Positions 1 through 64,000 of a DNA stretch of 64,000 nt are shown here, piece by piece; position 1 is the first letter of the stretch; each line of letters begins with the position of its first letter. Made by a program: the position numbers and the translations under genes. The DNA lies in the NCBI GenBank assembly GCA_942493055.1, contig OW818680.1:4038406-4102405 (forward strand). Direction: 5' to 3'. The notes under the pieces are model-generated. The model did not search any database. It was not told the DNA's origin and saw nothing but the letters and a program-made list of their open reading frames with translations. The DNA comes from an uncultured bacterium. Lineage in GTDB: Bacteria; Verrucomicrobiota; Kiritimatiellia; RFP12; UBA1067.

Positions 1-503
1 ATCGCCGGCACCATCGGTTCGTTCAGCGTCACCCAGTAATCGGGGAAGGCGCCCAACTCCTCGATCACGAAGGTCACGTAGCGCAGGAATTGGCTCACGG
101 TATCCGGATTCTGCCAGTCGCCCTGGGCGGCGACCCAGTGCGGGAGCACCCAGTGGTGCAGGGTGAGGCAGATCTTGAAGTTGTGATGACGAAGGGATTG
201 AAGGATCTTTCGATAATGCTCGATCGCGTCACGGTCGAAATGATCCTTCTGCGGTTCGACGCGGGCCCATTCGATACCGAGGCGGAACCCTTTGTAGGCC
301 AGTTTCGCCATAAGGGCATGATCCTCTTCGTGGCGGTTCCAGTAATCCATGCAGCGGCCCGAGACCGTTTTGTCCACGATGAACCCCTTTTGCTCCCAAG
401 CCCACCAGTCGGAAAATGCGTTGCCGCCCTCCACCTGGTGTCCTCCGGTTGAGGTGCCCCAGATGAAGTTTTCCGGAAAGTCCAGTCTGTCTCTTGGCAC
501 CAT
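1..503 (-). CDS. Glycoside hydrolase family 1 beta-glucosidase, N-terminal ~167 aa; the gene continues past the window start
   Basis: The reverse-strand translation begins MVPRDRLDFPENFIWGTSTGGHQVEGG...TLNEP (GH1 N-terminal signature and the acid/base TLNEP motif). ATG at 503-501. The listed + ORF 90..452 is the wrong strand and frame. Confidence 0.8.
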   Translation of the reverse strand, partial: MVPRDRLDFPENFIWGTSTGGHQVEGGNAFSDWWAWEQKGFIVDKTVSGRCMDYWNRHEEDHALMAKLAYKGFRLGIEWARVEPQKDHFDRDAIEHYRKILQSLRHHNFKICLTLHHWVLPHWVAAQGDWQNPDTVSQFLRYVTFVIEELGAFPDYWVTLNEPMVPA

Positions 504-674
504 GCGTCCTCCCTTACTCGCTTGATGGGGAACAGTGTACTGCGCGCGCTGCCCTTTCGCTATGGGGTGTAACCCTGCTGCGGAATAATTAGAAAGATAG
601 TGCCAACCCATGACTTGCGGAAGGGTGGTAATTATGGTACTTTCAAAACATAATATTCACTGAGGAAGTCTTTC

Positions 675-3611
675 ATGCAATTGGGATGGAATGAGATCAA
701 ACAGCGGGCAGTCCAATTCTCGCGCGAATGGGCTGGCGAGACCCGTGAAGATGCCGAAGCAAAATCCTTTTGGGAAGCATTCTTCAACGTGTTTGGCATT
801 CCTCGGCGGAGCGTCGCCACCTTTGAGGAACCCGTCCGAAAGTTCAACAATCAGTATGGGTATATTGACCTTTTCTGGAAGGGACGGCTCCTCGTTGAGC
901 ACAAGTCCCTCGGAAAAAGTCTCGATCAAGCCGAATCTCAGGCCTTCGACTATCTGCAATCCCTCGCCCGTGAAGGACGCCATGATGAAATCCCCCGGTA
1001 TGTGATCGTCACGGACTTTGATCGTCTCGCTCTCTTTGACCTCGAACCCGACGATGTACGCGATTTGCCTTTGTTTTGCGGTATGCATGTCCAGCGGGTC
1101 GAAATTCGGATAAAAGATTTGCATCGCCATATCCGCCTCTTTGGCTTTATTCCCGGTTATAAAGTTCGCACGTTTGGTCATGAAGACCCGATTAACATCA
1201 AGGCGGCAGAGGTCATGGGGCAACTGCACGATGCCATGAAAGCTGGGGGATACACTGGCCACGCATTAGAACGCTTCCTTGTCCGTATTCTTTTCTGTCT
1301 GTTCTCCGAAGACACCAACATTTTTGATCCGAATGCTTTTACGGAATACATCGAGAACGAGACGCGCCCGGATGGTTCCGATCTTGGGCTACACCTCGCA
1401 CGCCTCTTCCAGGTTCTAGACACCCCGCGTGAACAGCGCCAGAAGAACCTCGATGACCGACTGCTGAACATGCCTTACGTGAACGGCGGATTGTTTTCCG
1501 AGGTTTTACCTCTTGCCGAAATGAACACGGAGATGCGGAATGCGTTGGTGCGCTGTACGTGTTTCGATTGGAGCCGCATATCTCCCGCTGTCTTCGGTTC
1601 GCTGTTTCAGGCAATCATGTTGCCTGCGGAACGTCGCCAGATCGGGGCGCACTACACCTCCGAACGCGATATTCTCAAGTTGATACATGCCCTCTTTCTT
1701 GACGATCTGCGTATGGAATTTGAATCCATTAAACATGATCGCAAAAAACTCGCTGCTTTTCATCAGAAGCTGGGAACGCTCAAATTTTTCGATCCCGCTT
1801 GTGGTTGCGGCAATTTCTTAGTGATCACCTACCGCGAGTTGCGCCTTCTGGAATTGGACGTTCTCGACGCATTGGGTTATGGGGAACAGACCATTACCGA
1901 CATCTCGTTGCTGTCCCACGTAGACGTCGATCAAATGTTCGGCATTGAAATCGAGGAATGGCCAGCCCGCATTGCTGAGACGGCCCTCTGGCTGATGGAT
2001 CACCAAATGAACCTTCTGCTGGCCGAAAAATTCGGCAAATATTACGCCCGCCTGCCACTCACGAAAGCTGCCCGCATCTGTCATGATAACGCCTTGCGAC
2101 TCAACTGGCGCACTGTTATGAACCCTGCCGAATGCTCCTATATTCTTGGCAATCCACCCTTCGTGGGGGCAAAGTTCCAGAGCGATGAACAGCGAAAAGA
2201 CATGGAACTTATAGCAGGCAAGGTTAAAAATTATGGATTAATGGACTATGTGACGGCCTGGTACTTTAAGGCGGCGGAATTCATAAAGGATACACCGACG
2301 CGTGTCGGCTTTGTCTCCACTAATTCCATCACACAGGGGGAGCAGGTCGGCATTTTTTGGAATGCCATGTTTTCCAGAGACATAAAGATTATTTTCGGAC
2401 ATCGCACGTTTGTATGGCAGAGCGAAGCACGTGGCAAAGCCCATGTCCACGTGGTCATAATTGGGTTCGCGAATCAGTTCAGCGGGACGAAGCGTATTTA
2501 TGAAGATCATGAAGGCACATCCGTTGTTACGCAGGTTAAGAATATCAGCCCTTATCTCGTTGAGGGCTCTGATACGGTTATACTGAATCGATCATCCCCG
2601 CTCTGTTCTGTGCCTGGAATTGGCATTGGCAATAAGCCCATCGACGGAGGGAACTATCTTTTTACGCCTGCTGAAAAAGCAGATTTCCTGCGTACTGAAC
2701 CCTCAGCCGCACCCTATTTCAGACGGTGGCTTGGCTCGGAAGAGTTCATCAACGGCATCGAGCGGTGGTGTCTCTTACTGAAAGATTGTCCGCCTGACCA
2801 GTTAAGACGAATGCCGGAGGTCATCAAGAGAATTGAATCTGTCCGAAAGCTAAGACTTGAAAGCAAGAGTCTCCCAACGCAGAAACTAGCGGCAACCCCC
2901 ACACGTTTTCATGTCGAAAATTTTCCTGACGGTCCCTACTTGGTCGTGCCAGGGGTCTCTTCGGAACGCCGCCCCTACATACCCATTGGTTATGTGACAA
3001 ACGATATCATTGCCAGCAATCTATTGAACGTCATCCAAAACGCCACACTCTATCACTTCGGAATTCTCACGTCGTCCATGCACATGGCATGGGTGAGGCA
3101 AGTTTGTGGCAGACTGAAGTCCGATTACAGATATTCAAATAAACTGGTCTACAACAATTTCCCTTGGCCTCAGATGGATGTGTCCCCGCCGGAGGGAGTC
3201 ACGCCTTGCACCGATGCCGACTGTGTCAGGGAGGCTGCAGCGCGGACGTATTGGACTTCTTACCATGAAGGCAGCATAGAAGAGGAGGCGAAGGCCAGGG
3301 AGGGGCACAAGTCCGGACTCCTCAAGGGTGATGCGAAAAAGGTGGCCGACGTGGAGGCGAAGGCGCAGGCGGTACTGGACGTACGCGAGAAATATCCGCG
3401 CTCGACACTGGCCGACCTCTACGATCCCTTGACCATGCCGCCAGACCTCTTGAAGGCCCATGCCGATCTTGACCGAGCTGTTGACCGTTGTTATAGAACC
3501 GCTCCATTCACCTCCGACCGCCAACGCGTCGAATTTCTCTTCGCACTCTATGAGTCCCTGACCGCACCGCTTCTACCGGTAGAGAAGAAGGGACGAAAGA
3601 AAAAAAATTAA
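675..3611 (+). CDS. MmeI-like type IIL (IIG) restriction-modification enzyme: N-terminal PD-ExK endonuclease plus N6-adenine gamma-class DNA methyltransferase and target-recognition region
   Basis: The N-terminus MQLGWNEIKQRAVQFSREWAGETREDAEAKSFW is typical of the MmeI family. DLFWKGRLLVEHK gives D-x9-E-x-K. FFDPACGCGNFLV is SAM motif I and GNPPFVGAKF is motif IV (NPPF). RBS GAGGAAG precedes the ATG. Confidence 0.8.
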   Translation: MQLGWNEIKQRAVQFSREWAGETREDAEAKSFWEAFFNVFGIPRRSVATFEEPVRKFNNQYGYIDLFWKGRLLVEHKSLGKSLDQAESQAFDYLQSLAREGRHDEIPRYVIVTDFDRLALFDLEPDDVRDLPLFCGMHVQRVEIRIKDLHRHIRLFGFIPGYKVRTFGHEDPINIKAAEVMGQLHDAMKAGGYTGHALERFLVRILFCLFSEDTNIFDPNAFTEYIENETRPDGSDLGLHLARLFQVLDTPREQRQKNLDDRLLNMPYVNGGLFSEVLPLAEMNTEMRNALVRCTCFDWSRISPAVFGSLFQAIMLPAERRQIGAHYTSERDILKLIHALFLDDLRMEFESIKHDRKKLAAFHQKLGTLKFFDPACGCGNFLVITYRELRLLELDVLDALGYGEQTITDISLLSHVDVDQMFGIEIEEWPARIAETALWLMDHQMNLLLAEKFGKYYARLPLTKAARICHDNALRLNWRTVMNPAECSYILGNPPFVGAKFQSDEQRKDMELIAGKVKNYGLMDYVTAWYFKAAEFIKDTPTRVGFVSTNSITQGEQVGIFWNAMFSRDIKIIFGHRTFVWQSEARGKAHVHVVIIGFANQFSGTKRIYEDHEGTSVVTQVKNISPYLVEGSDTVILNRSSPLCSVPGIGIGNKPIDGGNYLFTPAEKADFLRTEPSAAPYFRRWLGSEEFINGIERWCLLLKDCPPDQLRRMPEVIKRIESVRKLRLESKSLPTQKLAATPTRFHVENFPDGPYLVVPGVSSERRPYIPIGYVTNDIIASNLLNVIQNATLYHFGILTSSMHMAWVRQVCGRLKSDYRYSNKLVYNNFPWPQMDVSPPEGVTPCTDADCVREAAARTYWTSYHEGSIEEEAKAREGHKSGLLKGDAKKVADVEAKAQAVLDVREKYPRSTLADLYDPLTMPPDLLKAHADLDRAVDRCYRTAPFTSDRQRVEFLFALYESLTAPLLPVEKKGRKKKN

Positions 3612-3619
3612 GTTGTCCG

Positions 3620-6600
3620 TTAATCTAAGTTTTTCAGCACGTTGTCCGGGTCGGTGTCGAGGAGGGGCCAGACGAGATGGCCTTGTTCTTGTTTTTCCAG
3701 ATCGTGGAAGGCGGTGTAGCGCAGGGCATTCGCATCGAGCCAGAGGATGATGGCGTGGCGGTCTTCGGGCTTGGTACGGGCTTGATGCGTCGGAGTCAGC
3801 AAGGCCTGGCCGATGCGCGACTGGAAGGCGCCGCAGCGTCCGGGGATGGAGCGCGAGCCGCCCGTGTTCTTTTCCATCGTGCTGCCTAAGAAGCCGCCGC
3901 CGAACCAATGCGCGTAGGGCCGCAAGCCTTCATAGCTCATGTCCTGCGGGCCTTTCTTCTCTTTCTGGTGGCAGCTCACGCAACGTTGCTCCATGATAGG
4001 CTTGATCTGAAGTGTGTAGCTGATCGGACCCTGGATATTGCATTCAGCCTCCAGTTTCTTTGCCTCGCGACGGAAGGCGATCGGCTGGATGCGCGTGCTG
4101 GGGTTGGCCTCTTGTTTGGACTCGTGGCACCCGATGCAGGTGAGCCGTTCCCCGGGATGCACGAACGCGGCAGAGCGCATGGTCTGGATGACCATGTTTT
4201 TTTCATCCACGACTTGGAAAATGAGCAGGCGTCCGGCAGGCGCTTCGAAATAGGCGCTGCCGTCTGTCTCGATAGGTGTTGTGCCTAATACGACGCGGGG
4301 CGTGTTCTCTTTGCCGTAACCGATATAGGGCTTGTCCATCCAGGGATCGTGCTTGGGGATAACCTGCAACACGCGAAGGCGCGTCGGCTTGCGATCTTTC
4401 GGGAAGGGCTGGTCAGTCACGTTGACGTTGATCACGCCGATGGTTGCACGCTGATCCGCCTCTCTGAAATCTTCGCCTTGCGCGGTGCGCTGAGGAATGG
4501 TCGGGGGCTTCGGCCGTGCGCGCAGGGGCTTGGGATGCGTCAGGCGCAGCCGCGGATCATAGCCGTCCAGGGGCAGGATCTCGCGTTCGCAGACCAGCTC
4601 CTCGTTCCCGTATTTATCCACCAGCACGAGATCTTCCCAGCGGTTGCAGATAAAGAGATCGTCCGTCACAGGCCAGGCTGTGCCATACTTGTAGTGCTGC
4701 CGCCCGGCGCATTCGCTCTCGGGCAGCGGTGAGTAGGGGGTGACGCGGCGCAATTGGCTGAAGTGATAATCGTCCTTGAGGCGCAAGTCGAGAATGCCGA
4801 GTGTGCCGAATGATTCTCCGTGATGCACGGAGAGTGTGGTGACGTAACGGCTGGAGTTGGGGAGCGACCGTGTATGCATCTCGGACATGGGCAAAGCGGA
4901 GGGCGCATCTTTACATCTGCCGAAACGATGGTCGCCATGTGTGTTGTCCTCGAAGGTGTGCCAGGGAAAGGGATAGTTGCCATGTGGCGCGCGCGGGTCG
5001 CGTCCATCGGGATAGGCGATCCAGAAGAGGCTGCCGAGGCAATCCTCGCGGTCGGTGTAGTCCCAGCGCGCATAGACCAGCATTCCGTTGTTGTCCACGC
5101 TGGGATGCCATTCGCTGGTTTCGTAATACGAGAGCGGATAGATGTCGCGTCCGTCATTCTTCATGCTGTGCAGCACAAACGTGGGGACGCGGAGGCGGGA
5201 CGGCTCTGTGAAGCAGCGGATGAATGCGCCGCGCCGCTCGGAGACAAAGACGACGCGGCCCGAGGGGAGTTCCGTCGGGTCGAAGTCGTTCCATGGACCT
5301 TCTGTCAGCTGCCAGATCTTTTTAGCCGCGATATCGAGTTTAAAAATGTTCCAGGTGGTCTCCTCGCTCCATTGCCAGACATGCTGCTTGGACGCGCAAT
5401 GTGCGAAGTAGACGGTCTGGCCGTCGTAACTTACTTCAGGTGACCAGAACGAGCCCTCTGTGATGGGCTTGCCTTGATATTTTCCGTTTTGAACGATCGC
5501 GTTGTCGAGCAGATTGCGCACACGGGGTTGCGCAGCGGTGAAGCCCTCGAGCACAAAAAGTCCACCGCCTTCAATCGTGTTAAAGCCGAAACATTGCGTC
5601 GCGAAATGACCGCCAGTCCGGTCTGTATTCGTCTTGCTGGTCAGCCGCGAGCCGGCATACGTGGCGCGACCGACGAAGAGCATGGAGTTATACGTTTTGA
5701 GTGCCGGGTCCGCCAGCATCACGACGCGTCGCAAGGCGCAGAGCACAAAGACATCCTGAGGCTTTCCAGCGGCCTTGATGCGGTTCAGATCCCGCTGCCA
5801 TTTTTCTGCGTCGGAATGCGCTTTGGCGAAATCAATCAACAATTGCGTTCTGCGCAGCATCACATCAAAGGCGGTCTTCTCCCCGGGCTGGATGAGGGAG
5901 TGTTTGTCGTAGACTTGATCCGCTGCGCCGCGGGGCAATGGCATGGCACCGGTGATTTGATCTTCAAGCTCCTTCACATATTCGGACCAGAAGGCAAGGA
6001 CTCCTGGACGGAACATCTCCGGCTTGAGGGACTCCAGTTGAAAGGAGGGGAGCACATCCAGCGTATAGGTCGCGACAGGAATATTTTTGGGTGGCTTGAC
6101 TCCCGGCGCATAGAGGTTCGCATGGCCTTCGGAGGGAAACAGGGCAGACAGATCCTCAGCCTCGGCCAGCTTTGCTTTTTCCAGCAGGCAGCCATTGACC
6201 TCGACATCGGTCACCTGTCCATCGCCTCGGAGCGTGCCCTCCACCAGCCTGCCGACACCGATCTTGTGATTGCTGGCTGTTACGGCTGGGCGGTTGTAGG
6301 GCGCTTCAGCGACTGTATTGCCATCCATGAGCAGGACAATCTTATCGCGTGTCCAGTTGACCTGTAGATCGTGCCACTGGTTGTCCGCGACAAGGGCGGT
6401 TGATCGGATCTCTGCCGGACGGTTGCCAGGAATATAAAACGACAATACGCCTGACTGGACATAGCTGTAGAGTTCCCAGTGTGCGCCGCTCTTCGGCTCA
6501 TACGCCACGAAGATATTAAACGCGGAACGGTTTGCCGTCTTGACGCGCGCCTTGAGTGTGAGCGGAGGATTCGCCATCTTCTCGTCTGCCGTTGCAAGAT

Positions 6601-6781
6601 AGCCTTGCGGCGTGCGGGGCGAGGTTTCTCCGGCATACAGCAGCGACGCGTCCCATTCCTGTTGATTGAGATTCTGGTTTTGCGTATAGATGCGCTTGCC
6701 GTGCGGGAGCAAGGATGCAGGCGTGTTCGTCACCGCCTGTGCGGTGATGCTGAGCAAGAGTGTTAGAAAAAAAAGTTTCAT
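3620..6781 (-). CDS. Secreted multidomain protein: signal peptide, ConA/LamG-like lectin domain, beta-propeller-like middle region, two C-terminal Planctomycete-type cytochrome c (CxxCH) domains
   Basis: MKLFFLTLLLSITAQA is a signal peptide. An N-terminal jelly-roll region follows (NQWHDLQVNWTRDKIVLLMDGN). The C-terminus has CIGCHESK and CVSCHQKEKKG...ILWLDANA, which resemble PSCyt-type heme-binding modules. Confidence 0.6.
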   Translation of the reverse strand: MKLFFLTLLLSITAQAVTNTPASLLPHGKRIYTQNQNLNQQEWDASLLYAGETSPRTPQGYLATADEKMANPPLTLKARVKTANRSAFNIFVAYEPKSGAHWELYSYVQSGVLSFYIPGNRPAEIRSTALVADNQWHDLQVNWTRDKIVLLMDGNTVAEAPYNRPAVTASNHKIGVGRLVEGTLRGDGQVTDVEVNGCLLEKAKLAEAEDLSALFPSEGHANLYAPGVKPPKNIPVATYTLDVLPSFQLESLKPEMFRPGVLAFWSEYVKELEDQITGAMPLPRGAADQVYDKHSLIQPGEKTAFDVMLRRTQLLIDFAKAHSDAEKWQRDLNRIKAAGKPQDVFVLCALRRVVMLADPALKTYNSMLFVGRATYAGSRLTSKTNTDRTGGHFATQCFGFNTIEGGGLFVLEGFTAAQPRVRNLLDNAIVQNGKYQGKPITEGSFWSPEVSYDGQTVYFAHCASKQHVWQWSEETTWNIFKLDIAAKKIWQLTEGPWNDFDPTELPSGRVVFVSERRGAFIRCFTEPSRLRVPTFVLHSMKNDGRDIYPLSYYETSEWHPSVDNNGMLVYARWDYTDREDCLGSLFWIAYPDGRDPRAPHGNYPFPWHTFEDNTHGDHRFGRCKDAPSALPMSEMHTRSLPNSSRYVTTLSVHHGESFGTLGILDLRLKDDYHFSQLRRVTPYSPLPESECAGRQHYKYGTAWPVTDDLFICNRWEDLVLVDKYGNEELVCEREILPLDGYDPRLRLTHPKPLRARPKPPTIPQRTAQGEDFREADQRATIGVINVNVTDQPFPKDRKPTRLRVLQVIPKHDPWMDKPYIGYGKENTPRVVLGTTPIETDGSAYFEAPAGRLLIFQVVDEKNMVIQTMRSAAFVHPGERLTCIGCHESKQEANPSTRIQPIAFRREAKKLEAECNIQGPISYTLQIKPIMEQRCVSCHQKEKKGPQDMSYEGLRPYAHWFGGGFLGSTMEKNTGGSRSIPGRCGAFQSRIGQALLTPTHQARTKPEDRHAIILWLDANALRYTAFHDLEKQEQGHLVWPLLDTDPDNVLKNLD

Positions 6782-6966
6782 TGGGGTCCTTGTCTAGAAC
6801 TTCAAAAGAATTGCCTTATTGCGTGATTACCGCTTACGCTTTCGGCATTCGCCGAATGGTTTCCGCTTCGCTCCAACGAGCCTTATTGCCTTATTGAAAA
6901 TTCAAACGCTTAACGTTTAACTTTTAACTCTTAATTAAATAAGTTACTCCTTTGTTTATTGCAGTC

Positions 6967-8793
6967 CTACTGCACGAGGTAGCCCAGGTCGGCGAGCCGG
7001 CGGGTCACGAGGGGCAGATCGGTTTTGGAGATCGCGATCTTGAGCTTCTCCACCTTGAGCGTCTTTTCTTTCAGCAGGGGATCCGTGGAGAAGAGCTGGC
7101 GCAACCCCGGGGTGTTGGTCAGGTCGTACACCTTGTATTTGCTTTTGCACTTCAGCGCAACGACACCCTGACTCAGGTCGTCGAGAAAGTTCTGCCAGGC
7201 TGCGGGCGGCGTGGCGGAGATGTTGGACTTGAACTGTTCGATGCGCGCCTGGACCTGCGCATCGGTGATGCAGCCGTGCAGAAAGCTTTTGCGCGTCATG
7301 CGGAAGCAGCCGTCGGAGAGCTTCTCCATGAATTCGAGCAGGGAGAGTTCAGTGACCGGATCGATGTTGCGGCTCGTGACCGTCAGTCGGTCCGGATTCA
7401 GGAAGACCTCCGCGTGTTGACGCTGCTCCCGATTCAGGGTGACCTCGTCCGTCTGCTTGAACGCATACGCGCCGAGGGGTGTGAGGCGCAGGGCAAAGAG
7501 CCCATCCCACGCGGTCAGGAACTCCTCGCCGTCACGCTGCCACGTGGGATGCGTCGGTAGTGAGTAGGCGATTTCGGCGAACCCCAGTGCAGCCAACAGG
7601 AAGGCCGTGCCCTGCAAAAGCGGGGTTATCAGGAAGTCTTGTTGGGTCTTGACAGTCAAGTCGACCTTTCGATGCGTGACGCGACGACCATATTCATTTT
7701 TGTGATCCACGGTCACGCGGCAATGCGGATGGTAGAACAGGTCGAGTGAAATCTCGCGATAGTGTTGATACTTGAGCAGGTTATCGGCGGTCACCCAGCC
7801 CGAGGAGCTGAGCTTGGAGAAGATGGCCCAGAGGGGCATCGGCTTCTCTTTCTGATAATCGTAGCCCATCCGTGTACCGCTTAAATGGCTCAGCAGGACG
7901 TCGTGAAAAAAACGTGTTTTCGTGAAGGCTTCCGCGAGGAAATCGCGTAGGATCACTGCGGGGTCGGGCGGTTCGGACAACATGGCACGCCGGATTTTAT
8001 CGTCGCAGCTTGCGAGCAGGTTGACTAAGAGTTCGGTACGCAGCAACGACAGTTGGGGTGAGTCGCTCGCAACGGGAAAGAATTCGCCGCCTCGGGTGAA
8101 TTCACTCACCGCACGCAGACAGCTCTTCTTGAGACTCCCGTTGCCGATGTACTGCAGATGGCCGCGGTGGATATAATCGGCGACCATGCGCAAATCCTCT
8201 TGGATCGTCTCGTCGCAGCGATACGTCCGCAGGCCTTCAGGAAGCCGCTCGACAGGCTCGAAGGTGTACCCCTTGGGCGTAGGAACGATCTTTCGCAGGC
8301 AGGCGCGTAGCGCGGGAGGCAGCCGTACGACCACGACATCCTTCGGAAATCGACGACTATACTGATAGTAGCTGCCTGGATCAAGCGCGATGAGGGGAAA
8401 CTCAGTCTTCGCCTTCGTCTCCTCGTATGAAATGTCATACTGGATATTGGGTTTGATTGTTTGGGTGTCGGTGATCAGGAAGCCGACCTCTGCTTCCACC
8501 CTCAGGAGCGGAAGGTCGCCAGCCCACGCGAGTAGCGCAAGCACCTTCTGCACGTCTGGAGCAAGAGCCTGGAAAAAGCGCTTTCCGTCGGTCACGGAGT
8601 TGAGCACCCTGACAATCGCGTTGACCATCACGTCCTTGCGGGGAATCCGTTCCAACTTTGGCTCGCCCAAAATCGGGCCCGCAATCTTATCATACAGCGC
8701 CCAAAGCTCGCTATTCTCGTAATATCGTTGGAGGACTTCTGCCAGTGGGGCCCCAAACTGTTTTGGATTTCCCATATCCGCGCTCGCATTCAT
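6967..8793 (-). CDS. Hypothetical 608-aa protein with no recognisable domain; translationally coupled partner of the upstream SNF2 helicase
   Basis: Long ORF with its own GGGGAG RBS, starting 4 nt after the helicase stop. No SWIM CxCxnCxH motif, no nuclease or NTPase motif found by eye. Confidence 0.7.
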   Translation of the reverse strand: MNASADMGNPKQFGAPLAEVLQRYYENSELWALYDKIAGPILGEPKLERIPRKDVMVNAIVRVLNSVTDGKRFFQALAPDVQKVLALLAWAGDLPLLRVEAEVGFLITDTQTIKPNIQYDISYEETKAKTEFPLIALDPGSYYQYSRRFPKDVVVVRLPPALRACLRKIVPTPKGYTFEPVERLPEGLRTYRCDETIQEDLRMVADYIHRGHLQYIGNGSLKKSCLRAVSEFTRGGEFFPVASDSPQLSLLRTELLVNLLASCDDKIRRAMLSEPPDPAVILRDFLAEAFTKTRFFHDVLLSHLSGTRMGYDYQKEKPMPLWAIFSKLSSSGWVTADNLLKYQHYREISLDLFYHPHCRVTVDHKNEYGRRVTHRKVDLTVKTQQDFLITPLLQGTAFLLAALGFAEIAYSLPTHPTWQRDGEEFLTAWDGLFALRLTPLGAYAFKQTDEVTLNREQRQHAEVFLNPDRLTVTSRNIDPVTELSLLEFMEKLSDGCFRMTRKSFLHGCITDAQVQARIEQFKSNISATPPAAWQNFLDDLSQGVVALKCKSKYKVYDLTNTPGLRQLFSTDPLLKEKTLKVEKLKIAISKTDLPLVTRRLADLGYLVQ

Positions 8794-8797
8794 ACGC

Positions 8798-11596
8798 TTA
8801 CTCCCCTAATAAATGTTCAATGTCGGCTTCGGTCAGGACCTTCAGCGCGGCGCCGTCGCTGGAGACGATCTGGTCGACCAGCTCCCGCTTGCGTTGCTGC
8901 AGCGCCATGATCTTCTCCTCGATCGTGTCCTTGGCGATCAGGCGGTAGGTGAAGACGGTTTTGCTCTGGCCGATGCGGTGCGTACGGTCGATGGCTTGGG
9001 TTTCGGCGGAGGTGTTCCACCACGGGTCGAGCACGAAGACCGTATCCGCCGCAGTCAGGTTGAGCCCAACCCCGCCCGTCTTGAGCGTCATCACAAAGAC
9101 CTTGAGGCGCGGGTCATTCTGGAACCGCTCCACCAACTGCTGCCGGTTGGATGTGGCGCCGGTCATGGTGAGATGCTCGATCGCCTCTTCGTTCAGCGCC
9201 TCGGAGACCTGCTCGATCCCTGCCAGGAAATTCGTGAAGACGAGGCATTTGCGATTGTTCAGCACCGCCTCCTTGAGGGTCTCCATCAGGATCTCCCGTT
9301 TGGCGGAGACGATCAGGCCGTCGCTCTTCGATTCCGGCACCGTGGCGATCTGCCGCAGTTCCAGCAGGGCCTCCAGCACGACGAAGCGGCTTTGCGCCAG
9401 CCCCTTCCGCTCGATCTCGCCCTTGATTAATTCCTGATAGAAGCGGCGGCGGGATTCGTAGAAGCGCTTCTGCTCCACGCCCATCTCCGCATAAAGGACC
9501 TGTTCGATTTTCGGCGGCAGCTCCTTGAGCACGTCCGCCTTGAGGCGGCGCAGGATAAAGGGATAGATCTTGCGCCGCAGCTCGTGCGCGGCGTCCTTGT
9601 CGCCTGTGCGTTGGATCGGCTGCACGTAATCGCGCTCGAACTCGTTTCCGGAGCCGAACATCGTCGGATTCAGGAAGCGGAAGAGCGTATAGAGTTCGCC
9701 CAGGTTGTTCTCGATCGGCGTGCCCGAGAGGGCGAGACGGAAGGTGCAGGTGAGCGCCAGGGCCGCCTTGGCCGTCTGCGTGGTCAGGTTCTTGATCGCC
9801 TGCGACTCATCCAGGATCACCGCGTGGAAGGGAACAGCCGCAAAAAGCTCAATGTCCGAGCGCAACATCCCGTAGGTGGTCAGGACGATCTGATGCTTCC
9901 GGGCCTCGTCCATGTTGCGGTCATCCGCGTAGTAGGTGTAGACCGTGAGTGTTGGACAGAAGGTCTCCAGTTCGCGCCGCCAGTTGAAGAGCAGGCTGCG
10001 GGGCATCACGATCAGCGACACGCCCTTCTCGTCCGGGTAGAGGCGCGAAAGGAGCGCGATCGCCTGGATAGTCTTGCCCAGCCCCATGTCATCCGCTAGG
10101 CAACCCCCCAGCCGATGTTCATGCAGATAGTCCAGCCACTTGACGCCATCTGTCTGGTAGGGGCGCAGCGTCCCGACGAAGCGGGGCAGCGTCAACGGTT
10201 TCGCACTCAGCGCATTGAACCCCTTGAAGATCTCCCGCGACTTCGGGAGGGCCGCCCGTTCCGCGCTGTCCTCCATAAGCGACTCGATGAGCGGCAAGTC
10301 GAAGAAGGAGATGCGCACGCCCTGTTTCTGCTTCTTGAAGAGGCGCGCGAGCTTTGCCATGTAATCCGCATTGAGGACCGCATGGTTGCCATCCGACAGC
10401 GCCACATACGACTGCTTGCGATACTGCTGCAACACCTCGAACAACGAAAAGCGTTCGCCGTCCAGGTCCAGGCTGGCCTCGCCTTCCAGGAAGTCGATCC
10501 CGTGGCCGAGCGACACGCTGAGCTTGGGCTGCATATACTTGACCTTGTACTGCTTCAGCTTCTCCGCGCCGAACAGCTCAAAGTCGTGGATCAGTTCCGC
10601 CAGATGGCCATGGAGAAATTCGGCGGCGAGATCCGGCCCCAGCACCAGCCCCTCCTCGTCGTCGATCAGATAGGCGTCCGAGGACTTCAGCGCGCGCGAC
10701 AGTTTCTGGATCCGCTTCAGGAGTTCGGAGCGGGCGAGCAGCATATCGCCATACTCCACCTCGCGCACACGGATCACCTGCTCCATGTCATCCACAAACG
10801 CCACCCGTCCGATATCGTAATCCCGGACAAACTCGAGCGGCAGTCCCGGCAACACGAGTGACACTTCCACGTGAAGGGCGGCATGCTCATCCACCTGCTG
10901 GAAGATCAGCGCCGGGCGCGCCTTCACCGGGTCGCCCGTCTGCACAGCATAATCACGGTAGGAGACCCGCACATTCGAGAAGGAGGAGAACAGCAGCGTC
11001 AGGCACTCATTCAGGCGCGCCTCGGGAAAGGCGTCTTCAAACAGGGGGATCGTCCGGAAGGCCGTGCCCAGCGGCTTCACGAGATAAACCGTGCGGTCGA
11101 AGAGCAGGTGGGATTCGGACACCATCGACGGATGCTTCAGCGGCACTGCCGGCGCATCCTCCGAACGGAGCATCAACTGGCCGCGCACCCAGCCCTCCGC
11201 TGGCGTCAGCTCCAGCGCCACCTCCATCAGGGTTTCACAAAACGAGAGCGGTTGAAATTTGTGGTCCACCACATGCTCACAGCGTGCCAGCAGCCAGAGC
11301 AGATGACTGTGCTCCGCCAACTGCACGCCGTCCTCTTCGTCCTCCTCGTCCCAGATGACCTTGTCGGCACGTTGCGCCCGGGCCGACTCAAGCGCCTTGA
11401 GCAGTTCCCGTTGCGGCCCGCAGAACGCACGATAATCGGCATCCACCTCAGCGCCCTGGCGATTGACCACACGAAGGGTGCATCCCTCTTCCTTCGCCTT
11501 CACTTGAAAGAAAAGTTCCTGCGGTGTCCCTCTTCGGGTGGTGCCTGCCGCGCCCTCCACACTCCGCAACGCCTCAAAGAGGCCCAATCGCTTCAT
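8798..11596 (-). CDS. SNF2-family (SF2) helicase/ATPase with a ~450-aa N-terminal bacterial SNF2-associated-type extension
   Basis: LRPYQTDGVKWL...DDMGLGKTIQAIAL is the Walker A / motif I region. DESQAIKN is motif II. A C-terminal helicase domain follows (VFVLDPWWN...QAIDRTHRIGQ). The catalytic core begins about aa 470. Confidence 0.85.
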   Translation of the reverse strand: MKRLGLFEALRSVEGAAGTTRRGTPQELFFQVKAKEEGCTLRVVNRQGAEVDADYRAFCGPQRELLKALESARAQRADKVIWDEEDEEDGVQLAEHSHLLWLLARCEHVVDHKFQPLSFCETLMEVALELTPAEGWVRGQLMLRSEDAPAVPLKHPSMVSESHLLFDRTVYLVKPLGTAFRTIPLFEDAFPEARLNECLTLLFSSFSNVRVSYRDYAVQTGDPVKARPALIFQQVDEHAALHVEVSLVLPGLPLEFVRDYDIGRVAFVDDMEQVIRVREVEYGDMLLARSELLKRIQKLSRALKSSDAYLIDDEEGLVLGPDLAAEFLHGHLAELIHDFELFGAEKLKQYKVKYMQPKLSVSLGHGIDFLEGEASLDLDGERFSLFEVLQQYRKQSYVALSDGNHAVLNADYMAKLARLFKKQKQGVRISFFDLPLIESLMEDSAERAALPKSREIFKGFNALSAKPLTLPRFVGTLRPYQTDGVKWLDYLHEHRLGGCLADDMGLGKTIQAIALLSRLYPDEKGVSLIVMPRSLLFNWRRELETFCPTLTVYTYYADDRNMDEARKHQIVLTTYGMLRSDIELFAAVPFHAVILDESQAIKNLTTQTAKAALALTCTFRLALSGTPIENNLGELYTLFRFLNPTMFGSGNEFERDYVQPIQRTGDKDAAHELRRKIYPFILRRLKADVLKELPPKIEQVLYAEMGVEQKRFYESRRRFYQELIKGEIERKGLAQSRFVVLEALLELRQIATVPESKSDGLIVSAKREILMETLKEAVLNNRKCLVFTNFLAGIEQVSEALNEEAIEHLTMTGATSNRQQLVERFQNDPRLKVFVMTLKTGGVGLNLTAADTVFVLDPWWNTSAETQAIDRTHRIGQSKTVFTYRLIAKDTIEEKIMALQQRKRELVDQIVSSDGAALKVLTEADIEHLLGE

Positions 11597-11868
11597 ACTC
11601 GCTCCTCACGTGTTATCAAAAAAAATTTGGGTTCCATTGTAGCTGAGAGCGTGCCAGTTTGGCGACTCCTTTTTGATCGCCATCGCGAAGTGATAGGGGG
11701 TTCCGCGGGGGACAAGGGCCAGCATTCGGCATCGTTCAAAAGTGCACAGAAAATAATCCCAAGCGCGTAAATTTTTTTTAAGGCGTTTTCTTTTTGACTT
11801 ACTGGGTAATTGTGCTAACATTGTTCGCAAGTGTGGATTCGAAGTGAAGAAATAAAAAGAGGTGTGTT

Positions 11869-14800
11869 ATGAAAAAAACTATGTTTGCATTAGTGGTATC
11901 TATTGCTGTATTCATTACAGCCATTCCGTGTTTGGCCCAGGCTCCAAGAATCAGGATCATGCCGTTAGGCGATTCCATCACCTACGGTGCCAACAGCGAC
12001 GGCATCGGCGGAGGCTACCGCTATCCGCTCTATGTTGCGCTGACCAACGCGGGCTATAATGTCGATTACATCGGAACCCAGACCTCCATTCCTCACGCCG
12101 GCCTCGGCGCGGAGATCAACCACGAGGGACACAGTGGCTGGCATGTTTCCGCCGCCAGCAACGGCCTTTACGAGAACATCCTCACCTGGCTCTCTCAGAT
12201 CGACGTCCCCGATGTGGTCCTCGTCCATATCGGCACGAACGACACTGGCGACGCTCCGAACTTCCCAGGAACCATCAACGAACTCGACGCGCTCATCACC
12301 CGCATCGCCGCAGCCCGCCCCTACGCGCACATCATCGTCACCACCCTGCTGAAACGCGGCACGAACGACTCGGACTCAAAATACGTCCTGATCAACACCT
12401 ACTTCAACCCGTTCGTCGCGGGCATCGTCCAGGCGCACCAACTGGCGGGCCGCCGCGTACACTTCCTCGACATGCATGCCTACCTGGAACGGACAGACAT
12501 GTACGACAACCTCCACCCGAACAACGTCGGCTACGGAAAGATGGCCGCCGCGTGGTTCCCTGCCATCACCAACATCGTCTCCCCTTACGGTGACTTCGTC
12601 CCGCCCGCCGTCTCCACGGTCAGATATGCATCCGCGAATACGCTTTCCGTCACGTTCTCGAAACCCATCGACCTCGCCGCTTCCTCTGCTGTCACCAACC
12701 CTGCCGCATGGGGTGTCTCCCCCGCAGGTGTGGTCGCCGCCGTCTCCGCGCTCTCCTCCGACCTGCGCAGCATCACGCTCACCGTTTCCGGAGTACTCCC
12801 GAACATCGTTTCGACGCTCTCCTTTAACGGCTCAATCACCGACCTCGTGCCTGCTTCAAGTGGGGGTCCCTTCACTGCCACGTTCTCCGGCGCCGTCGGC
12901 GCGTTCGCCACGCCCGGCATCGGGCGCTACTGGACGGGTCTCGGACCCGACGTGCTCTGGGGTACAGCGGCCAACTGGTCGGACAACCTGCTCCTTGGCC
13001 TCGCGACTGCTGTCTTCTCCGGCAGCGGCAATGGCAAGAGCACCGTATCCCTCGGTGCCGCTAACGCGATAGTGTCCCATTCCTCCAACATCATGTTCGC
13101 CCCGGACGCTACGGCCTACACGCTCGGCCTCCCGGGCCAGACACTCTCCCTGCCCGCCGCACGTATCACGCTCGAAGCCGGTTCCGTCAACAACCAGACG
13201 GTCGCCGCCACCCTCCTCCTCGGCGGCAGCCTCGACATCTACAACAACGAGCCGTCCAAGCGTCTTACCCTCAATTACACCAACAATACCGCGCGTAACA
13301 TCTATGTTTACGGCACCGGCCCTGTCACTTTTGACACTCTCCGCCGCCCCGCCGGTTCCGAACTCTCCAACAACAACCCCATCGAGCTTCACCTCCGCTC
13401 CCCCGGCACCGTCACCTGTACCGGGCCCATCACCCTCGGCACCCTCTGGAAAGACAACAACTATCTGCCCAGCGAACTCATCCTCGCCCCGCACACCACC
13501 AACATCATCTGCCGCGACAACTGGGATTTCGCCCTTTCAGGTGCCACTATTTCCGGCGGCGAAGGCACTGTTCTGCGCCTCGCCCGCGTCCAGGTGGGCG
13601 TCCCCGCCGCCATCGCCCTCCAGACCGCCAACCCGGTCACCATCTCCTGCCGCCTCGAATGCCCATCAGGCCTCGCGACCCTGAATAACGGCGGCGGCGG
13701 CTGGGTCAACGGCACCCTCGTCCTGACCTACCCCGACAACGACATCCCCGGCAACATCACCTTTGACCGCGGCAACTGCCTCCAGGTCCCCTTCGTCGCG
13801 CCCAACGGCACACCGAACCCCCTCGGTTCTTCGCCGACCATCAATTTCATAAATCCGCTTAACGGCACCCCCGCCCGCCTGCGCGTCACCTCCGCAGTAC
13901 CGTCCTCCGCGGATAAGGCGTTCACCGTCGAGAAAGACCGCGCCGCCATCCAGAACGCCGGTTCTGGCACCCTCACCCTGTCAGGCCCGATTTCCGGTAA
14001 CGGCTCGGTCGTTTTCGAGGCTACTGCTGGGAACATCGTGTATTCCGGCATCCGGTCCGGTGCAGGCGGCATCACCAAGGAGGAACCCTTCGGGCTTACC
14101 CTCTCCGGCCCGAACACCTCTACTGGTCCGCTCACCCTCTCAGCCGGTGCGACCACCCTCTCCGGCGCATGGGCCGGCCCCGCGACCCTCGCGGCTAATT
14201 CCTCGCTTGACATCTCCGGCACGCTCGCCAGTAACCTCACCCTCAACGCCGCCGCCTCGCTCTCCGGCACGGTCAGCGGAGCGGTCATGGTCAATGCCGG
14301 TGCCGCGCTCACCGTCCTGCCCGGCGCCAGCCTCTCCGGCCCGTCGGTTATCCTCAGTGGCAGCACCCTGGCCCTCAACCCCGCCGCTGCGGACAGCTTC
14401 ACGCTCGCCCTCCCGGCCCTTGTTGTCACCAACGCCAACGCCTTCCTCTCCGTTTCTGCTGCAGCGACGGCCTCCGCCGTCACGATCTCCAACCTCACCC
14501 TCAACAACAAGACCCTCCTCGTTTCGGCTCCCGCCGCCGGCACCGCGCGGAACCGCATCTTCATCACCGGCCTCGCCACCGGCCCGGCCAGCGGCATCCT
14601 TCTCAACGGCCTGCCTGCTGCATACAGTGACAGCGACGGCCTTTACCCTGCCGCCAGCACCCTTCCCCCCGTCGCCGTCACCGGCGAACAGATCCCGAAT
14701 GCCCCCGGCTCTGCCGCCACGGTCTCCAACGCGCCTGCCTCCACCTTGACGCTCGCGCAGCCCTCTGTCACCCTTGGCCAGCTCGATTACGCCGCACCTA

Positions 14801-17800
14801 CTTCTGGCGTTCTCGACCTTGGCGGCGGTGTCCTCGGCGTCTCTAATCTCATCGTATCCGGCGCGGCCCTCACCGTCAGTAACGGCACCCTCACCGCCTC
14901 AGCCGCGCCCCATACGAACGCCTTCTATTCCGGCATCAACCAGCCGCGGATCGACATTTTCACTGACGATGCCTCCACAGAAATCTCTTCATCAAAAACC
15001 TACACCCACCTCCTGGATCCCGGTCTGGCCGTCGACACCGTCGCCGTCATCAACGGTGTGACCTTCACCAAGATCACAAACAACACCACCTACACCGACC
15101 CCGGCACCGGTTTCGGCTGGTCCGGGATTCCTGCCGGATCCCACCACGAAAACTTCCCTTCCGGCTGGACCAACACCATCCCGCGTCCCGCCGGCGACGG
15201 TCTCTACAATCTCATCAACGGCATGGGGTATGCCGGCTACAATATGACGATCACCCTCTCCGGCCTCACCCCCGGCGCCGTCTACGAGTTCCGCGCCTAC
15301 GGCCGCGAATGGGACAACTTCCCCACCGCCATCGACCGCACCCACGTCTGGACCTTCTACACCACCTCCAACGCAGCGCCCGTCGTCTCCTTCTCCTTCG
15401 ACCAGAACCATACGCCGCCCCACGCCCTGACCCTGCGCTACGTCGCCGCCTCGGACAAGCTCACGGTCAAAACGTGGCGCGTCAACGTCACGGGTAACCC
15501 AGACCCCGGGATCTACGGCATCACCAACGAGAAGATCGCAGACGCCCCTGTTGGCGCGGACGTCTCTCCCGCCACGCTCACGCTCTCTGCGTCGGACGGC
15601 GCGCTTACCGCCGCCGCCGCTGTTGGCGACCCCGCCCGTCCCGTTTCGCTGATCACCTCCGGCGACGTGACGCTTGAAGGCCCTGCCACAATCCTCGGCA
15701 CCACCCTCTTCTCGCAGGACCTTGCTCTGGCCCCATCCACTGCTGGCACCACGCAGTATCTCGGCGGCGCGGTCTCCGGTTCTGGAGCCCTCGTCAAATC
15801 CGGCCCTGGCAGCGCCGTCCTCCTCGCCGCGAACGCCTATCCCGGCGGTACCGCCGTCTCCGGCGGCATCCTGAACGGCGGCACATCCACGTCCTTCGGC
15901 ACCGGGCCTGTCAACGTCCTCTCTGGTGGCGCTGTGGGTCTCGCCGATGTCCTGCTCAACTCAATCACCTTCCTCAATGTTTTCACCATCGCCGGTTCCG
16001 GTCCGGACGGCCTCGGCGCCCTGCGTAACGACACGACTGCGCTTCAGTACAACGCCTTCAAATACGTCACCCTCTCAGATGACGCCACCATCGGCGGGGG
16101 GACCTCCTACGGCCCCTCCATCCCTCTTGGCTCGATTCTTGGCCAGAATGTCGAGCAAGGCCGTTTCGACATCCGCAACGGCACGCTTGACTTCGGTGGA
16201 CACTCTCTCACAAAAGCGGGTAACTCCGCCTTCATCCTCACGTCGGACAGAATCTTAGGCGTGACTGACGACACCGACGTCGACGTGACCGGCGGCACTT
16301 TCGGCATGGAAGTCTCCACCGACCTCGGTGGCTCTGCAGCCAACACGCTCACCCTCCGTTCCGGCGCGGCCTTCGATTTCTTCAACCTCACCACCCCGAT
16401 CCGCTGGTCGCTCCTTGCCGAGAATGGTGCGCACATCTCCACCCGATCCGGGAACTCCGCCCAGAACAACTGGGCCGGCCCTGTCACCATCCAGTCCGGT
16501 ACCGTCACCCTCGACGGACCCAACAACGTCACCTTCTCCGGCCCGATATCCGGCGCGGGCGGCTTCGTCCAAGGCTCAGGCACCACCTACCTGCGCAATC
16601 CCACCAACACCTTCACAGGCTCGACCACTGTCACAGGCGGAAGCCTCTATACTTCGTATGACGGCACGATCCCCAATCCCGTCGGCTTCACCCTCTCCGG
16701 TGGCACGTTCTATGCCTATCTCGGCGATGGTGTGGATCCTGCCAAGGGATGGACCTCCGCAGGAATCAACGACCTTGTGACGCAAGGCGCAATCACCGCA
16801 GGCGACGGACCGGCCTTCTCGCTTGACGCCACTCCATACGCCGCCGCCATTGACGGCGCGCTGCCCTCCTGCCGCATCCGTAAATATGGCACCAATATCC
16901 TGATCCGCAGCGCCGACACGCCATCCCCCGGCATTCTCTACGTCCACAACGGCATCATCGAACTCACGTCCGGTCTCTGGGACGCTGCAGCCAACAACAA
17001 GGCCTTCTACGTCGGCGCCGAGAACAACTCCAATTATCTCGCAGTCGCCAGACTCACCGGCGACGCCGCCTTCCGCCATCGCGACACGGGTTACAATCTC
17101 TCCGGTTCTTATACCATCGTCGGCGACGGGACCAGTTCCAGAGGTATCCTCACCATCGGCAGCAACGCCTCCTACGCCGGACGCCTCTACGCCGGCAACA
17201 GCGCGGCCGCAGCCGGAGCCGTTTACCAGACCGGCGGCACGGTCCTCGACTTCGGCGGGTCCGGCTCGGACTCCCGCTTCGGTTACTCCGGTTTCGGCTA
17301 CCTCGACATCACGGGCGGGTCCTTCACGACCAAGGGCTACACCCAGTTCGGCCACCAGTCCAACTCCTACGGCACCCTCCACATGACCGGTGGAACCTTC
17401 ACTTTCAACTCCGGCACCGTCCCTGCCCAAGGCGTTGTCGGCGACTATTACGGCGGCACCCTCGCCACGCGCTCTGGCAACGGGCACCTCTTCCTCGAGG
17501 GCGGCAGCCTCACCACCGGCTCCACCTACATCCAGCTCCCCGAGAACCAGACACAGGACGCCCCGCTCTCCGCCATCCTTACCGTCGGCGGCGACGCCAA
17601 TGTCTCCACAGCCTGGCTCCTCACCGGCAACTACGAGAAGAACGTCCCGACCTCCATCGTCAACCTCAATGGCGGACGCTTCTCCACAGGCTATATCCAG
17701 AAAGGCAGCGGCACCGGCAACTCCGCCAACAACGCCAACGCCCAGACCTACATCAACTTTAACGGTGGCGAACTCGCCCTCACCGCCCCGGGTGCCATAG

Positions 17801-20800
17801 TCCGAAAATCCGGAACCGCCCCCGACCCACGCCTCACCGTGTATGAAGGCGGAGCCGTCATCGACGCCAACACGCAGAACCTCACCCTCGACTATCCGCT
17901 CGCAGCAGCCTCCGGCATGGGCGTCGCCGCCATCTCCGTCTCCAACCCTGGCGCGGGCTACATCGCCCCGCCCTTCGTCCTGATCTCCGGCGGAGGCGGC
18001 ACCGGTGCCGTCGCCGTCGCTGAACTCGACGCCGTGCCTGGCAAGGTCACTGGTTTCCGTATCCTCTGCCCTGGCTCCGGCTACACCTCCGCCCCAACCG
18101 TCACCCTCGGGGGCGGCGGCTTCATCACTACCGCGTCGGGCGCCACGGCCGTGACCGGGCCTGTCGCGACAACGGGCGGGCTCTCCCTCAAAGGCCCCGG
18201 GACCCTCACGCTAACCGCCGCCAACACCTATCGCGGCCCCACGGCCGTCACCGATGCCACCCTTGCCCTCTCCCCGGCAGGCAGCATCACTGAAACCTCG
18301 GCGCTCATCCTCGACAACGCATCGTTCTCCGCGGCGGGCCGCGACCTCACCAACGCCCTCCTCCGCGTTTCAGGAAACTCCACGCTTGTCGCGGGATCGC
18401 TCACCGCCGCCGCCCTGGATAAGACAGGCCCCGGCACCCTCACCCTTTCTGCCCGACTCGCCCTCACCACGAACGCGCCCGCGTCCGTTTCCACCGACTT
18501 CACTCCTGTGCCCGGCCTTGCCGAGGGTTTCGTCGTCGGCAGCGGAGCCGATTCGTCCTCCACCAACCCCTGTTTCGCGTTTGTTCCCACCTGGCGCGCC
18601 CTCAACGGTTACGTCGGCGAAGGCCTTTACATCAACGGCGCCCAGTGGCCCAACAACACCACCTATATCTATTCCGGTTATCTCTGGAACCGCCAGTCGT
18701 CCAGCGTCACCTGGACGTTCGCCTGTAACATGGACGACCATATCCAGCTCAAGATCGATGACGCCGTCGTCGTGGAGCGCGGCAGTTTCATCACCACGAG
18801 CGACACCTCCCTCAAGACCGTCACCCTCTCCCCTGGCCCGCACAAGTTCGAGCTGCGCGCCGGACAGGGCACAGGCAACGTCGGCGGCTACTGGACACGC
18901 TCCGACGGCACTCGTATCGCCATCGGTGTTGACAAGCTGAACAGGGGCCTCGCGTGGAGCGCCGGCACTGACTTTGCCGATACCCTCGACCCACTCGAAG
19001 ATCCCGGCGACGGCTCCCTCTTCACCGTCAACTCCCCGTATGAGGAGACCCTGGGACTCGTCCCAGCCACTGGCACGAGTGGCGTCCCAGCCGACATCCT
19101 CGCCAAGGTCGGCTCCGTTGCTGATGGCTTCTCCGTCACCTACGGCACCGACGTCTTCCCGACCAACTCCCCCGATATCTACAACTGCAATCCCGCCCTC
19201 TGGCAAACCAACAACTCCGCGTCCGCCGCCCGCTTCGACCGCGTGGCCTACTATCTCGAAATCCGCAAGACCGGCGAGAGCGTGTCGCAGTGGGTCTGGG
19301 TCGCCTTTGATGCCCATACCGTCAACCGCCGTGCCCTCGCCTTCCCCGGAAAGCTCGCCGGAGAACGCTTCCAGCACCAGCGCAAGGTCAGAAATCTCAC
19401 CGTGCGCTCAAACGTCGCTGGCATCACTGAGGTCACCGACTCCGACACCGGCAACATCGAGGTCTTCTGCGCCAACTACGGTAACGGCACCACGCCCGCC
19501 CTCGGTCTGAACGGACGCACGGATATCTACGACTTCGACGACACCCCCACCGGTTCCATTGCGCCCAACCAGACTGGCTACGGCTGTCTCCAGGTCCACA
19601 ACTGGGGCGCGGGCGAAACCCTTTTCGCCGTCGATAATTTCGGTGGCGGCAACAACATCCTGTGCATGGGCATCGGCAACCGTCCCGGCGCGAGCCAGAC
19701 ATCAAGCGGTGCCCAGCTCGACTACACGTTCGATCAGAACGCCGAGACCGGCTACACCCTCCGCCGCTTCTACATCCTGACGCGCGACCTCGTGCCGCCG
19801 ACACCGCCCGCGCCCATCGCGACGGTGACGGAGGGGACCCTGCGCGTGGCCGAAGCCGCAGGCGCGATGCCCGTGCCCGCCGACATCCTCGCCAAGGTCG
19901 GTTCCCCCGCTGACGGTTACGACATGGTCTACTACAGCCCCGTCTCCACCACAGCCGCTGCGGCGTACAACGGCACGGCTTACACCATCGACAACTCCGC
20001 CGAGACCTTGCCCTTCGACCGCGTGGCCTACTTCCTCGAAATCCGCGACAAGAACACCCTCGCAACCAACTGGGTCTGGGTCTCCTTCACCGCCCACACG
20101 CAGGATCGGACGAAGCTCGGCTACCCCAACCGAAACGGGGCCACCTTCAAGTGGCAGCAGAAGGTCTACAACATGGACGTGCGCTCCAACGTCGGCACTG
20201 TCACCGAAGCCACCGGCGTCAACACCGGCAACCTCGAGATCTGGCCCTCCAACTACGGCACCGGCCTCGGCCTGCCCGACATCGGCGGCAGTGCCACCAC
20301 CTTTGATTTCAACGATGACGGTTCCAATACCGGCATCGGCCACGGCTCCTTCCAGATCCACAACTGGGGCGCGGGACAGGTCCTCTTCTCCATCTCCCAC
20401 TGCGGCAGTTCGGGGAATCCCCTCGGTATCGGCATCGGCAACAACCCCACGTGGTCCAACAACGACCCTGACTACACGTTCACCTATAACGCGGGCAACT
20501 ATGACGTGCGCAACCTCTACGTCTTTGTCCGTCCGGCGACAGCACCTGAGGACGTAGGCCGCCTCCTCGCAGACACGGATGTCAACCTTGCGGCAGGCAC
20601 GGTGCTCGACCTGAATGACAGCAGCCAGACCGTCCGCTCAATCTCCGGCACGGGAACGATCTCCAACGGCATCCTCGCCGCCACGAGCGTCATCAGCCCT
20701 GCTGGCGACGGCACGGTCGGGACTCTGGCGCTTGCCAACGTCCAACTCGCTTCGGGCGTGCAGTACCGCGCGGACCTCGGCGACCTGCTGGACGTGACCG

Positions 20801-21006
20801 GTTCGCTTGACGTCACGGGCATGGTGCTCCATATCAACAACCCGGAGGCGCTCGTGCGTACGCAGACGTACACCCTCATTCAGACCACAAGCGGTGTGAC
20901 CGGCGTTTCCACGACCGACGCCCCGCTTCCTCCAGGCTGGAAGGTTGTCCGCCGCAGCAACGCCCTCCAACTCATCACGGAATTCACCCTCATACTCTTT
21001 AAGTAA
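11869..21006 (+). CDS. Giant secreted protein (3045 aa): N-terminal SGNH/GDSL hydrolase domain, long run of autotransporter-associated beta-strand (PATR-like) repeats, PA14-like domain, two tandem copies of an unknown ~265-aa domain, C-terminal repeats; no PEP-CTERM or beta-barrel seen
   Basis: RBS AAGAGGTG. Signal peptide MKKTMFALVVSIAVFITAIPCLA. GDSITYG...GTND...DNLHPN are the SGNH blocks. Recurring LTLSGxNTYTGxTxVxxGTL-type repeats throughout. PA14-like block GYLWNRQSSSVTWTFACNMDDHIQLKIDD. Confidence 0.85.
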   Translation: MKKTMFALVVSIAVFITAIPCLAQAPRIRIMPLGDSITYGANSDGIGGGYRYPLYVALTNAGYNVDYIGTQTSIPHAGLGAEINHEGHSGWHVSAASNGLYENILTWLSQIDVPDVVLVHIGTNDTGDAPNFPGTINELDALITRIAAARPYAHIIVTTLLKRGTNDSDSKYVLINTYFNPFVAGIVQAHQLAGRRVHFLDMHAYLERTDMYDNLHPNNVGYGKMAAAWFPAITNIVSPYGDFVPPAVSTVRYASANTLSVTFSKPIDLAASSAVTNPAAWGVSPAGVVAAVSALSSDLRSITLTVSGVLPNIVSTLSFNGSITDLVPASSGGPFTATFSGAVGAFATPGIGRYWTGLGPDVLWGTAANWSDNLLLGLATAVFSGSGNGKSTVSLGAANAIVSHSSNIMFAPDATAYTLGLPGQTLSLPAARITLEAGSVNNQTVAATLLLGGSLDIYNNEPSKRLTLNYTNNTARNIYVYGTGPVTFDTLRRPAGSELSNNNPIELHLRSPGTVTCTGPITLGTLWKDNNYLPSELILAPHTTNIICRDNWDFALSGATISGGEGTVLRLARVQVGVPAAIALQTANPVTISCRLECPSGLATLNNGGGGWVNGTLVLTYPDNDIPGNITFDRGNCLQVPFVAPNGTPNPLGSSPTINFINPLNGTPARLRVTSAVPSSADKAFTVEKDRAAIQNAGSGTLTLSGPISGNGSVVFEATAGNIVYSGIRSGAGGITKEEPFGLTLSGPNTSTGPLTLSAGATTLSGAWAGPATLAANSSLDISGTLASNLTLNAAASLSGTVSGAVMVNAGAALTVLPGASLSGPSVILSGSTLALNPAAADSFTLALPALVVTNANAFLSVSAAATASAVTISNLTLNNKTLLVSAPAAGTARNRIFITGLATGPASGILLNGLPAAYSDSDGLYPAASTLPPVAVTGEQIPNAPGSAATVSNAPASTLTLAQPSVTLGQLDYAAPTSGVLDLGGGVLGVSNLIVSGAALTVSNGTLTASAAPHTNAFYSGINQPRIDIFTDDASTEISSSKTYTHLLDPGLAVDTVAVINGVTFTKITNNTTYTDPGTGFGWSGIPAGSHHENFPSGWTNTIPRPAGDGLYNLINGMGYAGYNMTITLSGLTPGAVYEFRAYGREWDNFPTAIDRTHVWTFYTTSNAAPVVSFSFDQNHTPPHALTLRYVAASDKLTVKTWRVNVTGNPDPGIYGITNEKIADAPVGADVSPATLTLSASDGALTAAAAVGDPARPVSLITSGDVTLEGPATILGTTLFSQDLALAPSTAGTTQYLGGAVSGSGALVKSGPGSAVLLAANAYPGGTAVSGGILNGGTSTSFGTGPVNVLSGGAVGLADVLLNSITFLNVFTIAGSGPDGLGALRNDTTALQYNAFKYVTLSDDATIGGGTSYGPSIPLGSILGQNVEQGRFDIRNGTLDFGGHSLTKAGNSAFILTSDRILGVTDDTDVDVTGGTFGMEVSTDLGGSAANTLTLRSGAAFDFFNLTTPIRWSLLAENGAHISTRSGNSAQNNWAGPVTIQSGTVTLDGPNNVTFSGPISGAGGFVQGSGTTYLRNPTNTFTGSTTVTGGSLYTSYDGTIPNPVGFTLSGGTFYAYLGDGVDPAKGWTSAGINDLVTQGAITAGDGPAFSLDATPYAAAIDGALPSCRIRKYGTNILIRSADTPSPGILYVHNGIIELTSGLWDAAANNKAFYVGAENNSNYLAVARLTGDAAFRHRDTGYNLSGSYTIVGDGTSSRGILTIGSNASYAGRLYAGNSAAAAGAVYQTGGTVLDFGGSGSDSRFGYSGFGYLDITGGSFTTKGYTQFGHQSNSYGTLHMTGGTFTFNSGTVPAQGVVGDYYGGTLATRSGNGHLFLEGGSLTTGSTYIQLPENQTQDAPLSAILTVGGDANVSTAWLLTGNYEKNVPTSIVNLNGGRFSTGYIQKGSGTGNSANNANAQTYINFNGGELALTAPGAIVRKSGTAPDPRLTVYEGGAVIDANTQNLTLDYPLAAASGMGVAAISVSNPGAGYIAPPFVLISGGGGTGAVAVAELDAVPGKVTGFRILCPGSGYTSAPTVTLGGGGFITTASGATAVTGPVATTGGLSLKGPGTLTLTAANTYRGPTAVTDATLALSPAGSITETSALILDNASFSAAGRDLTNALLRVSGNSTLVAGSLTAAALDKTGPGTLTLSARLALTTNAPASVSTDFTPVPGLAEGFVVGSGADSSSTNPCFAFVPTWRALNGYVGEGLYINGAQWPNNTTYIYSGYLWNRQSSSVTWTFACNMDDHIQLKIDDAVVVERGSFITTSDTSLKTVTLSPGPHKFELRAGQGTGNVGGYWTRSDGTRIAIGVDKLNRGLAWSAGTDFADTLDPLEDPGDGSLFTVNSPYEETLGLVPATGTSGVPADILAKVGSVADGFSVTYGTDVFPTNSPDIYNCNPALWQTNNSASAARFDRVAYYLEIRKTGESVSQWVWVAFDAHTVNRRALAFPGKLAGERFQHQRKVRNLTVRSNVAGITEVTDSDTGNIEVFCANYGNGTTPALGLNGRTDIYDFDDTPTGSIAPNQTGYGCLQVHNWGAGETLFAVDNFGGGNNILCMGIGNRPGASQTSSGAQLDYTFDQNAETGYTLRRFYILTRDLVPPTPPAPIATVTEGTLRVAEAAGAMPVPADILAKVGSPADGYDMVYYSPVSTTAAAAYNGTAYTIDNSAETLPFDRVAYFLEIRDKNTLATNWVWVSFTAHTQDRTKLGYPNRNGATFKWQQKVYNMDVRSNVGTVTEATGVNTGNLEIWPSNYGTGLGLPDIGGSATTFDFNDDGSNTGIGHGSFQIHNWGAGQVLFSISHCGSSGNPLGIGIGNNPTWSNNDPDYTFTYNAGNYDVRNLYVFVRPATAPEDVGRLLADTDVNLAAGTVLDLNDSSQTVRSISGTGTISNGILAATSVISPAGDGTVGTLALANVQLASGVQYRADLGDLLDVTGSLDVTGMVLHINNPEALVRTQTYTLIQTTSGVTGVSTTDAPLPPGWKVVRRSNALQLITEFTLILFK

Positions 21007-21024
21007 CAAGCGTAAATTATTAAA

Positions 21025-21060
21025 GGGGGGTCCGGCCAACGCCGGACCCCCTTCTTCTTG
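21025..21060 (+). terminator. Rho-independent terminator after the giant gene
   Basis: GGGGGGTCCGGC-CAAC-GCCGGACCCCC hairpin followed by TTCTTCTT, 19 nt after the TAA. Confidence 0.5.
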
Positions 21061-21434
21061 CCTATAACTTCAACTTCTTTGCCCACGAAACACACGAAAA
21101 TCACGAAAAAATGAGCATCTTCGTCTCCTTACTTAATCTCCCTAATTTTTCGCAGCCTGTTTCGTCTTTATCTTCGGTGTTAGCTTGTTGCAAGCGAAGG
21201 GCTTATCTCCTGGGAACGCCGACGCCAAGGCTACGGCGGCCAGGCGTCGGCGCTCCCAGGGCAATAAGGTGGCGGAGCCGTCCCGGCTCCGGCGGGCAAG
21301 ATGCCCGCGCTCCTTTGAGGGCAGCAACAGAAGGGAGCGTGGGCGTCCCGCCCGCATGAAAGAGGAGAGCCATTCTTGTCTGTCCCTCTGTAGGCCGTTC
21401 CCCTGTTGCCGAAATGAAAAGTTAGTGGCATTGG

Positions 21435-21477
21435 GCATCCTGCCTGTGCACTCAACAAACAGGCAGGATGCCTGTTC
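21435..21477 (-). terminator. Strong hairpin, possible terminator for the GH43 gene (or the stem of a small RNA)
   Basis: GCATCCTGCCTG ... CAGGCAGGATGC, a 12-bp perfect stem in the 550-bp intergenic region. Confidence 0.3.
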
Positions 21478-21556
21478 TCCCAGTTTCTTGCGAGCCGACG
21501 AGAGCGTTTGGGTCATCGACTACTCCACCCTGTAAAATGACTCACAACGCCTTATC

Positions 21557-22519
21557 TTAGCGCAAATCGGGCCAGTCGTCCGAAGTCCAGTGGAGTTGAG
21601 CGAGCGCCAGCTTGGAGATCCCTTTATCATCGCGGTCGTAGTAGTGGTAGGTGAACCACTCGGTCCCGTTCTCGACAAAGCGCGCGGCATGGCCTGGGCC
21701 GATGAAGCGTCCTTCCGTTTTCAGGAAGAGTGATCCGCCGCCCTTGGCCAGGTCAACGCCGTCGCGGCCGAGATAGGGGCCGGTTACGGAGGTGCTGCGT
21801 CCCACGCGGATTTCGTATGTGCTGTCCAGGCCTTTGCACCCGAAGCCCCAGTTGACAAAGAGATAGAAATACTTTCCGCGCTGGATGAGGCATGCAGCTT
21901 CGATCGCCTGCGGTTGGCTGGCCAGGTGGGTGACAGGCGATGCGGGTGTGATCCGCTTGCCTGTGGCAGGGTCGAGCTGGATGAGGTAGATGCCCTTCCA
22001 GTAAGAGCCGAAGGCCATCCAGAGGGTGTTGTCGCTGGCCATCAGGATGCTGGGGTCGATGCAGTTGTAAGGCATGCCCTTGCGGGACTGTATCACAATG
22101 CCCTGGTCGATCCATTGGTAGGCTGGCACTGACGGATCGAGGGTTGTGTTCACGGCTAATCCAATGGCCGAGACTTGGCTGCCCCACGACGAGACGGAGT
22201 AATAGAGATAATATTTATTGGTCGCCATCTGGATGATGTCCGGAGCCCAGAGGTGATCTTTGTAGAGCGGGACCGCATTCGTGGTCCATGCGGGAATTTT
22301 TCCAGGAGGAAAAACTTTTCCGCCAGTGCTCCAGTTTGTCAGATCTGTCGAGTACTTCCAGACGATGCCGTTTCCTGTGGAGTAGATCGTGTAACGGTTG
22401 CCGCACTTCGCAATCGTGGAGGGGTCATGCGCCTTGAGATGGCCTTGAAGCGGCTGTTGCGCACAACAGGCCGAGAGTGCCATGCAGAGGATGAACGGAA
22501 GTAACACATGTGAAGTCAT
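21557..22519 (-). CDS. GH43 family glycoside hydrolase (arabinanase/xylosidase-like), secreted
   Basis: Start at internal Met MTSHVLLPFILCMALSACCA (signal peptide; GAGGAG RBS). GH43 hallmarks HDPS and WAPD are present. Confidence 0.75.
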   Translation of the reverse strand: MTSHVLLPFILCMALSACCAQQPLQGHLKAHDPSTIAKCGNRYTIYSTGNGIVWKYSTDLTNWSTGGKVFPPGKIPAWTTNAVPLYKDHLWAPDIIQMATNKYYLYYSVSSWGSQVSAIGLAVNTTLDPSVPAYQWIDQGIVIQSRKGMPYNCIDPSILMASDNTLWMAFGSYWKGIYLIQLDPATGKRITPASPVTHLASQPQAIEAACLIQRGKYFYLFVNWGFGCKGLDSTYEIRVGRSTSVTGPYLGRDGVDLAKGGGSLFLKTEGRFIGPGHAARFVENGTEWFTYHYYDRDDKGISKLALAQLHWTSDDWPDLR

Positions 22520-22529
22520 ATTGCTCCTC

Positions 22530-24332
22530 TTAAGGATGTGTTGAGCTCGTTGCAGGCGCTGACGCGGAGAAGTCAACGATGACATTTCCAGCATAGAGCT
22601 TTCCCTGTTCGAAGCGGGTTTTCTGCTCCGCCGGAACTAGCGTGGCGAGCACAGCGGCGTCTGGCGCGATCGTGATTTCAATCTCGCGCGTTGTGGCTTC
22701 GCCGAGCCACGTGTTGCTGCTGGCGTCCCAGACGCGCACAGGCTTGTCGCCGACCGGCAGCTTCACCTTCACCGGCAAGAGGCTGGGATTATAAAGCAGC
22801 GTGGTGGGGAAGGAGGGCTTTGCGAAATAATCCGTCTTGCACGTGTCGATCGCGATCACGCCTTCGACGTTCGTCGCCTTCACGAGCGAGCCGAAGATGC
22901 CGCTCAACGCGCCGCTGTAGATGCCGAGATTGAGCGGTCCCCAGCCATGGTTCGACGGATCGCCGGAGCCAAACGGTCCGGGTTCACCGGTCTGATTGTT
23001 TTTCTCTATGAGGCCCTCGTAGGGGATGGCGGTTGTGTATTTCGAGGCCCACGCCCAGTCGGTTTGTTTCTCCGGCGGGAGTTGATCAGGGTAGAAATGG
23101 CGCGCGCTATGGACAGCTGCGTGCATCCATTTACCCACGGCGCGCGCGAGACGGTTGTCATAACGCGTCGCAGCGACGAGAGGCCAGGCATAGACAAACG
23201 TCTCCATGGCGAACGCGTAACCGCCCCGATGCTTCGGCGTCGAGAGCGCGCCGCGGCTGACACCCACCAGCCCTGCAATGTCGTGCTCGCCCCAGCGGCC
23301 GCAAACGACACCCCAGCCGTCACCCTTGGAGATATCCTTCTCATGGGGGCCGATGCCGCGTACCGCACTGTCTTCGAAACACCAGCCGAATACTTTTCCG
23401 ACATCATAGCTGGTGTTGTGCTCGGCATTGCAGCGCGCCGCGGCATACACGCCAAACGAAGGAAAGAATTCGTAGTTGATATTCCGCTCCTGAGCGCAGA
23501 GCCAGTCCAGCGCGTGGCGCGTCTCATGATAGAATTTTTTCTCTTCCGGCCACTTTGCGAAGGCCATCTGCATCAGGTAGGCCAACGCCGCCGCGGAGTC
23601 CGGCTCACGCCAGCGTTGAACCGTGGCGCGTTGGCTGCGCAGGTCATAGGCCTGAAAGCTGAAGTCGTTCAACTGCCACAATTGAAGCGTCGCCTGGGCC
23701 CAGCGTTCACAGGACTTTTGCCATTTATCGGTCAGCGCTTTCTCCTGCGGGTAGGCGGAGACCAAGGCGCCCGCGAAAAGGTTCGGTGTGATTTCATACC
23801 AGAAGCTGCCCCCGGAACGGCCGTTGATGCTATTCAGGAAGACCCCGTCTTCCGGCGAGAAGTAGGCCTCCTGCATCCGCACGAGATTGACAGGTTGCGC
23901 ACTTCCGGGCACGCCATACTGTGTCATGTCCTTTCCCAGCAGTGTGCCGCTGATGAGGAGGCCCATCGAGACGATCCCTTCGTGCTCTTTTCCAAAGACG
24001 CCCCATTGGTTTTTCATGCCGACGTAGCTCGGCACGCCGAACGTCGTCTCCTTCCAATGGACCTTCGAGTCGTCCCACCACATCAGCGGCAGATACTCGC
24101 CCTTGCGCACAGGATCGAGCGTGAACGAGAGGAACGCCTCTGCACGCTGATGCCAGTCGATGAGCGTGTAGCCCTTTCCCTCGCGCGGGAAGGCTTCAAC
24201 ACGCGGCGTGGTGATGTCACGTCCTGCGTCAGCAGCGTTCACAGCAGCCGACCCGGTCAGCATTTGGAAAACAAATAAGAGCGCCGCCAGGCTAAACGTC
24301 TTCAATGTACGAAAGTCTTGTTGAATTTTCAT
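22530..24332 (-). CDS. Secreted protein of unknown function (about 600 aa), possibly a glycoside hydrolase
   Basis: Start at MKIQQDFRTLKTFSLAALLFVFQMLTGSAAVNA (signal peptide). ATGA start/stop overlap with the upstream AAA ATPase gene. Confidence 0.6.
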   Translation of the reverse strand: MKIQQDFRTLKTFSLAALLFVFQMLTGSAAVNAADAGRDITTPRVEAFPREGKGYTLIDWHQRAEAFLSFTLDPVRKGEYLPLMWWDDSKVHWKETTFGVPSYVGMKNQWGVFGKEHEGIVSMGLLISGTLLGKDMTQYGVPGSAQPVNLVRMQEAYFSPEDGVFLNSINGRSGGSFWYEITPNLFAGALVSAYPQEKALTDKWQKSCERWAQATLQLWQLNDFSFQAYDLRSQRATVQRWREPDSAAALAYLMQMAFAKWPEEKKFYHETRHALDWLCAQERNINYEFFPSFGVYAAARCNAEHNTSYDVGKVFGWCFEDSAVRGIGPHEKDISKGDGWGVVCGRWGEHDIAGLVGVSRGALSTPKHRGGYAFAMETFVYAWPLVAATRYDNRLARAVGKWMHAAVHSARHFYPDQLPPEKQTDWAWASKYTTAIPYEGLIEKNNQTGEPGPFGSGDPSNHGWGPLNLGIYSGALSGIFGSLVKATNVEGVIAIDTCKTDYFAKPSFPTTLLYNPSLLPVKVKLPVGDKPVRVWDASSNTWLGEATTREIEITIAPDAAVLATLVPAEQKTRFEQGKLYAGNVIVDFSASAPATSSTHP

Positions 24333-25492
24333 GAAATGATTTCTGAACAGGTTTGCCAGCCTCGCACCTGGACACCTTGACGGGTGAGCACGTCTGTACC
24401 GCCATAGATGAGATGGCATGACCTGGGCGATGATTTTGTCGTCTTTACCCATGCATTGAGGGTGGCGAACCAGTCCGTGGCCTGCGTCTGTCCGGATTTG
24501 CACTCAATCAGGTCAAAGCCTTCAGAGTCCTCGCTAAGGAAATCGACTTCAAATCCACTCTGGTCACGCCAGAAGTAGAACTGTCGTCCACTGTCGCAGG
24601 CATAGTCCTTTTTCATGAACTCCAGCAGGACCCAGTTTTCAAACAGTGCTCCACGCAAGGGATGGCCTGACAACTCTTCTGTTGAACGGATGCCCAGGAG
24701 TCTGCAGGCGAGCCCCGTGTCGTAGAAATAAAGTTTTGGCGTCTTTATCAGACGCTTTCGAAAATTCGTGTGGTAGGGGTTGAGGCGAAACGCGATGAAC
24801 CCAGCCTCTAACACACTCAACCAAGCTGCCGCTGTCTTCTGGTCGATACCGCAATCCGCACCGAGACGGTTCTGACTGACCAGTTGTCCGACAGAGCCTG
24901 CGCATAACCGGACGAATTGTCGGAATTGAGTACGGTCATGGACCTGCTTGAGTTGTTGAACATCGCGTTCGATATAGGTTTCAATATACGCATTCAGCCA
25001 GTGGACAGGCGAGACCGGCGCTTGGAAAAGGGAGGGATACCCCCCTTTGAATACCGCATCCCAGACCGAAGGGCTCCCCTGTGAAGCCGATGCCAACTCG
25101 AACTCTGCAAGCGGCAGCAAATGGATATGCGCGATACGTCCAGCCAACGACTGTGGGATACCCGCGTTCAGCGAAAACTGCTGAGAACCTGTGAGGATAT
25201 ACTGCCCACATTTCTGCGACCGGTCCAGAAGCCCTTGTAGATAGGAAAAAAGATGAGGCACTCGCTGAACCTCATCGAGGATAGCACCCTCTTTAAATTG
25301 AGCGAGGAAGGCTCGAGGGTCTGACAACGCGAAATCGCGTACGTCGGGATCTTCAAGCGTCACATACGTCTTTTTTGGAAAGGTCTTCTGCGCCAGCGTT
25401 GTCTTGCCGGACTGCCGGGGCCCGGTGATCGCGAGCGCTTTAAACTCCTTGATGAAGGTGGCAGCCTTGTTTTGTATCAGCCGTGAGATCAT
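24329..25492 (-). CDS. AAA-family ATPase of the DUF4143-containing type
   Basis: Walker A GPRQSGKTT with N-terminal AAA_14-like and C-terminal DUF4143-like regions. Confidence 0.7.
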   Translation of the reverse strand: MISRLIQNKAATFIKEFKALAITGPRQSGKTTLAQKTFPKKTYVTLEDPDVRDFALSDPRAFLAQFKEGAILDEVQRVPHLFSYLQGLLDRSQKCGQYILTGSQQFSLNAGIPQSLAGRIAHIHLLPLAEFELASASQGSPSVWDAVFKGGYPSLFQAPVSPVHWLNAYIETYIERDVQQLKQVHDRTQFRQFVRLCAGSVGQLVSQNRLGADCGIDQKTAAAWLSVLEAGFIAFRLNPYHTNFRKRLIKTPKLYFYDTGLACRLLGIRSTEELSGHPLRGALFENWVLLEFMKKDYACDSGRQFYFWRDQSGFEVDFLSEDSEGFDLIECKSGQTQATDWFATLNAWVKTTKSSPRSCHLIYGGTDVLTRQGVQVRGWQTCSEIIS

Positions 25493-25586
25493 ACCCGTCC
25501 TTGTCTAGTTAGGAAATTGATTCCTAGATTAACAAAGCTGACCCTTCCTGTCAAGCGGCCCCGCCTTCATTGCGATATTGAAGTGC

Positions 25587-26180
25587 TTAGACCTTCTCGG
25601 CTAAGGCCTCTTTATCTTTATCGGAGAGTGCGTCGATAGCCTTGTTGCAGTGCGGGCAGGTGCTGGTCGTATTCCACGGGAAGAGCTTGTTGCAGGACTT
25701 ACACGTCCAGCGCGTCTTCTGTTCCGCAGCCACGGCCTCCATGCCGTCCTTCTTGATTTTCTCACAGGTGCGGCGCGCTACTTGACGGTAGAGCGGCTTC
25801 TCGTGGTGCTTCTTGAGTTTCTCACACGTGTCGAAATTCTCGCACAGGCCGCAGTTCGCCACCTTCTTCTTTTTAGCGCAGGTAAAGATCGCACACTTGG
25901 ACTCCATGGCCGGATTCGTGCACCCCTTACACTTCTTGCCTTTCTTGTCGCCTGTCAGATGGAGCGCGCAAGCTGTACAGTAGATGCCGCAATAGGCGAA
26001 ATCAAAGCTTTTCTTGTCAGACAGTTTGCCTCCTTCTGCGCCTCCGGACGTAGTTGTCGTGTCTTTCAAACTTTTTGCGTTACGGCTGGAGGACTCCGCT
26101 GCACCCAGAACACCCGCGCATCCCGCACATACACAACACGCCATAAATGTCCGCCGGTCCGTCGATCTTAAATTGCTCAT
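25587..26180 (-). CDS. TAT-signal, cysteine-rich DUF3795-like protein with C-terminal zinc-ribbon
   Basis: DRRTFMACCVCAGCAGVLGAA resembles a twin-arginine signal. YCGIYCTAC...CKGC...CAIFTC...CGLCENFDTC is a DUF3795-like pattern. C-terminal CKSC...CPHC is a zinc-ribbon. Co-operonic with two sulfatases. Confidence 0.6.
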   Translation of the reverse strand: MSNLRSTDRRTFMACCVCAGCAGVLGAAESSSRNAKSLKDTTTTSGGAEGGKLSDKKSFDFAYCGIYCTACALHLTGDKKGKKCKGCTNPAMESKCAIFTCAKKKKVANCGLCENFDTCEKLKKHHEKPLYRQVARRTCEKIKKDGMEAVAAEQKTRWTCKSCNKLFPWNTTSTCPHCNKAIDALSDKDKEALAEKV

Positions 26181-26193
26181 ACCCTAATCCTTC

Positions 26194-27522
26194 CTATTTT
26201 TTCTTTCTCTTTTGAGTTTTTGCGGGAATATTCTCCTCGGTGTCATCGCCTCCGCCGGCTGGGGCTGCATCTTTCATCAATGCTGTGAGTTTGGCCTGAA
26301 GCTCTTTCAGCTTTTCAGGTTGCGAGGAGGCAAGGTCTTTTGCTTCGCCGAGATCCGTGGAGAGATTATACAGTTCGTCATTCTTTTCTGAATGAACGAG
26401 CTTCCAGTCGCCCATGCGCAGGGCAGCCCCGCCGCGCTTGGTCGCGCAGATCAACAAAGCATCGTGCGGGGACTTGGCGCCCTGCGTCAGCACCGGCCAG
26501 ATGTCGCGTCCGTCGAGCGGCAACTTCTGGTCGAGCGAACCGCCTGCGAGTTTGAGGAGGGTCGGATACCAGTCCACGCCTTGCAGCGGCTCGCTGATGG
26601 TCTTGCCCGCAGGAATGTGTCCCGGCCAAGAGGCGAAGGCGCAGACGCGGATGCCGCCTTCGTAGATCGTGCCCTTGCCCGCACGCAACGGACCGTTCGA
26701 CGTCACCTTCCCGGGTGAGGGGCCGCCGTTGTCGCTGGAGAAGATGATCAGGGTATTGTCGAGGAGTCCCTTCTCCTTCAAGGCCGCAATTACCTGGCCG
26801 ACAGCTTCGTCCATGGCTGAGACCATGCCGGCATATGTCTTGCGCACGCCGTTGAGGTGTCCGTAGGGCTTGAGGTAACTCTCTGGCACCTGATGCGGCG
26901 AATGAACCGCATTGAAGGGCAGGTAGAGGAAGAGCGGTTTCTCTGAGGTTTTCTCGCGGATGAGACGGCACGCCTCCTTTGCAATCAGGTGCGTGGAGTA
27001 GCCTTCGTCCTTGCAGGGCTGGTCGTCGCGGTGCCAGTCCAGTGTGTCGTCGCGCTTATGGGTGAAGTAATCAATCGCGCCGAACCAGTGTCCGTATTGA
27101 TGGTCGAAGCCGCGTTTGGTCGGACGGTAGGCCTCCTGGAATTCACCCAGGTGCCACTTGCCGACAATGGCCGTCTCATAGCCTGCTTCGCGCAGGGCCT
27201 GCGGCAGAGTGCGCTCCTCAAGGCCAAGGCCCCAGGGCGCATGCGGACGAACAATCGTATAGACACCGGTGCGCGTCGGGTAACGTCCCGTCATCAACGT
27301 GGCGCGCGTGGGTGAGCAGACGGGCTGGACATAGTACGAGGAGAGGATCGTGCCAGCGTGAGCGAGCTTGTCGAGTTCCGGGGTGCGGATCTCTTTGCTC
27401 CCCATAAATCCGGCATCTTCGTATCCCATGTCATCGGCGAGGATGTAGAGGATATTGGGTTGCGCGGCATGGGCGGAGAATTGAGCTGTGCACAGCGCCA
27501 GCAAACACAAGAGCTTTTTCAT
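26194..27522 (-). CDS. Cys-type sulfatase (arylsulfatase family), secreted
   Basis: Signal peptide. ILADDMGYED. CSPTRATLMTGRYPTRTG is the CxPxR signature. Confidence 0.85.
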   Translation of the reverse strand: MKKLLCLLALCTAQFSAHAAQPNILYILADDMGYEDAGFMGSKEIRTPELDKLAHAGTILSSYYVQPVCSPTRATLMTGRYPTRTGVYTIVRPHAPWGLGLEERTLPQALREAGYETAIVGKWHLGEFQEAYRPTKRGFDHQYGHWFGAIDYFTHKRDDTLDWHRDDQPCKDEGYSTHLIAKEACRLIREKTSEKPLFLYLPFNAVHSPHQVPESYLKPYGHLNGVRKTYAGMVSAMDEAVGQVIAALKEKGLLDNTLIIFSSDNGGPSPGKVTSNGPLRAGKGTIYEGGIRVCAFASWPGHIPAGKTISEPLQGVDWYPTLLKLAGGSLDQKLPLDGRDIWPVLTQGAKSPHDALLICATKRGGAALRMGDWKLVHSEKNDELYNLSTDLGEAKDLASSQPEKLKELQAKLTALMKDAAPAGGGDDTEENIPAKTQKRKKK

Positions 27523-28892
27523 TTAGCTTTGCCTTTCTGTTTTTTGTTAGCAGCGTTCTTGCCGGTCCAAACACCAGGAGGCTCGGGGGTGCGGCCTTGG
27601 TCATTGGACGCCTCGATCCATTTTTCCAACACGCCGCGCAAGCGGTTCATTGTTTCCTGATGTTCAGGAAGAGCTGCGAGATTTCGAATTTCAAACGGGT
27701 CCGCCTGGAGATCATAGAGCTCCTCTGCAGGCATCTTCGGGTTACAGAGAAAATCTTGCGCGGGCGTCAGGGTTCCTGCTGCATGGAGTTCCTTCAGGAG
27801 GTTCCAGACCGGGTACTGCCGCTCTTTGTAGGCGTTTGCTGAGAGGAAGGGCGTTTCAGGCGTGAAGTTCTTAATGTAGCGGTATTGGCTGTCACGCACA
27901 GTGCGGATGCGCATCACGGTCTCATCGCAGCGGTCGCGTCCCCAGAAGACATACTGCTTGGGTTCGCCAAAGATCGGACGGCCTTGCATCTTGGGTGGCA
28001 CAGGTACGCCGGCAATGGCGAGCGTGGTCGGCGCAAGATCAATGCCCTCCAGTAACCGGTCGTTCACGGTGCCGGGCTTGAACCAGTCCGGCGCGGTTAA
28101 TGCGTTTGGCCAGCGGATCATGAGCGGCACGTGCAGTCCGCTCTCGTAACAGAACTGTTTGCCGCGGACGTGCGCCTGGCCGTTATCGCCGAAGAAGATG
28201 ACGACCGTGTTGGTCGCGAGTCCATCGCGTTCCAGTTGCTGCAGGACCAGGCCGATTTTGCGGTCGAGTTCGCTCACGTCATCCAGGTACGCCGCCCAGT
28301 CCGCGCGCGTCACCGGGTGGTCGGGATAGTAGGGGGGGAACTCGACCTTGGCGGGATCAGCTTTCTTGGGTCCGTGGAACGCGCGGTGGGTCTCATGGAA
28401 ATTGATCTGTGCGTAGAATGGCTGATGAATCTTGAGATCATTCCAGTCGGCGGAGTCAAAAGGTTTGCCCTCATACGTGAAGTTCCAATCCGTCTTGCCC
28501 GTGCCCTGGAAGCCGCACACAACAGGGAGCGTTTTGATGTTCGCTGTGAAGTAGCCTGCTGGGCGCAGCCAGTCGGTCAGCACGCGCACGCCCTCGGGTA
28601 AGGGCTTCTTGTTCACAGTCCGGTGATTGTGGGCGCCGATGGTGATGGGGTACATGCCGGTCATGAATCCGGACCGGCTTGGGGAGCAGACATGTCCGTT
28701 GTAGCAGTGCGAGTAGCGCACGCCCTCGCTGGCAAGCTTGTCGAGATTGGGCGTCGCGACTTCTTTTGTGCCATAACAGCCCAACTCCGTGCCGAGATCC
28801 TCGCCGATGAGCCAGAGAATGTTTGGACGCTGTGCGGCATGGACGCTGATGATTGATGCAATCAAGATGAAGAGCGACAGGGTGTGTTTCAT
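27519..28892 (-). CDS. Cys-type sulfatase, secreted
   Basis: Signal peptide. CSPSRSGFMTGMYPITIG. 4-nt overlap with the downstream sulfatase. Confidence 0.85.
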   Translation of the reverse strand: MKHTLSLFILIASIISVHAAQRPNILWLIGEDLGTELGCYGTKEVATPNLDKLASEGVRYSHCYNGHVCSPSRSGFMTGMYPITIGAHNHRTVNKKPLPEGVRVLTDWLRPAGYFTANIKTLPVVCGFQGTGKTDWNFTYEGKPFDSADWNDLKIHQPFYAQINFHETHRAFHGPKKADPAKVEFPPYYPDHPVTRADWAAYLDDVSELDRKIGLVLQQLERDGLATNTVVIFFGDNGQAHVRGKQFCYESGLHVPLMIRWPNALTAPDWFKPGTVNDRLLEGIDLAPTTLAIAGVPVPPKMQGRPIFGEPKQYVFWGRDRCDETVMRIRTVRDSQYRYIKNFTPETPFLSANAYKERQYPVWNLLKELHAAGTLTPAQDFLCNPKMPAEELYDLQADPFEIRNLAALPEHQETMNRLRGVLEKWIEASNDQGRTPEPPGVWTGKNAANKKQKGKAK

Positions 28893-29247
28893 GGAGCCTC
28901 CGATATTTCAACTGTGCGAAAAGTGTACACGACCCAGTTCATTCTGTCGATGCCAGAGGTGTTGGGATTTGATGAAAAAGGCGTCCCCCTACAAAGGGGA
29001 CGCCTTGAATTGAATAACCCCGTCCTTAAGCCACTGATAAAAGGCCGCATTTGCGGACACTTGTTACGCTGCGACGGACAAGTAGAAATGAGGGTTGCTA
29101 AAATATAGAGCGGAATAGGGAGCGTAGTTAAAATCACCATTTTTTTGGAGACGGGGCTTGATTCATTTGCCCTCCCCAGTATAATAGAGATCAACTATGG
29201 GCTCCGGCATGTCGCCGAAGAGGCATAGTGGATGTTAGCGGGACAAA

Positions 29248-31017
29248 ATGATGAAAAAAACGATGGTGCTTGTTTTGGGATTGGGGTTCACTTTGCTGAC
29301 ATACGCCGGGGAACGGGTCGCGTTGTGGCCGGAAGGAAAGATTCCGGACTATCAGGCCCAGCAGATCGCGGCGACGACCCAGGAGGTGAAAGCGCCGGGA
29401 TTCAAGGCTGCGGAAAATACGATGCCGCATCTCGACTGGTGCGAGGCGCCGACGACGAATAACGGCGCCTGCATGGTTCTCATTTCCGGCGGCGGCTATC
29501 AGAATTGCTGCGACGGGGTGTGGATTGACCGGGTTGCGAAGCGGTTCACCGAACTCGGTTTCGTCTGCGTGAACCTCACCTACCGCACGCCGCGTCCGCA
29601 GGGGTTGCCCATCTACCAGAGCGCCTGGGCTGACGGGCAGCGCGCCATCCGTCTCGTCCGCAACGATGCGAAGAAGCGCGGATTCGATCCGGAGAAGATC
29701 GGCGTATTCGGTTTTTCAGCAGGCGCGCACCTGACGGTTTTGCTCGCCACAAGCGCGCTCACGCCGGCCTACGCACCGGTCGACGGACTCGATCCCCTTC
29801 CCTGCCACGTCAACTGGGCGGTACCGATCTACACCGCCTACGCGCTCACGGACGGACTCACCGGCCCCAACACACGCAAGGGCGACGCGATCGACGCCAA
29901 GCTCTCGGAAGTGTTCAAGTTCGACGCGAAGACCTGTCCGATGGCGCTCTTCCACGGCGGGACGGATATCTATTCGCCGATCGGCTCCACGCAGATCTAC
30001 CGCCAGCTCCGCAGGATGAAGATCCCGGCCGAGATCCATCTCTTCGCGGACCGTTCGCACGGGTTCATGGGCGACGCGAACAAGGGCGAGGACGGTACCG
30101 CCTACGATCACTGGTTCGACCGTGTCGCCGAGTACATGCGGCAGATGAATTTTGACGGGCGTCTTGGCGCGGAAGAGGATCTCATGGCGCGTTATCCGAA
30201 CGACAGCGTGCGCGGCCACACCAGCAAGGAGCCCCTCTGGCCGGAAGGCAAGATGCCGGATGTGCAGTCAAACCAGTGCCAGCCTTATCTTGAATGGCAC
30301 CTGCCGAAAACGCTTAAGACGAAGGCAATTCAGATCATCTACTCGGGCGGCAGCTACATGGGCAACGATCCCAACGGATTTGAAGTCGCGCCGGCGCGTC
30401 GTTACCTGAACGAGAAGGGCATGGCTGTGGTGACGATGAAATATCGCACGCCGCGTCCTCAAGGCGGGCTGGCCAAGCATGTGACAGCCTGGCAGGACGT
30501 GCAGCGCGCCATCCGCATCGTCCGCAGCCAGGCTGCGGCAAAGGGACTCGATCCCGACCGCATCGGCATCATGGGCTCCTCGGCCGGAGGACACCTGACG
30601 CTCATGGGCGCGACCAGCTCGAAAAGCAGCTCCTACGGGCCGATCGATGACGTGGACAAGCTGCCCTGCAACGTGCAGTGGGCGGTCGCGATCTATCCGG
30701 CGTACGCGCTCACGGACGGCGGAAACGCTCCGAACGCGAAGGGCGGCAACGAGGACGACGCGGAACTCGTCCCCGAATTCGCGTTCGACCCCGGGACCTG
30801 CCCGATCCTGTTCATCCACGGCGACGCCGACGGCTGGGCGGCGATGAATTCGGTGAAATGCTGGGAGCAGCTTCGGCGGATGGGGATCCAGTCCGATCTC
30901 CACACGCTTGTCAAACGCGGGCACTGTTTTCAGAGGAAGGCCGCCCCGGACACGGGCAGCTATACCTGGATGGGGCGCATCTGGGAATTCATGAACCACA
31001 AGGGGTTCAATAAGTAG
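29248..31017 (+). CDS. Tandem-duplicated alpha/beta-hydrolase esterase (two catalytic modules)
   Basis: Signal peptide. Two homologous halves, each starting LWPEGK(I/M)PD and each with its own GxSxG (GFSAGAH and GSSAGGH). Confidence 0.75.
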   Translation: MMKKTMVLVLGLGFTLLTYAGERVALWPEGKIPDYQAQQIAATTQEVKAPGFKAAENTMPHLDWCEAPTTNNGACMVLISGGGYQNCCDGVWIDRVAKRFTELGFVCVNLTYRTPRPQGLPIYQSAWADGQRAIRLVRNDAKKRGFDPEKIGVFGFSAGAHLTVLLATSALTPAYAPVDGLDPLPCHVNWAVPIYTAYALTDGLTGPNTRKGDAIDAKLSEVFKFDAKTCPMALFHGGTDIYSPIGSTQIYRQLRRMKIPAEIHLFADRSHGFMGDANKGEDGTAYDHWFDRVAEYMRQMNFDGRLGAEEDLMARYPNDSVRGHTSKEPLWPEGKMPDVQSNQCQPYLEWHLPKTLKTKAIQIIYSGGSYMGNDPNGFEVAPARRYLNEKGMAVVTMKYRTPRPQGGLAKHVTAWQDVQRAIRIVRSQAAAKGLDPDRIGIMGSSAGGHLTLMGATSSKSSSYGPIDDVDKLPCNVQWAVAIYPAYALTDGGNAPNAKGGNEDDAELVPEFAFDPGTCPILFIHGDADGWAAMNSVKCWEQLRRMGIQSDLHTLVKRGHCFQRKAAPDTGSYTWMGRIWEFMNHKGFNK

Positions 31018-31543
31018 GAGTAAGATTACGGTCATGACAGCGATCACAATCTGGAGGGCGAACGTCCCCGCGAGCCGCCGGTCCTAGCGTGGCCATGCCC
31101 GCTTTCCGGTCCATGCATATAAGCGGCGTCGCGCGGAATACCGCTTGCCGCACGCACTCCATGACCGCCGCTACGCATGCAGGGGACGCGTCATGCGGAC
31201 GAATCGCTGACGCACACTTGTTCAGTCGGCTTTTATTAAAACAAGGCTGTGCTTCCCCTCGCGGCGTGATATGATGGTTTACATGGATGCAGCAAGTGTA
31301 TGCCAAATCAGAGCGGTCGCGTGTTGGGCGGCAGAGGGGGTGAGGCGATGCGTGCGAAACGCATGAGAAATGAAGAGAGAGATGCTAGTGTCTCGATGTC
31401 CCGATACGATCCCCGAGCGCTATGTCAAGTCAAAGGCGGGGTGAAAGGGAGCGGGGCGGACCGGAAGGTGGTTTTTCGCCGCCGGGCGTTGACGGGCGGC
31501 AAAAGCCGTGAGATTCAGATGTGTATAGGAACATTATATTATA

Positions 31544-33016
31544 ATGAAAATTGAAAAATCTAGCGGAGTGACGGAATCCGAAAGACTACTGGCACAGCTG
31601 TGTAACAAGGTTTTTTTGAGCTTCTGGTGTTATCCCAATCCGTGGAAGGATGATGGGAAGGAACTGTGTGATGTGTTGGCCGTTTTTGAGAACACAGTTT
31701 TCTTGTTTTTTGATCGGGAAAGTCGTGTGTTGGACAATGCTGATGCGGACAATTGTCTGACTCTGTGGCAGCGCTGGAAAAGGAAGACCATCGATGACCA
31801 AATTCGCACTGCCACTGGTGCGGAACGTTATGTCCGGGGTGGTGGAAACATCTGGTTGGATTGCTCCAAAACTGTTTCATTGCCTGTAACATTTGACAAA
31901 CAATCTGTAACAATCTACAAGATCATCGTCGCGCATGGGGCGAAAGACGCATGCCTGAAAGACTCTGCAAACAACATAACGGGGAGTGTCGCGGTCTCAT
32001 ACGGCGATGCCAGCGAAAACAGCACTTTAGAGGATATCAATCCGTGGCCATATCTTGTTCATCTTGATAAAAACAGCCCTGTTCACATCTTGGACGACGA
32101 AACACTTCCTCTTCTTCTGAACGAACTTGATACAATTACGGACTTTATCTGGTATCATAAGGCCAAAGAAACGGCCATTGAAAAAGTTGATGGCCTTATT
32201 TATTGTGGGGAGGAGGATTTGCTCGCCCATTACTATTCACAATATGATGAAACAGCCAAAAGACATTTTATTGGGGAAAAACCACAAAACAATACGACCA
32301 TAGATGCGCAAAAAAAATCGACGCACCGGAAATTTGTCGGGATAGAGGAGGGAATATGGCAAACCTTCTCAAAACTTCCCCCTTATCAAAGAAAAAAACA
32401 AGACGACTTGCATTCGTATCTTTGGGATGAAATTATCGAAACGACATGTCGAAATGCTCTACATGGATCTTTAATAAGTGATCGCGATCTGCTCACCGTA
32501 GGTAATTGTGGTGCCGCTTTTGTCATGGCAAAAGAGCCTCGGGTCGCGCGACGCATGTTGTCACAGCACATTGATGAAGCGATCACGAAATTTCCAAGTC
32601 CCGAGCCGCAGTGCCTGGGAGGCCTCACCAGAAATCTAACGTTTATGCAATCGTTTTGGCCCAATGTAGCATACGTCTTCCTTCAACTTTGGTTTCCCAT
32701 GAACACTATGCAAACGGACAATATTGAGAGACGGAAACACCTTCTGCACGTGGCTTGTGGTGCCGCAAAATTGAAGTTTCCACATCTACAGAAGGTTGTC
32801 GGCATTGTTATCGAAAGGCAAGAATTCGCGGGAGACACGCAAATTCTATTGGAATGTTCAAACTGGACTGACGAACAACAGCGGTTCTACGAAAAGGAAA
32901 ACGAACTTCCAGAATGTCGGTTTTTCCTGTCAAATCCGCTTATCGTTAATGTCACCACTCACAATTTTCCCGATGTTGATGAACCGAAAGTTGTCGCAAA
33001 TCTTGGGGTTTTATGA
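31544..33016 (+). CDS. Hypothetical 490-aa protein in a low-GC island; function unknown
   Basis: Clean long ORF whose GC is visibly about 45% against a ~60% background. Not secreted. No recognisable motif except a possible degenerate PD-(D/E)xK-like N-terminus (DVLAVFENTVFLFFDRES). Confidence 0.6.
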   Translation: MKIEKSSGVTESERLLAQLCNKVFLSFWCYPNPWKDDGKELCDVLAVFENTVFLFFDRESRVLDNADADNCLTLWQRWKRKTIDDQIRTATGAERYVRGGGNIWLDCSKTVSLPVTFDKQSVTIYKIIVAHGAKDACLKDSANNITGSVAVSYGDASENSTLEDINPWPYLVHLDKNSPVHILDDETLPLLLNELDTITDFIWYHKAKETAIEKVDGLIYCGEEDLLAHYYSQYDETAKRHFIGEKPQNNTTIDAQKKSTHRKFVGIEEGIWQTFSKLPPYQRKKQDDLHSYLWDEIIETTCRNALHGSLISDRDLLTVGNCGAAFVMAKEPRVARRMLSQHIDEAITKFPSPEPQCLGGLTRNLTFMQSFWPNVAYVFLQLWFPMNTMQTDNIERRKHLLHVACGAAKLKFPHLQKVVGIVIERQEFAGDTQILLECSNWTDEQQRFYEKENELPECRFFLSNPLIVNVTTHNFPDVDEPKVVANLGVL

Positions 33017-33299
33017 GCGTTAATGCATTGGCTGTTTTTTAGTGTCGTGTATCCACCGCGTGTTGTCCAGAAAATCTGCAAGGCATGCAGCGGCTAAGAG
33101 GTCACTCATCCTAGAGCAGGAGTCAAGAATGGCGGCAGGGGTCGCTCATAGTTGAACATTGTACATTTATCTGGGACGAGTGCTGAGATAGACGGCTATC
33201 GGCTGAATGCGTGGGGGAGAAGCGGGAGAGGCGAGTTAAGCGGGATAAGCTGGGGAAGCACGATAAGTGGGAGAGAAAAACGGTCAACGCTGAACGTTC

Positions 33300-33612
33300 A
33301 ACGCTCAAGGAGAGAGGGGAGAAACTCCGAACGTCGAACGTTTAACGCTGAACACTGGAGAGAAGGTGGACGTGCGCCTCAAGACGCGTATCTCCTGTCC
33401 CATTTGTCCCCTGCACCTGCCTCGCAAAAGGTTCAGGAGAAAATATTGGGAAAGCAGGGTGAAGTGCCGGTCGAGCGTATAGAGGCGGAGGTGATGTTGC
33501 CGCGCATGTTGCGCGATGAGCAGATCCGGAAGGCCCACCTTGTTGATGCCGTTCCGCTGACAAACTGTCTTTTCAAGAGATCTTCCGGCAGATCAAGCGT
33601 TGTCCTCATGGC
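33300..33612 (-). pseudogene. Decayed vapBC toxin-antitoxin remnant (antitoxin N-terminus fused to PIN C-terminus by deletion/frameshift)
   Basis: MRTTLDLPEDLLKRQ (VapB-type antitoxin start) at about 33610. LPDLLIAQHARQHHLRLYTLDRHF (PIN domain C-terminus) is in another frame at about 33540-33460. No intact ORF. Confidence 0.35.
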
Positions 33613-33797
33613 CGCCTCCTTCATATGCACATCTCATGCGATTTATGCAGATCGTTTGCCGTACCTGCGTGTGCTTGTCCATGCGTTCTTCTGCCGACGG
33701 ATGCCGCTTGCCTTTTCGATAAAATCATACTATAGTGTGATTCACATTCACGGAATTTGGAGGCGAAAGAACAACGCCAAGGGATAAGGATACAACG

Positions 33798-35024
33798 ATG
33801 AAACGACTGATGATGCTCATGATCGGTGCGGCGATGATCTCGGGGTGTTGCACGGTCTGTAACGGGCCAAAGCATTCGGGAACGACGTTCGTGAAGGAGG
33901 CGCTCGCCCCTTACGTTGAAAGCGGACAGCTTCCCGGCGCGATCAATGTCGTCTACAAGAACGGTCTGCAGGAAAACGCCTGCGTCGGGTACGCCGACGT
34001 CGCGGCGAAGCGTCCGATCACCATGGACGACGTCTACATGCAGTGCTCGCAGACAAAGGGCTTCTGCGGCGTGACCATCGCCATCCTCGTCGAGGAAGGC
34101 AAGATCACGCTCGACGATCCTGTTTCGAAATATCTGCCGGAGTTCGCGGAACTCTGGATCCATGAATCCACCTCGAACGGCGTGAAGCGACTCGTCAAGG
34201 CGAAGAATGCGCTCACGATCCGCATGGCCTTGAACCACACCGGCGGATTCCCGTTCGAGATCTGTGCAAAGCAGGGTAACATCAAGGGCGGCGGCTGGTC
34301 CGGCGGCGCGCCGCTCCGGCAGACGGCGGCAATCGCGGCGGCGTGTCCGCTGCTCTTCGAGCCTGGCACAAAGGTGCAGTATTCCAACACCGGCATCGAC
34401 ATCGGCGCGGCCATCGTCGAGGTGGTGACCGGCAAGCGCTGGGAGGATTTCCTCAAGGAACGCGTCCTGGATCCGCTCGGCATGACGTCCAGCACGTTTC
34501 GGCCGACCGACAAGCAATTGAAGACACAGGTGGAGATGTACGACTGCGTGAAGGATGCACCTGCGAAGTACCGCGTACAGAACGAGATGCAGCAGCGTCC
34601 CTACAACGACGAGCACATCTTCGCATCGGCGGGCGCGGGGCTCTGGACGACCGCGAACGACCAGGTCAAGTTCTACAAGATGCTCATGAATTTGGGCGTG
34701 GGTGATAACGGCGTGCGGATCCTCAAGGAGGAGACCGTGAAGGAAATTCTCGCGAAGTCGACGCGTCCGAAAGGCTTGGGCGGTTATTCGCTCGGGCTCT
34801 CCGCACCGGAGGAAGACAAGGAAGACGCCTGGTTCGGGCATGGCGGCGCGTGGGGCACCAACTGCATGGTCAACTGGCACCGTAAGGAACTGAAGCTCTG
34901 GGCCGTGCAGCTCTGCGGCGGTCCGCGTCCCTGGGACAAGGCGCGCACGGAGGCTGAGGACAAGTTCTTCAAGTACGCGGTCGACAACTCCGGCGCTGAC
35001 GCCTACACCGGACGCGTCAAATGA
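33798..35024 (+). CDS. Serine hydrolase of the beta-lactamase/esterase (class C-like) family, lipoprotein
   Basis: Lipobox MISGCC. SxxK motif CSQTKGF. Beta-lactamase-fold length. Confidence 0.8.
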   Translation: MKRLMMLMIGAAMISGCCTVCNGPKHSGTTFVKEALAPYVESGQLPGAINVVYKNGLQENACVGYADVAAKRPITMDDVYMQCSQTKGFCGVTIAILVEEGKITLDDPVSKYLPEFAELWIHESTSNGVKRLVKAKNALTIRMALNHTGGFPFEICAKQGNIKGGGWSGGAPLRQTAAIAAACPLLFEPGTKVQYSNTGIDIGAAIVEVVTGKRWEDFLKERVLDPLGMTSSTFRPTDKQLKTQVEMYDCVKDAPAKYRVQNEMQQRPYNDEHIFASAGAGLWTTANDQVKFYKMLMNLGVGDNGVRILKEETVKEILAKSTRPKGLGGYSLGLSAPEEDKEDAWFGHGGAWGTNCMVNWHRKELKLWAVQLCGGPRPWDKARTEAEDKFFKYAVDNSGADAYTGRVK

Positions 35025-35028
35025 GGCT

Positions 35029-35934
35029 CTAGTTCGTATTGACGGGGCCGATATAGCCGGTCGACAGGACGACGTCATCGAAGCAGACGCTGTTCTGTTT
35101 CGGATTGTCATGGATGTAGACGCCCAGCGTCATGCGCTTGATCCGGACCTCTTCGCTCTTGCGCCACTGGATGCCGGTGAAGTGCCCGTAGAGCTTTCCG
35201 TCGACCCACGCGGCCTGCTCGCCGTTATCCTTGCCCGGATCGTTCACCTTCAGCATGATCTCGAAGCACGTCCATTTCCCACGCTCCGGAATAAACTGAC
35301 GGGAGGGGAAGAACTGGTTGCCCCAGAACTTACCCTTCATGTTGGGGTCTTCCTTCATCGACGGGAAGTAGGAGTAGAAGTTCATGGCGCCGGGCGCCGC
35401 ATTCTTCCCCCAAGCGCGCCACGGCTCGAAGCGTGACGTGAAGCGGTCAAACCCCGTGGGCCGGGTGCCTGCTCCGCCCATGCCCGCGTACTTGTCGGTT
35501 CCGCTGACGCCGGCCAGGCCGCAGAAGTGCATCAGGTTGCCCTGGTCGAAGTCCGCATCAAATTTGCAGTACCAGCGGAAGTGGACCTTGTCGTAGCCCG
35601 GCGCGAACCAGTAGCAGAGGGAGGTTGTCGCCCCTTGGCCCTTGTCCAGGACATAGCGCAGTGAGGATTTCCCGTGACAGACTTCCGCCGTGTTCGTATC
35701 CAGGAGGAGTCGCCCTTCCTTGAGACCGTAGAGGTCAAAGAAACGATCGGCCCAGGTGGCGGACTCGAAGTCTTCTGTGAGAAAGACCTTCCCCGGCGAC
35801 TCCAGGGCCCGGAGCGCATCCGGATTTTTCAGCGTCTGCTCCGTCACGTCCTGGCCGCACGGCACCATGGACTGTGCAATCCCGAGCACGGGAATCAATA
35901 CTATGCCTAAAAGGCTGATCGCGAGTGTTTTCAT
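35029..35934 (-). CDS. Secreted protein of unknown function (jelly-roll, polysaccharide-lyase-like)
   Basis: Start at MKTLAISLLGIVLIPVLGIAQS (signal peptide). Upstream in-frame extension is not coding-like. Confidence 0.55.
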   Translation of the reverse strand: MKTLAISLLGIVLIPVLGIAQSMVPCGQDVTEQTLKNPDALRALESPGKVFLTEDFESATWADRFFDLYGLKEGRLLLDTNTAEVCHGKSSLRYVLDKGQGATTSLCYWFAPGYDKVHFRWYCKFDADFDQGNLMHFCGLAGVSGTDKYAGMGGAGTRPTGFDRFTSRFEPWRAWGKNAAPGAMNFYSYFPSMKEDPNMKGKFWGNQFFPSRQFIPERGKWTCFEIMLKVNDPGKDNGEQAAWVDGKLYGHFTGIQWRKSEEVRIKRMTLGVYIHDNPKQNSVCFDDVVLSTGYIGPVNTN

Positions 35935-36017
35935 GGTTTCTTTTCCTTCCATCCCTGCGCATCTCGAAACTCGGGGAAGTGCAGTTTGGGCTTCAGCGTG
36001 TATTTTAGGGCGGGGGC

Positions 36018-36240
36018 GATTGTGGTGGGAGCATCCTGCTCCCGCACAAGGGAGCTGGAAGCTCCCCCTACTTTCTTCGCTGCGAGGGGGGTTCATGATT
36101 CGCCTCTGGGGTTTGATTGTAGCGGGAGCATCTTGCTCCCGAACAAGGGAGCTGGAAGCTCCCCCCACTTTCTTCGCTGCGAGGCGGCTCATGATTCGCC
36201 TCCGGGGTTTGATTGTAGCGGGAGCATCTTGCTCTAGCGC
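36018..36240. repeat. About 96-bp tandem direct repeat (2.3 copies) with internal palindromes
   Basis: Unit GATTGTRGYGGGAGCATCYTGCTCCCGMACAAGGGAGCTGGAAGCTCCCCCYACTTTCTTCGCTGCGAGG...TCATGATTCGCCTCYGGGGTT. Contains hairpins GGGAGCAtcCTGCTCCC and GGAGCTggaAGCTCC. The last partial copy overlaps the GH88/105 stop. Confidence 0.7.
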
Positions 36241-37370
36241 AGCAGCGCGTTAGCGCACCAGAGCACCGGTGCCTGGCCATGGAAATCGCCGGTCTTGCGC
36301 GGCCGGGTGAGGTAGTACTGGATGTCGGTCTTCTGTCCCGTGCCGATGCAGATGTCGGTCAGCTCGGCCTTGTCGTCGAGGTGTTTCACGAGGGCGAGCC
36401 AGCCCTTCTGCGCGGCAGGCCCGTAGGTGGCCTTGTCGAGCCACCCGCGTTTCACACCGGTGATGAAGGCGTAGGTGAACATGGCCGTGCAGGAGGACTC
36501 CTCGTAGGACTCCGGATGGTCGATGAGCTGATGCCACATGCCATCTGCCCCTTGATGGGCCAGCAGGCCTGCCATCATCTTCTTGTAGCCTTTCATGAGG
36601 CGGGCATAGTGGGGCGAGGATTCAGGCACCACTTGCAGCGCATAGGCCATGGATGCCGCAACCCAGCCGTTGCCGCGACCCCAAAAGAAATGAAAATCAG
36701 GTCCGTGGAAGAAGAGTCCGTTGGGCTGCTGCAACTTGTCGAGGTACGCGTTCAAAAAGAGTCCGGCGCGCTCTGCATAAAGGGGCTCCTGCGTGGCGCG
36801 GTTCGCCTGGGTCAGCAGCGCTCCGACCATCCACATGTCGTCGATCCACCAGCGGGTCTCTTGCGTCAGTCCGTTCTCCAGCAGCGGCGCCTTCCACTGC
36901 GCATCCACCAAGCGCTTGCCGAGGGAAAGGTAAGACGGGTTCTTGGTTTGGAGATAGATCTCGAAGGGGACGATGCCGAAGACGCTGTGATCGACATGGG
37001 CCTGGTTGGGCACGAGTTGCTTGTCCCCCTCCGGCGTGATGATCGGCGCATAGTGGGCGACCAGGCTCTTCAGCAGCTCGCTGTCCTTGGTCAGCCCGGC
37101 GAACTGCAGAGCCCCCATCGCGGCGCAGGCCTCGGCGTAATGGATCGTGTTGTTCTTGTAGACCATGTGCGGACGTGAGAGCAGGTTATCCGCCAGCCGC
37201 TTGCCGACGATCTCCGGCGAAGCCCCGGCTGGATAGCTCATGAACGGCGCGCTCACGGGAGGAACGGCAGCATCAAGAGCAGGCCCCTGCAGATAAGAAC
37301 AGGAGGTGCAGCAGGTCAATAAGAGCGAGGCAACGCCGATGGAATAATAAGATGGCATTTGTTTTTTCAT
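36234..37370 (-). CDS. GH88/GH105 unsaturated glucuronyl / rhamnogalacturonyl hydrolase (six-hairpin glycosidase), lipoprotein
   Basis: WWIDDMWM and GRGNGW motifs. Lipobox LLTCCTSC. Confidence 0.75.
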   Translation of the reverse strand: MKKQMPSYYSIGVASLLLTCCTSCSYLQGPALDAAVPPVSAPFMSYPAGASPEIVGKRLADNLLSRPHMVYKNNTIHYAEACAAMGALQFAGLTKDSELLKSLVAHYAPIITPEGDKQLVPNQAHVDHSVFGIVPFEIYLQTKNPSYLSLGKRLVDAQWKAPLLENGLTQETRWWIDDMWMVGALLTQANRATQEPLYAERAGLFLNAYLDKLQQPNGLFFHGPDFHFFWGRGNGWVAASMAYALQVVPESSPHYARLMKGYKKMMAGLLAHQGADGMWHQLIDHPESYEESSCTAMFTYAFITGVKRGWLDKATYGPAAQKGWLALVKHLDDKAELTDICIGTGQKTDIQYYLTRPRKTGDFHGQAPVLWCANALLR

Positions 37371-37372
37371 AA

Positions 37373-38812
37373 TTATTTCTTCTGCTTCTTGGCTGTTTTC
37401 TTTTCCTGCTTCTTCTCTGCTTTGGGCTCAGTGGGATAAAGCGTCACGGGATTTTCAGCGATGCCCGGCGGACGGCGCGCGGTGGGGTTGTCGCCGCCGA
37501 TTTCTGCTTCCTTCTTCGTGATCAGCGCGGTGAGCATCGCAACGATCTCCGGGTTTTTCTCGGAGACATCCGTGGTCTCTCCGATATCGGCGTCGAGGTT
37601 GTAGAGGCGCGGATTCTTCATCTCCTGCTTGGCGGCACCCATGGTCTCGTTCTGTGGCTTGACCGCGAGTTTCCAAGGGCCCTGACGCACGGCCTGGAGA
37701 TTGTAGCCTGCAAAATAGTAGTGGGCTTCGCGCTGTGTTTCCTGGGTCTTGCCGAGGAGGACGCTGGAGATGTCGCGTCCGTCAATGACAGGCTCTGCTG
37801 GCACCTTGCCGCCTGCGAGTGCGACGAAGGTCGGTAGCAGGTCGATCGTGCCTGCTACTGTATCGCAGACGGTTCCGGCTGGAATATGGCCGGACCAGCG
37901 CACGATTGTCGGCTCGCGGACGCCGCCTTCGAAGGTGCCGCCCTTGCCGCCGCGCAGCGGGAGCGCGCATCCGCCGTCAGACTTCTTCACGAGCCAGGGG
38001 CCGTTATCGCTTGTGAAGACGACCACGGTCTTCTCATCGAGACCCAGTTCCTTCAATGTATCCATGACCTGTCCGACCGACCAGTCGACCTCTTCGACCC
38101 AATCGCCGAAGCGTCCGTTCTGGGACTTGCCTTGGAACTTTTTACCCGGGTGGATGGGCGTGTGGACGGCTGTGTGAGGGAAGTAGAGGAGGAAGGGCTT
38201 ATCCTTGTTGTCGCGGATGAAGGTGGTTGCCTCCTTCACATAGAGCTCAACAATCCCGTCCTGGTCGTCCTCCTTCAGCAGGCGGTCGACCTTCTCGTTG
38301 CGCATCAGAGGGACAACAGATGCGCTGTCATCCTTGGGTTTGCGTTGCATGTCGTTGGAGTAGGGGATGCCATAGTAGAAGTCAAAGCCCTGTTTAGTGG
38401 GCAGGAACTGAGGCTGGTCGCCGAGGTGCCACTTGCCGATGCAGGCGGTGGAGTAGCCCTGCTCCTTGAGGCGTTCGGCCATGGTGAATTCTTTGGGGTT
38501 GAGTCCCTGAGGGCACGCGGGGAAGAAGACACCGGGAACGGAGACGCGCGCGCCATAGCAGCCGGTCATCATCTGCGCGCGCGAGACGGAGCAGACAGGT
38601 GCGGCGTAGAAGGAGGTCATCTTCATGCCGTCCTTCGCCATCTTGTCGAGGTTGGGGGTCTTCTGTTTTGTGGCGCCGAAGGGGCCGATGTCCGCATAGC
38701 CCATGTCATCGATGAAGATGACGACGAAGTTTGGTTGTGTGGCTGCGAGGCTTGAGAATCCTAGCCATGTAGCGCACGCGACAGTTGCAAACACCTTCTT
38801 TTGAATGTGCAT
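37373..38812 (-). CDS. Sulfatase with non-canonical signature CSVSR (Val in place of Pro)
   Basis: Signal peptide. IFIDDMGYAD. APVCSVSRAQMMTG. Confidence 0.8.
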   Translation of the reverse strand: MHIQKKVFATVACATWLGFSSLAATQPNFVVIFIDDMGYADIGPFGATKQKTPNLDKMAKDGMKMTSFYAAPVCSVSRAQMMTGCYGARVSVPGVFFPACPQGLNPKEFTMAERLKEQGYSTACIGKWHLGDQPQFLPTKQGFDFYYGIPYSNDMQRKPKDDSASVVPLMRNEKVDRLLKEDDQDGIVELYVKEATTFIRDNKDKPFLLYFPHTAVHTPIHPGKKFQGKSQNGRFGDWVEEVDWSVGQVMDTLKELGLDEKTVVVFTSDNGPWLVKKSDGGCALPLRGGKGGTFEGGVREPTIVRWSGHIPAGTVCDTVAGTIDLLPTFVALAGGKVPAEPVIDGRDISSVLLGKTQETQREAHYYFAGYNLQAVRQGPWKLAVKPQNETMGAAKQEMKNPRLYNLDADIGETTDVSEKNPEIVAMLTALITKKEAEIGGDNPTARRPPGIAENPVTLYPTEPKAEKKQEKKTAKKQKK

Positions 38813-38845
38813 GATCTTCCCCCTTTGTTGATAAAATGTCTCTGC

Positions 38846-39739
38846 TTATGCGTTCTTGCGGATATCCAGAAAGAGTTGCACCCCTTCGCTCTCGGTGGTG
38901 ATATGAATCTCTTCGGCTGGAATGCCGGCTTTCGTCGCAAGGGCAATCAGCTCCTCTTCGGATCTGAGGATGAGCGACCAGCCCCCGAACTCCATGTAGG
39001 CGCGCGTGGGGTTATGCGTGGAGAAGTTGCCGATGGTCAGGAGCCCGTCTGGCTTCATGCAGTGGCGCAACCTCCGCGTCATCAAGACAAAGAGTTGATC
39101 ATTGAAGTAATCGAAGAGTCCTGCAGCCCAGACCAGGTCAAACGTCTTCTTGGGGAGATGCCGAATGACATTGGCGAGGCGGAAATCCACGGACGCCGGC
39201 CATTTGGCGCAGAGGCTGCGTGCATGCTGAATGGCTGTCTCATCTTGGTCGAGGCAGGTAAAGTGCACGCGAGTATCGGGGTGGTGTTCAAGATAATCAC
39301 TGATGTCGCGAGCCGGACCGCAGCCCACGACCAAGACCTCGATGGGGCCTGTCTCCCGCGTGCTGACCAGGGCATTGAGGCGGGTGCGGAGGCAGGCGAT
39401 CCGATTCCGGACGGCCTTGGGCGCGTGGCGGCTGTGAAAGTAGATGTCCCACTTGCGGAGCTTCGGGTCCGTGCTTATCCAGCGCGTGTACATCCGGTCA
39501 ATGATCTCCCAGTCGCCATGATAGCCATGGGGTTTCAGAAAGACAAAACCTTGCATGGTGTCTCTGGAGCCTGCCACACCGAAAGCATCCCAGATGGTTT
39601 TGATTTGCTCCTCGGTGATGGCCCCGCTCCGATAGTCGGCCATAGCGGCTCTGAACCAAGCGTCCAGTTCGTCATACTCCTCTTCATTAGGGCCGCCCCG
39701 TTGAACCATGTCGTGAATATACTTGATGCGTTGCTTCAT
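38846..39739 (-). CDS. Class I SAM-dependent methyltransferase, substrate unknown
   Basis: Start at MKQRIKYIHDMV. VLVVGCGPARD is motif I. DLVWAAGLFDYF is the post-I region. Confidence 0.65.
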   Translation of the reverse strand: MKQRIKYIHDMVQRGGPNEEEYDELDAWFRAAMADYRSGAITEEQIKTIWDAFGVAGSRDTMQGFVFLKPHGYHGDWEIIDRMYTRWISTDPKLRKWDIYFHSRHAPKAVRNRIACLRTRLNALVSTRETGPIEVLVVGCGPARDISDYLEHHPDTRVHFTCLDQDETAIQHARSLCAKWPASVDFRLANVIRHLPKKTFDLVWAAGLFDYFNDQLFVLMTRRLRHCMKPDGLLTIGNFSTHNPTRAYMEFGGWSLILRSEEELIALATKAGIPAEEIHITTESEGVQLFLDIRKNA

Positions 39740-39884
39740 AATCGTGATAAACTTTCTACTCGCGGTGGGTGGCCTTTTGAAGGTGGCCGAACTAAAAACG
39801 TGGTCAGTTTCTCGTTTTCTTCCATGCAAAGCAAGCCGAAAAGCAGAAAAGGAGTGAAAGTTTCTTTTTTTTAATTATTCAAGG

Positions 39885-41773
<1,889 letters not shown>

Positions 41774-41891
41774 CGCTTGCCTCTTTCTGTTTGATGTGTT
41801 TCAAGACGCTCCAAAGCTCAACGCTTCATATTTAACCACAAAGCGCACAAAGAACACAAAGAAAAAGATTCAAAGCAAACTTTGTATTTTC

Positions 41892-43262
41892 TCACGGGAG
41901 GGATGCGTTCCAGGCCATGACGAGTTTGAGGAGGCGGGCGGTGATGTCGGGCTGGGCGGTGGCCAGGTTGTTGGCCTCTGCGGCATCGGTCGTCAGATTG
42001 TAGAGCTGTACGTTTGAGCCGTCGAGATCAACCAGGAGTTTCCATTGTCCATCGCGGACAGCCAAGTCGGCGTTGCGTTCTCCGAAGGCTTCCTTCCGGT
42101 CTGGAGGGCGCTTCCAGAAGATCGGCGCTGCGCGTCCGGTTGCTGCAGTTCCGAGTAGGGCTTCCTTTACGTTTTCGCCATCCAGTTTGGCTTCAGCAGG
42201 AACGGAAATTCCCGCGAGCGAATAGAGCGAGCGGTTGATATCCACGGAGGAGAAGATTGCGCTTTCATTCTTGGTTCCTCTTATCTGCTGCGGTTGATAT
42301 CCGGGTGCCCACATGATGAGGGGCGAGCGGATGCCGCCCTCGTACAATAAGCCTTTGAATCCTCGGAATCCTTTGGCGGTGCCCGCGCCTGGCTCGTAGC
42401 CATTATCAGAGGCGATCATCACGACTGTATTGGTGCGGAGGGCTTCGTTATTCCGGATAAAGTCAAAGAGTACGCCGAGTTGGGCATCCATGTTTTCGAG
42501 CACGCCGATGTACAGGTCGCGCTTTGATCCTGTGCCTGCTTTGCCTGCTGGCGGCGAGTAGGGGGAGTGGACATCGTCCGGCCAGAGGTTGATGAAGAAG
42601 GGCTTCTTCGCTTCTTGCGTTTTTTTCATGAATGCGATGCCTCGGCTGACAAAGCGTTCCGTGACTTCGTGACGGGGCGCCCACTCGATTTTTCCGCGGC
42701 CCAGTTTCTCGCTGCCCATGCCCAGAGCGTTCTTCTTCGCAGGCCGCCCGTCCACGCCGCCCATGACCGGCAGGACGCGGTCGCCCAGTCCCTCGAAGTT
42801 GGTCAGAGATTCATCAAAGCCGTACTCCGAAATCAAGGGGGCTTCCCCCACGTCGCGCTGGCCGCCCAGATGCCACTTGCCGAAGTGTCCTGTGGCATAA
42901 CCCGATGACTGGAGGGCGCGTGCGATGGAAGGGGCCTTGGGGTCTAGCCACTGCGCCATGCCGCGCTTCGTGTTTTCCTGGCGGGCAGCCAGGTAGGAGG
43001 TGATCTTCCAGCGTTGGGGGTACTGGCCTGTGAGTAAGGCGCAGCGTGAAGGCGAGCAGATCGGCATGTTGACATAGAACTGAGTAAAGCGGATGCCCTC
43101 CGCGGCCATGCGGTCGAGGCAGGGCGTCTTGGCTTCGCCTGCGAAACAGCCGATGTCTGTATAGCCCATGTCATCGATAAAGACACAGACGATGTTGGGG
43201 CGAGGGGCGGCCAGGCTCATGCTGGCGAAGAGGAGGGCGGGCAGAAGTAAGCGTGTGGTCAT
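41892..43262 (-). CDS. Cys-type sulfatase, secreted
   Basis: Signal peptide. VFIDDMGYTD. CSPSRCALLTGQYPQRW. Confidence 0.85.
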   Translation of the reverse strand: MTTRLLLPALLFASMSLAAPRPNIVCVFIDDMGYTDIGCFAGEAKTPCLDRMAAEGIRFTQFYVNMPICSPSRCALLTGQYPQRWKITSYLAARQENTKRGMAQWLDPKAPSIARALQSSGYATGHFGKWHLGGQRDVGEAPLISEYGFDESLTNFEGLGDRVLPVMGGVDGRPAKKNALGMGSEKLGRGKIEWAPRHEVTERFVSRGIAFMKKTQEAKKPFFINLWPDDVHSPYSPPAGKAGTGSKRDLYIGVLENMDAQLGVLFDFIRNNEALRTNTVVMIASDNGYEPGAGTAKGFRGFKGLLYEGGIRSPLIMWAPGYQPQQIRGTKNESAIFSSVDINRSLYSLAGISVPAEAKLDGENVKEALLGTAATGRAAPIFWKRPPDRKEAFGERNADLAVRDGQWKLLVDLDGSNVQLYNLTTDAAEANNLATAQPDITARLLKLVMAWNASLP

Positions 43263-43425
43263 GGGGCTCCTTTAATGCAGGCCAATAATGGCCTGCGGCG
43301 GTAACATGGGCAGCGGCAGTAACGGCAGCGGCGGGGTTAATGCAGGCCAATAATGGCCTGCGGCGGTAACGGCAGCGGCGGGGTTAATGCAGGCCAATAA
43401 TGGCCTGCGGCGGTAACACGGCGGT
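43263..43425. repeat. Array of three REP-like hairpin repeats, unit GTTAATGCAGGCCAATAATGGCCTGCGGCGGTAAC
   Basis: Three near-identical about 35-bp units, each with an AGGCCA-ATAA-TGGCCT stem-loop. The last unit supplies the final codons of the transposase ORF. Confidence 0.65.
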
Positions 43426-44337
43426 ATTGCCCTGCTCTATCGCGCTGCACCAGCTATTCATTTCGAGGCAGGCTTCACGGGTCAGGGGCGTTTTCTGGCC
43501 CGTGAACGCTGCACACGATAGTATCAAAAGGCGGCCTTGCGCGCACAGGTCAAAATAAGCGCCGCTCGGTTTATAAAGAGGAGGAAAGCCCTCGTGCTTC
43601 AGCACAATCACGCTCCCGCCTTCTTCGATTGCCGTGGCGACCATCTCTTTCTCGCCAGGTGAAATAAAGGGCGAGATCAAAACCGCCCCTTGCTGGATGG
43701 CTTCCCGGAAAAAAGCCTTCTTCGCATGGATCTCTGTGGGGGTGGCGGAGCGCGAAACGCGGATTGCCAGGCGGAGGGGCTTGTCGAGGAGGAAGGGGTT
43801 TCCAAACCCCCTCCAGGGACGCGCTTTCGGCAGATTCGGGGAGGACAGATGGTCCAGGCGTGTAAACAGGTCAGGGTGCTCTTTCTTGAGACAATAGCGC
43901 CGCGGGTTGTCGCGGATATAGGCACTGTACGCCTTGATGCTCTTGACCTGAAGGGAAACCAAGTCATGGAAGCCATCCTGAAAGACAGAGAGGTCAGGGT
44001 CCAGGCTCAGGCGACGTAACGCGGAGGTGATTCCGCTCTTGAAGCCGCGCACAATTGCGCTCAAGGTGCGGGGGAGCTTTTCCTTCGCAAAGAGGATGCC
44101 ATGGAGATGATCGGGCATGACGCAGAGTTCCTGCGCTTCGATCTGGGGTGTGAAGAATGGCATTTTATGCCAGGCCTCGATAACATGGCTGCCTTCGGAG
44201 GAGAGCTGAACAGCGTTGTCTTTGCAACTGCCAAAGAGGTTGCGGCGCGGGGCTGTTACAAGGGTGATCATGTAAAACCCCGCGCCTGTATAGTCATGCC
44301 ATTCGGCGCGGATGCCGGCTCGCTTATAAGGGGGCAT
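43384..44337 (-). mobile_element. RAYT-like HuH (Y1) tyrosine transposase of the IS200/IS605 TnpA family with an about 150-aa C-terminal extension of unknown function
   Basis: Start MPPYKRAGIRAEWHDYTGAGFYMITLVTAPRRNLF (RAYT N-terminus). HuH motif VMPDHLHGILF. Tyr region SVFQDGFHDLV...AYSAYIRDNPRRY. Flanked on both sides by REP-like arrays. Confidence 0.65.
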
Positions 44338-44500
44338 GGGGCTCCTTAATGCAGGCCAATAATGGCCTGCGGCGGTAACATGGGCCAATAATGGGCAGCG
44401 GCGGTAACTCAATGCCTGCCAATAATGGCAGGCGGCGGTAACGGCAGGCGGCAGTAACAGGGCAGGCGGCGTTACTGCCGCAGGGCGTTATCGCCCTGCA
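44338..44500. repeat. Second array of REP-like hairpin repeats (canonical unit plus variants with a CCTGCC/GGCAGG stem)
   Basis: TTAATGCAGGCCAATAATGGCCTGCGGCGGTAAC followed by degenerate copies, ending at the secA stop. Confidence 0.6.
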
Positions 44501-47587
<3,087 letters not shown>

Positions 47588-47607
47588 GGAGAGTCCTTCG
47601 TCTTCTA

Positions 47608-48862
<1,255 letters not shown>

Positions 48863-48863
<1 letters not shown>

Positions 48864-49699
48864 TAGAAACGTCCCATGGCAGCAAACTTGTCATAGCGCT
48901 GCTGGAGCAACTCTTTGAGCTCGATTTTCTTCAGTACGGCGAGGTTCTCGAGGATTGCTTTTTTGACTGCCGCAATAGCCTTCGCCACATCCGTGTGTGC
49001 GCCACCGTTCGGTTCCGGTATGATCGTGTCGATGATGCCGAGGCCCTTGAGCGATTCGGCCGTAATCTTCAGCGTCTCCGCTGCGAGTGCGGCCTTGGTG
49101 CCATCACGCCACAAGATCGAGGCGCAGCCTTCAGGGGAGATAACGGAATAGACAGCGTTCTGCAGCATCAGTATCCGGTCGCCGACTGCAATGCCCAAGG
49201 CGCCCCCGCTGCCGCCTTCGCCCGTGATGACGATGACCATCGGTGTTTTGAGCGTGGCCATGAATTCGAGGTTGTGGGCAATGGCTTCTGCCTGGCCGCG
49301 GGCTTCAGCTTCGCTGCCTGGATAGGCTCCCGGGGTGTCCACAAGCGAGACGACGGGCAGGTGGAACTTCTCCGCCAGCTTCATCAGACGCTTGGCCTTG
49401 CGATAGCCCTCGGGGCTTGCCATGCCGAAATTCGCCTCGATGTTCTCGTCGATGCCGCGTCCTTTGCGGTGCCCGATGAGCATCACGCGTTCGCCGCCGA
49501 TGGTCGCGAAGCCGCCGATCAGGCTGCGGTCGTCGCCGTACAGACGGTCTCCGTGCAGCTCCGCAAAGTCCTCGCACATCAGCTTGGTGTAGTCCCCGAT
49601 GTTGGGGCGGTCCGCGTGGCGAGCGAGCTGGACAACATCCCAGGCGGTTTGTTTAACTTCCTTCACTGCATCCTTCTTTTCAACTGTTTTCTTAGCCAT
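48863..49699 (-). CDS. accA: Acetyl-CoA carboxylase carboxyltransferase subunit alpha
   Basis: Conserved AccA blocks DTPGAYPG and [12 protein letters not shown]. Confidence 0.9.
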
Positions 49700-49735
49700 G
49701 ATGAAATTCCTTTTTTGATAAATCGGACAGATCGT

Positions 49736-50572
49736 TTAACAGGAGCAACCCGCGTACCGCAGTACGCTTGCGAGGAAGCTCTTCATCTCCTTGCGAGGCA
49801 CGATATGGTCGATAAACCCGTGCGACTGGGTATATTCTGCCGTTTGAAAATCATCCGGGAGCTTCTGCTTGATGGTCTGCTCAATCACGCGGCGACCTGC
49901 AAAGCCGATGAGGGCCTTGGGTTCCGCGATGTTGAGGTCGCCCACCATGGCATAGCTGGCTGACACGCCGCCGGTGGTCGGGTCGGTCATGATGGAGATA
50001 TAGGGTAGGCCGGCCTCTTTCAAGCGCGCGATCGCTGCGCAGGTCTTGGCCATCTGCATGAGCGAGACAATGCCCTCGTGCATGCGTGCGCCGCCGGAGG
50101 CGCTGAAAATGAGTAGGGGACGCTTCAGCTTCAGCGCCTCTTCGGCTGCCAGCAGGATGCGTTCGCCCGTGCCGCTGCCCAGAGATCCGCCGAGGAACTT
50201 GAAGTCCATGACACCCAGGATGACGGGCATCTTTTCGATGGTTGCGGAACCGGTGAGGATCGCCTCGCCAATGCCGGTCTTTTCGACGGTCGCTTTGGCC
50301 TTGTCAGCATAAGCGCCAGTCGAATCCTTGAAAGCGAGGGGATCGTTGAAGCTGACCTTTGCATTCAATTCCTTAAAGCTTCCCGCATCTGTTATCAAGA
50401 CCACGCGCTCACGGCACCCGAGGCGGTCATGATAATTGCACCGGGGACATACTTTGTCAGTTGCTTTCCATTCAGCTTTCTCAACGTAGGCCTTACATGA
50501 CGGACAAACAGTCCATACTGCTTCTGTGGGTACGCGCAGAGGCGCTTCGGCCTTTTTTTCAAACCATGCCAT
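49736..50572 (-). CDS. accD: Acetyl-CoA carboxylase carboxyltransferase subunit beta
   Basis: Start at MAWFEK. Zn-ribbon CPSC...CPRC. GGSMG-like region GGARMHEG. Confidence 0.9.
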   Translation of the reverse strand: MAWFEKKAEAPLRVPTEAVWTVCPSCKAYVEKAEWKATDKVCPRCNYHDRLGCRERVVLITDAGSFKELNAKVSFNDPLAFKDSTGAYADKAKATVEKTGIGEAILTGSATIEKMPVILGVMDFKFLGGSLGSGTGERILLAAEEALKLKRPLLIFSASGGARMHEGIVSLMQMAKTCAAIARLKEAGLPYISIMTDPTTGGVSASYAMVGDLNIAEPKALIGFAGRRVIEQTIKQKLPDDFQTAEYTQSHGFIDHIVPRKEMKSFLASVLRYAGCSC

Positions 50573-50673
50573 AATATTTTTCTCCTTAGCTATGTCAGAG
50601 GAGCAACGTCTGCTCCCCCACAAGAGAAAGTATCATAGCAGAAACCGACCTCCCCTGACAAGTATCTAAGCCG

Positions 50674-51603
50674 TCAGAAATTGATGCGTTCCTCTTCAAT
50701 CACAAGCGGCTTGTTTTTGACTTGTGTCCAAATGGCGCCGATATATTCGCCGATGATGCCGATGAAGATCAGTTGGACAGACGAGAAGAAGAAGACACCG
50801 ATGACCAAAGGAGCCAAGCCGACATTGAACTGGTTCCAATAGAGCAACTTGTATATGAAGTAGACAAGGGCTGCGATCATGCTCAGCCCGGCCACGACGA
50901 AGCCCATGAACGCCGCGAGGCGCAGGGGCAGCTTCGTGTGGTTGACAAAGCCGGTCATGGCCGTGTCATAGAGTGTCGCGAAATTGTTATGCGTCCTGCC
51001 GTGTTTGCGCGCAGCCTGCACAAAGGGGATCTCCGTGCGCTTGAAGCCGACTTCGCTGATGAGCCCCCGGAAATAGGGGTAGGGGTCATGGTATTTTTTC
51101 AGCGCCTCGATCACCTTTCGATCATAGAGGCCGAAGCCTGTGAAGTTCTGGATCTGATGGATCTCCGAACACGTCGACAGCAGGCGGTAGTAGAAGCGCC
51201 TGACCAGGAACATCAGCGGATTCTCCTTGCTCTTGGGCTTGACACCACAGACGATCATGAACCCCTCCTCCCATTTCTGAAGGAAGGTCTCAATCATCTC
51301 AGGCGGTTCTTGCAGGTCAGAGCATAAGACAACGACGGCATCCCCCGTGGTTTGCAGCAGGGCGTGATACGGGGATCGGATATGGCCGAAGTTGTTGGCG
51401 TTCAGGATGGCTTTGAACCGCCGGTCCTTGGCCGCGATCTCACGGATGATTGCCCGGCTGTTGTCGGTCGAGCAGTTGTCAGCCACGACGATTTCATAAT
51501 CGTATTGCGGAAACTTTTTGAAGACCGCCGTGATGCGGTCATAGTACTCCTGAAGATTGCCCTCTTCATTGTAACATCCGGAGACCATGCTGATTGTTTT
51601 CAT
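50674..51603 (-). CDS. GT2 family glycosyltransferase (polyprenyl-phosphate sugar transferase-like; C-terminal TM helices)
   Basis: MKTISMVSGCYNEE...IVVADNCSTDNS (GT2 DxD-type N-terminus). Two C-terminal hydrophobic helices. Confidence 0.8.
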   Translation of the reverse strand: MKTISMVSGCYNEEGNLQEYYDRITAVFKKFPQYDYEIVVADNCSTDNSRAIIREIAAKDRRFKAILNANNFGHIRSPYHALLQTTGDAVVVLCSDLQEPPEMIETFLQKWEEGFMIVCGVKPKSKENPLMFLVRRFYYRLLSTCSEIHQIQNFTGFGLYDRKVIEALKKYHDPYPYFRGLISEVGFKRTEIPFVQAARKHGRTHNNFATLYDTAMTGFVNHTKLPLRLAAFMGFVVAGLSMIAALVYFIYKLLYWNQFNVGLAPLVIGVFFFSSVQLIFIGIIGEYIGAIWTQVKNKPLVIEEERINF

Positions 51604-51643
51604 GTTGATTTCTTTTCGTCTTTTTACGGCAAGATACTATTCG

Positions 51644-52024
51644 TCAGTCTGACATCAAAATCAATCCGTATTTCACAAACGCACTAAAATCATCTTTATT
51701 ATCTGTTGCCAGTGGAATGTTGGCAGTAACTGCACAGGATGCTATCATTGCATCAACTCGCAAGCGCCGTGCTCGGCCCGTGACATTAAAGAGTCGAGCA
51801 GCTTCTGTTATTTGGGCCTCTTCAAAGGCAACGATTCCACCTTGCAGGCAGGAGCGAACGGTCTGTATTTCTTCCTCTCCTATAGGTCCGCACAGAAACT
51901 CATACCATGCGATGGATGAGGTTGTCAGCTTTTCGCCTTGCTTCAGCCACTTTTTAACGCGCTTAGATTCCAGCGTTTCGGGGATGAGCATGCGAATCAG
52001 ATAGTTTGTGTCGAGGCAAATCAT
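51644..52024 (-). CDS. vapC: PIN-domain toxin VapC
   Basis: MICLDTNYLIRML (first acidic residue), ...ATDNKDDF (C-terminal acidic residues). 126 aa. Confidence 0.8.
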   Translation of the reverse strand: MICLDTNYLIRMLIPETLESKRVKKWLKQGEKLTTSSIAWYEFLCGPIGEEEIQTVRSCLQGGIVAFEEAQITEAARLFNVTGRARRLRVDAMIASCAVTANIPLATDNKDDFSAFVKYGLILMSD

Positions 52025-52311
52025 GATTTGCGCCAGTTTTTGCGATCATCCTTGGTTGTCTGTAAATACAACTCGGCGTCTTCGCGAACAATCGATCCTG
52101 TTTTGTGGTAGTTTTCGAGGCGTGATAACGGTGACACATCTGTTCCTAGACTCTCGCTTTGATTGACAAAAGCGAGCGAACGCCGCACGACCTCTGCCTG
52201 AGATACGCGCCACCGTGCAGCAAGGTTTTTCAGTGTGAACATCGTGGCCCGATCAAATGAAAACGTCGTTCTATATTGAGTCATTTGCATAACATCACTA
52301 TATACCATCAC
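52021..52311 (-). CDS. vapB: Ribbon-helix-helix antitoxin (VapB/CopG-like)
   Basis: TTFSFDRATMFTLKNLAARWRVSQAEVVRRSL is an RHH pattern. ATGA overlap with vapC and with the upstream radical-SAM gene. Confidence 0.6.
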   Translation of the reverse strand: MMVYSDVMQMTQYRTTFSFDRATMFTLKNLAARWRVSQAEVVRRSLAFVNQSESLGTDVSPLSRLENYHKTGSIVREDAELYLQTTKDDRKNWRKS

Positions 52312-53384
52312 TTTTCATTAATCAAGTCCTCTTTGGAGAAAACCTCGTTCCACGGCACGGGCAGGGGCTTGCCATAGATGCGCCCGGCGATGTATTTGTC
52401 GATGAAGGGTCTGCTCTCGGCCATCAGGCAGGTGTTGATGTGCTTGCCGAAGAACTTGATGTTCATGCCGCGTTCGATGATGTCCTTGAGCGGCTCGTTA
52501 AAGATATTGCCGAGGGAGAGGTGCATATAGGGGCAGGGCATCACGTCGCCGTACTGGGTGATGGAGATCATGCGCTTGACCGCGATACACCCCAGATCCA
52601 GTCCGTAGGAGGGCGTCAGATGGGTGAAGACCGCATAACTTTTCTCCAGCTCGCGCATGTAGGCCATGTCGTCCGGGGTGACAAGCGAATCGTAGTTGCC
52701 CTCCCATGCGCCGACGGGCTTCGCGTAGGTGACAAACGTGCCGACCCCTTTAGACTTGGCGAATTCGAGGTAGTCGATGAACTCCTGCGTATGGATCCGC
52801 TGCTTGGTCACGACAGTGGAGAGGATGAGGTTGAGTCCCGCGTTCAGGCAGGCGTCGATGGCGCGCATGCAACGGTCAAAGGAGCCCGGCGCATGGCGGA
52901 AATCGTCGTGCTCTTTCGCGTTGAGGCTGTCGAGGCTGAGCTGGATCTTGTCGACGCCGATGGCTTTGAGATGCTTGGCCTTCTTGTCGTCGAGCAGCCA
53001 GCCGTTGGAGTCCGAGGTGATGTAGAACTTCTGGGGGTCGATGGCGGCTACCAGTTCATCAAAGTCAGGAAACACCAAGGGCTCGCCCCCTGTGATCACT
53101 ATGTTGGCGAGACCGAGTTCATCGGCTTGACGCGAGAGTTCCTTGACATCCGCAATCGTGAACGAACGGGTATCTTTCTTGCCTTGGAACCCTTTGATGG
53201 AGCAATGGTCGCATTTGAAATTACAGCGGTAATTGTACTGGAACTGAATGATGGCAATGCTCTCGCCGCGTTTGATCTTCTCGTCAAACTGGAGAATCTT
53301 CTCGTAGACGCGCGGCTTCTCCAGTCGCAACTGGTCGCGTTTGGCGTTTTCAACAGGTTTGAGTGCCTCTTGTTTGTTTGTCAT
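52308..53384 (-). CDS. Radical SAM enzyme with SPASM/twitch-like C-terminal Cys motif
   Basis: CNFKCDHC is the CxxxCxxC motif. GGEPL. C-terminal GCIAVKRM...CPYMHLSLGNIF is anSME/SPASM-like. Confidence 0.8.
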   Translation of the reverse strand: MTNKQEALKPVENAKRDQLRLEKPRVYEKILQFDEKIKRGESIAIIQFQYNYRCNFKCDHCSIKGFQGKKDTRSFTIADVKELSRQADELGLANIVITGGEPLVFPDFDELVAAIDPQKFYITSDSNGWLLDDKKAKHLKAIGVDKIQLSLDSLNAKEHDDFRHAPGSFDRCMRAIDACLNAGLNLILSTVVTKQRIHTQEFIDYLEFAKSKGVGTFVTYAKPVGAWEGNYDSLVTPDDMAYMRELEKSYAVFTHLTPSYGLDLGCIAVKRMISITQYGDVMPCPYMHLSLGNIFNEPLKDIIERGMNIKFFGKHINTCLMAESRPFIDKYIAGRIYGKPLPVPWNEVFSKEDLINEK

Positions 53385-55279
53385 TGAGCGTTTCCTTTGA
53401 GGGTTGACATCTCCAGTGGTTCTGCAAGTTGACAGATGTCGAAGATTTTTTTGACATGCGCGTACTTCATGCGAATCAGCCCGTCGATCTGGCTGTAGTA
53501 AACCGGGATGGCCACGATGACCACCGGGATGTCCTCGGTCTGGATGATGTCCGGGAAGTGGATGCGCTTGCCGTAGAGATCCATCATGGATTTCGTTCCC
53601 GAGATGTCAACGGGGTAGACGTTCGGGTCATGCAGGACCTCGGAATGCTTAAACAGGTCGGCGGTGTGGTAGTTGATTCCCCAGACAGCAACTTTGCCAT
53701 GCGTCTCAAGCAGTCGGGTGATGTTGTCGTCGATGTTTGTCCGGATCACGTCGGGCAGGACGATGTTGTAGCGCTGTCCGCACGCCTTGCAGCCCAGGAA
53801 GTTCGTGGTGAACAGCTTGATGTTGTCCCAGCGGTTCGCATGGCGGCAGGCGGTGCAGGTGCCCGAAACGGAGATGCGCCCCATTTTGCAGTCGATGCTG
53901 TTGACCTCCACGGTGGACATCACCTTCGCCAGCGTCATCGGCGCCTCCATGATGTTCCGGATGAGAATCGCAAACTCTTCGTCGGTCAACTTGGAAACCT
54001 TGATCTGAGGGCAGCCGTCCTTGAGGAACTGGACCTTGTCTTTGATGATCCCCTTTTCACAGGCATACTTGTACAGATACGAGCCCGGATAGACGGTGAT
54101 GAGGTTCAGGTTGATTTTGTACTCGGCGTGGGCCCGCCACCAGTTGAGCGTATTGTTGGCAGTCTCCCAGGTCTCCTCGATATCGCCGAAGATGAAGGCC
54201 CCTTCCATGGAGATGCCGGCGTCATAAACCATCTTCAGCGTGCTTTCGATCTGCTCGACCGTTGTATGCTTCCGCATGCTCTTCAGGATGCGATTGTCCG
54301 CGCTTTCGAGGCCGAACGACATGACGTCGCAGCCGCCCTCTTTCAGGATGGTCAGCAGTTCAGGGGTCATGCAGTCGACACGGAACTGGGCCCACCAGCG
54401 CACATTGTACTTTTTGATCCGCTCACAGAACTCCTTGACGCGTTGAATGTTGTTGGAGAAGAGTTCATCAGCCAGGCAGATGTAGTGGATGTCGAATTTG
54501 GCTACCATGTAATCGAGTTCGGCGAAGAAGCTGTCGAGCGACCGCTGCCGGTATTTGTTGCCGACCGTGTGGAAGCAGAAGGTGCAGTTATAGGGACATG
54601 AGCGGCTGGCGATCATGAAAACCGTGTTCTTCCGGTTGAGTCCGCTGATGCTGGGGGAGGAGTCGAAAAATGCTTTCAGGTCGAACCCTTCATAGTCCGG
54701 CCAGGCAAGCTCATCGAGATTCCGTATTTCCTTGCGCGGGGGTGTCGTGTGCCAGGCCGAAGCGGGCGTGCGATAGATCAGCCCCTCGACCGTCGCCGGA
54801 TCACCTCCGGTCTCCAGGATCCGGCAGAGTTCAACGGCAGTGATCTCGCCTTCGCCGACGACGCCGTAATCCGCGTATGCGAGGGCCGTCATCGCGGGCT
54901 CGGGATCGCTTGTGATGATGCCGCCCCCTACGATGGTAATCACTTCAGGCTTCGCGCGCTTGCTGGCTTCGATCACACTGCGCAACGTGCTGTATTGGAA
55001 GGAGAGCCCGCCTGTTGCAACAACATCGATGTCGCGCGTCTTAATTTCGTGGCAGAGGATGTCAGCGACTTCGCCATCCCGGTGGTTCAGGTTGAGCGCT
55101 GTGACGTTGAAGCCCGCCTTCTTTAGCGCAGCCGAGACATAGGCGATGCCGAGCGGGAAGGAGTAGCCGTCTCCGACATTTTGAACCAGGCGGGGCATGA
55201 CCAGCAGAAAATTAAGTTTTTTGGGAGTGGTGACCGAAGGTGTGCTCATGGGTTCCTTTTTTTCGTGCAGGGCGTTCAA
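53381..55279 (-). CDS. Cobalamin (B12)-binding radical SAM enzyme (class B-like) with an extra C-terminal zinc-ribbon domain
   Basis: N-terminal B12-binding Rossmann (LLVMPRL...GIAYVSAALKKAGFNV...VVATGG). SRSCPYNCTFC is the radical-SAM motif. C-terminal CTACRH...CKAC. Confidence 0.8.
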   Translation of the reverse strand: MNALHEKKEPMSTPSVTTPKKLNFLLVMPRLVQNVGDGYSFPLGIAYVSAALKKAGFNVTALNLNHRDGEVADILCHEIKTRDIDVVATGGLSFQYSTLRSVIEASKRAKPEVITIVGGGIITSDPEPAMTALAYADYGVVGEGEITAVELCRILETGGDPATVEGLIYRTPASAWHTTPPRKEIRNLDELAWPDYEGFDLKAFFDSSPSISGLNRKNTVFMIASRSCPYNCTFCFHTVGNKYRQRSLDSFFAELDYMVAKFDIHYICLADELFSNNIQRVKEFCERIKKYNVRWWAQFRVDCMTPELLTILKEGGCDVMSFGLESADNRILKSMRKHTTVEQIESTLKMVYDAGISMEGAFIFGDIEETWETANNTLNWWRAHAEYKINLNLITVYPGSYLYKYACEKGIIKDKVQFLKDGCPQIKVSKLTDEEFAILIRNIMEAPMTLAKVMSTVEVNSIDCKMGRISVSGTCTACRHANRWDNIKLFTTNFLGCKACGQRYNIVLPDVIRTNIDDNITRLLETHGKVAVWGINYHTADLFKHSEVLHDPNVYPVDISGTKSMMDLYGKRIHFPDIIQTEDIPVVIVAIPVYYSQIDGLIRMKYAHVKKIFDICQLAEPLEMSTLKGNAQ

Positions 55280-56412
55280 ACGGCCTCCAAACCGGAGTCG
55301 CGCAAAATAGCGATCGCCATGCGCGAACCGAATTTCTTGCGAATGATGGCGGCGACCTCATCAGAGTAGGCAGCGGCCATGACAATGATTGCCGCGACGG
55401 GGTCTGTGGCGAGCGTGTCAGGCGCGACAATCGGGATGTGCGTGGAAGGCGTGTAGCGTCCCTGCTTGAACGGTGCGGAGTCCACCACATACTTGATTGA
55501 GTCGCCCAGGTCCGCCAAGGCCAGGACAGCGAGCGCCTGATGGCCGGCACCCCACACAGCGACATTCTTGCTTCCATGGGTTGCCACGAAGCGGGCCAGC
55601 TCGCTTTTAAGGTGAGCTTGTTGGCTACGGAAGGCCGACAAGTCAGTGGGCGTGCGCTTGCGGACCACGGATGAAATAATGTAGTCGTGCCAGATCGCCT
55701 GTGTTTCGATGACCTCGAAGCCATTGCGCTCCAAGAGGGCGTTGAGGGTCTCGCGGGTAAAGTAGAAGAGGTGGTCGCCGATGAATTCGGAGAAGAGGTT
55801 TTTCTTGAGCATCATGTCGAAGTTCGGGACCTCAATCAGTCCTACCGCGTGCTCCGCAAGGTTTGCGTGAATGCCCTGCAAGGTCGCGTTCGGGTTGCAC
55901 AGGTGCTCCAGAAAATTCATGATGAAGAAACCGTCAAAAGGCGCGTTGACGAGTTGGACAGCAGGACTTTCAACGAAGACCTGCTCAACGTTCAGGCCGG
56001 CCTTGACGCAGTGTGCTGCGGAGTCCTCGCCGAACTCGGTGCCATAAACAGCAGCGCCTGCCTGTTGCATGAGCGAGAGGTATTCGCCCTTGCCACAACC
56101 GATTTCCATGACCTTTTTTCCTTTTAGACCGTAACCCTCCACGAAAGCCTTGAACTGTACCTTTCGGAACTCGCCCATCTCTGGTGAAAAGGCCGCTGCG
56201 CGGATCACTTCTCGCCAATAGGGGACAGGGTCACTGTTCAGTTGCACGAGTCCGCACAGCGAACACTGGCAGATCTCGAGGTCGCAGCCTCGGTCGGCTG
56301 CGACTGTGGTGGCGTCAGGCAGGTGCTGTGCCGCTTTGGGCATATTCGAGTAGGTGAGCAGCGGTTCACTGAAGAACCCGCCTCCACAGACTCGGCATAA
56401 GTTTACAGGCAT
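55276..56412 (-). CDS. Sugar C-methyltransferase-like SAM methyltransferase (N-terminal Zn-ribbon, class I MTase core, C-terminal C-methyltransferase domain)
   Basis: CRVCGGG...CSLCGLVQL is the zinc-ribbon. VMEIGCGKGEYL is motif I. C-terminal VAVWGAGHQ Rossmann-like domain typical of TylCIII-type enzymes. Confidence 0.75.
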   Translation of the reverse strand: MPVNLCRVCGGGFFSEPLLTYSNMPKAAQHLPDATTVAADRGCDLEICQCSLCGLVQLNSDPVPYWREVIRAAAFSPEMGEFRKVQFKAFVEGYGLKGKKVMEIGCGKGEYLSLMQQAGAAVYGTEFGEDSAAHCVKAGLNVEQVFVESPAVQLVNAPFDGFFIMNFLEHLCNPNATLQGIHANLAEHAVGLIEVPNFDMMLKKNLFSEFIGDHLFYFTRETLNALLERNGFEVIETQAIWHDYIISSVVRKRTPTDLSAFRSQQAHLKSELARFVATHGSKNVAVWGAGHQALAVLALADLGDSIKYVVDSAPFKQGRYTPSTHIPIVAPDTLATDPVAAIIVMAAAYSDEVAAIIRKKFGSRMAIAILRDSGLEAV

Positions 56413-56963
56413 AAAGGAGTCCTCCTGGTTTGTGTACGTTTCAACAGCTCTTTAAACGCAGGGTTGGTGCAGATATACGGACGATAGATTTCATGGACGG
56501 GCAGCAAGGTGTCAGGACAGTGGGTGTGCCATTGGAGAAAGCCTGTCGTGGTAGGGGTCAGGCCAGTGTTGACGGGGATGAAACTTTCAGGCAGCGAGCA
56601 TGCATACAGAAAAGAGATGAAGTGCGAGCGCGACTTCTGCTCGGGAAGGATGATTTGGTGAAGTGCGATGGGGGTTGGGTCAAACTCAACCGGTGTCCCA
56701 AGTTCCGTGGCGGCTACTTTCAAAAGTCGTTGCTCGAAGGTTTCTCTGAACCGGATGATGCCGCCGGGGATGTGCCAGCCCTGGCCGGAAAAGGCGTCGT
56801 TGCGCCAGGACAGCAAGGTGCGTCCGTTGCTGTCTCGCACGAGCAGATCGACATTCACCATGGGCGTGATGCGGCTTGCAAAGAGGAAAACCTCCTCAGG
56901 GAGACCCACGGTAGGGTCAACAATCTGTTGCTCGAGAAAAGAGATAGCATCAGGGATGGTCAT
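56403..56963 (-). CDS. NUDIX hydrolase (GDP-sugar hydrolase-like)
   Basis: NUDIX box GGIIRFRETFEQRLLKVAATELG. Confidence 0.65.
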   Translation of the reverse strand: MTIPDAISFLEQQIVDPTVGLPEEVFLFASRITPMVNVDLLVRDSNGRTLLSWRNDAFSGQGWHIPGGIIRFRETFEQRLLKVAATELGTPVEFDPTPIALHQIILPEQKSRSHFISFLYACSLPESFIPVNTGLTPTTTGFLQWHTHCPDTLLPVHEIYRPYICTNPAFKELLKRTQTRRTPLCL

Positions 56964-57832
56964 AGAAAGTCGGGGTTGAGCAGGTTTCGGTTCGCGTCAT
57001 GCCAGCGATAAACGGTTTCGATGGCTTTGGTGATCGGGGTGAACATGAAGCCGCCGAGTTCAGCGAGCAGGCGCGAGTTGTCGCCGCTGTACTCGATACC
57101 GAGGCCTGGGGTCTTGGCGATAATGTCGAGCTGCTTTCCAGAAGTCTGGAGCACCACGCGCGCGAGATTCGTGAAGGCATGCGCGTGACCGGAGCAGACG
57201 TTGTAGGTGTGATGCTGGGGCGAGGCGGTGAGGAACCAGCGCACAATGCGGGCGAGGTCGCCCACGTACAGGTGGTCGAACCGGCGATTCTGGTTCATCA
57301 CAAGCGGCTGGTCCAGCACGGCCCTGCAGCAGGCGTTGGAGAGAAAGCGCGTCCGCCAGTCATCATCCGGGCCGAAGAGGCCGAAGAGTCGCAGGTTGTA
57401 GATCTTCGCCGAGGCTTGCGCATGAAGGTTCATGAGGTACTTCGAGAAACCATACGGGTCGTGCGGGACGTGGCTGTCGAAATAGCTCTCCGGCATTTTG
57501 GGGATCCAGTGCGGCCGACTGAACTCGGCTCCGGAGCCGAAATAGAGCATGCGTCCGAAGTGTCCCTGGCAGCGGGCGATATGGAAGAACATCTTGAGGT
57601 TGTTTTCGAGCACCAGGCCCGGGTTCTTGGTGGAGTGCTTGGGCGCGGCGTCGTAGGTGGCTGCGTGGATGACGACATCATACTTGTGGACGCGGAGCCG
57701 GTCTTCGACGCGGGCGGAGTCGAGGAGGTCAAGCGTGGCGCGGCCCAAACAATCGACCGCATGGTCGGCCTTGAGGTGCTCCAGCAGATTGCGGGCGATG
57801 AAGCCGTTGCCGCCTGTGATAAGAATTTTCAT
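56960..57832 (-). CDS. NAD(P)-dependent sugar epimerase/reductase (extended SDR)
   Basis: MKILITGGNGFIARNL is the glycine-rich NAD site. Confidence 0.8.
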   Translation of the reverse strand: MKILITGGNGFIARNLLEHLKADHAVDCLGRATLDLLDSARVEDRLRVHKYDVVIHAATYDAAPKHSTKNPGLVLENNLKMFFHIARCQGHFGRMLYFGSGAEFSRPHWIPKMPESYFDSHVPHDPYGFSKYLMNLHAQASAKIYNLRLFGLFGPDDDWRTRFLSNACCRAVLDQPLVMNQNRRFDHLYVGDLARIVRWFLTASPQHHTYNVCSGHAHAFTNLARVVLQTSGKQLDIIAKTPGLGIEYSGDNSRLLAELGGFMFTPITKAIETVYRWHDANRNLLNPDFL

Positions 57833-57835
57833 AGT

Positions 57836-59644
57836 TTATTCGGGGAGCGGTGGAATGATCATGTTCGCGCGGAACTCGTCGCGGTCCAGGAAGGGCCAGA
57901 GGTCTTCGAGGGGTTTCGAGGCCATGCTGCCGTCCTTCCGCTGATAGGACGAGAGCTTCGGGCTGGTCGGCTGATTCTTTGGGACGACTACATCGCAGAT
58001 GCACGGTCCGGGGGCGGCCAAAATCTCGCGGATCTTCTCCCGGAGGCCGTCATTACTGACCAGTCTGCAGGTTGGAAGTTTGTAGGCGGTTGCAATCTGG
58101 CAGGAGTCCGGAAGCGTGAGTCCGCTCTCCGGGTCGCTGGCCACAAAGTGGCCGTTGAAAAAATTCTGCTGGGAGCCTCGGATTGAGCCATAGCCCTGGT
58201 TGTTGAGGACGAAGAGCTTGACCGGCAATTGAAAGCGGTGCAGCAGTTCGAGTTCTTGAATGTTCATCTGGAACCCGCCGTCGCCGTCGATACACACGGT
58301 GCGATGGTTGTGAGCTGCGATACATCCGCCGATTGCAGCGGGGAGGCCAAAGCCCATGGGCCCCAAACCTTCGGTGTTGAAGACGCGTTGCCCCAGCTTG
58401 ACCTTGAACGCCTGCATGGTCAACTCGCTGCACTGTCCCGAACTGCCGGGGATGAGCAGGTCTTCAGCGGTCATCTCGCCGGAAATGGCATCCATGAGGG
58501 CATAGAGATCGACCGCGTCGGTCCGGTTCCAGTGCTCTTTTGTGATGAGCGGATACTGTGTCTGCCAAGCCCTTACGCGCGCGCGCCATTCCGAAGGGTC
58601 TGGCATGGATGCGCCCGCGAGTTGATTCAACATCTCGCTGAGAAAAAGACGCGCGTCGCTGGCAATCTTTTCGGCAATCGGCATCTCCATTTTATTGATT
58701 TCCGCTGCATCGATATCGACCATGATCTTCTGAGCGCCACGGGCAAAGTTCGGATGGTTGTAACCGGTCTGGCCGTGATCGAGTCGGGCGCCGATCACGA
58801 GGAGCGCATCCGCGTTCTGCTGTGTAAAATTGGCTGCGCGTTGGCCGATCGCGCCGGGACGGCCCGCGTAGAGGGGATCATCGTCTGCGAGGAAGTCAAT
58901 CGCCTTCCAGGTCAGGAGGACCGGAATATTCAGCTTTCGGATCACGGCGTTGAATTCGGGCAGGGCAGTCGCGAGCCGGACGCCATTGCCTGCGAGCAGG
59001 ACCGGGCGTTGGGCAGTGCGCAGGATCTCAAGCGTGCGACGGACCTGCTCCTTGAGGCGCTGCGCGTTGACGCTGGGCAAGAGGCCTTCCTTGCCGGGGT
59101 CAAAGCGTTCCAATGTCTGCACGTCGATGGTGGCGGCTTGGACATCGAGCGGGATATCGATCCAGACCGGACCTGGGCGGCCGGTGCGGGCGAGATAGAC
59201 CGCCTTCTCCAGATGGTAGCGGATCGTGAGCGGGTCGTGTACAAGGATGGCGTATTTGGTGATGGGCTTGACCAGGTCGATGATGGGAATTTCCTGAAAG
59301 CCCATCTGGCGCACCCCTTTGCCAGTCGAGAGATCTGCGCGTTTCACTTGTCCCGAGAGCATGAGCAGGGGCGTGGAGTCAAGCCAGGCGCCTGCGACAC
59401 CGGTGATGGCGTTGGTTCCGCCCGGCCCTGTCGTGACGAGGGCGACGCCGAGGTGGCTGGTGCATTGGGAGTAAGCATCCGCGGCGATGGCTGCGCCCTG
59501 CTCGTGAAGGTTGCAGATGAATTGGAGTCTGCGTTCAGACCCCAGGGATTCCACCAGGTGCATGCAGCCGCCACCGGGGAGCATAAACACGTGCCGGACA
59601 CCTTGGTCGGCGACGAACTGCATCACATAATCAGAAAGTTTCAT
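57836..59644 (-). CDS. Thiamine-diphosphate-dependent enzyme of the acetolactate-synthase family (YerE-like branched-sugar synthase candidate)
   Basis: N-terminal Pyr domain (VFMLPGGGCMHLVESL...LHEQGAAIAADAY). C-terminal PP domain (GSSGQ...DGDGGFQMNIQEL). Confidence 0.8.
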   Translation of the reverse strand: MKLSDYVMQFVADQGVRHVFMLPGGGCMHLVESLGSERRLQFICNLHEQGAAIAADAYSQCTSHLGVALVTTGPGGTNAITGVAGAWLDSTPLLMLSGQVKRADLSTGKGVRQMGFQEIPIIDLVKPITKYAILVHDPLTIRYHLEKAVYLARTGRPGPVWIDIPLDVQAATIDVQTLERFDPGKEGLLPSVNAQRLKEQVRRTLEILRTAQRPVLLAGNGVRLATALPEFNAVIRKLNIPVLLTWKAIDFLADDDPLYAGRPGAIGQRAANFTQQNADALLVIGARLDHGQTGYNHPNFARGAQKIMVDIDAAEINKMEMPIAEKIASDARLFLSEMLNQLAGASMPDPSEWRARVRAWQTQYPLITKEHWNRTDAVDLYALMDAISGEMTAEDLLIPGSSGQCSELTMQAFKVKLGQRVFNTEGLGPMGFGLPAAIGGCIAAHNHRTVCIDGDGGFQMNIQELELLHRFQLPVKLFVLNNQGYGSIRGSQQNFFNGHFVASDPESGLTLPDSCQIATAYKLPTCRLVSNDGLREKIREILAAPGPCICDVVVPKNQPTSPKLSSYQRKDGSMASKPLEDLWPFLDRDEFRANMIIPPLPE

Positions 59645-59656
59645 GGTCGTGTTCTT

Positions 59657-60235
59657 TTAGAGGTGAGGCGCGGAGACGAGGTCCGTCAGGCGCGAAAGGA
59701 GGTCTTGGACCGAGGCGTCCCTCGCCGTGTTCCAAGGCTGGGGGTAGAGGAAGGCCGTGAGGCCGAGTTGCTGAGCGTCAAGCGCATTGGCTTCGCTGTC
59801 CTCGACGAGCACGTCAATGGTGCCGCAGCGTGCGAGAAACTGACCTTTGGTCGTGTCGTACGGCGGGTGGCTATCAAAGGGTCGCGGGGAGGGGACAAAG
59901 GTAAACGACCTGATCCAGTCGCCAAAATGTGTAAAGGTCCAAGAGGCTGAAACAGAGGCGAAGGCGCGCGGCACAGCGGACAAGGCCACATGGCGGGCGC
60001 GGTCGCCGTGCTGTCGGAACCACTCCAGAACAGCGGCGTTGGGTTGCAACGCGGCATAACGCGTGGCTCGGAATACATCGAGCGAGGCGAGGTACTGGTC
60101 GAGTGAGAGGCCCACCAGTCCGTCCGGCGGATTACGGATAAGCGAACGATAACTGGGAGGGCCCGGCTGTGTGGCAAGCCAGGACTCAGTCAGATTATTC
60201 AAGACGTCATCAATATCCCAGGCGATTGTGATCAT
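59657..60235 (-). CDS. HAD-superfamily phosphatase
   Basis: MITIAWDIDDVL is HAD motif I (DxD). Confidence 0.6.
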   Translation of the reverse strand: MITIAWDIDDVLNNLTESWLATQPGPPSYRSLIRNPPDGLVGLSLDQYLASLDVFRATRYAALQPNAAVLEWFRQHGDRARHVALSAVPRAFASVSASWTFTHFGDWIRSFTFVPSPRPFDSHPPYDTTKGQFLARCGTIDVLVEDSEANALDAQQLGLTAFLYPQPWNTARDASVQDLLSRLTDLVSAPHL

Positions 60236-60242
60236 GGCAAAT

Positions 60243-61769
60243 CTACGAGATCGACTTCTTCAGCCAGTCGGCCCAGAAGGTCATTTCAGTTTTCCGGTGG
60301 GTGTTCAGCGCGATAGAGGCGTCGTCGTAGTAGGAGTCGTTTGTGTAGTGGGTCGTGGAGACCTCTTCGAAGATAGCGCCTGTGGGTGACGAGAAACTAT
60401 GGGGTTTGCCACGCTCGACAGTGATGATGTCTCCTGACTGGCACGTTTGTGTCTGGCCATCAAGCGTGAGTTGCATCGTCCCGTAGAGGATGTGGAAGGT
60501 CTCCTCTTTGAGCTTATGCGCATGGCACGGATTTTCCTGCCCGGGGAGCAGGAGGATGATCTTCTTGCAGTACTCGCGATTGATGCAATTGATGATCGAG
60601 CAGCCCCAGCGCTCGAACTGGTCAAGACCATAGTGATGCGACAACTCCAGCGTGAGTTTATTACGCAAGGTGACTTTGCTCTCTTTCAGGAGCATCGCCA
60701 GTTTTTTGATGATGGCCAGAATGCGTTCGCGCTGGTCGACAATTTTCAGGTTATCGCGAAGAATGGGCGCATTCGGCTCAACAGGTTTGAGCAGCGTATA
60801 TTCCACGTACTTGGAGAGGTCATTCGCAAGGAGATGTCCAGGGATATTGGGGATGGCCAGGAAGGTCTCCTGCCGGGTCACCCGAGTGTCCGCAGCCAAG
60901 GCCTTCTGCGCGAAGACACCGCGTTTGAGGCCGATCAGATCAGCGGCTTCCTTTTCGGAGATCGCGCGACGTTGCTGTTTGACGCCGCACATGGCGAGCG
61001 TCTCTTGCACGGAGAGCAGCCAGGTGTGGAGCTGTTCCGGCGTCGAGGAGTATGGGTTGTTGGGCGCTGATGGCGTGGGCACCCCCACATGCCGTTCGAA
61101 AGCGGTTGCGCCTTTAGCAACGGCCACTTTGACGGCGTCCGCATTGGTAGGCTCCTCGTGTGTTGAGAAGCCGATCGCAATTTCGGCATAGCGTTCACGG
61201 AAGAAATCGAGTTGATTCAGCTCCAGCTCGTTGGCGGGGGTCGGGTAGGAGCCTACGCAGTGCATGAGGCATAAGGGCTTGTCGCGGTGTTCCAGGAAGG
61301 AGACGACGCGGTCGATATCATCTGTCGGCACGCCAGCAGTCGAGGCGACGACCGGAAGGTTGGTCTGCACAATGCGCTCTAAAAGGGGCCAGTCCGTGAA
61401 GGAGCAGCTCGCGATTTTGATGATGTCAAACCCTTGCTCTTCAATCAGGTCAACCGAGACTTCGTCAAAGGGCGTACAGGCGGTCAGAAACCCCAGTTTC
61501 TTGGCTTCCGCTTTGAGTGTCATGAACGCTTCAGGAGAAAGACGTGTCTCCTGGAATCGTTTGACATACTTGATGTCCTGCCGATTTTTGAAATCCGGAT
61601 GAATAAAGGTGTCGAGATTGCGGTATTGGAACTTGATGGCAAAGGTGAACGGGAAATCCTTGACCGCCTCATGGCATTGACGAATGATGGCAAGCCCATG
61701 GTTGAGATCGCCCATGTGGTTATTCGCCATTTCAAGAATAAACAGATTTGAGTAAGGGAAGGCAGACAT
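60243..61769 (-). CDS. NeuB-family nonulosonic/ulosonic acid synthase fused to SAF and C-terminal cupin domains
   Basis: ILEMANNHMGDL is the NeuB IAEIGxNHxG-like block. TIM-barrel length. C-terminal cupin-like GxxHxH region (PCHAHKLKEETFHILYG). Confidence 0.75.
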   Translation of the reverse strand: MSAFPYSNLFILEMANNHMGDLNHGLAIIRQCHEAVKDFPFTFAIKFQYRNLDTFIHPDFKNRQDIKYVKRFQETRLSPEAFMTLKAEAKKLGFLTACTPFDEVSVDLIEEQGFDIIKIASCSFTDWPLLERIVQTNLPVVASTAGVPTDDIDRVVSFLEHRDKPLCLMHCVGSYPTPANELELNQLDFFRERYAEIAIGFSTHEEPTNADAVKVAVAKGATAFERHVGVPTPSAPNNPYSSTPEQLHTWLLSVQETLAMCGVKQQRRAISEKEAADLIGLKRGVFAQKALAADTRVTRQETFLAIPNIPGHLLANDLSKYVEYTLLKPVEPNAPILRDNLKIVDQRERILAIIKKLAMLLKESKVTLRNKLTLELSHHYGLDQFERWGCSIINCINREYCKKIILLLPGQENPCHAHKLKEETFHILYGTMQLTLDGQTQTCQSGDIITVERGKPHSFSSPTGAIFEEVSTTHYTNDSYYDDASIALNTHRKTEMTFWADWLKKSIS

Positions 61770-62048
61770 GCTTAATTAACTCCTGAATTTACATCCAACA
61801 TACGAATCCATACGCATGAAGTGTGCCATATACGTCTGGTGAAGTCAAGGGACTCATTGTTTTCAAAAACCCGCCAGCCAGCTAAAGGGTCTGAAGGGTG
61901 GCGCTATATATGCGAGATGGTTAGTGGATGCGTTCATTTTTGATCGGACGCTGGCCACCTTTGCAAATCTCGATCATTTCGGTGATCTCAACGAAATGAT
62001 CCTCTACACGCTGACCGCTGACGAAACACGCGGTACGCGCCTTGAAGT

Positions 62049-63368
62049 CTAAAGGTTTTGAATGGTGGCGGTCATATAGGCGAGGTGGCGAGCGGTCATT
62101 CCTGGGTAGACGCCGATCCAGAGGCTCTGGTTCATAATGGTGTCGGTGTTGAGCAAGGGGGAGGCGATACGATAATCGGTGCCTTCGCACAGGGATTCAA
62201 AACAGGGATGGCGCGTGAGGTTGCCGGCAAAGAGATTTCGGGTCTGAATCTTGTTCTTTTCCAGATGCTCGGCGAACTGGTTGCGGGTGACGGGGGCATC
62301 GGGGGTCAGGGTCATCAGAAAGCCGAACCAGGAGGGCTCGGCGCCTGGCAGTGGCTGCTGCACGCGAAGCCAGGGGATATTCTTGACGCCCTCATGCAGG
62401 CTGGCGTAATTTTCCTTGCGCTTTTGGACAAAGGCGGGGAATTTCTCAAGCTGGGCGCAGCCGATGGCGGCTTGCAGGTCTGTGGCTTTCAGGTTGTAGC
62501 CGAAATGGCTGTAGACATACTTATGGTCGTAGCCGAAGGGGAGCGTCCCGAACTGGCCTGTGAAGCGGCAGCCGCAGGTATTGTCCTTGCCGCTGTCGCA
62601 CCAGCAGTCACGTCCCCAGTCGCGCAGGGAGAGCATGATCTTGTTCAGCAGGGGGTTGTCTGTATAAACCGCGCCGCCTTCGCCCATGGTGATGTGGTGC
62701 GGGGGGTAGAAGCTGGAGGTCCCGATATCGCCGAAGGTGCCGGTCAATTGGCCGGCGATGCGCGAACCCAGCGCATCGCAGTTGTCCTCGACGAGCCAGA
62801 GATTATGCCGGGTGCAAAAGGCCTTCACGGCTTGAACATCAAAAGGGTTGCCCAATGTGTGAGCAATCATCACGGCCTTTGTCTTGGGGGAGATGGCCTG
62901 TTCGAGTTGGCTCACAGCGATATTGGCCGTGTCGAGTTCAACGTCCACAAAGACCGGCACGGCGCCGTACTGGATGATCGGGGCGACGGTAGTCGGAAAG
63001 CCGCAGGCGATGGTGATGACTTCATCCCCGCGTTTAATCTGGCGCTCCTTGAGCAGGGGGGAGGTCAGGGCCATGAAGGCCAGCAGGTTAGCTGACGAGC
63101 CTGAGTTGACGAGCAGGGAGAAGCGCACGCCCAGATAATCGGAAAGCTGTTTTTCGAAGGCGCGGGAATAGTCCCCGTAGGTCAGCCAGAAGTCGAGCGA
63201 GGCCTCCACCAGGTTCGTCATCTCAGCCGCATCGAAAACGCGGCCCGCGTAATTCACGCGGGTCTCGCCTTCCACGAAAGGCTTGTGCTGCTGCGGGGCA
63301 TGGACGAGCTGATAATACTCCGCCACCTTGTTCAGAATTTCAGTTTTGAGTGTTTCTTTAGTGCTCAT
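62049..63368 (-). CDS. rfbH: CDP-6-deoxy-D-xylo-4-hexulose 3-dehydrase (E1, DdhC/RfbH) of the DegT/DnrJ/EryC1 PMP-dependent family
   Basis: Start at MSTKETLK. AAT-fold. Cys-rich CWCDSGKDNTCGC, typical of the E1 [2Fe-2S] site. Confidence 0.8.
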   Translation of the reverse strand: MSTKETLKTEILNKVAEYYQLVHAPQQHKPFVEGETRVNYAGRVFDAAEMTNLVEASLDFWLTYGDYSRAFEKQLSDYLGVRFSLLVNSGSSANLLAFMALTSPLLKERQIKRGDEVITIACGFPTTVAPIIQYGAVPVFVDVELDTANIAVSQLEQAISPKTKAVMIAHTLGNPFDVQAVKAFCTRHNLWLVEDNCDALGSRIAGQLTGTFGDIGTSSFYPPHHITMGEGGAVYTDNPLLNKIMLSLRDWGRDCWCDSGKDNTCGCRFTGQFGTLPFGYDHKYVYSHFGYNLKATDLQAAIGCAQLEKFPAFVQKRKENYASLHEGVKNIPWLRVQQPLPGAEPSWFGFLMTLTPDAPVTRNQFAEHLEKNKIQTRNLFAGNLTRHPCFESLCEGTDYRIASPLLNTDTIMNQSLWIGVYPGMTARHLAYMTATIQNL

Positions 63369-63798
63369 TTTTAGCATCCGAATAACGCGAACCACACGAA
63401 TGTTCAATGGGAATTTCTGTATTGAGAATACGCGTAATGGCTACTTTGGGATAGGAAGAAAAATTGACAAGCAATCCCAACTCATAGCCTGTTGCCTGAA
63501 GATAATTGATCACTTGGGCTCTATGTTCTTCCGTAAGGTTTTTAGATGCTTTCAGCTCAACGATAATTTTTCCATGACAAATAAAATCTGGAATATATTT
63601 TTGTTTTAACGGGTCTCCTTTGTAAGAAAGAGCTAGACCTTTTTGTGCTTCGAAAGGGATACTTCTCAGCACAAATTCTTTCTCTAAGCACTCTTGGTAG
63701 ACAGCCTCAAGGAAGCCATTACCCATAATATTGTGCACTTCAAAGATTGCGCCTTGAATGGAATAGCACTCATCTTTAAAGAGAATTTTTTCGTTCAT
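63358..63798 (-). CDS. GxxExxY-family (PD-(D/E)xK-like) small protein, inserted cassette
   Basis: MNEKILFKDECYSIQGAIFEVHNIMGNGFLEAVYQECLEKEF...KIIVELKASKNLTEEHRAQVINYLQATGYELGLLVNF matches the family consensus. The C-terminal tail is read through into the inverted repeat. Confidence 0.7.
   Translation of the reverse strand: MNEKILFKDECYSIQGAIFEVHNIMGNGFLEAVYQECLEKEFVLRSIPFEAQKGLALSYKGDPLKQKYIPDFICHGKIIVELKASKNLTEEHRAQVINYLQATGYELGLLVNFSSYPKVAITRILNTEIPIEHSCGSRYSDAKNEH
63369..63404. repeat. Left 33-bp inverted repeat of the GxxExxY cassette
   Basis: TTTTAGCATCCGAATAACGCGAACCACACGAAT is the reverse complement of 63811-63846 (1 mismatch). Confidence 0.6.
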
Positions 63799-63810
63799 TT
63801 TTCTCCTATT

Positions 63811-63846
63811 CGTGTGGTTCGTGTTATTCGGATGCTAAAAAAGAGT
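63811..63846. repeat. Right 33-bp inverted repeat of the GxxExxY cassette
   Basis: ATTCGTGTGGTTCGTGTTATTCGGATGCTAAAA. Confidence 0.6.
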
Positions 63847-64000
63847 ACGCTTCGATATCTGACAAACACAACTGTTGAGGACTGATGTGTTCCATCTGCC
63901 GATACCAGGAGACCGTGCGCTGGATCATGGTTTCGAAATTCCACGTGGGGGACCACTCCAGCTCTTTTTTCGCCTTGTTGATCTTGAGGCGCAAAATACC
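63824..64000 (-). CDS. rfbG: C-terminus of a CDP-glucose 4,6-dehydratase-like NAD-dependent sugar dehydratase; the gene continues past the window end
   Basis: Translation ...ILRLKINKAKKELEWSPTWNFETMIQRTVSWYRQMEH matches the C-terminal helix of DdhB/RfbG-type dehydratases. The stop codon lies inside the right inverted repeat. Confidence 0.55.
   Translation of the reverse strand, partial: GILRLKINKAKKELEWSPTWNFETMIQRTVSWYRQMEHISPQQLCLSDIEAYSFLASE

Follow-up and report, generated by a model that had tools for sequence, protein, structure and literature searches.

We conclude that two adjacent genes on the minus strand of the window (the whole 64,000-nt stretch of DNA analysed), encoding a SNF2-family ATPase and a 608-aa partner protein, form a real and strictly co-conserved module, and that they are organised as a translationally coupled operon. 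The reading we lean towards is that this is a dedicated, co-translated operon for a two-subunit DNA motor, in which the SNF2 protein works together with a p52/Tfb2-like partner and serves some chromosomal DNA transaction.

Both open reading frames are present exactly as given in the preliminary description, the SNF2 gene (932 aa) at 8798..11596 and the partner gene (608 aa) at 6967..8793, both on the minus strand and 4 nt apart, and the partner does have a ribosome-binding site of its own, as had been claimed. At the junction (8794..8806, minus strand), the Shine-Dalgarno sequence GGGGAG (8806-8801) sits within the last SNF2 codons and is followed by the TAA stop (8800-8798), the spacer GCGT (8797-8794) and the partner ATG (8793-8791). 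The intergenic region upstream of SNF2 measures 272 nt (11597-11868) and contains a possible, weak sigma-70-like promoter (TCGCCA-18-TACAAT, 11636..11665, minus strand; 9/12 matches in a consensus scan). Tight spacing is also seen in most related loci, with a gap of 0–5 nt or an overlap of 4 nt between the two genes; wider gaps occur in two of them (21 nt in L018 and 189 nt in L021).

The ATPase core of the SNF2 protein (aa 476-876, two RecA-like lobes; 8969..10171, minus strand) is covered by the Pfam models SNF2-rel_dom (aa 480-752, E 1e-65) and Helicase_C (766-876), has intact motifs I (GLGKT505), II (DESQ596), III (SGTP624) and VI (QAIDRTHRIGQ867), and is 53–62% identical to distant orthologues from Fusobacterium, Bacteroidota and other lineages. 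It is preceded by a beta-rich N-terminal domain (aa 1-470; 10187..11596, minus strand), specific to this orthologue group, which had been assigned to the SNF2-associated type. This assignment holds in part: a Pfam scan of the whole protein gives no match to PF08455 (SNF2_assoc), but the isolated N-terminus matches this model at a sub-threshold level (20.8 bits, cut-off 27; E 2e-4; aa 292-422 aligned to profile positions 190-313), and 5 out of 10 SNF2 orthologues match it with E-values down to 1.3e-7. A profile search of PDB sequences with an alignment of this domain produced chance-level matches only, and a word-indexed search with the N-terminus recovered 11–12 proteins, mostly fragments.

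The partner has no match in Pfam, NCBIfam, PADLOC or PHROGs, and searches of the same libraries with 33 and 65 of its homologues gave nothing significant. The CxCx(n)CxH motif is absent from its sequence, which rules it out as a SWIM zinc-finger protein, and no SWIM Pfam match was obtained for the partner or its homologues; the earlier statement that it has neither a recognisable motif nor a SWIM motif is thus upheld by four family libraries and a motif check. Of its eight cysteines, C508 alone is close to invariant in the family. Two partner alignments run as profiles against PDB sequences likewise stayed at chance level; across these searches and the one with the SNF2 N-terminal alignment, the hits were GH57 at E 0.006 and TnpB at E 0.55. 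An exhaustive HMM search recovered 1,810 clusters (50% identity) at E<=1e-3, 795 of them at E<=1e-30, with no model in Pfam, NCBIfam, PADLOC or PHROG covering any of these clusters. Among the best 150 family representatives the proteins are either ~600 or ~860 aa long, the longer form having N-terminal HEAT repeats, and no Rosetta-stone fusion of partner and SNF2 is apparent. Conservation is strongest in the C-terminal module (aa 441-608 plus stop; 6967..7473, minus strand) together with aa ~385-440, and peaks in two blocks, aa 401-440 and 561-608, which fits a C-terminal part that docks on the motor. Conservation falls on Gly, Pro, aromatic and aliphatic residues, and a catalytic constellation is absent. 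The preliminary description had cast the partner as an effector; this is not borne out, as no nuclease or other effector domain is found, and by its predicted fold the protein is a p52/Tfb2-like scaffold.

Co-occurrence of the two genes across genomes, which had been proposed as a check, is complete. A SNF2 orthologue lies directly upstream of the partner and on the same strand in 19/19 distinct related loci, at partner identities ranging from 64% down to ~22% (22–25% at the low end), and the ~470-aa N-terminal domain of SNF2 is present in 18 of these, that is, in all for which DNA was available. The loci come from Kiritimatiellota, Verrucomicrobiota, Bacteroidota, Fusobacteriota and other metagenomic lineages, and include Pontiella, Verrucomicrobiota MAGs, Chondrinema litorale (Bacteroidota) and Fusobacterium vincentii. 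When the open reading frames from 15 loci were clustered all against all, SNF2 and the partner were the only two families common to every locus. Together with the lack of any family-library model for the partner, this supports the original proposal of a functional pair forming an undescribed module. In two loci additional genes separate SNF2 from the partner, two inserted DUF8196 genes in L007 and a second partner paralogue in L008. A search with a narrow partner alignment returned six loci, including one false positive (L014, Candidatus Acidoferrum), where the matched protein belongs to a phosphoesterase family and has no SNF2 gene nearby.

The closest resemblance of the partner emerges at the level of predicted structure. 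Its AF2 model (pLDDT 85.5, pTM 0.78) was compared with the PDB using Foldseek, and the top nine matches were all TFIIH p52/Tfb2 chains (8ebu_D at E 3.5e-5 and probability 1.0; 6nmi_D; 7o4i_2; 7egc_4), with XPB N-terminal regions also matched (8ebu_A and 7lbm_W, probability 1.0). Separate crystal structures match the two halves of the model, 6tru_B the N-terminal and 6trs_B the C-terminal one, and further matches to the Tfb2 CTD and Tfb5 reflect a small C-terminal alpha/beta domain. The predicted model has the collinear order of p52, a winged-helix-rich NTD and MD1, then an MD2 'clutch' and a CTD, as a correspondence of folds rather than a residue-by-residue domain assignment, and its clutch domain has the fold of the XPB N-terminal domain, agreeing with the report that the XPB N-terminal domain and the p52 clutch have a common fold (PMC6422496).

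At the sequence level no such similarity is found. The Pfam models Tfb2 and Tfb2_C have no match at E-values up to 1–10 in the window protein or in sets of 33, 65 and 10 homologues, no TFIIH chain appears when the partner alignments are used as profiles against PDB sequences, and the weak Pfam matches among 65 family members are confined to PF13625 (3/65, E>=0.016) and XPB_DRD (1/65, E 0.058). This, the low TM-scores of the fold matches and the sub-threshold SNF2_assoc similarity of the SNF2 N-terminal domain are what would be expected if the partner were an accessory of YwqA/HelZ-type (SNF2_assoc) helicases taking the place of a SWIM partner, with a likeness to p52 that arose by convergence or stems from winged-helix and small alpha/beta domains of a generic kind, in which case the XPB-p52 mechanism would not apply. 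We consider this quite unlikely, because p52/Tfb2 chains and XPB head the rankings of two independent methods of structure comparison, and both halves of p52, the Tfb2 CTD and Tfb5 are all matched. Further to that, the NTD, MD1 and MD2 of p52 have no significant structural homologues according to Kappenberger et al. (PMC7708078), which makes a full-length match by chance improbable. We retain the p52/Tfb2-like fold as the basis of the two-subunit motor reading. The N-terminal domain of the motor is not clutch-like: a fold search with an AF2 model of the SNF2 N-terminal domain, built on a shallow alignment of 13 sequences, returned no clutch-like match, and an hhalign comparison of the partner family with the SNF2 N-terminal family, seeking a common clutch-like domain, detected no similarity.

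The genomic surroundings of the pair had been taken as a defence island on account of a neighbouring MmeI-like gene. The gene itself is as described: it is a complete type IIG restriction-modification gene (675..3611, plus strand) with all five MmeI domains (N, helicase spacer, MTase, TRD and C: PF20464, PF20465, PF20473, PF20466 and PF20467, E 1e-24 to 6e-91) and scores 1154 bits against the PADLOC model REase_MTase_IIG, and 3.36 kb separate its end from the partner gene. The interval, however, is filled by an unrelated secreted 1053-aa LamG/HZS_alpha/cytochrome-c-like gene, and the MmeI-like gene is transcribed convergently with this gene and with the pair. A near-identical relative (L003) lacks the whole MmeI segment and retains the pair and both flanking genes, positions 3618-4815 and 1-583 of the window aligning to 13235-14432 and 14490-15072 of L003, respectively. 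The MmeI-like gene is thus a strain-specific insertion of ~3 kb whose proximity to the pair is coincidental, and at the other related loci no MmeI-family gene adjoins the pair. That the pair and the MmeI-like enzyme make up one restriction or defence locus, for which their proximity on the same contig is the sole argument, is effectively refuted and to us hardly credible. The rest of the window carries sulfatases, GH43, esterases and a giant PATR surface protein, with polysaccharide-degradation genes in place of a defence island.

Elsewhere too, the neighbourhood speaks against defence-island association. Most genes flanking the pair in the 19 related loci are housekeeping genes, and they differ between loci: the order YggS-ProC-pair, with YggS-ProC upstream, is common to four Pontiella-type loci, CysS, ATP sulfurylase, FBP aldolase or aldo-keto reductase are found in others, and in Fusobacterium dnaE lies two genes downstream of the pair on the same strand. 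No recurrent defence-gene neighbourhood was found in this small sample (19 loci, 15 of them clustered), in which only SNF2 and the partner recur, and searches for copies in phages or on mobilisable plasmids gave no match. Individual loci have other neighbours: the restriction-modification genes DpnII and Mrr lie within a few kb in Fusobacterium, L005 adjoins a UvrD-PD-(D/E)xK gene and a WYL gene, and NACHT/STAND, VapB and RES genes are near the pair in L021. The preliminary description had itself named the outcome that would count against a defence role, namely a partner of housekeeping YwqA-like helicases in core-genome synteny and away from defence islands. This is largely what we observe, the one exception being that the partner is unrelated to SWIM proteins.

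One feature of the partner sets the window's clade apart. Its N-terminal module (aa 1-440, a helical and winged-helix-like array; 7474..8793, minus strand) is only 47–59% identical between operons whose SNF2 proteins are 84–96% identical, with 52% in one case beside a 96%-identical SNF2. Relative to SNF2, dS in this module is 3–7 times higher and dN/dS is 0.37–0.44 as opposed to 0.08–0.10, and the identity matrices of the N- and C-terminal modules are incongruent. Judged from these sequence comparisons, this stretch of 440 residues acts like a highly divergent cassette that has been exchanged in this clade. Such a mosaic, fast-diverging module is unusual for a plain housekeeping factor.

The mosaic and hypervariable character of the module keeps a conflict-related role under consideration. 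The pair would then be an undescribed system against phages or other mobile elements, with SNF2 as its engine and the exchangeable winged-helix cassette as a sensor or specificity module diversifying in an arms race. DISARM, Zorya, Dpd and BREX do have SNF2 motors, and the core here matches the PADLOC models of DrmD, ZorD, DpdE and BrxHII strongly (416 bits for DpdE, 344 bits for ZorD); restriction-modification genes are found at a distance of a few kb in the window and in Fusobacterium, and the neighbours in L005 and L021 are of the same tenor. However, these PADLOC matches cover the generic core only and the partner has none, while NCBIfam scores fall far below the equivalog cut-offs for ZorD (233.8/1500), DrmD (99.4/950 and 47.6/610) and DpdE (61.8/500), so that SNF2 was rejected as a member of any of the three. 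The nuclease domain of ZorD is absent, and the companion genes of these systems are not seen in the window or in related loci. The module has no nuclease, toxin, methylase or other effector domain, the flanking genes, retained synteny in Pontiella-type genomes, insertion of MmeI and lack of mobile copies described above all point away from defence, and the N-terminal module does not stand out in the Pontiella clade (SNF2 87%, N 78%, C 82%). We regard a defence system as unlikely.

We suggest instead that the two-subunit motor could operate as follows. SNF2, whose N-terminal domain is lineage-specific and a distant relative of SNF2_assoc, would act as a dsDNA translocase, and the partner as its non-enzymatic subunit, with an N-terminal helical and winged-helix-like array, an XPB-NTD/p52 'clutch' fold and a small Tfb2-CTD/Tfb5-like alpha/beta domain. 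Following the example of XPB-p52-p8, the C-terminal third of the partner, which is conserved and comprises putative clutch-like and CTD-like domains, would dock on the motor and set its ATPase and translocase activity, and the N-terminal array would recognise a target, either DNA or another protein. The complex might then clear RNA polymerase or protein roadblocks, or take part in repair or replication-associated remodelling, and would not act with the MmeI-like enzyme. A bolder and more doubtful extension, which we put forward tentatively, is that the p52/Tfb2 'clutch and adaptor' architecture constitutes a large and old bacterial family always wired to a SNF2 translocase, in which the C-terminal clutch/CTD would be a constant docking unit and the N-terminal winged-helix array a specificity cassette swapped between strains. 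This would amount to a programmable DNA-motor system, possibly a new type of genome surveillance or defence, and a candidate prokaryotic root of XPB-p52-p8.

Bacterial SNF2 ATPases beyond RapA and members of defence systems are almost unstudied, and one of them now has an obligate, widely conserved partner family (~1,800 clusters at 50% identity) that is named in no domain database. If the p52-like fold is confirmed, it would offer a concrete mechanism, in which the partner acts as a clutch that tunes the motor and also confers target specificity, and the first hint of TFIIH p52 architecture outside eukaryotes, with a bearing on the origin of XPB-p52-p8. The replacement of the N-terminal cassette between near-identical strains is a separate puzzle and could point to a specificity-switching or conflict-driven function. 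As the pair occurs in the cultured Fusobacterium vincentii, Chondrinema litorale and Pontiella sulfatireligans, genetics and biochemistry are feasible.

Within the literature searched, nothing relevant was found on bacterial p52/Tfb2 homologues, PF13625 or SNF2 proteins with XPB-like partners, and comparison was made with known translocases. Bacterial SNF2_assoc (YwqA-type) helicases are classically paired with SWIM zinc-finger proteins. The present pair is similar to these in having a bacterial SNF2 of ~900 aa whose long N-terminal extension is weakly related to PF08455, an adjoining accessory gene and a chromosomal, non-defence context, but differs in that the PF08455 match falls below the gathering threshold and that the large partner has another predicted fold and no SWIM motif. 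RapA/HepA is likewise a stand-alone chromosomal bacterial SNF2 protein with N-terminal accessory domains, and we know of no dedicated operon partner for RapA. In function it offers a plausible analogue, namely a remodeller of roadblocks or RNAP; as an identification of the SNF2 protein it was rejected (NCBIfam PRK04914, 19.7 bits against a cut-off of 576). YwqA of B. subtilis is poorly characterised and has been grouped with RNAP-interacting translocases (PMC7385302). In archaeal XPB-Bax1 an SF2 translocase also has a dedicated partner, which modulates the translocase ATPase (PMC13024598); Bax1, however, is an XPG-related nuclease that binds the ThM and HD2 regions of XPB, unlike the bacterial partner with its different predicted fold and no nuclease signature.

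TFIIH XPB-p52(Tfb2)-p8(Tfb5) differs from the bacterial, operon-encoded pair in several respects: the bacterial motor is of the SNF2 family rather than XPB/Ssl2 and its N-terminal model is not clutch-like, the partner has no sequence-detectable Tfb2 homology and is longer (608 aa versus 434–453 modelled residues in human p52 chains), and neither a separate p8/Tfb5-like small gene nor any other TFIIH subunit accompanies the pair. In both cases, however, an SF2 dsDNA translocase is joined by a non-enzymatic multi-domain protein, and the predicted fold of the bacterial partner matches both p52 halves and the XPB N-terminal domain. In TFIIH, p52/p8 both stimulate and limit the XPB ATPase, and the p52 region equivalent to the C-terminal third of the partner, its most conserved part, binds and regulates the motor (PMC7708078).

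The two genes lie in tandem on the minus strand, the SNF2 ORF (932 aa) at 8798-11596 and the partner ORF (608 aa) at 6967-8793, matching the positions and lengths in the preliminary description. After the SNF2 stop codon TAA (8800-8798) come GCGT and the partner ATG (8793), and a GGGGAG ribosome-binding site (8806-8801) lies within the final SNF2 codons. With the ribosome-binding site inside the end of the upstream gene and a 4-nt spacer, the layout therefore suits coupled translation. The SNF2 protein contains SNF2-rel_dom (aa 480-752, E 1e-65) and Helicase_C (766-876) domains, and its ATPase motifs are undamaged (I GLGKT505, II DESQ596, III SGTP624, VI QAIDRTHRIGQ867). The SNF2-associated N-terminus proposed for it earlier was recovered weakly in the isolated N-terminus (PF08455, 20.8 bits, E 2e-4, the cut-off of 27 not being reached) and not at all in a Pfam scan of the full-length protein; five of ten SNF2 orthologues match PF08455, with a best E of 1.3e-7.

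Nineteen distinct loci with a full partner gene were compared (L001, L003, L005-L008, L010-L013, L015-L021, the contig encoding partner protein P0004, and L004, whose contig is truncated and holds just 75 residues of the upstream gene, so that it says nothing about adjacency). Wherever the upstream gene is intact, it is an SNF2 gene of 899-940 aa on the same strand, directly adjoining the partner in all but two loci, so that the co-occurrence for which a neighbourhood check had been proposed is indeed observed. The gap is commonly 0-5 nt or a 4-nt overlap; it is 189 nt in L021, and in L007 two nearly identical DUF8196 genes sit between SNF2 and partner. The same ~470-aa N-terminal domain is present in the SNF2 protein of every pair locus whose DNA was read (the P0004 contig was covered as protein only), and in all-against-all ORF clustering of 15 loci only the SNF2 and partner families were common to all. 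Cultured carriers outside the PVC group are Fusobacterium vincentii and Chondrinema litorale (Bacteroidota), where the genes are annotated as 'DEAD/DEAH box helicase' and 'hypothetical protein'. At L008 (6771-10350), one SNF2 gene is followed by two tandem partner paralogues of 594 and 596 aa; judging from this arrangement, the partner could act as a dimer, and in L008 as a heterodimer. The intervening genes of L007 (5107-6340) encode near-identical proteins of ~200 aa with a weak DUF8196 match and a repeated N-terminal 'FQETD(R/K)KFQETD' motif, and the partner downstream of them is an 871-aa variant.

As the preliminary description had stated, the partner has no recognisable motif: searches of Pfam, NCBIfam, PADLOC and PHROGs returned nothing significant, and its sequence lacks a SWIM-type CxCx(n)CxH motif. 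The family is nevertheless large. A word-indexed protein search gave 42 homologues of ~600 aa, the named ones from Pontiella and Verrucomicrobiota, while an exhaustive HMM search gave 1,810 clusters (50% identity) at E≤1e-3 and 795 at E≤1e-30, with source names including Lentisphaerota, Verrucomicrobiota, Desulfococcaceae and 'Proteobacteria' MAGs. None of the phage records searched contains a relative. Most members are ~600 aa long; a subset of ~860 aa (e.g. P0072, P0100 in L015, and P0122) has an N-terminal extension of ~260 aa. Of 65 members sampled, 12 match HEAT-repeat models, pointing to an additional module for protein interaction.

An AlphaFold2 model of the partner, built from a 33-sequence alignment, is confident (mean pLDDT 85.5, pTM 0.78). 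In a Foldseek search of the PDB, ranks 1-9 were all p52/Tfb2 chains of TFIIH, among them 8ebu_D (E 3.5e-5, probability 1.0), 6nmi_D, 7o4i_2 and 7egc_4, aligned over ~620 columns. Chains of XPB, the TFIIH motor, match over ~170 columns with probability 0.96-1.0; this joint match is expected, because the p52 'clutch' shares its fold with the XPB N-terminal domain, and the two pair up in the pseudo-symmetric dimer that recruits XPB (PMC6422496). The low TM-scores (0.17-0.22) are what a flexible protein of several domains would be expected to give. p52 consists of NTD, MD1, MD2 (the clutch) and CTD, the first three reported to be without significant structural homologues, and together with p8 it has a dual effect on the XPB ATPase, activating as well as limiting it (PMC7708078). 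Conservation within the partner family peaks at aa 401-440 and 561-608, which the secondary structure of the model places in its clutch-like and CTD-like parts. Glycine, proline, aromatic and aliphatic residues are the conserved ones, without a catalytic pattern; an effector domain of the kind envisaged earlier was not recognised in the partner. At the sequence level nothing connected the partner with Tfb2; the only models to surface in the family were PF13625 (3 of 65 members, E≥0.016) and XPB_DRD (1 of 65, E 0.058). The UniRef cluster of the Pontiella homologue is named 'Helicase XPB/Ssl2 N-terminal domain-containing protein', which agrees independently with a TFIIH-type fold. We consider it quite improbable that the p52 likeness is convergent and the partner an alternative accessory of YwqA-like helicases.

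Comparison with L003, a near-identical metagenomic relative, unexpectedly shows that the partner's N-terminal part is mosaic. Nucleotide identity is 93-97% in the SNF2 gene, falls abruptly at the partner start codon to 50-72% over ~1.3 kb, and is back at 85-97% in the final ~450 nt. The SNF2 proteins share 96% amino acid identity (dS 0.18-0.25, dN/dS 0.08-0.10), against 52% for partner aa 1-440 (dS 0.84-1.33, dN/dS 0.37-0.44) and 90% for aa 441-608 (dS 0.28, dN/dS 0.21). The dS of the N-terminal segment, 3-7 times that of SNF2, therefore indicates a far older coalescence, beyond quicker protein evolution alone. L019 and L020 show the same divergence: relative to these three loci, the 440-aa cassette (7474-8793, minus strand) is 47-59% identical in amino acids within operons that are otherwise 84-96% identical, with breakpoints at the start codon and near aa 440-490. 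Identity matrices of the N- and C-regions are incongruent (for example P0002 vs P0004, 83% in N and 77% in C; window vs P0003, 52% and 90%). Within the Pontiella clade, at 87% identity for SNF2, 78% for N and 82% for C, the N-terminal module does not stand out. The simplest reading of these sequences is that divergent N-terminal alleles have been exchanged by recombination in the window's clade. Such exchange would suit a specificity or adaptor module and makes a conflict-related function conceivable.

The flanks of the pair vary from locus to locus and are mostly housekeeping genes: YggS and ProC upstream and a conserved 270-aa gene downstream in four Pontiella-type loci, FBP aldolase in L005, an aldo-keto reductase in L006, ATP sulfurylase in L015, CysS in L016, and in L017 dnaE, which lies two genes downstream of the pair on its strand in a tight array. 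In L017 (F. vincentii SB055, NZ_CP084075.1, 643740-661467) this array on one strand has a metallo-beta-lactamase-fold gene upstream of the pair and, downstream, a 122-aa gene and then dnaE (DNA polymerase III alpha); beyond these come a DpnII-type RM system, an Mrr-like nuclease and another methyltransferase. Its record, a 2.1-Mb 'plasmid' by label with a single annotated feature, is clearly of chromosome size. In L005 (10106-15524, a Verrucomicrobiota MAG), the pair is directly followed by a 1011-aa UvrD-helicase/PD-(D/E)xK gene and next by a WYL regulator and a Macro-domain gene, which could be a DNA-damage or defence context. In the window, the pair has an AAA_14/DUF4143 ATPase gene (24329-25492, minus strand) no more than ~13 kb away, and in L001, Pontiella sulfatireligans, such a gene (16375-17730) lies ~4.5 kb downstream of it, a nearness that is probably coincidence.

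The MmeI-family type IIG RM gene (675-3611, plus strand) is complete, as previously described, and carries each of the five MmeI domains. From this gene to the pair there are 3.36 kb, taken up by a 1053-aa gene (3620-6781, minus strand) encoding a hydrophobic signal-peptide-like N-terminus, Laminin_G_3, a hydrazine-synthase-alpha middle domain and C-terminal CxxCH cytochrome-c-like motifs; in its L003 orthologue (12123-14430), ~676 nt are missing (window 4816-5490) and gene calling yields two overlapping genes. The opposite flank of the pair holds genes for a 3045-aa GDSL-lipase/PATR surface protein, GH43, AAA_14/DUF4143, DUF3795, two sulfatases and an esterase, the gene set of a Kiritimatiellota-like degrader of polysaccharides. 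The 3045-aa ORF (11869-21006, plus strand; N-terminal GDSL lipase, a Big_5 domain, PATR repeats) differs from the remaining window in GC (0.63-0.66) and GC skew (-0.21 to -0.28) and is a ~9.3-kb insertion relative to L003, between GH43 and SNF2. Over its collinear alignment with the window (85-92% nucleotide identity), L003 retains GH43, the pair, the LamG/HZS gene and a GH1 gene; the giant PATR gene is missing from it, and so is the entire MmeI segment. This ~3-kb segment (584-3617) separates the LamG/HZS_alpha gene from the GH1 gene (3' part at 1-583), which adjoin each other in L003 (window 3618-4815 aligning with 13235-14432, and 1-583 with 14490-15072). MmeI is therefore a strain-specific insertion unconnected with the pair, and its absence from L003 effectively refutes cooperation between the two. 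The defence-island setting originally proposed thus gives way to LamG/cytochrome-like, PATR, GH43 and sulfatase genes. A new defence or surveillance system, for which the variable N-cassette and the precedents for SNF2 proteins in defence are the main support, would have to be reconciled with this context and with the missing effector, mobile-element copies and PADLOC match, and seems to us unlikely.

We favour, with somewhat better than even confidence, a two-subunit motor in which a p52/Tfb2-like scaffold would clutch and regulate an active SNF2 translocase. The conserved C-terminal third of the scaffold would dock on the motor, its N-terminal winged-helix array would pick the target, and the complex would act in a chromosomal DNA transaction. 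Of this picture, the operon, the co-conservation, the likeness of the modelled fold and the setting outside a defence island are observed; interaction, regulation and biological process are inferred.

SNF2_assoc helicases usually have a SWIM partner. The SNF2 protein described here is at best a divergent relative of these YwqA-type enzymes, and the SWIM partner is missing; YwqA itself has been called poorly characterised (PMC7385302). Assignment to ZorD, DrmD, DpdE or RapA is excluded by NCBIfam scores below the cut-offs. Neither bacterial p52/Tfb2-like proteins nor this pair turned up in a limited literature search; archaea are reported to have no TFIIH-like assembly, and the function of archaeal and bacterial XPB is elusive (review, PMC13024598). 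Closest in likely working is XPB-p52-p8, from which the pair differs in its motor, in lacking sequence homology and in having no p8, differences that rule out a TFIIH component. We class the pair as a bacterial SNF2 helicase that has an accessory subunit of its own; its putative, model-based structural link to TFIIH is potentially far-reaching.

Follow-up and report, generated by a model that had tools for sequence, protein, structure and literature searches.

The closest described pathways are those of YerE, ErwE, MMAR_2332 and MyGE, which lead to yersiniose A, erwiniose, caryophyllose and gastriose, and in which RfbG/RfbH, an acetolactate synthase (ALS)-like ThDP enzyme, an SDR and a glycosyltransferase are encoded in one operon (PMC9306805). 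In the published scheme, CDP-4-keto-3,6-dideoxyglucose and a keto acid made by an aldolase, of the class II pyruvate type in the known clusters, are handled by the ThDP enzyme and then by a reductase (PMC9306805).

Several enzyme families also bear comparison with the locus described here. The sugar C-methyltransferases TcaB9, TylC3, KijD1 and D-mycarose 3-C-methyltransferase are built of a Cys4 zinc domain, a class I fold and a Methyltransf_14 domain, and use dTDP-linked substrates in antibiotic pathways. Class-B methylases (GenK, GenD1 and Fom3; TsrM, TokK, CysS and MgmA) have a B12-binding Rossmann domain followed by a CX3CX2C core; GenK, GenD1 and Fom3 come from aminoglycoside or phosphonate clusters, and the substrate of Fom3 is, again, cytidylylated. 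The same architecture, together with sugar substrates, is found in the non-methylating enzymes HpnJ, calditol synthase, OxsB and AprD4, which belong to hopanoid, archaeal lipid, nucleoside and aminoglycoside contexts; carbocycle or rearrangement chemistry has been demonstrated for OxsB and is proposed for HpnJ and calditol synthase. In the twitch (partial SPASM) enzymes MoaA, BlsE and BtrN, the short domain C-terminal to the radical-SAM core holds a single auxiliary cluster. MoaA has three auxiliary cysteines, with one iron left free for the substrate, and the substrates of MoaA and BlsE are a nucleotide or nucleoside-sugar. Anaerobic sulfatase-maturating enzymes (anSME), of the same superfamily, have seven or eight auxiliary cysteines for their two auxiliary clusters.

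We analysed a 64-kb stretch of DNA (hereafter the window) that encodes a C-methyltransferase and two radical-SAM enzymes side by side. We propose that this trio is the tailoring end of a horizontally mobile operon of ~10-12 kb. Its probable product, a CDP-activated 3,6-dideoxyhexose with a 4-C-acyl branch, belongs to the yersiniose/erwiniose/caryophyllose class and would be tailored by the trio and handed to a lipid carrier for a surface glycan.

Gene order and conservation

All three ORFs of the trio are present on the minus strand and are transcribed in the order C-methyltransferase (56412..55276), B12 radical-SAM enzyme (55279 or 55249..53381), twitch radical-SAM enzyme (53384..52308). The initial annotation had recognised a TylCIII-like C-methyltransferase and two radical-SAM enzymes with the motifs CPYNCTFC and CNFKCDHC, and these identities were confirmed by the ORFs, Pfam and PDB searches. 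It had placed the dideoxy-sugar genes downstream; in the direction of transcription they lie upstream. The trio is not free-standing but bound to a larger gene set, whose order in the putative operon would be RfbG, RfbH, a NeuB-like/cupin protein, a 192-aa protein, a ThDP carboligase, an SDR, a Nudix protein, the C-methyltransferase, the B12 and twitch radical-SAM enzymes, an inserted toxin-antitoxin pair, which separates the last gene from the trio, and a polyprenyl-phosphate GT2.

The genes are tightly packed, with overlaps or gaps of 3-12 nt. The Nudix and methyltransferase genes overlap by 10 nt. Translational overlap had been claimed throughout the trio, and it holds for the B12/twitch junction, a true ATGA overlap. 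The overlap of the B12 gene with the methyltransferase stop depends on a TTG start at 55279 (632 aa), whereas the start-codon analysis makes the ATG at 55249 the likelier true start: it is preceded by an AAGGAA motif, gives 622 aa as in homologue P0002, and leaves a 26-nt gap after the methyltransferase.

The genes around the trio, all on the minus strand, were assigned as follows. The window edge cuts RfbG (CDP-glucose 4,6-dehydratase), of which a C-terminal fragment is left (63842..64000; 45% identity over 55 aa to the dehydratase of the orthologous locus L001, tblastn E 7e-10); RfbF lies outside the window. RfbH/E1, the CDP-6-deoxy-D-xylo-4-hexulose 3-dehydrase (62049..63407), scored 702 bits with NCBIfam NF011936, above the curated equivalog cut-off of 423, and matched Pfam DegT_DnrJ_EryC1 (E 5e-89); its start is likely the ATG at 63368, where the tblastn alignment begins. 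The next gene (60243..61769) encodes a 508-aa protein in which a NeuB-like PEP-condensing domain (Pfam NeuB, E 1e-39) is fused to a metal-type cupin (Cupin_2, E 7e-11), and which matched PDB entry 3G8R with an E of 5e-115, versus 1e-14 to 1e-25 for true NeuB. The conserved 192-aa protein (59657..60235) had no match in Pfam, NCBIfam or PDB, and its N-terminal 'WDIDDV' motif, the only basis for an assignment, is reminiscent of HAD phosphatases. The 602-aa ThDP-dependent carboligase (57836..59644; Pfam TPP_enzyme_N/M/C) is ALS-like, under every ALS cut-off (TIGR00118, 378 bits versus 538). It is followed by a 290-aa SDR-family NAD(P)-dependent reductase/epimerase (56960..57832; Pfam Epimerase, E 2e-28, and RmlD_sub_bind) and by a 186-aa Nudix protein (56403..56963) of the GDP-mannose mannosyl hydrolase type, a candidate NDP-sugar hydrolase with a degenerate Nudix box, KVAATELG (Pfam NUDIX, E 1e-6; NCBIfam GDP-mannose mannosyl hydrolase subfamily, E 5e-8, under cut-off). 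At the other end, the 309-aa GT2 (50674..51603; Pfam Glycos_transf_2) is a polyprenyl-phosphate glycosyltransferase of the ArnC/GtrB/PgfS type with hydrophobic C-terminal segments, and its NCBIfam matches to PgfS (E 1.5e-54) and ArnC (E 7e-35) were both under cut-off. Neither the ThDP carboligase nor the NeuB/cupin gene had figured in the initial annotation of the trio.

Counts in 22 orthologous loci, each of at least 15 kb, revealed that the set is kept in Lentisphaerota, Planctomycetota, Fibrobacterota, Omnitrophota, Bacillota, CPR bacteria and DPANN archaea. The twitch gene was found in 21/22 loci, the ThDP and NeuB/cupin genes in 19/22 each, the C-methyltransferase in 17/22, any of RfbF/G/H in 16/22, RfbH and the Nudix gene in 14/22 each, the SDR in 11/22, the GT2 in 9/22 and homologues of the 192-aa protein in 8/22. 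No E3/AscD reductase was detected in the 64-kb window, and one is nearby in only 2/22 cassettes. Locus L001, whose B12 enzyme is 85% identical to that of the window, encodes an NTP-transferase, a 4,6-dehydratase, DegT/RfbH, an E3-like reductase, NeuB-cupin, a 195-aa protein, the ThDP enzyme, the SDR, Nudix, methyltransferase, B12 and twitch proteins. In 16 other loci, counted without a size limit, a GT2 homologue of 44-87% identity adjoins a B12 or twitch gene. Such synteny across many phyla is far more than chance would produce, and comparative genomics ties both radical enzymes to CDP-hexose genes.

A domain shared by the C-methyltransferase and the B12 enzyme

The 378-aa methyltransferase is an NDP-hexose C-methyltransferase of the TcaB9/TylC3 type, with the three domains initially described and in the layout of that type: a Zn-Cys4 domain (about 56236-56412), a class I SAM methyltransferase domain (about 55705-56145; Methyltransf_23, E 6e-19) and a C-terminal domain (about 55345-55647; Methyltransf_14, E 1.5e-15). 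A match to Pfam Methyltransf_13 was weak and under cut-off. Among solved structures it matched TcaB9, D-mycarose 3-C-methyltransferase (4rv9), and a 'sugar 3-C-methyl transferase' (5t64) with an E of ~1e-22, and it can be aligned to TcaB9 over residues 2-240 and 258-355. The zinc-site cysteines C6/C9/C50/C53 are 100% conserved, and H170 and D213-H214 align with H181 and E224-H225 of TcaB9: the catalytic His and the Cys4 site are kept, and the counterpart of E224 is an Asp. Identity to TcaB9 is low, and of its sugar-contact residues neither Y76 nor Y222 is kept. In contrast to the TcaB9-type enzymes, the substrate is likely CDP-linked and part of a surface-glycan pathway.

The B12 enzyme (53381..55279) is a class-B (cobalamin-type) radical-SAM enzyme with more than 2000 homologues. 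As in the class-B methylases, a B12-binding domain (about 54827-55171; Pfam E 9e-19, 67.9 bits) is followed by a radical-SAM core (about 54140-54613; E 1e-17, 65.1 bits), with C228/C232/C235 as the motif cysteines. Its AF2 model (pLDDT 87, C-terminal domain mostly above 90) has strong fold similarity to solved class-B relatives over ~440 residues, and TsrM, AprD4, CysS, MgmA, TokK and OxsB were the best Foldseek matches (E 4e-24 to 2e-17). The C-terminal zinc ribbon of the initial annotation was found at 53765..53917 (about aa 455-505). Its cysteines C475, C478, C497 and C500 (CxxC...CxxC) are 98% conserved in 94 homologues and invariant in A1, and the region is beta-rich in the model, with weak zinc-ribbon and Elf1 matches.

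That description lacked a further alpha/beta domain after the ribbon (53438..53773, about aa 503-614). Alignments established its homology with the Methyltransf_14 domain encoded by the neighbouring methyltransferase gene: the two are 28% identical over 101 aa (BLASTP, E 2e-4), and hhalign aligned the domain with methyltransferase residues 255-369 at a probability of 98.1% (E 6e-14), whereas none of 15 control families, among them four SDRs and the enzyme's own B12 domain, exceeded 3.7%. The homology went undetected in single-sequence Pfam searches and when PDB sequences were searched with a profile. The Methyltransf_14 domain is one that we take, from the TcaB9 structures, to bind nucleotide sugars, and its counterpart in the B12 enzyme is a candidate sugar-nucleotide-binding module. 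The B12 enzyme thus looks like a sugar-nucleotide C-methyltransferase in which the SAM methyltransferase fold has been swapped for a B12/radical-SAM module, with the zinc ribbon directly before the C-terminal domain rather than at the N-terminus. Relative to the class-B methylases, the ribbon and the Methyltransf_14-like domain are additions, and we know of no characterised class-B enzyme with this combination. Its context of CDP-deoxyhexose surface-glycan genes also differs from that of GenK, GenD1 and Fom3, to which it is likened by architecture and chemistry, with methylation of an unactivated carbon as the expected reaction. CDP-hexose synteny and the sugar C-methyltransferase domain on the B12 enzyme support the sugar-tailoring role first suggested for these genes.

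The B12 enzyme is most likely a methylase, with the qualification that its nearest curated families include non-methylases that score alike: HpnJ (144 bits versus a cut-off of 578, E 4.5e-42) and BchE (142 versus 481) rank first and second in NCBIfam, and PhpK (132 bits), KedN5, ApyD and RiPP C-methyltransferases are further matches. The best PDB sequence match was AprD4, a non-methylating dehydratase (E 1e-16; fifth by fold), and OxsB was strong by fold. In addition, radical-SAM enzymes have been implicated in sugar-derived cyclopentanes, with the origin of caryose given as unknown (PMC9092360). The enzyme might accordingly act on a sugar without methylating it, by radical rearrangement, ring contraction, carbocycle formation or AprD4-like 1,2-diol dehydration, to give a carbocyclic or rearranged product of the caryose kind. 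We regard this as doubtful, since the non-methylase matches are far under their cut-offs and no better than those to the methylases PhpK, KedN5 and the RiPP C-methyltransferases, while TsrM, CysS, MgmA and TokK match equally well or better by fold. Moreover, the domain shared with the C-methyltransferase suggests an analogous role in methyl transfer, as do related clusters in which two or three B12-enzyme copies occur together with FkbM-type methyltransferases.

Proposed pathway and substrate

The ThDP carboligase and the NeuB/cupin protein define the pathway class as that of an acyl-branched sugar, beyond a merely C-methylated dideoxysugar. RfbF/G/H would provide CDP-4-keto-3,6-dideoxy-D-glucose. 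The ThDP enzyme, a candidate YerE/ErwE-type branching enzyme likened to YerE by scheme and context, would attach to C4 an acyl anion derived from an alpha-keto acid, and the SDR, a candidate counterpart of YerF, would reduce the branch ketone, both by analogy with the published scheme (PMC9306805). Instead of a class II pyruvate aldolase, the NeuB-like/cupin protein is the candidate maker of the alpha-keto-acid donor, probably from PEP and an aldose, which would presumably give longer keto acids. To our knowledge, there is no shown precedent for a NeuB-type enzyme supplying an acyl-branched-sugar pathway. The Nudix hydrolase, the TcaB9-type C-methyltransferase and the two radical-SAM enzymes are also additions to the YerE-type set, and the sugar would be transferred through the polyprenyl-phosphate GT2, unlike in those clusters.

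In the tailoring steps, the methyltransferase would methylate, by enolate chemistry, a position alpha to a ketone; in the 4-keto sugar this could be C3 or C5, and in the acyl branch C2'. The B12 enzyme would grip the same kind of nucleotide sugar with its zinc ribbon and Methyltransf_14-like domain; a 5'-deoxyadenosyl radical would take a hydrogen, and the methyl of methylcobalamin would most likely pass to an unactivated sp3 carbon, for example the C6 methyl or the branch end. The product is most likely an undescribed, heavily carbon-branched cell-surface deoxysugar: no literature on it was found, absence from the searchable literature being no proof of novelty.

It is unlikely that the trio acts on another intermediate of the pathway (a free aldose, an ulosonic (alpha-keto) acid or a polyprenyl-phosphate-linked sugar) rather than on the CDP-sugar core. 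The Nudix hydrolase and the NeuB-like enzyme do imply free-sugar and keto-acid intermediates, the GT2 is often directly beside the B12 gene, and no nucleotide-binding domain can be recognised in the twitch enzyme. Yet a domain typical of NDP-hexose enzymes is present in the methyltransferase as well as in the B12 enzyme, and B12 paralogues occur beside RfbF/G/H in clusters with no NeuB, ThDP enzyme or GT2.

The twitch enzyme and the sulfatases of the window

The 358-aa twitch-type enzyme (52308..53384), identified by Pfam, PDB and Foldseek, has a radical-SAM core (about 52773-53231; Pfam Radical_SAM, E 2e-25) with C54/C58/C61 as the motif cysteines, and a SPASM match of 27.8 bits, versus a cut-off of 21.5. 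Only three C-terminal cysteines, C266, C284 and C319 (about 52428-52589), are conserved, each to 100%; the C-terminal domain is poorly modelled, with pLDDT below 50. This organisation is that of MoaA, BlsE and BtrN, at ~22% identity, and MoaA came first in Foldseek. In PDB sequences, MoaA (1e-15), BlsE (1e-13), SkfB and PqqE were matched. With a three-cysteine auxiliary cluster like that of MoaA, the enzyme would subject the substrate that it shares with its two partners to another radical reaction, which may be an epimerisation, an alcohol oxidation, a dehydration or the formation of a C-C bond.

The NCBIfam and PDB matches yielded no curated family or characterised homologue for either radical enzyme. 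The best NCBIfam matches of the twitch enzyme were AhbD (112 bits versus a cut-off of 500), NirJ2, MoaA (100 versus 284) and several peptide maturases, and ApyD and RiPP C-methyltransferases were among those of the B12 enzyme. That both enzymes mature a RiPP peptide or a cofactor in the style of AhbD/NirJ, MoaA or PqqE, the sugar genes being mere neighbours, is nevertheless highly improbable. All these matches are 3-5 fold under the family cut-offs, and the clustering with characterised non-sugar enzymes by which, according to the initial annotation, its sugar reading would fall was not observed. The cassette has no standout precursor-peptide ORF, and no cofactor-pathway enzyme was found among its scanned proteins. 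Two further points speak against it: across phyla, the enzymes stay syntenic with genes for CDP-hexoses, ThDP enzymes and glycosyltransferases, and the B12 enzyme bears the sugar-methyltransferase domain.

Of five sulfatases initially reported in the window, four were confirmed, making at least four, and no FGE was found among the 20 large ORFs scanned between 1 and 48 kb. It is scarcely tenable that the twitch protein, which is of the SPASM/twitch superfamily and detects anSMEcpe by fold (rank 42, E 4e-8), is an anSME for these sulfatases, encoded 10-25 kb away: it has three auxiliary cysteines rather than seven or eight, a search of PDB sequences with an E ceiling of 0.01 returned no solved anSME, no anSME was among its best 25 NCBIfam matches, its conserved neighbours are sugar genes and not sulfatases, and it is joined to the B12 gene by the ATGA overlap and, in P0021, by an end-to-end B12::twitch fusion. 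The anSME identity was rejected on the cysteines, the PDB search and the conserved cassette, and the initial preference for sugar chemistry was borne out. P0021 comes from one metagenome-assembled contig, and a one-base assembly error across the ATGA junction is possible. Across 30 other loci, which include CPR bacteria and one DPANN archaeon, the twitch enzyme is 47-90% identical, and every one of these loci is a sugar cassette. A Nudix gene accompanies it in two different cassette types.

The methyltransferase and the B12-binding radical-SAM enzyme

Three genes follow one another on the minus strand and encode, in order of transcription, a C-methyltransferase (56412..55276, 378 aa), a B12-binding radical-SAM protein (55279..53381, 632 aa) and a radical-SAM protein with a SPASM-type tail (53384..52308, 358 aa), called hereafter the twitch enzyme. 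All the domains that the initial annotation had named for the proteins of 52308–56412 were confirmed by Pfam, and its two motifs, CNFKCDHC and CPYNCTFC, were both present. The genes had also been called translationally overlapped. This holds for the B12 and twitch genes, which share an ATGA overlap, whereas the B12 ORF overlaps the methyltransferase stop only when started from a TTG. An ATG at 55249, 30 nt beyond this TTG, would give a 622-aa product. It is the likelier start, because it is preceded by AAGGAA and because the product length resembles that of the closest long-contig homologue.

The 378-aa protein matched the Pfam families Methyltransf_23 (E 6e-19), Methyltransf_14 (E 1.5e-15) and, weakly, Methyltransf_13. 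Its class I SAM-binding domain (PF13489, 68.7 bits) has a conserved EIGCGxGE motif, and its C-terminal domain (PF08484, residues 256–356) scored 57.8 bits for a cut-off of 23.5; PF08421 reached 18.3 bits, below its cut-off of 31.3. The N-terminal Cys4 zinc site (C6/C9/C50/C53) is 100% conserved among 18 homologues from the related loci, and aligns with that of TcaB9. Matches at about 1e-22 were obtained in the PDB with TcaB9, the D-mycarose 3-C-methyltransferase 4rv9 and the “sugar 3-C-methyl transferase” 5t64. Pfam domains, TcaB9 matches and zinc site thus agree with the TylCIII-like C-methyltransferase that had been proposed. The active-site residues of TcaB9 we take to be H181, Y222, E224, H225 and Y76. 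In the same 18 homologues, H170, D213 and H214, which align with H181, E224 and H225, are each at least 93% conserved, and the positions aligned with Y76 and Y222 are not conserved. On the PDB matches and this conservation pattern, the protein is placed with the TcaB9/TylC3 enzymes, although its sugar substrate is probably another one.

The B12 enzyme has an N-terminal B12-binding Rossmann domain (PF02310, residues 37–151, 67.9 bits for a cut-off of 32.1, E 9e-19) and a radical-SAM core (PF04055, 65.1 bits, E 1e-17), in which the CX3CX2C cysteines C228/C232/C235 are 100% conserved. An AlphaFold model was built with 30 homologues as input (pLDDT 87). In a Foldseek search with this predicted model, the first ~440 residues superposed on TsrM, AprD4, CysS, MgmA, TokK and OxsB, with E-values from 4e-24 (TsrM) to 2e-17 (OxsB) over 415–560 columns. 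As modelled, the enzyme has a class-B architecture, from which cobalamin binding and methyl transfer are predicted; as the case of AprD4 illustrates, a class-B fold is by itself no proof of cobalamin use. None of the curated NCBIfam models claims the protein, the best partial matches being HpnJ (144 bits, cut-off 578), BchE (142) and PhpK (132), and none of the NCBIfam matches listed corresponds to GenK, GenD1 or Fom3. HpnJ, calditol synthase, OxsB and AprD4 are as close to the B12 enzyme as any methylase, and the enzyme might, like them, rearrange or dehydrate its substrate. We consider such a non-methylating activity unlikely; most likely the enzyme would methylate an unactivated carbon by a class-B mechanism.

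The C-terminal 180 residues of the B12 enzyme have no Pfam assignment. They contain a zinc ribbon, the cysteines of which (C475, C478, C497 and C500) are kept in 98% of 94 family members, followed by an alpha/beta domain at about residues 503–614, where pLDDT is mostly above 90. Single-sequence Pfam scans of this C-terminus gave only weak zinc-finger matches and did not detect Methyltransf_14, and a profile of the region compared with PDB sequences gave a weak Elf1 zinc-ribbon match and no other. The evidence for homology to Methyltransf_14 therefore comes from BLASTP and from hhalign with controls. In BLASTP, the alpha/beta domain was 28% identical over 101 residues to the Methyltransf_14 domain of the adjoining methyltransferase (E 2e-4), and in hhalign it aligned to the PF08484 region of the methyltransferase family with a probability of 98.1% (E 6e-14). 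Fifteen control families from the same loci, among them four Rossmann families of SDR type and the B12 domain of the enzyme itself, all gave 3.7% or less. Judged from these alignments, the B12 enzyme would be in effect a TcaB9-type protein in which the class I methyltransferase fold has been swapped for a B12/radical-SAM module. In the structures of TcaB9, the dTDP-sugar reportedly sits between the SAM domain and the C-terminal domain.

Related clusters contain further Methyltransf_14-like domains, N-terminal in another radical-SAM family (hhalign 95%) and in an SDR (93%), and C-terminal in a third radical-SAM family (89%). Such fusions concern at least three other enzyme families, examples being found at 12969–14213 of locus L007 and at 5468–8082 of locus L065, both from other genomes. 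This small alpha/beta domain looks like a portable substrate-handle module.

A conserved sugar cassette and its spread

The genes upstream of the trio lie on the same strand, packed with gaps of 3–12 nt or overlaps. Directly upstream of the methyltransferase, and overlapping its start by 10 nt, is a gene for a Nudix protein that resembles GDP-mannose mannosyl hydrolase and has a degenerate box, KVAATELG. Next come an SDR, identified by Pfam, and adjoining it an acetolactate-synthase-like ThDP enzyme, which has the domains TPP_enzyme_N/M/C and scores under every ALS cut-off. These are preceded by a 192-aa protein, for which neither a family nor a solved relative was detected, and by a protein in which a NeuB-like domain is fused to a metal-type cupin (60243–61769). 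The latter matched PDB entry 3G8R with an E-value of 5e-115, and true NeuB with only 1e-14 to 1e-25. By sequence, its NeuB-like domain belongs to the subfamily of the uncharacterised structure 3G8R, distinct from the sialic, legionaminic and pseudaminic acid synthases. Further upstream are RfbH (E1; 702 bits for an equivalog cut-off of 423) and the C-terminal part of a CDP-glucose 4,6-dehydratase (RfbG) homologue, truncated by the end of the window, with a PDDEXK_3 (GxxExxY-type) ORF inserted between the two on the minus strand (63358–63798, E 3e-40). RfbF lies beyond the window. No E3/AscD-type reductase to partner RfbH was found in the window, and one was nearby in only two of 22 orthologous cassettes.

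Downstream, the twitch gene is separated from a GT2 gene of the ArnC/PgfS polyprenyl-phosphate type by a VapBC-like pair on the minus strand (51644–52311), consisting of a 96-aa RHH-like ORF and a 126-aa PIN ORF (PF01850, E 2e-11). In the related locus L004, GT2 comes directly after the radical-SAM gene, so that the VapBC-like pair looks like an insertion into the operon. After GT2 come accD, accA and dnaX; in three related loci GT2 is accompanied by a GtrA-like ORF. An Rfam search of the window gave no match, and a promoter and terminator scan was uninformative, with terminators about as numerous as expected by chance.

More than 2000 homologues of the B12 enzyme are in the database, with a typical length of 600–625 aa and a typical identity of 55–92%. 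In a sample of one genome per species (185,579 species), 458 stretches matched it, and 79 loci were returned. The nearest locus, L001, is from an uncultured Lentisphaeraceae genome. Its B12 enzyme is 85% identical and the whole cassette is present, in the order NTP-transferase, 4,6-dehydratase, DegT/RfbH, E3-like reductase, NeuB-cupin, 195-aa protein, ThDP enzyme, SDR, Nudix, methyltransferase, B12 and twitch enzymes. RfbH is 57% identical between the window and L001, and the genes from NeuB through the twitch enzyme 62–88%. This difference suggests a recombination breakpoint at the RfbH/NeuB junction (61770–63407 in the window, 1385–3417 in L001), which is the site where L001 carries its E3-like gene.

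Conservation of the cassette was measured on the 22 loci of at least 15 kb with a B12 enzyme at least 50% identical to that of the window. Presence was scored by tblastn, because longest-ORF gene calling, misled by shadow ORFs in high-GC DNA, dropped real genes, for example Nudix in the window and both NeuB and the methyltransferase in L001. The twitch enzyme was found in 21 of the 22 loci, NeuB-cupin and the ThDP enzyme each in 19, and the C-methyltransferase in 17. At least one of RfbF/G/H was detected in 16 loci; RfbH itself and Nudix were each present in 14, and GT2 in 9.

These orthologous loci belong to Lentisphaerota, Planctomycetota, Fibrobacterota, Omnitrophota, Bacillota, Myxococcota, Magnetococcales, CPR bacteria and one DPANN archaeon. 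A near-whole cassette is found in the last two groups, in a Nanoarchaeia archaeon (L009, on a 623-kb contig) and in three CPR bacteria (Patescibacteria; L013, L025 and L053), with B12 enzymes 54–63% identical to that of the window. Such a distribution implies, from sequence comparison, that the cassette was transferred across domains of life.

At 10001–12964 of locus L002, a 987-aa metagenomic protein, P0021, joins end to end a B12 enzyme (70% identity) and a twitch enzyme (75%), and its gene adjoins a second, unfused B12 paralogue. The fusion may be real, or may result from an assembly error of one base at an ATGA junction. Two or three B12 paralogues are present in 19 of the loci. More distant paralogues (39–49% identity) occur in two other cluster types. 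One, in Desulfobacterota, contains Nudix and the twitch enzyme together with several more radical-SAM and FkbM-type methyltransferase genes. The other, mainly in Bacillota, combines RfbF/G/H with an RmlC-like epimerase, with reductases and with another SPASM enzyme in three copies.

Proposed pathway and alternative readings

In a published scheme that unifies the biosynthesis of 4-C-acyl-branched sugars, a ThDP enzyme of the YerE type joins CDP-4-keto-3,6-dideoxy-D-glucose to an alpha-keto acid that an aldolase supplies; after reduction of the branch ketone, the sugar is transferred to a glycan (Steitz et al. 2022, PMC9306805). By analogy, the cassette fits this scheme. Of the genes for CDP-4-keto-3,6-dideoxyglucose (RfbF, RfbG, RfbH and E3), the window contains RfbH and a fragment of RfbG. 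The ThDP carboligase and NAD(P)H reductase of the scheme are matched at domain level by the adjoining ThDP enzyme and SDR. In contrast, the class II pyruvate aldolase is absent from the cassette, and a NeuB-like/cupin protein stands where the known pathways have the aldolase. From this protein one would expect keto acids that are longer and derive from PEP.

The analysis establishes domain identities, synteny and the domain homology; substrates, regiochemistry and product are inferred, and the trio is proposed to tailor the CDP-sugar of the acyl-branched pathway. The TcaB9-type enzyme would methylate a carbon adjoining a keto group, the B12 enzyme would grip the nucleotide sugar via its borrowed domain, and the twitch enzyme would add one more radical step. 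GT2 would then load the tailored sugar onto polyprenyl phosphate. That the trio acts on another intermediate, such as a free sugar, the keto acid or a lipid-linked sugar, is in our view rather improbable.

A more ambitious reading, which we hold to be quite doubtful, is that the cassette builds a very large sugar from two hexose-derived units, a branched, C-methylated monosaccharide of at least 14 carbons that is exported via a polyprenyl-phosphate carrier. The enolate methyltransferase would C-methylate a CDP-deoxyhexose, on which both radical-SAM enzymes would carry out further tailoring, and the Nudix protein, which resembles GDP-mannose mannosyl hydrolase, would free it as an aldose. The NeuB-like/cupin enzyme would condense this aldose with PEP into a nine-carbon or larger ulosonic acid, which the ThDP enzyme would decarboxylate and add to C4 of a second CDP-4-keto-3,6-dideoxyglucose. 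If so, the B12 enzyme would represent the first cobalamin radical-SAM family on nucleotide-activated sugars of primary cell-surface glycans, and the Methyltransf_14-like domain would serve as a movable handle for nucleotide sugars, present also on other radical-SAM enzymes and SDRs.

Like the B12 enzyme, the twitch enzyme is placed by the tailoring scheme in sugar chemistry, a role that the initial annotation had preferred to that of an anaerobic sulfatase-maturating enzyme (anSME). Cysteine count, scores and gene context bear out this preference. The protein matches Radical_SAM (E 2e-25; C54/C58/C61) and SPASM (PF13186, 27.8 bits for a cut-off of 21.5). The full seven-cysteine SPASM motif is absent from it, its conserved C-terminal cysteines being only C266, C284 and C319 (each 100%). 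There is therefore room for one auxiliary cluster, not for the two of a full SPASM domain, and the cysteine pattern points to a twitch-like protein with one three-cysteine cluster. MoaA came first by sequence (E 1e-15) as well as by fold, and the cytosylglucuronate decarboxylase BlsE was next by sequence. NCBIfam matches (AhbD, NirJ2, MoaA and peptide maturases) were all three- to five-fold under their cut-offs. Among PDB sequences no anSME chain was matched at E up to 0.01, and by fold anSME ranked 42nd. Conservation within the family is unusually high, each of the best 120 database matches being at least 71% identical. In the 22 orthologous loci the twitch gene is kept together with those of the B12 enzyme, Nudix, NeuB-cupin and the ThDP enzyme; sulfatases, which were scored in L001 alone, flank the cassette there. 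An anSME is thus rejected on the three auxiliary cysteines, the lack of a sequence-level anSME match at E up to 0.01 and a context kept with sugar genes, and a peptide (RiPP) or cofactor maturase on cysteine count, sub-cut-off scores and gene context.

A full-text literature search found no characterised homologue and no paper joining radical-SAM enzymes to CDP-sugars, O-antigen or branched sugars; a paper on the Kuenenia S-layer glycan gave no genetic link. The individual folds and the pathway class are already known. The following appear to be undescribed: the chimeric architecture of B12/radical-SAM and C-methyltransferase domains, its pairing with a three-cysteine twitch enzyme, and the insertion of both into an acyl-branched-sugar cassette with a NeuB-like keto-acid supplier. 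To our knowledge, the cobalamin radical-SAM enzymes characterised on sugars all belong to antibiotic or lipid pathways, and we know of none shown to act on a nucleotide-activated sugar of a cell-surface glycan.

The B12 family is large and phylogenetically very broad, carries a built-in substrate clue in its C-methyltransferase C-terminal domain, and gives directly testable predictions for a chemistry that is at present conjectural; the cassette extends the recently recognised acyl-branched-sugar pathways. If the tailoring scheme is correct, radical C-methylation or rearrangement would join the surface-sugar chemistry of bacteria and archaea, and undescribed sugars would be expected in anaerobes that have been little studied, among them Lentisphaerota, Planctomycetota, Omnitrophota, CPR bacteria and DPANN archaea. 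New biocatalysts for C–C bonds on sugars would become available, and +14 Da “methyl” increments in glycan mass spectrometry would not necessarily mean O-methyl.

Other features of the window

Five sulfatases had been announced for the window. A scan of 20 large ORFs between 1 and 48 kb confirmed four, at 26194, 27519, 37373 and 41892. They are part of a sulfated-polysaccharide degradation locus (21557–43262) that also encodes a GH43, a GH88, a PL14-like protein, esterases and several proteins of 330–660 aa without Pfam family.

A single ORF of 3045 aa occupies positions 11869–21006 of the plus strand. GC content is 63–66% in this stretch, versus about 55–58% elsewhere, and GC skew is strongly negative (−0.21 to −0.28). 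The segment 675–11596 contains an MmeI-type restriction-modification enzyme (675–3611), a 1053-aa protein in which Pfam-type domains Laminin_G and HZS_alpha are combined, and a helicase of the SNF2 family (8798–11596); together, these genes may form a defence island.
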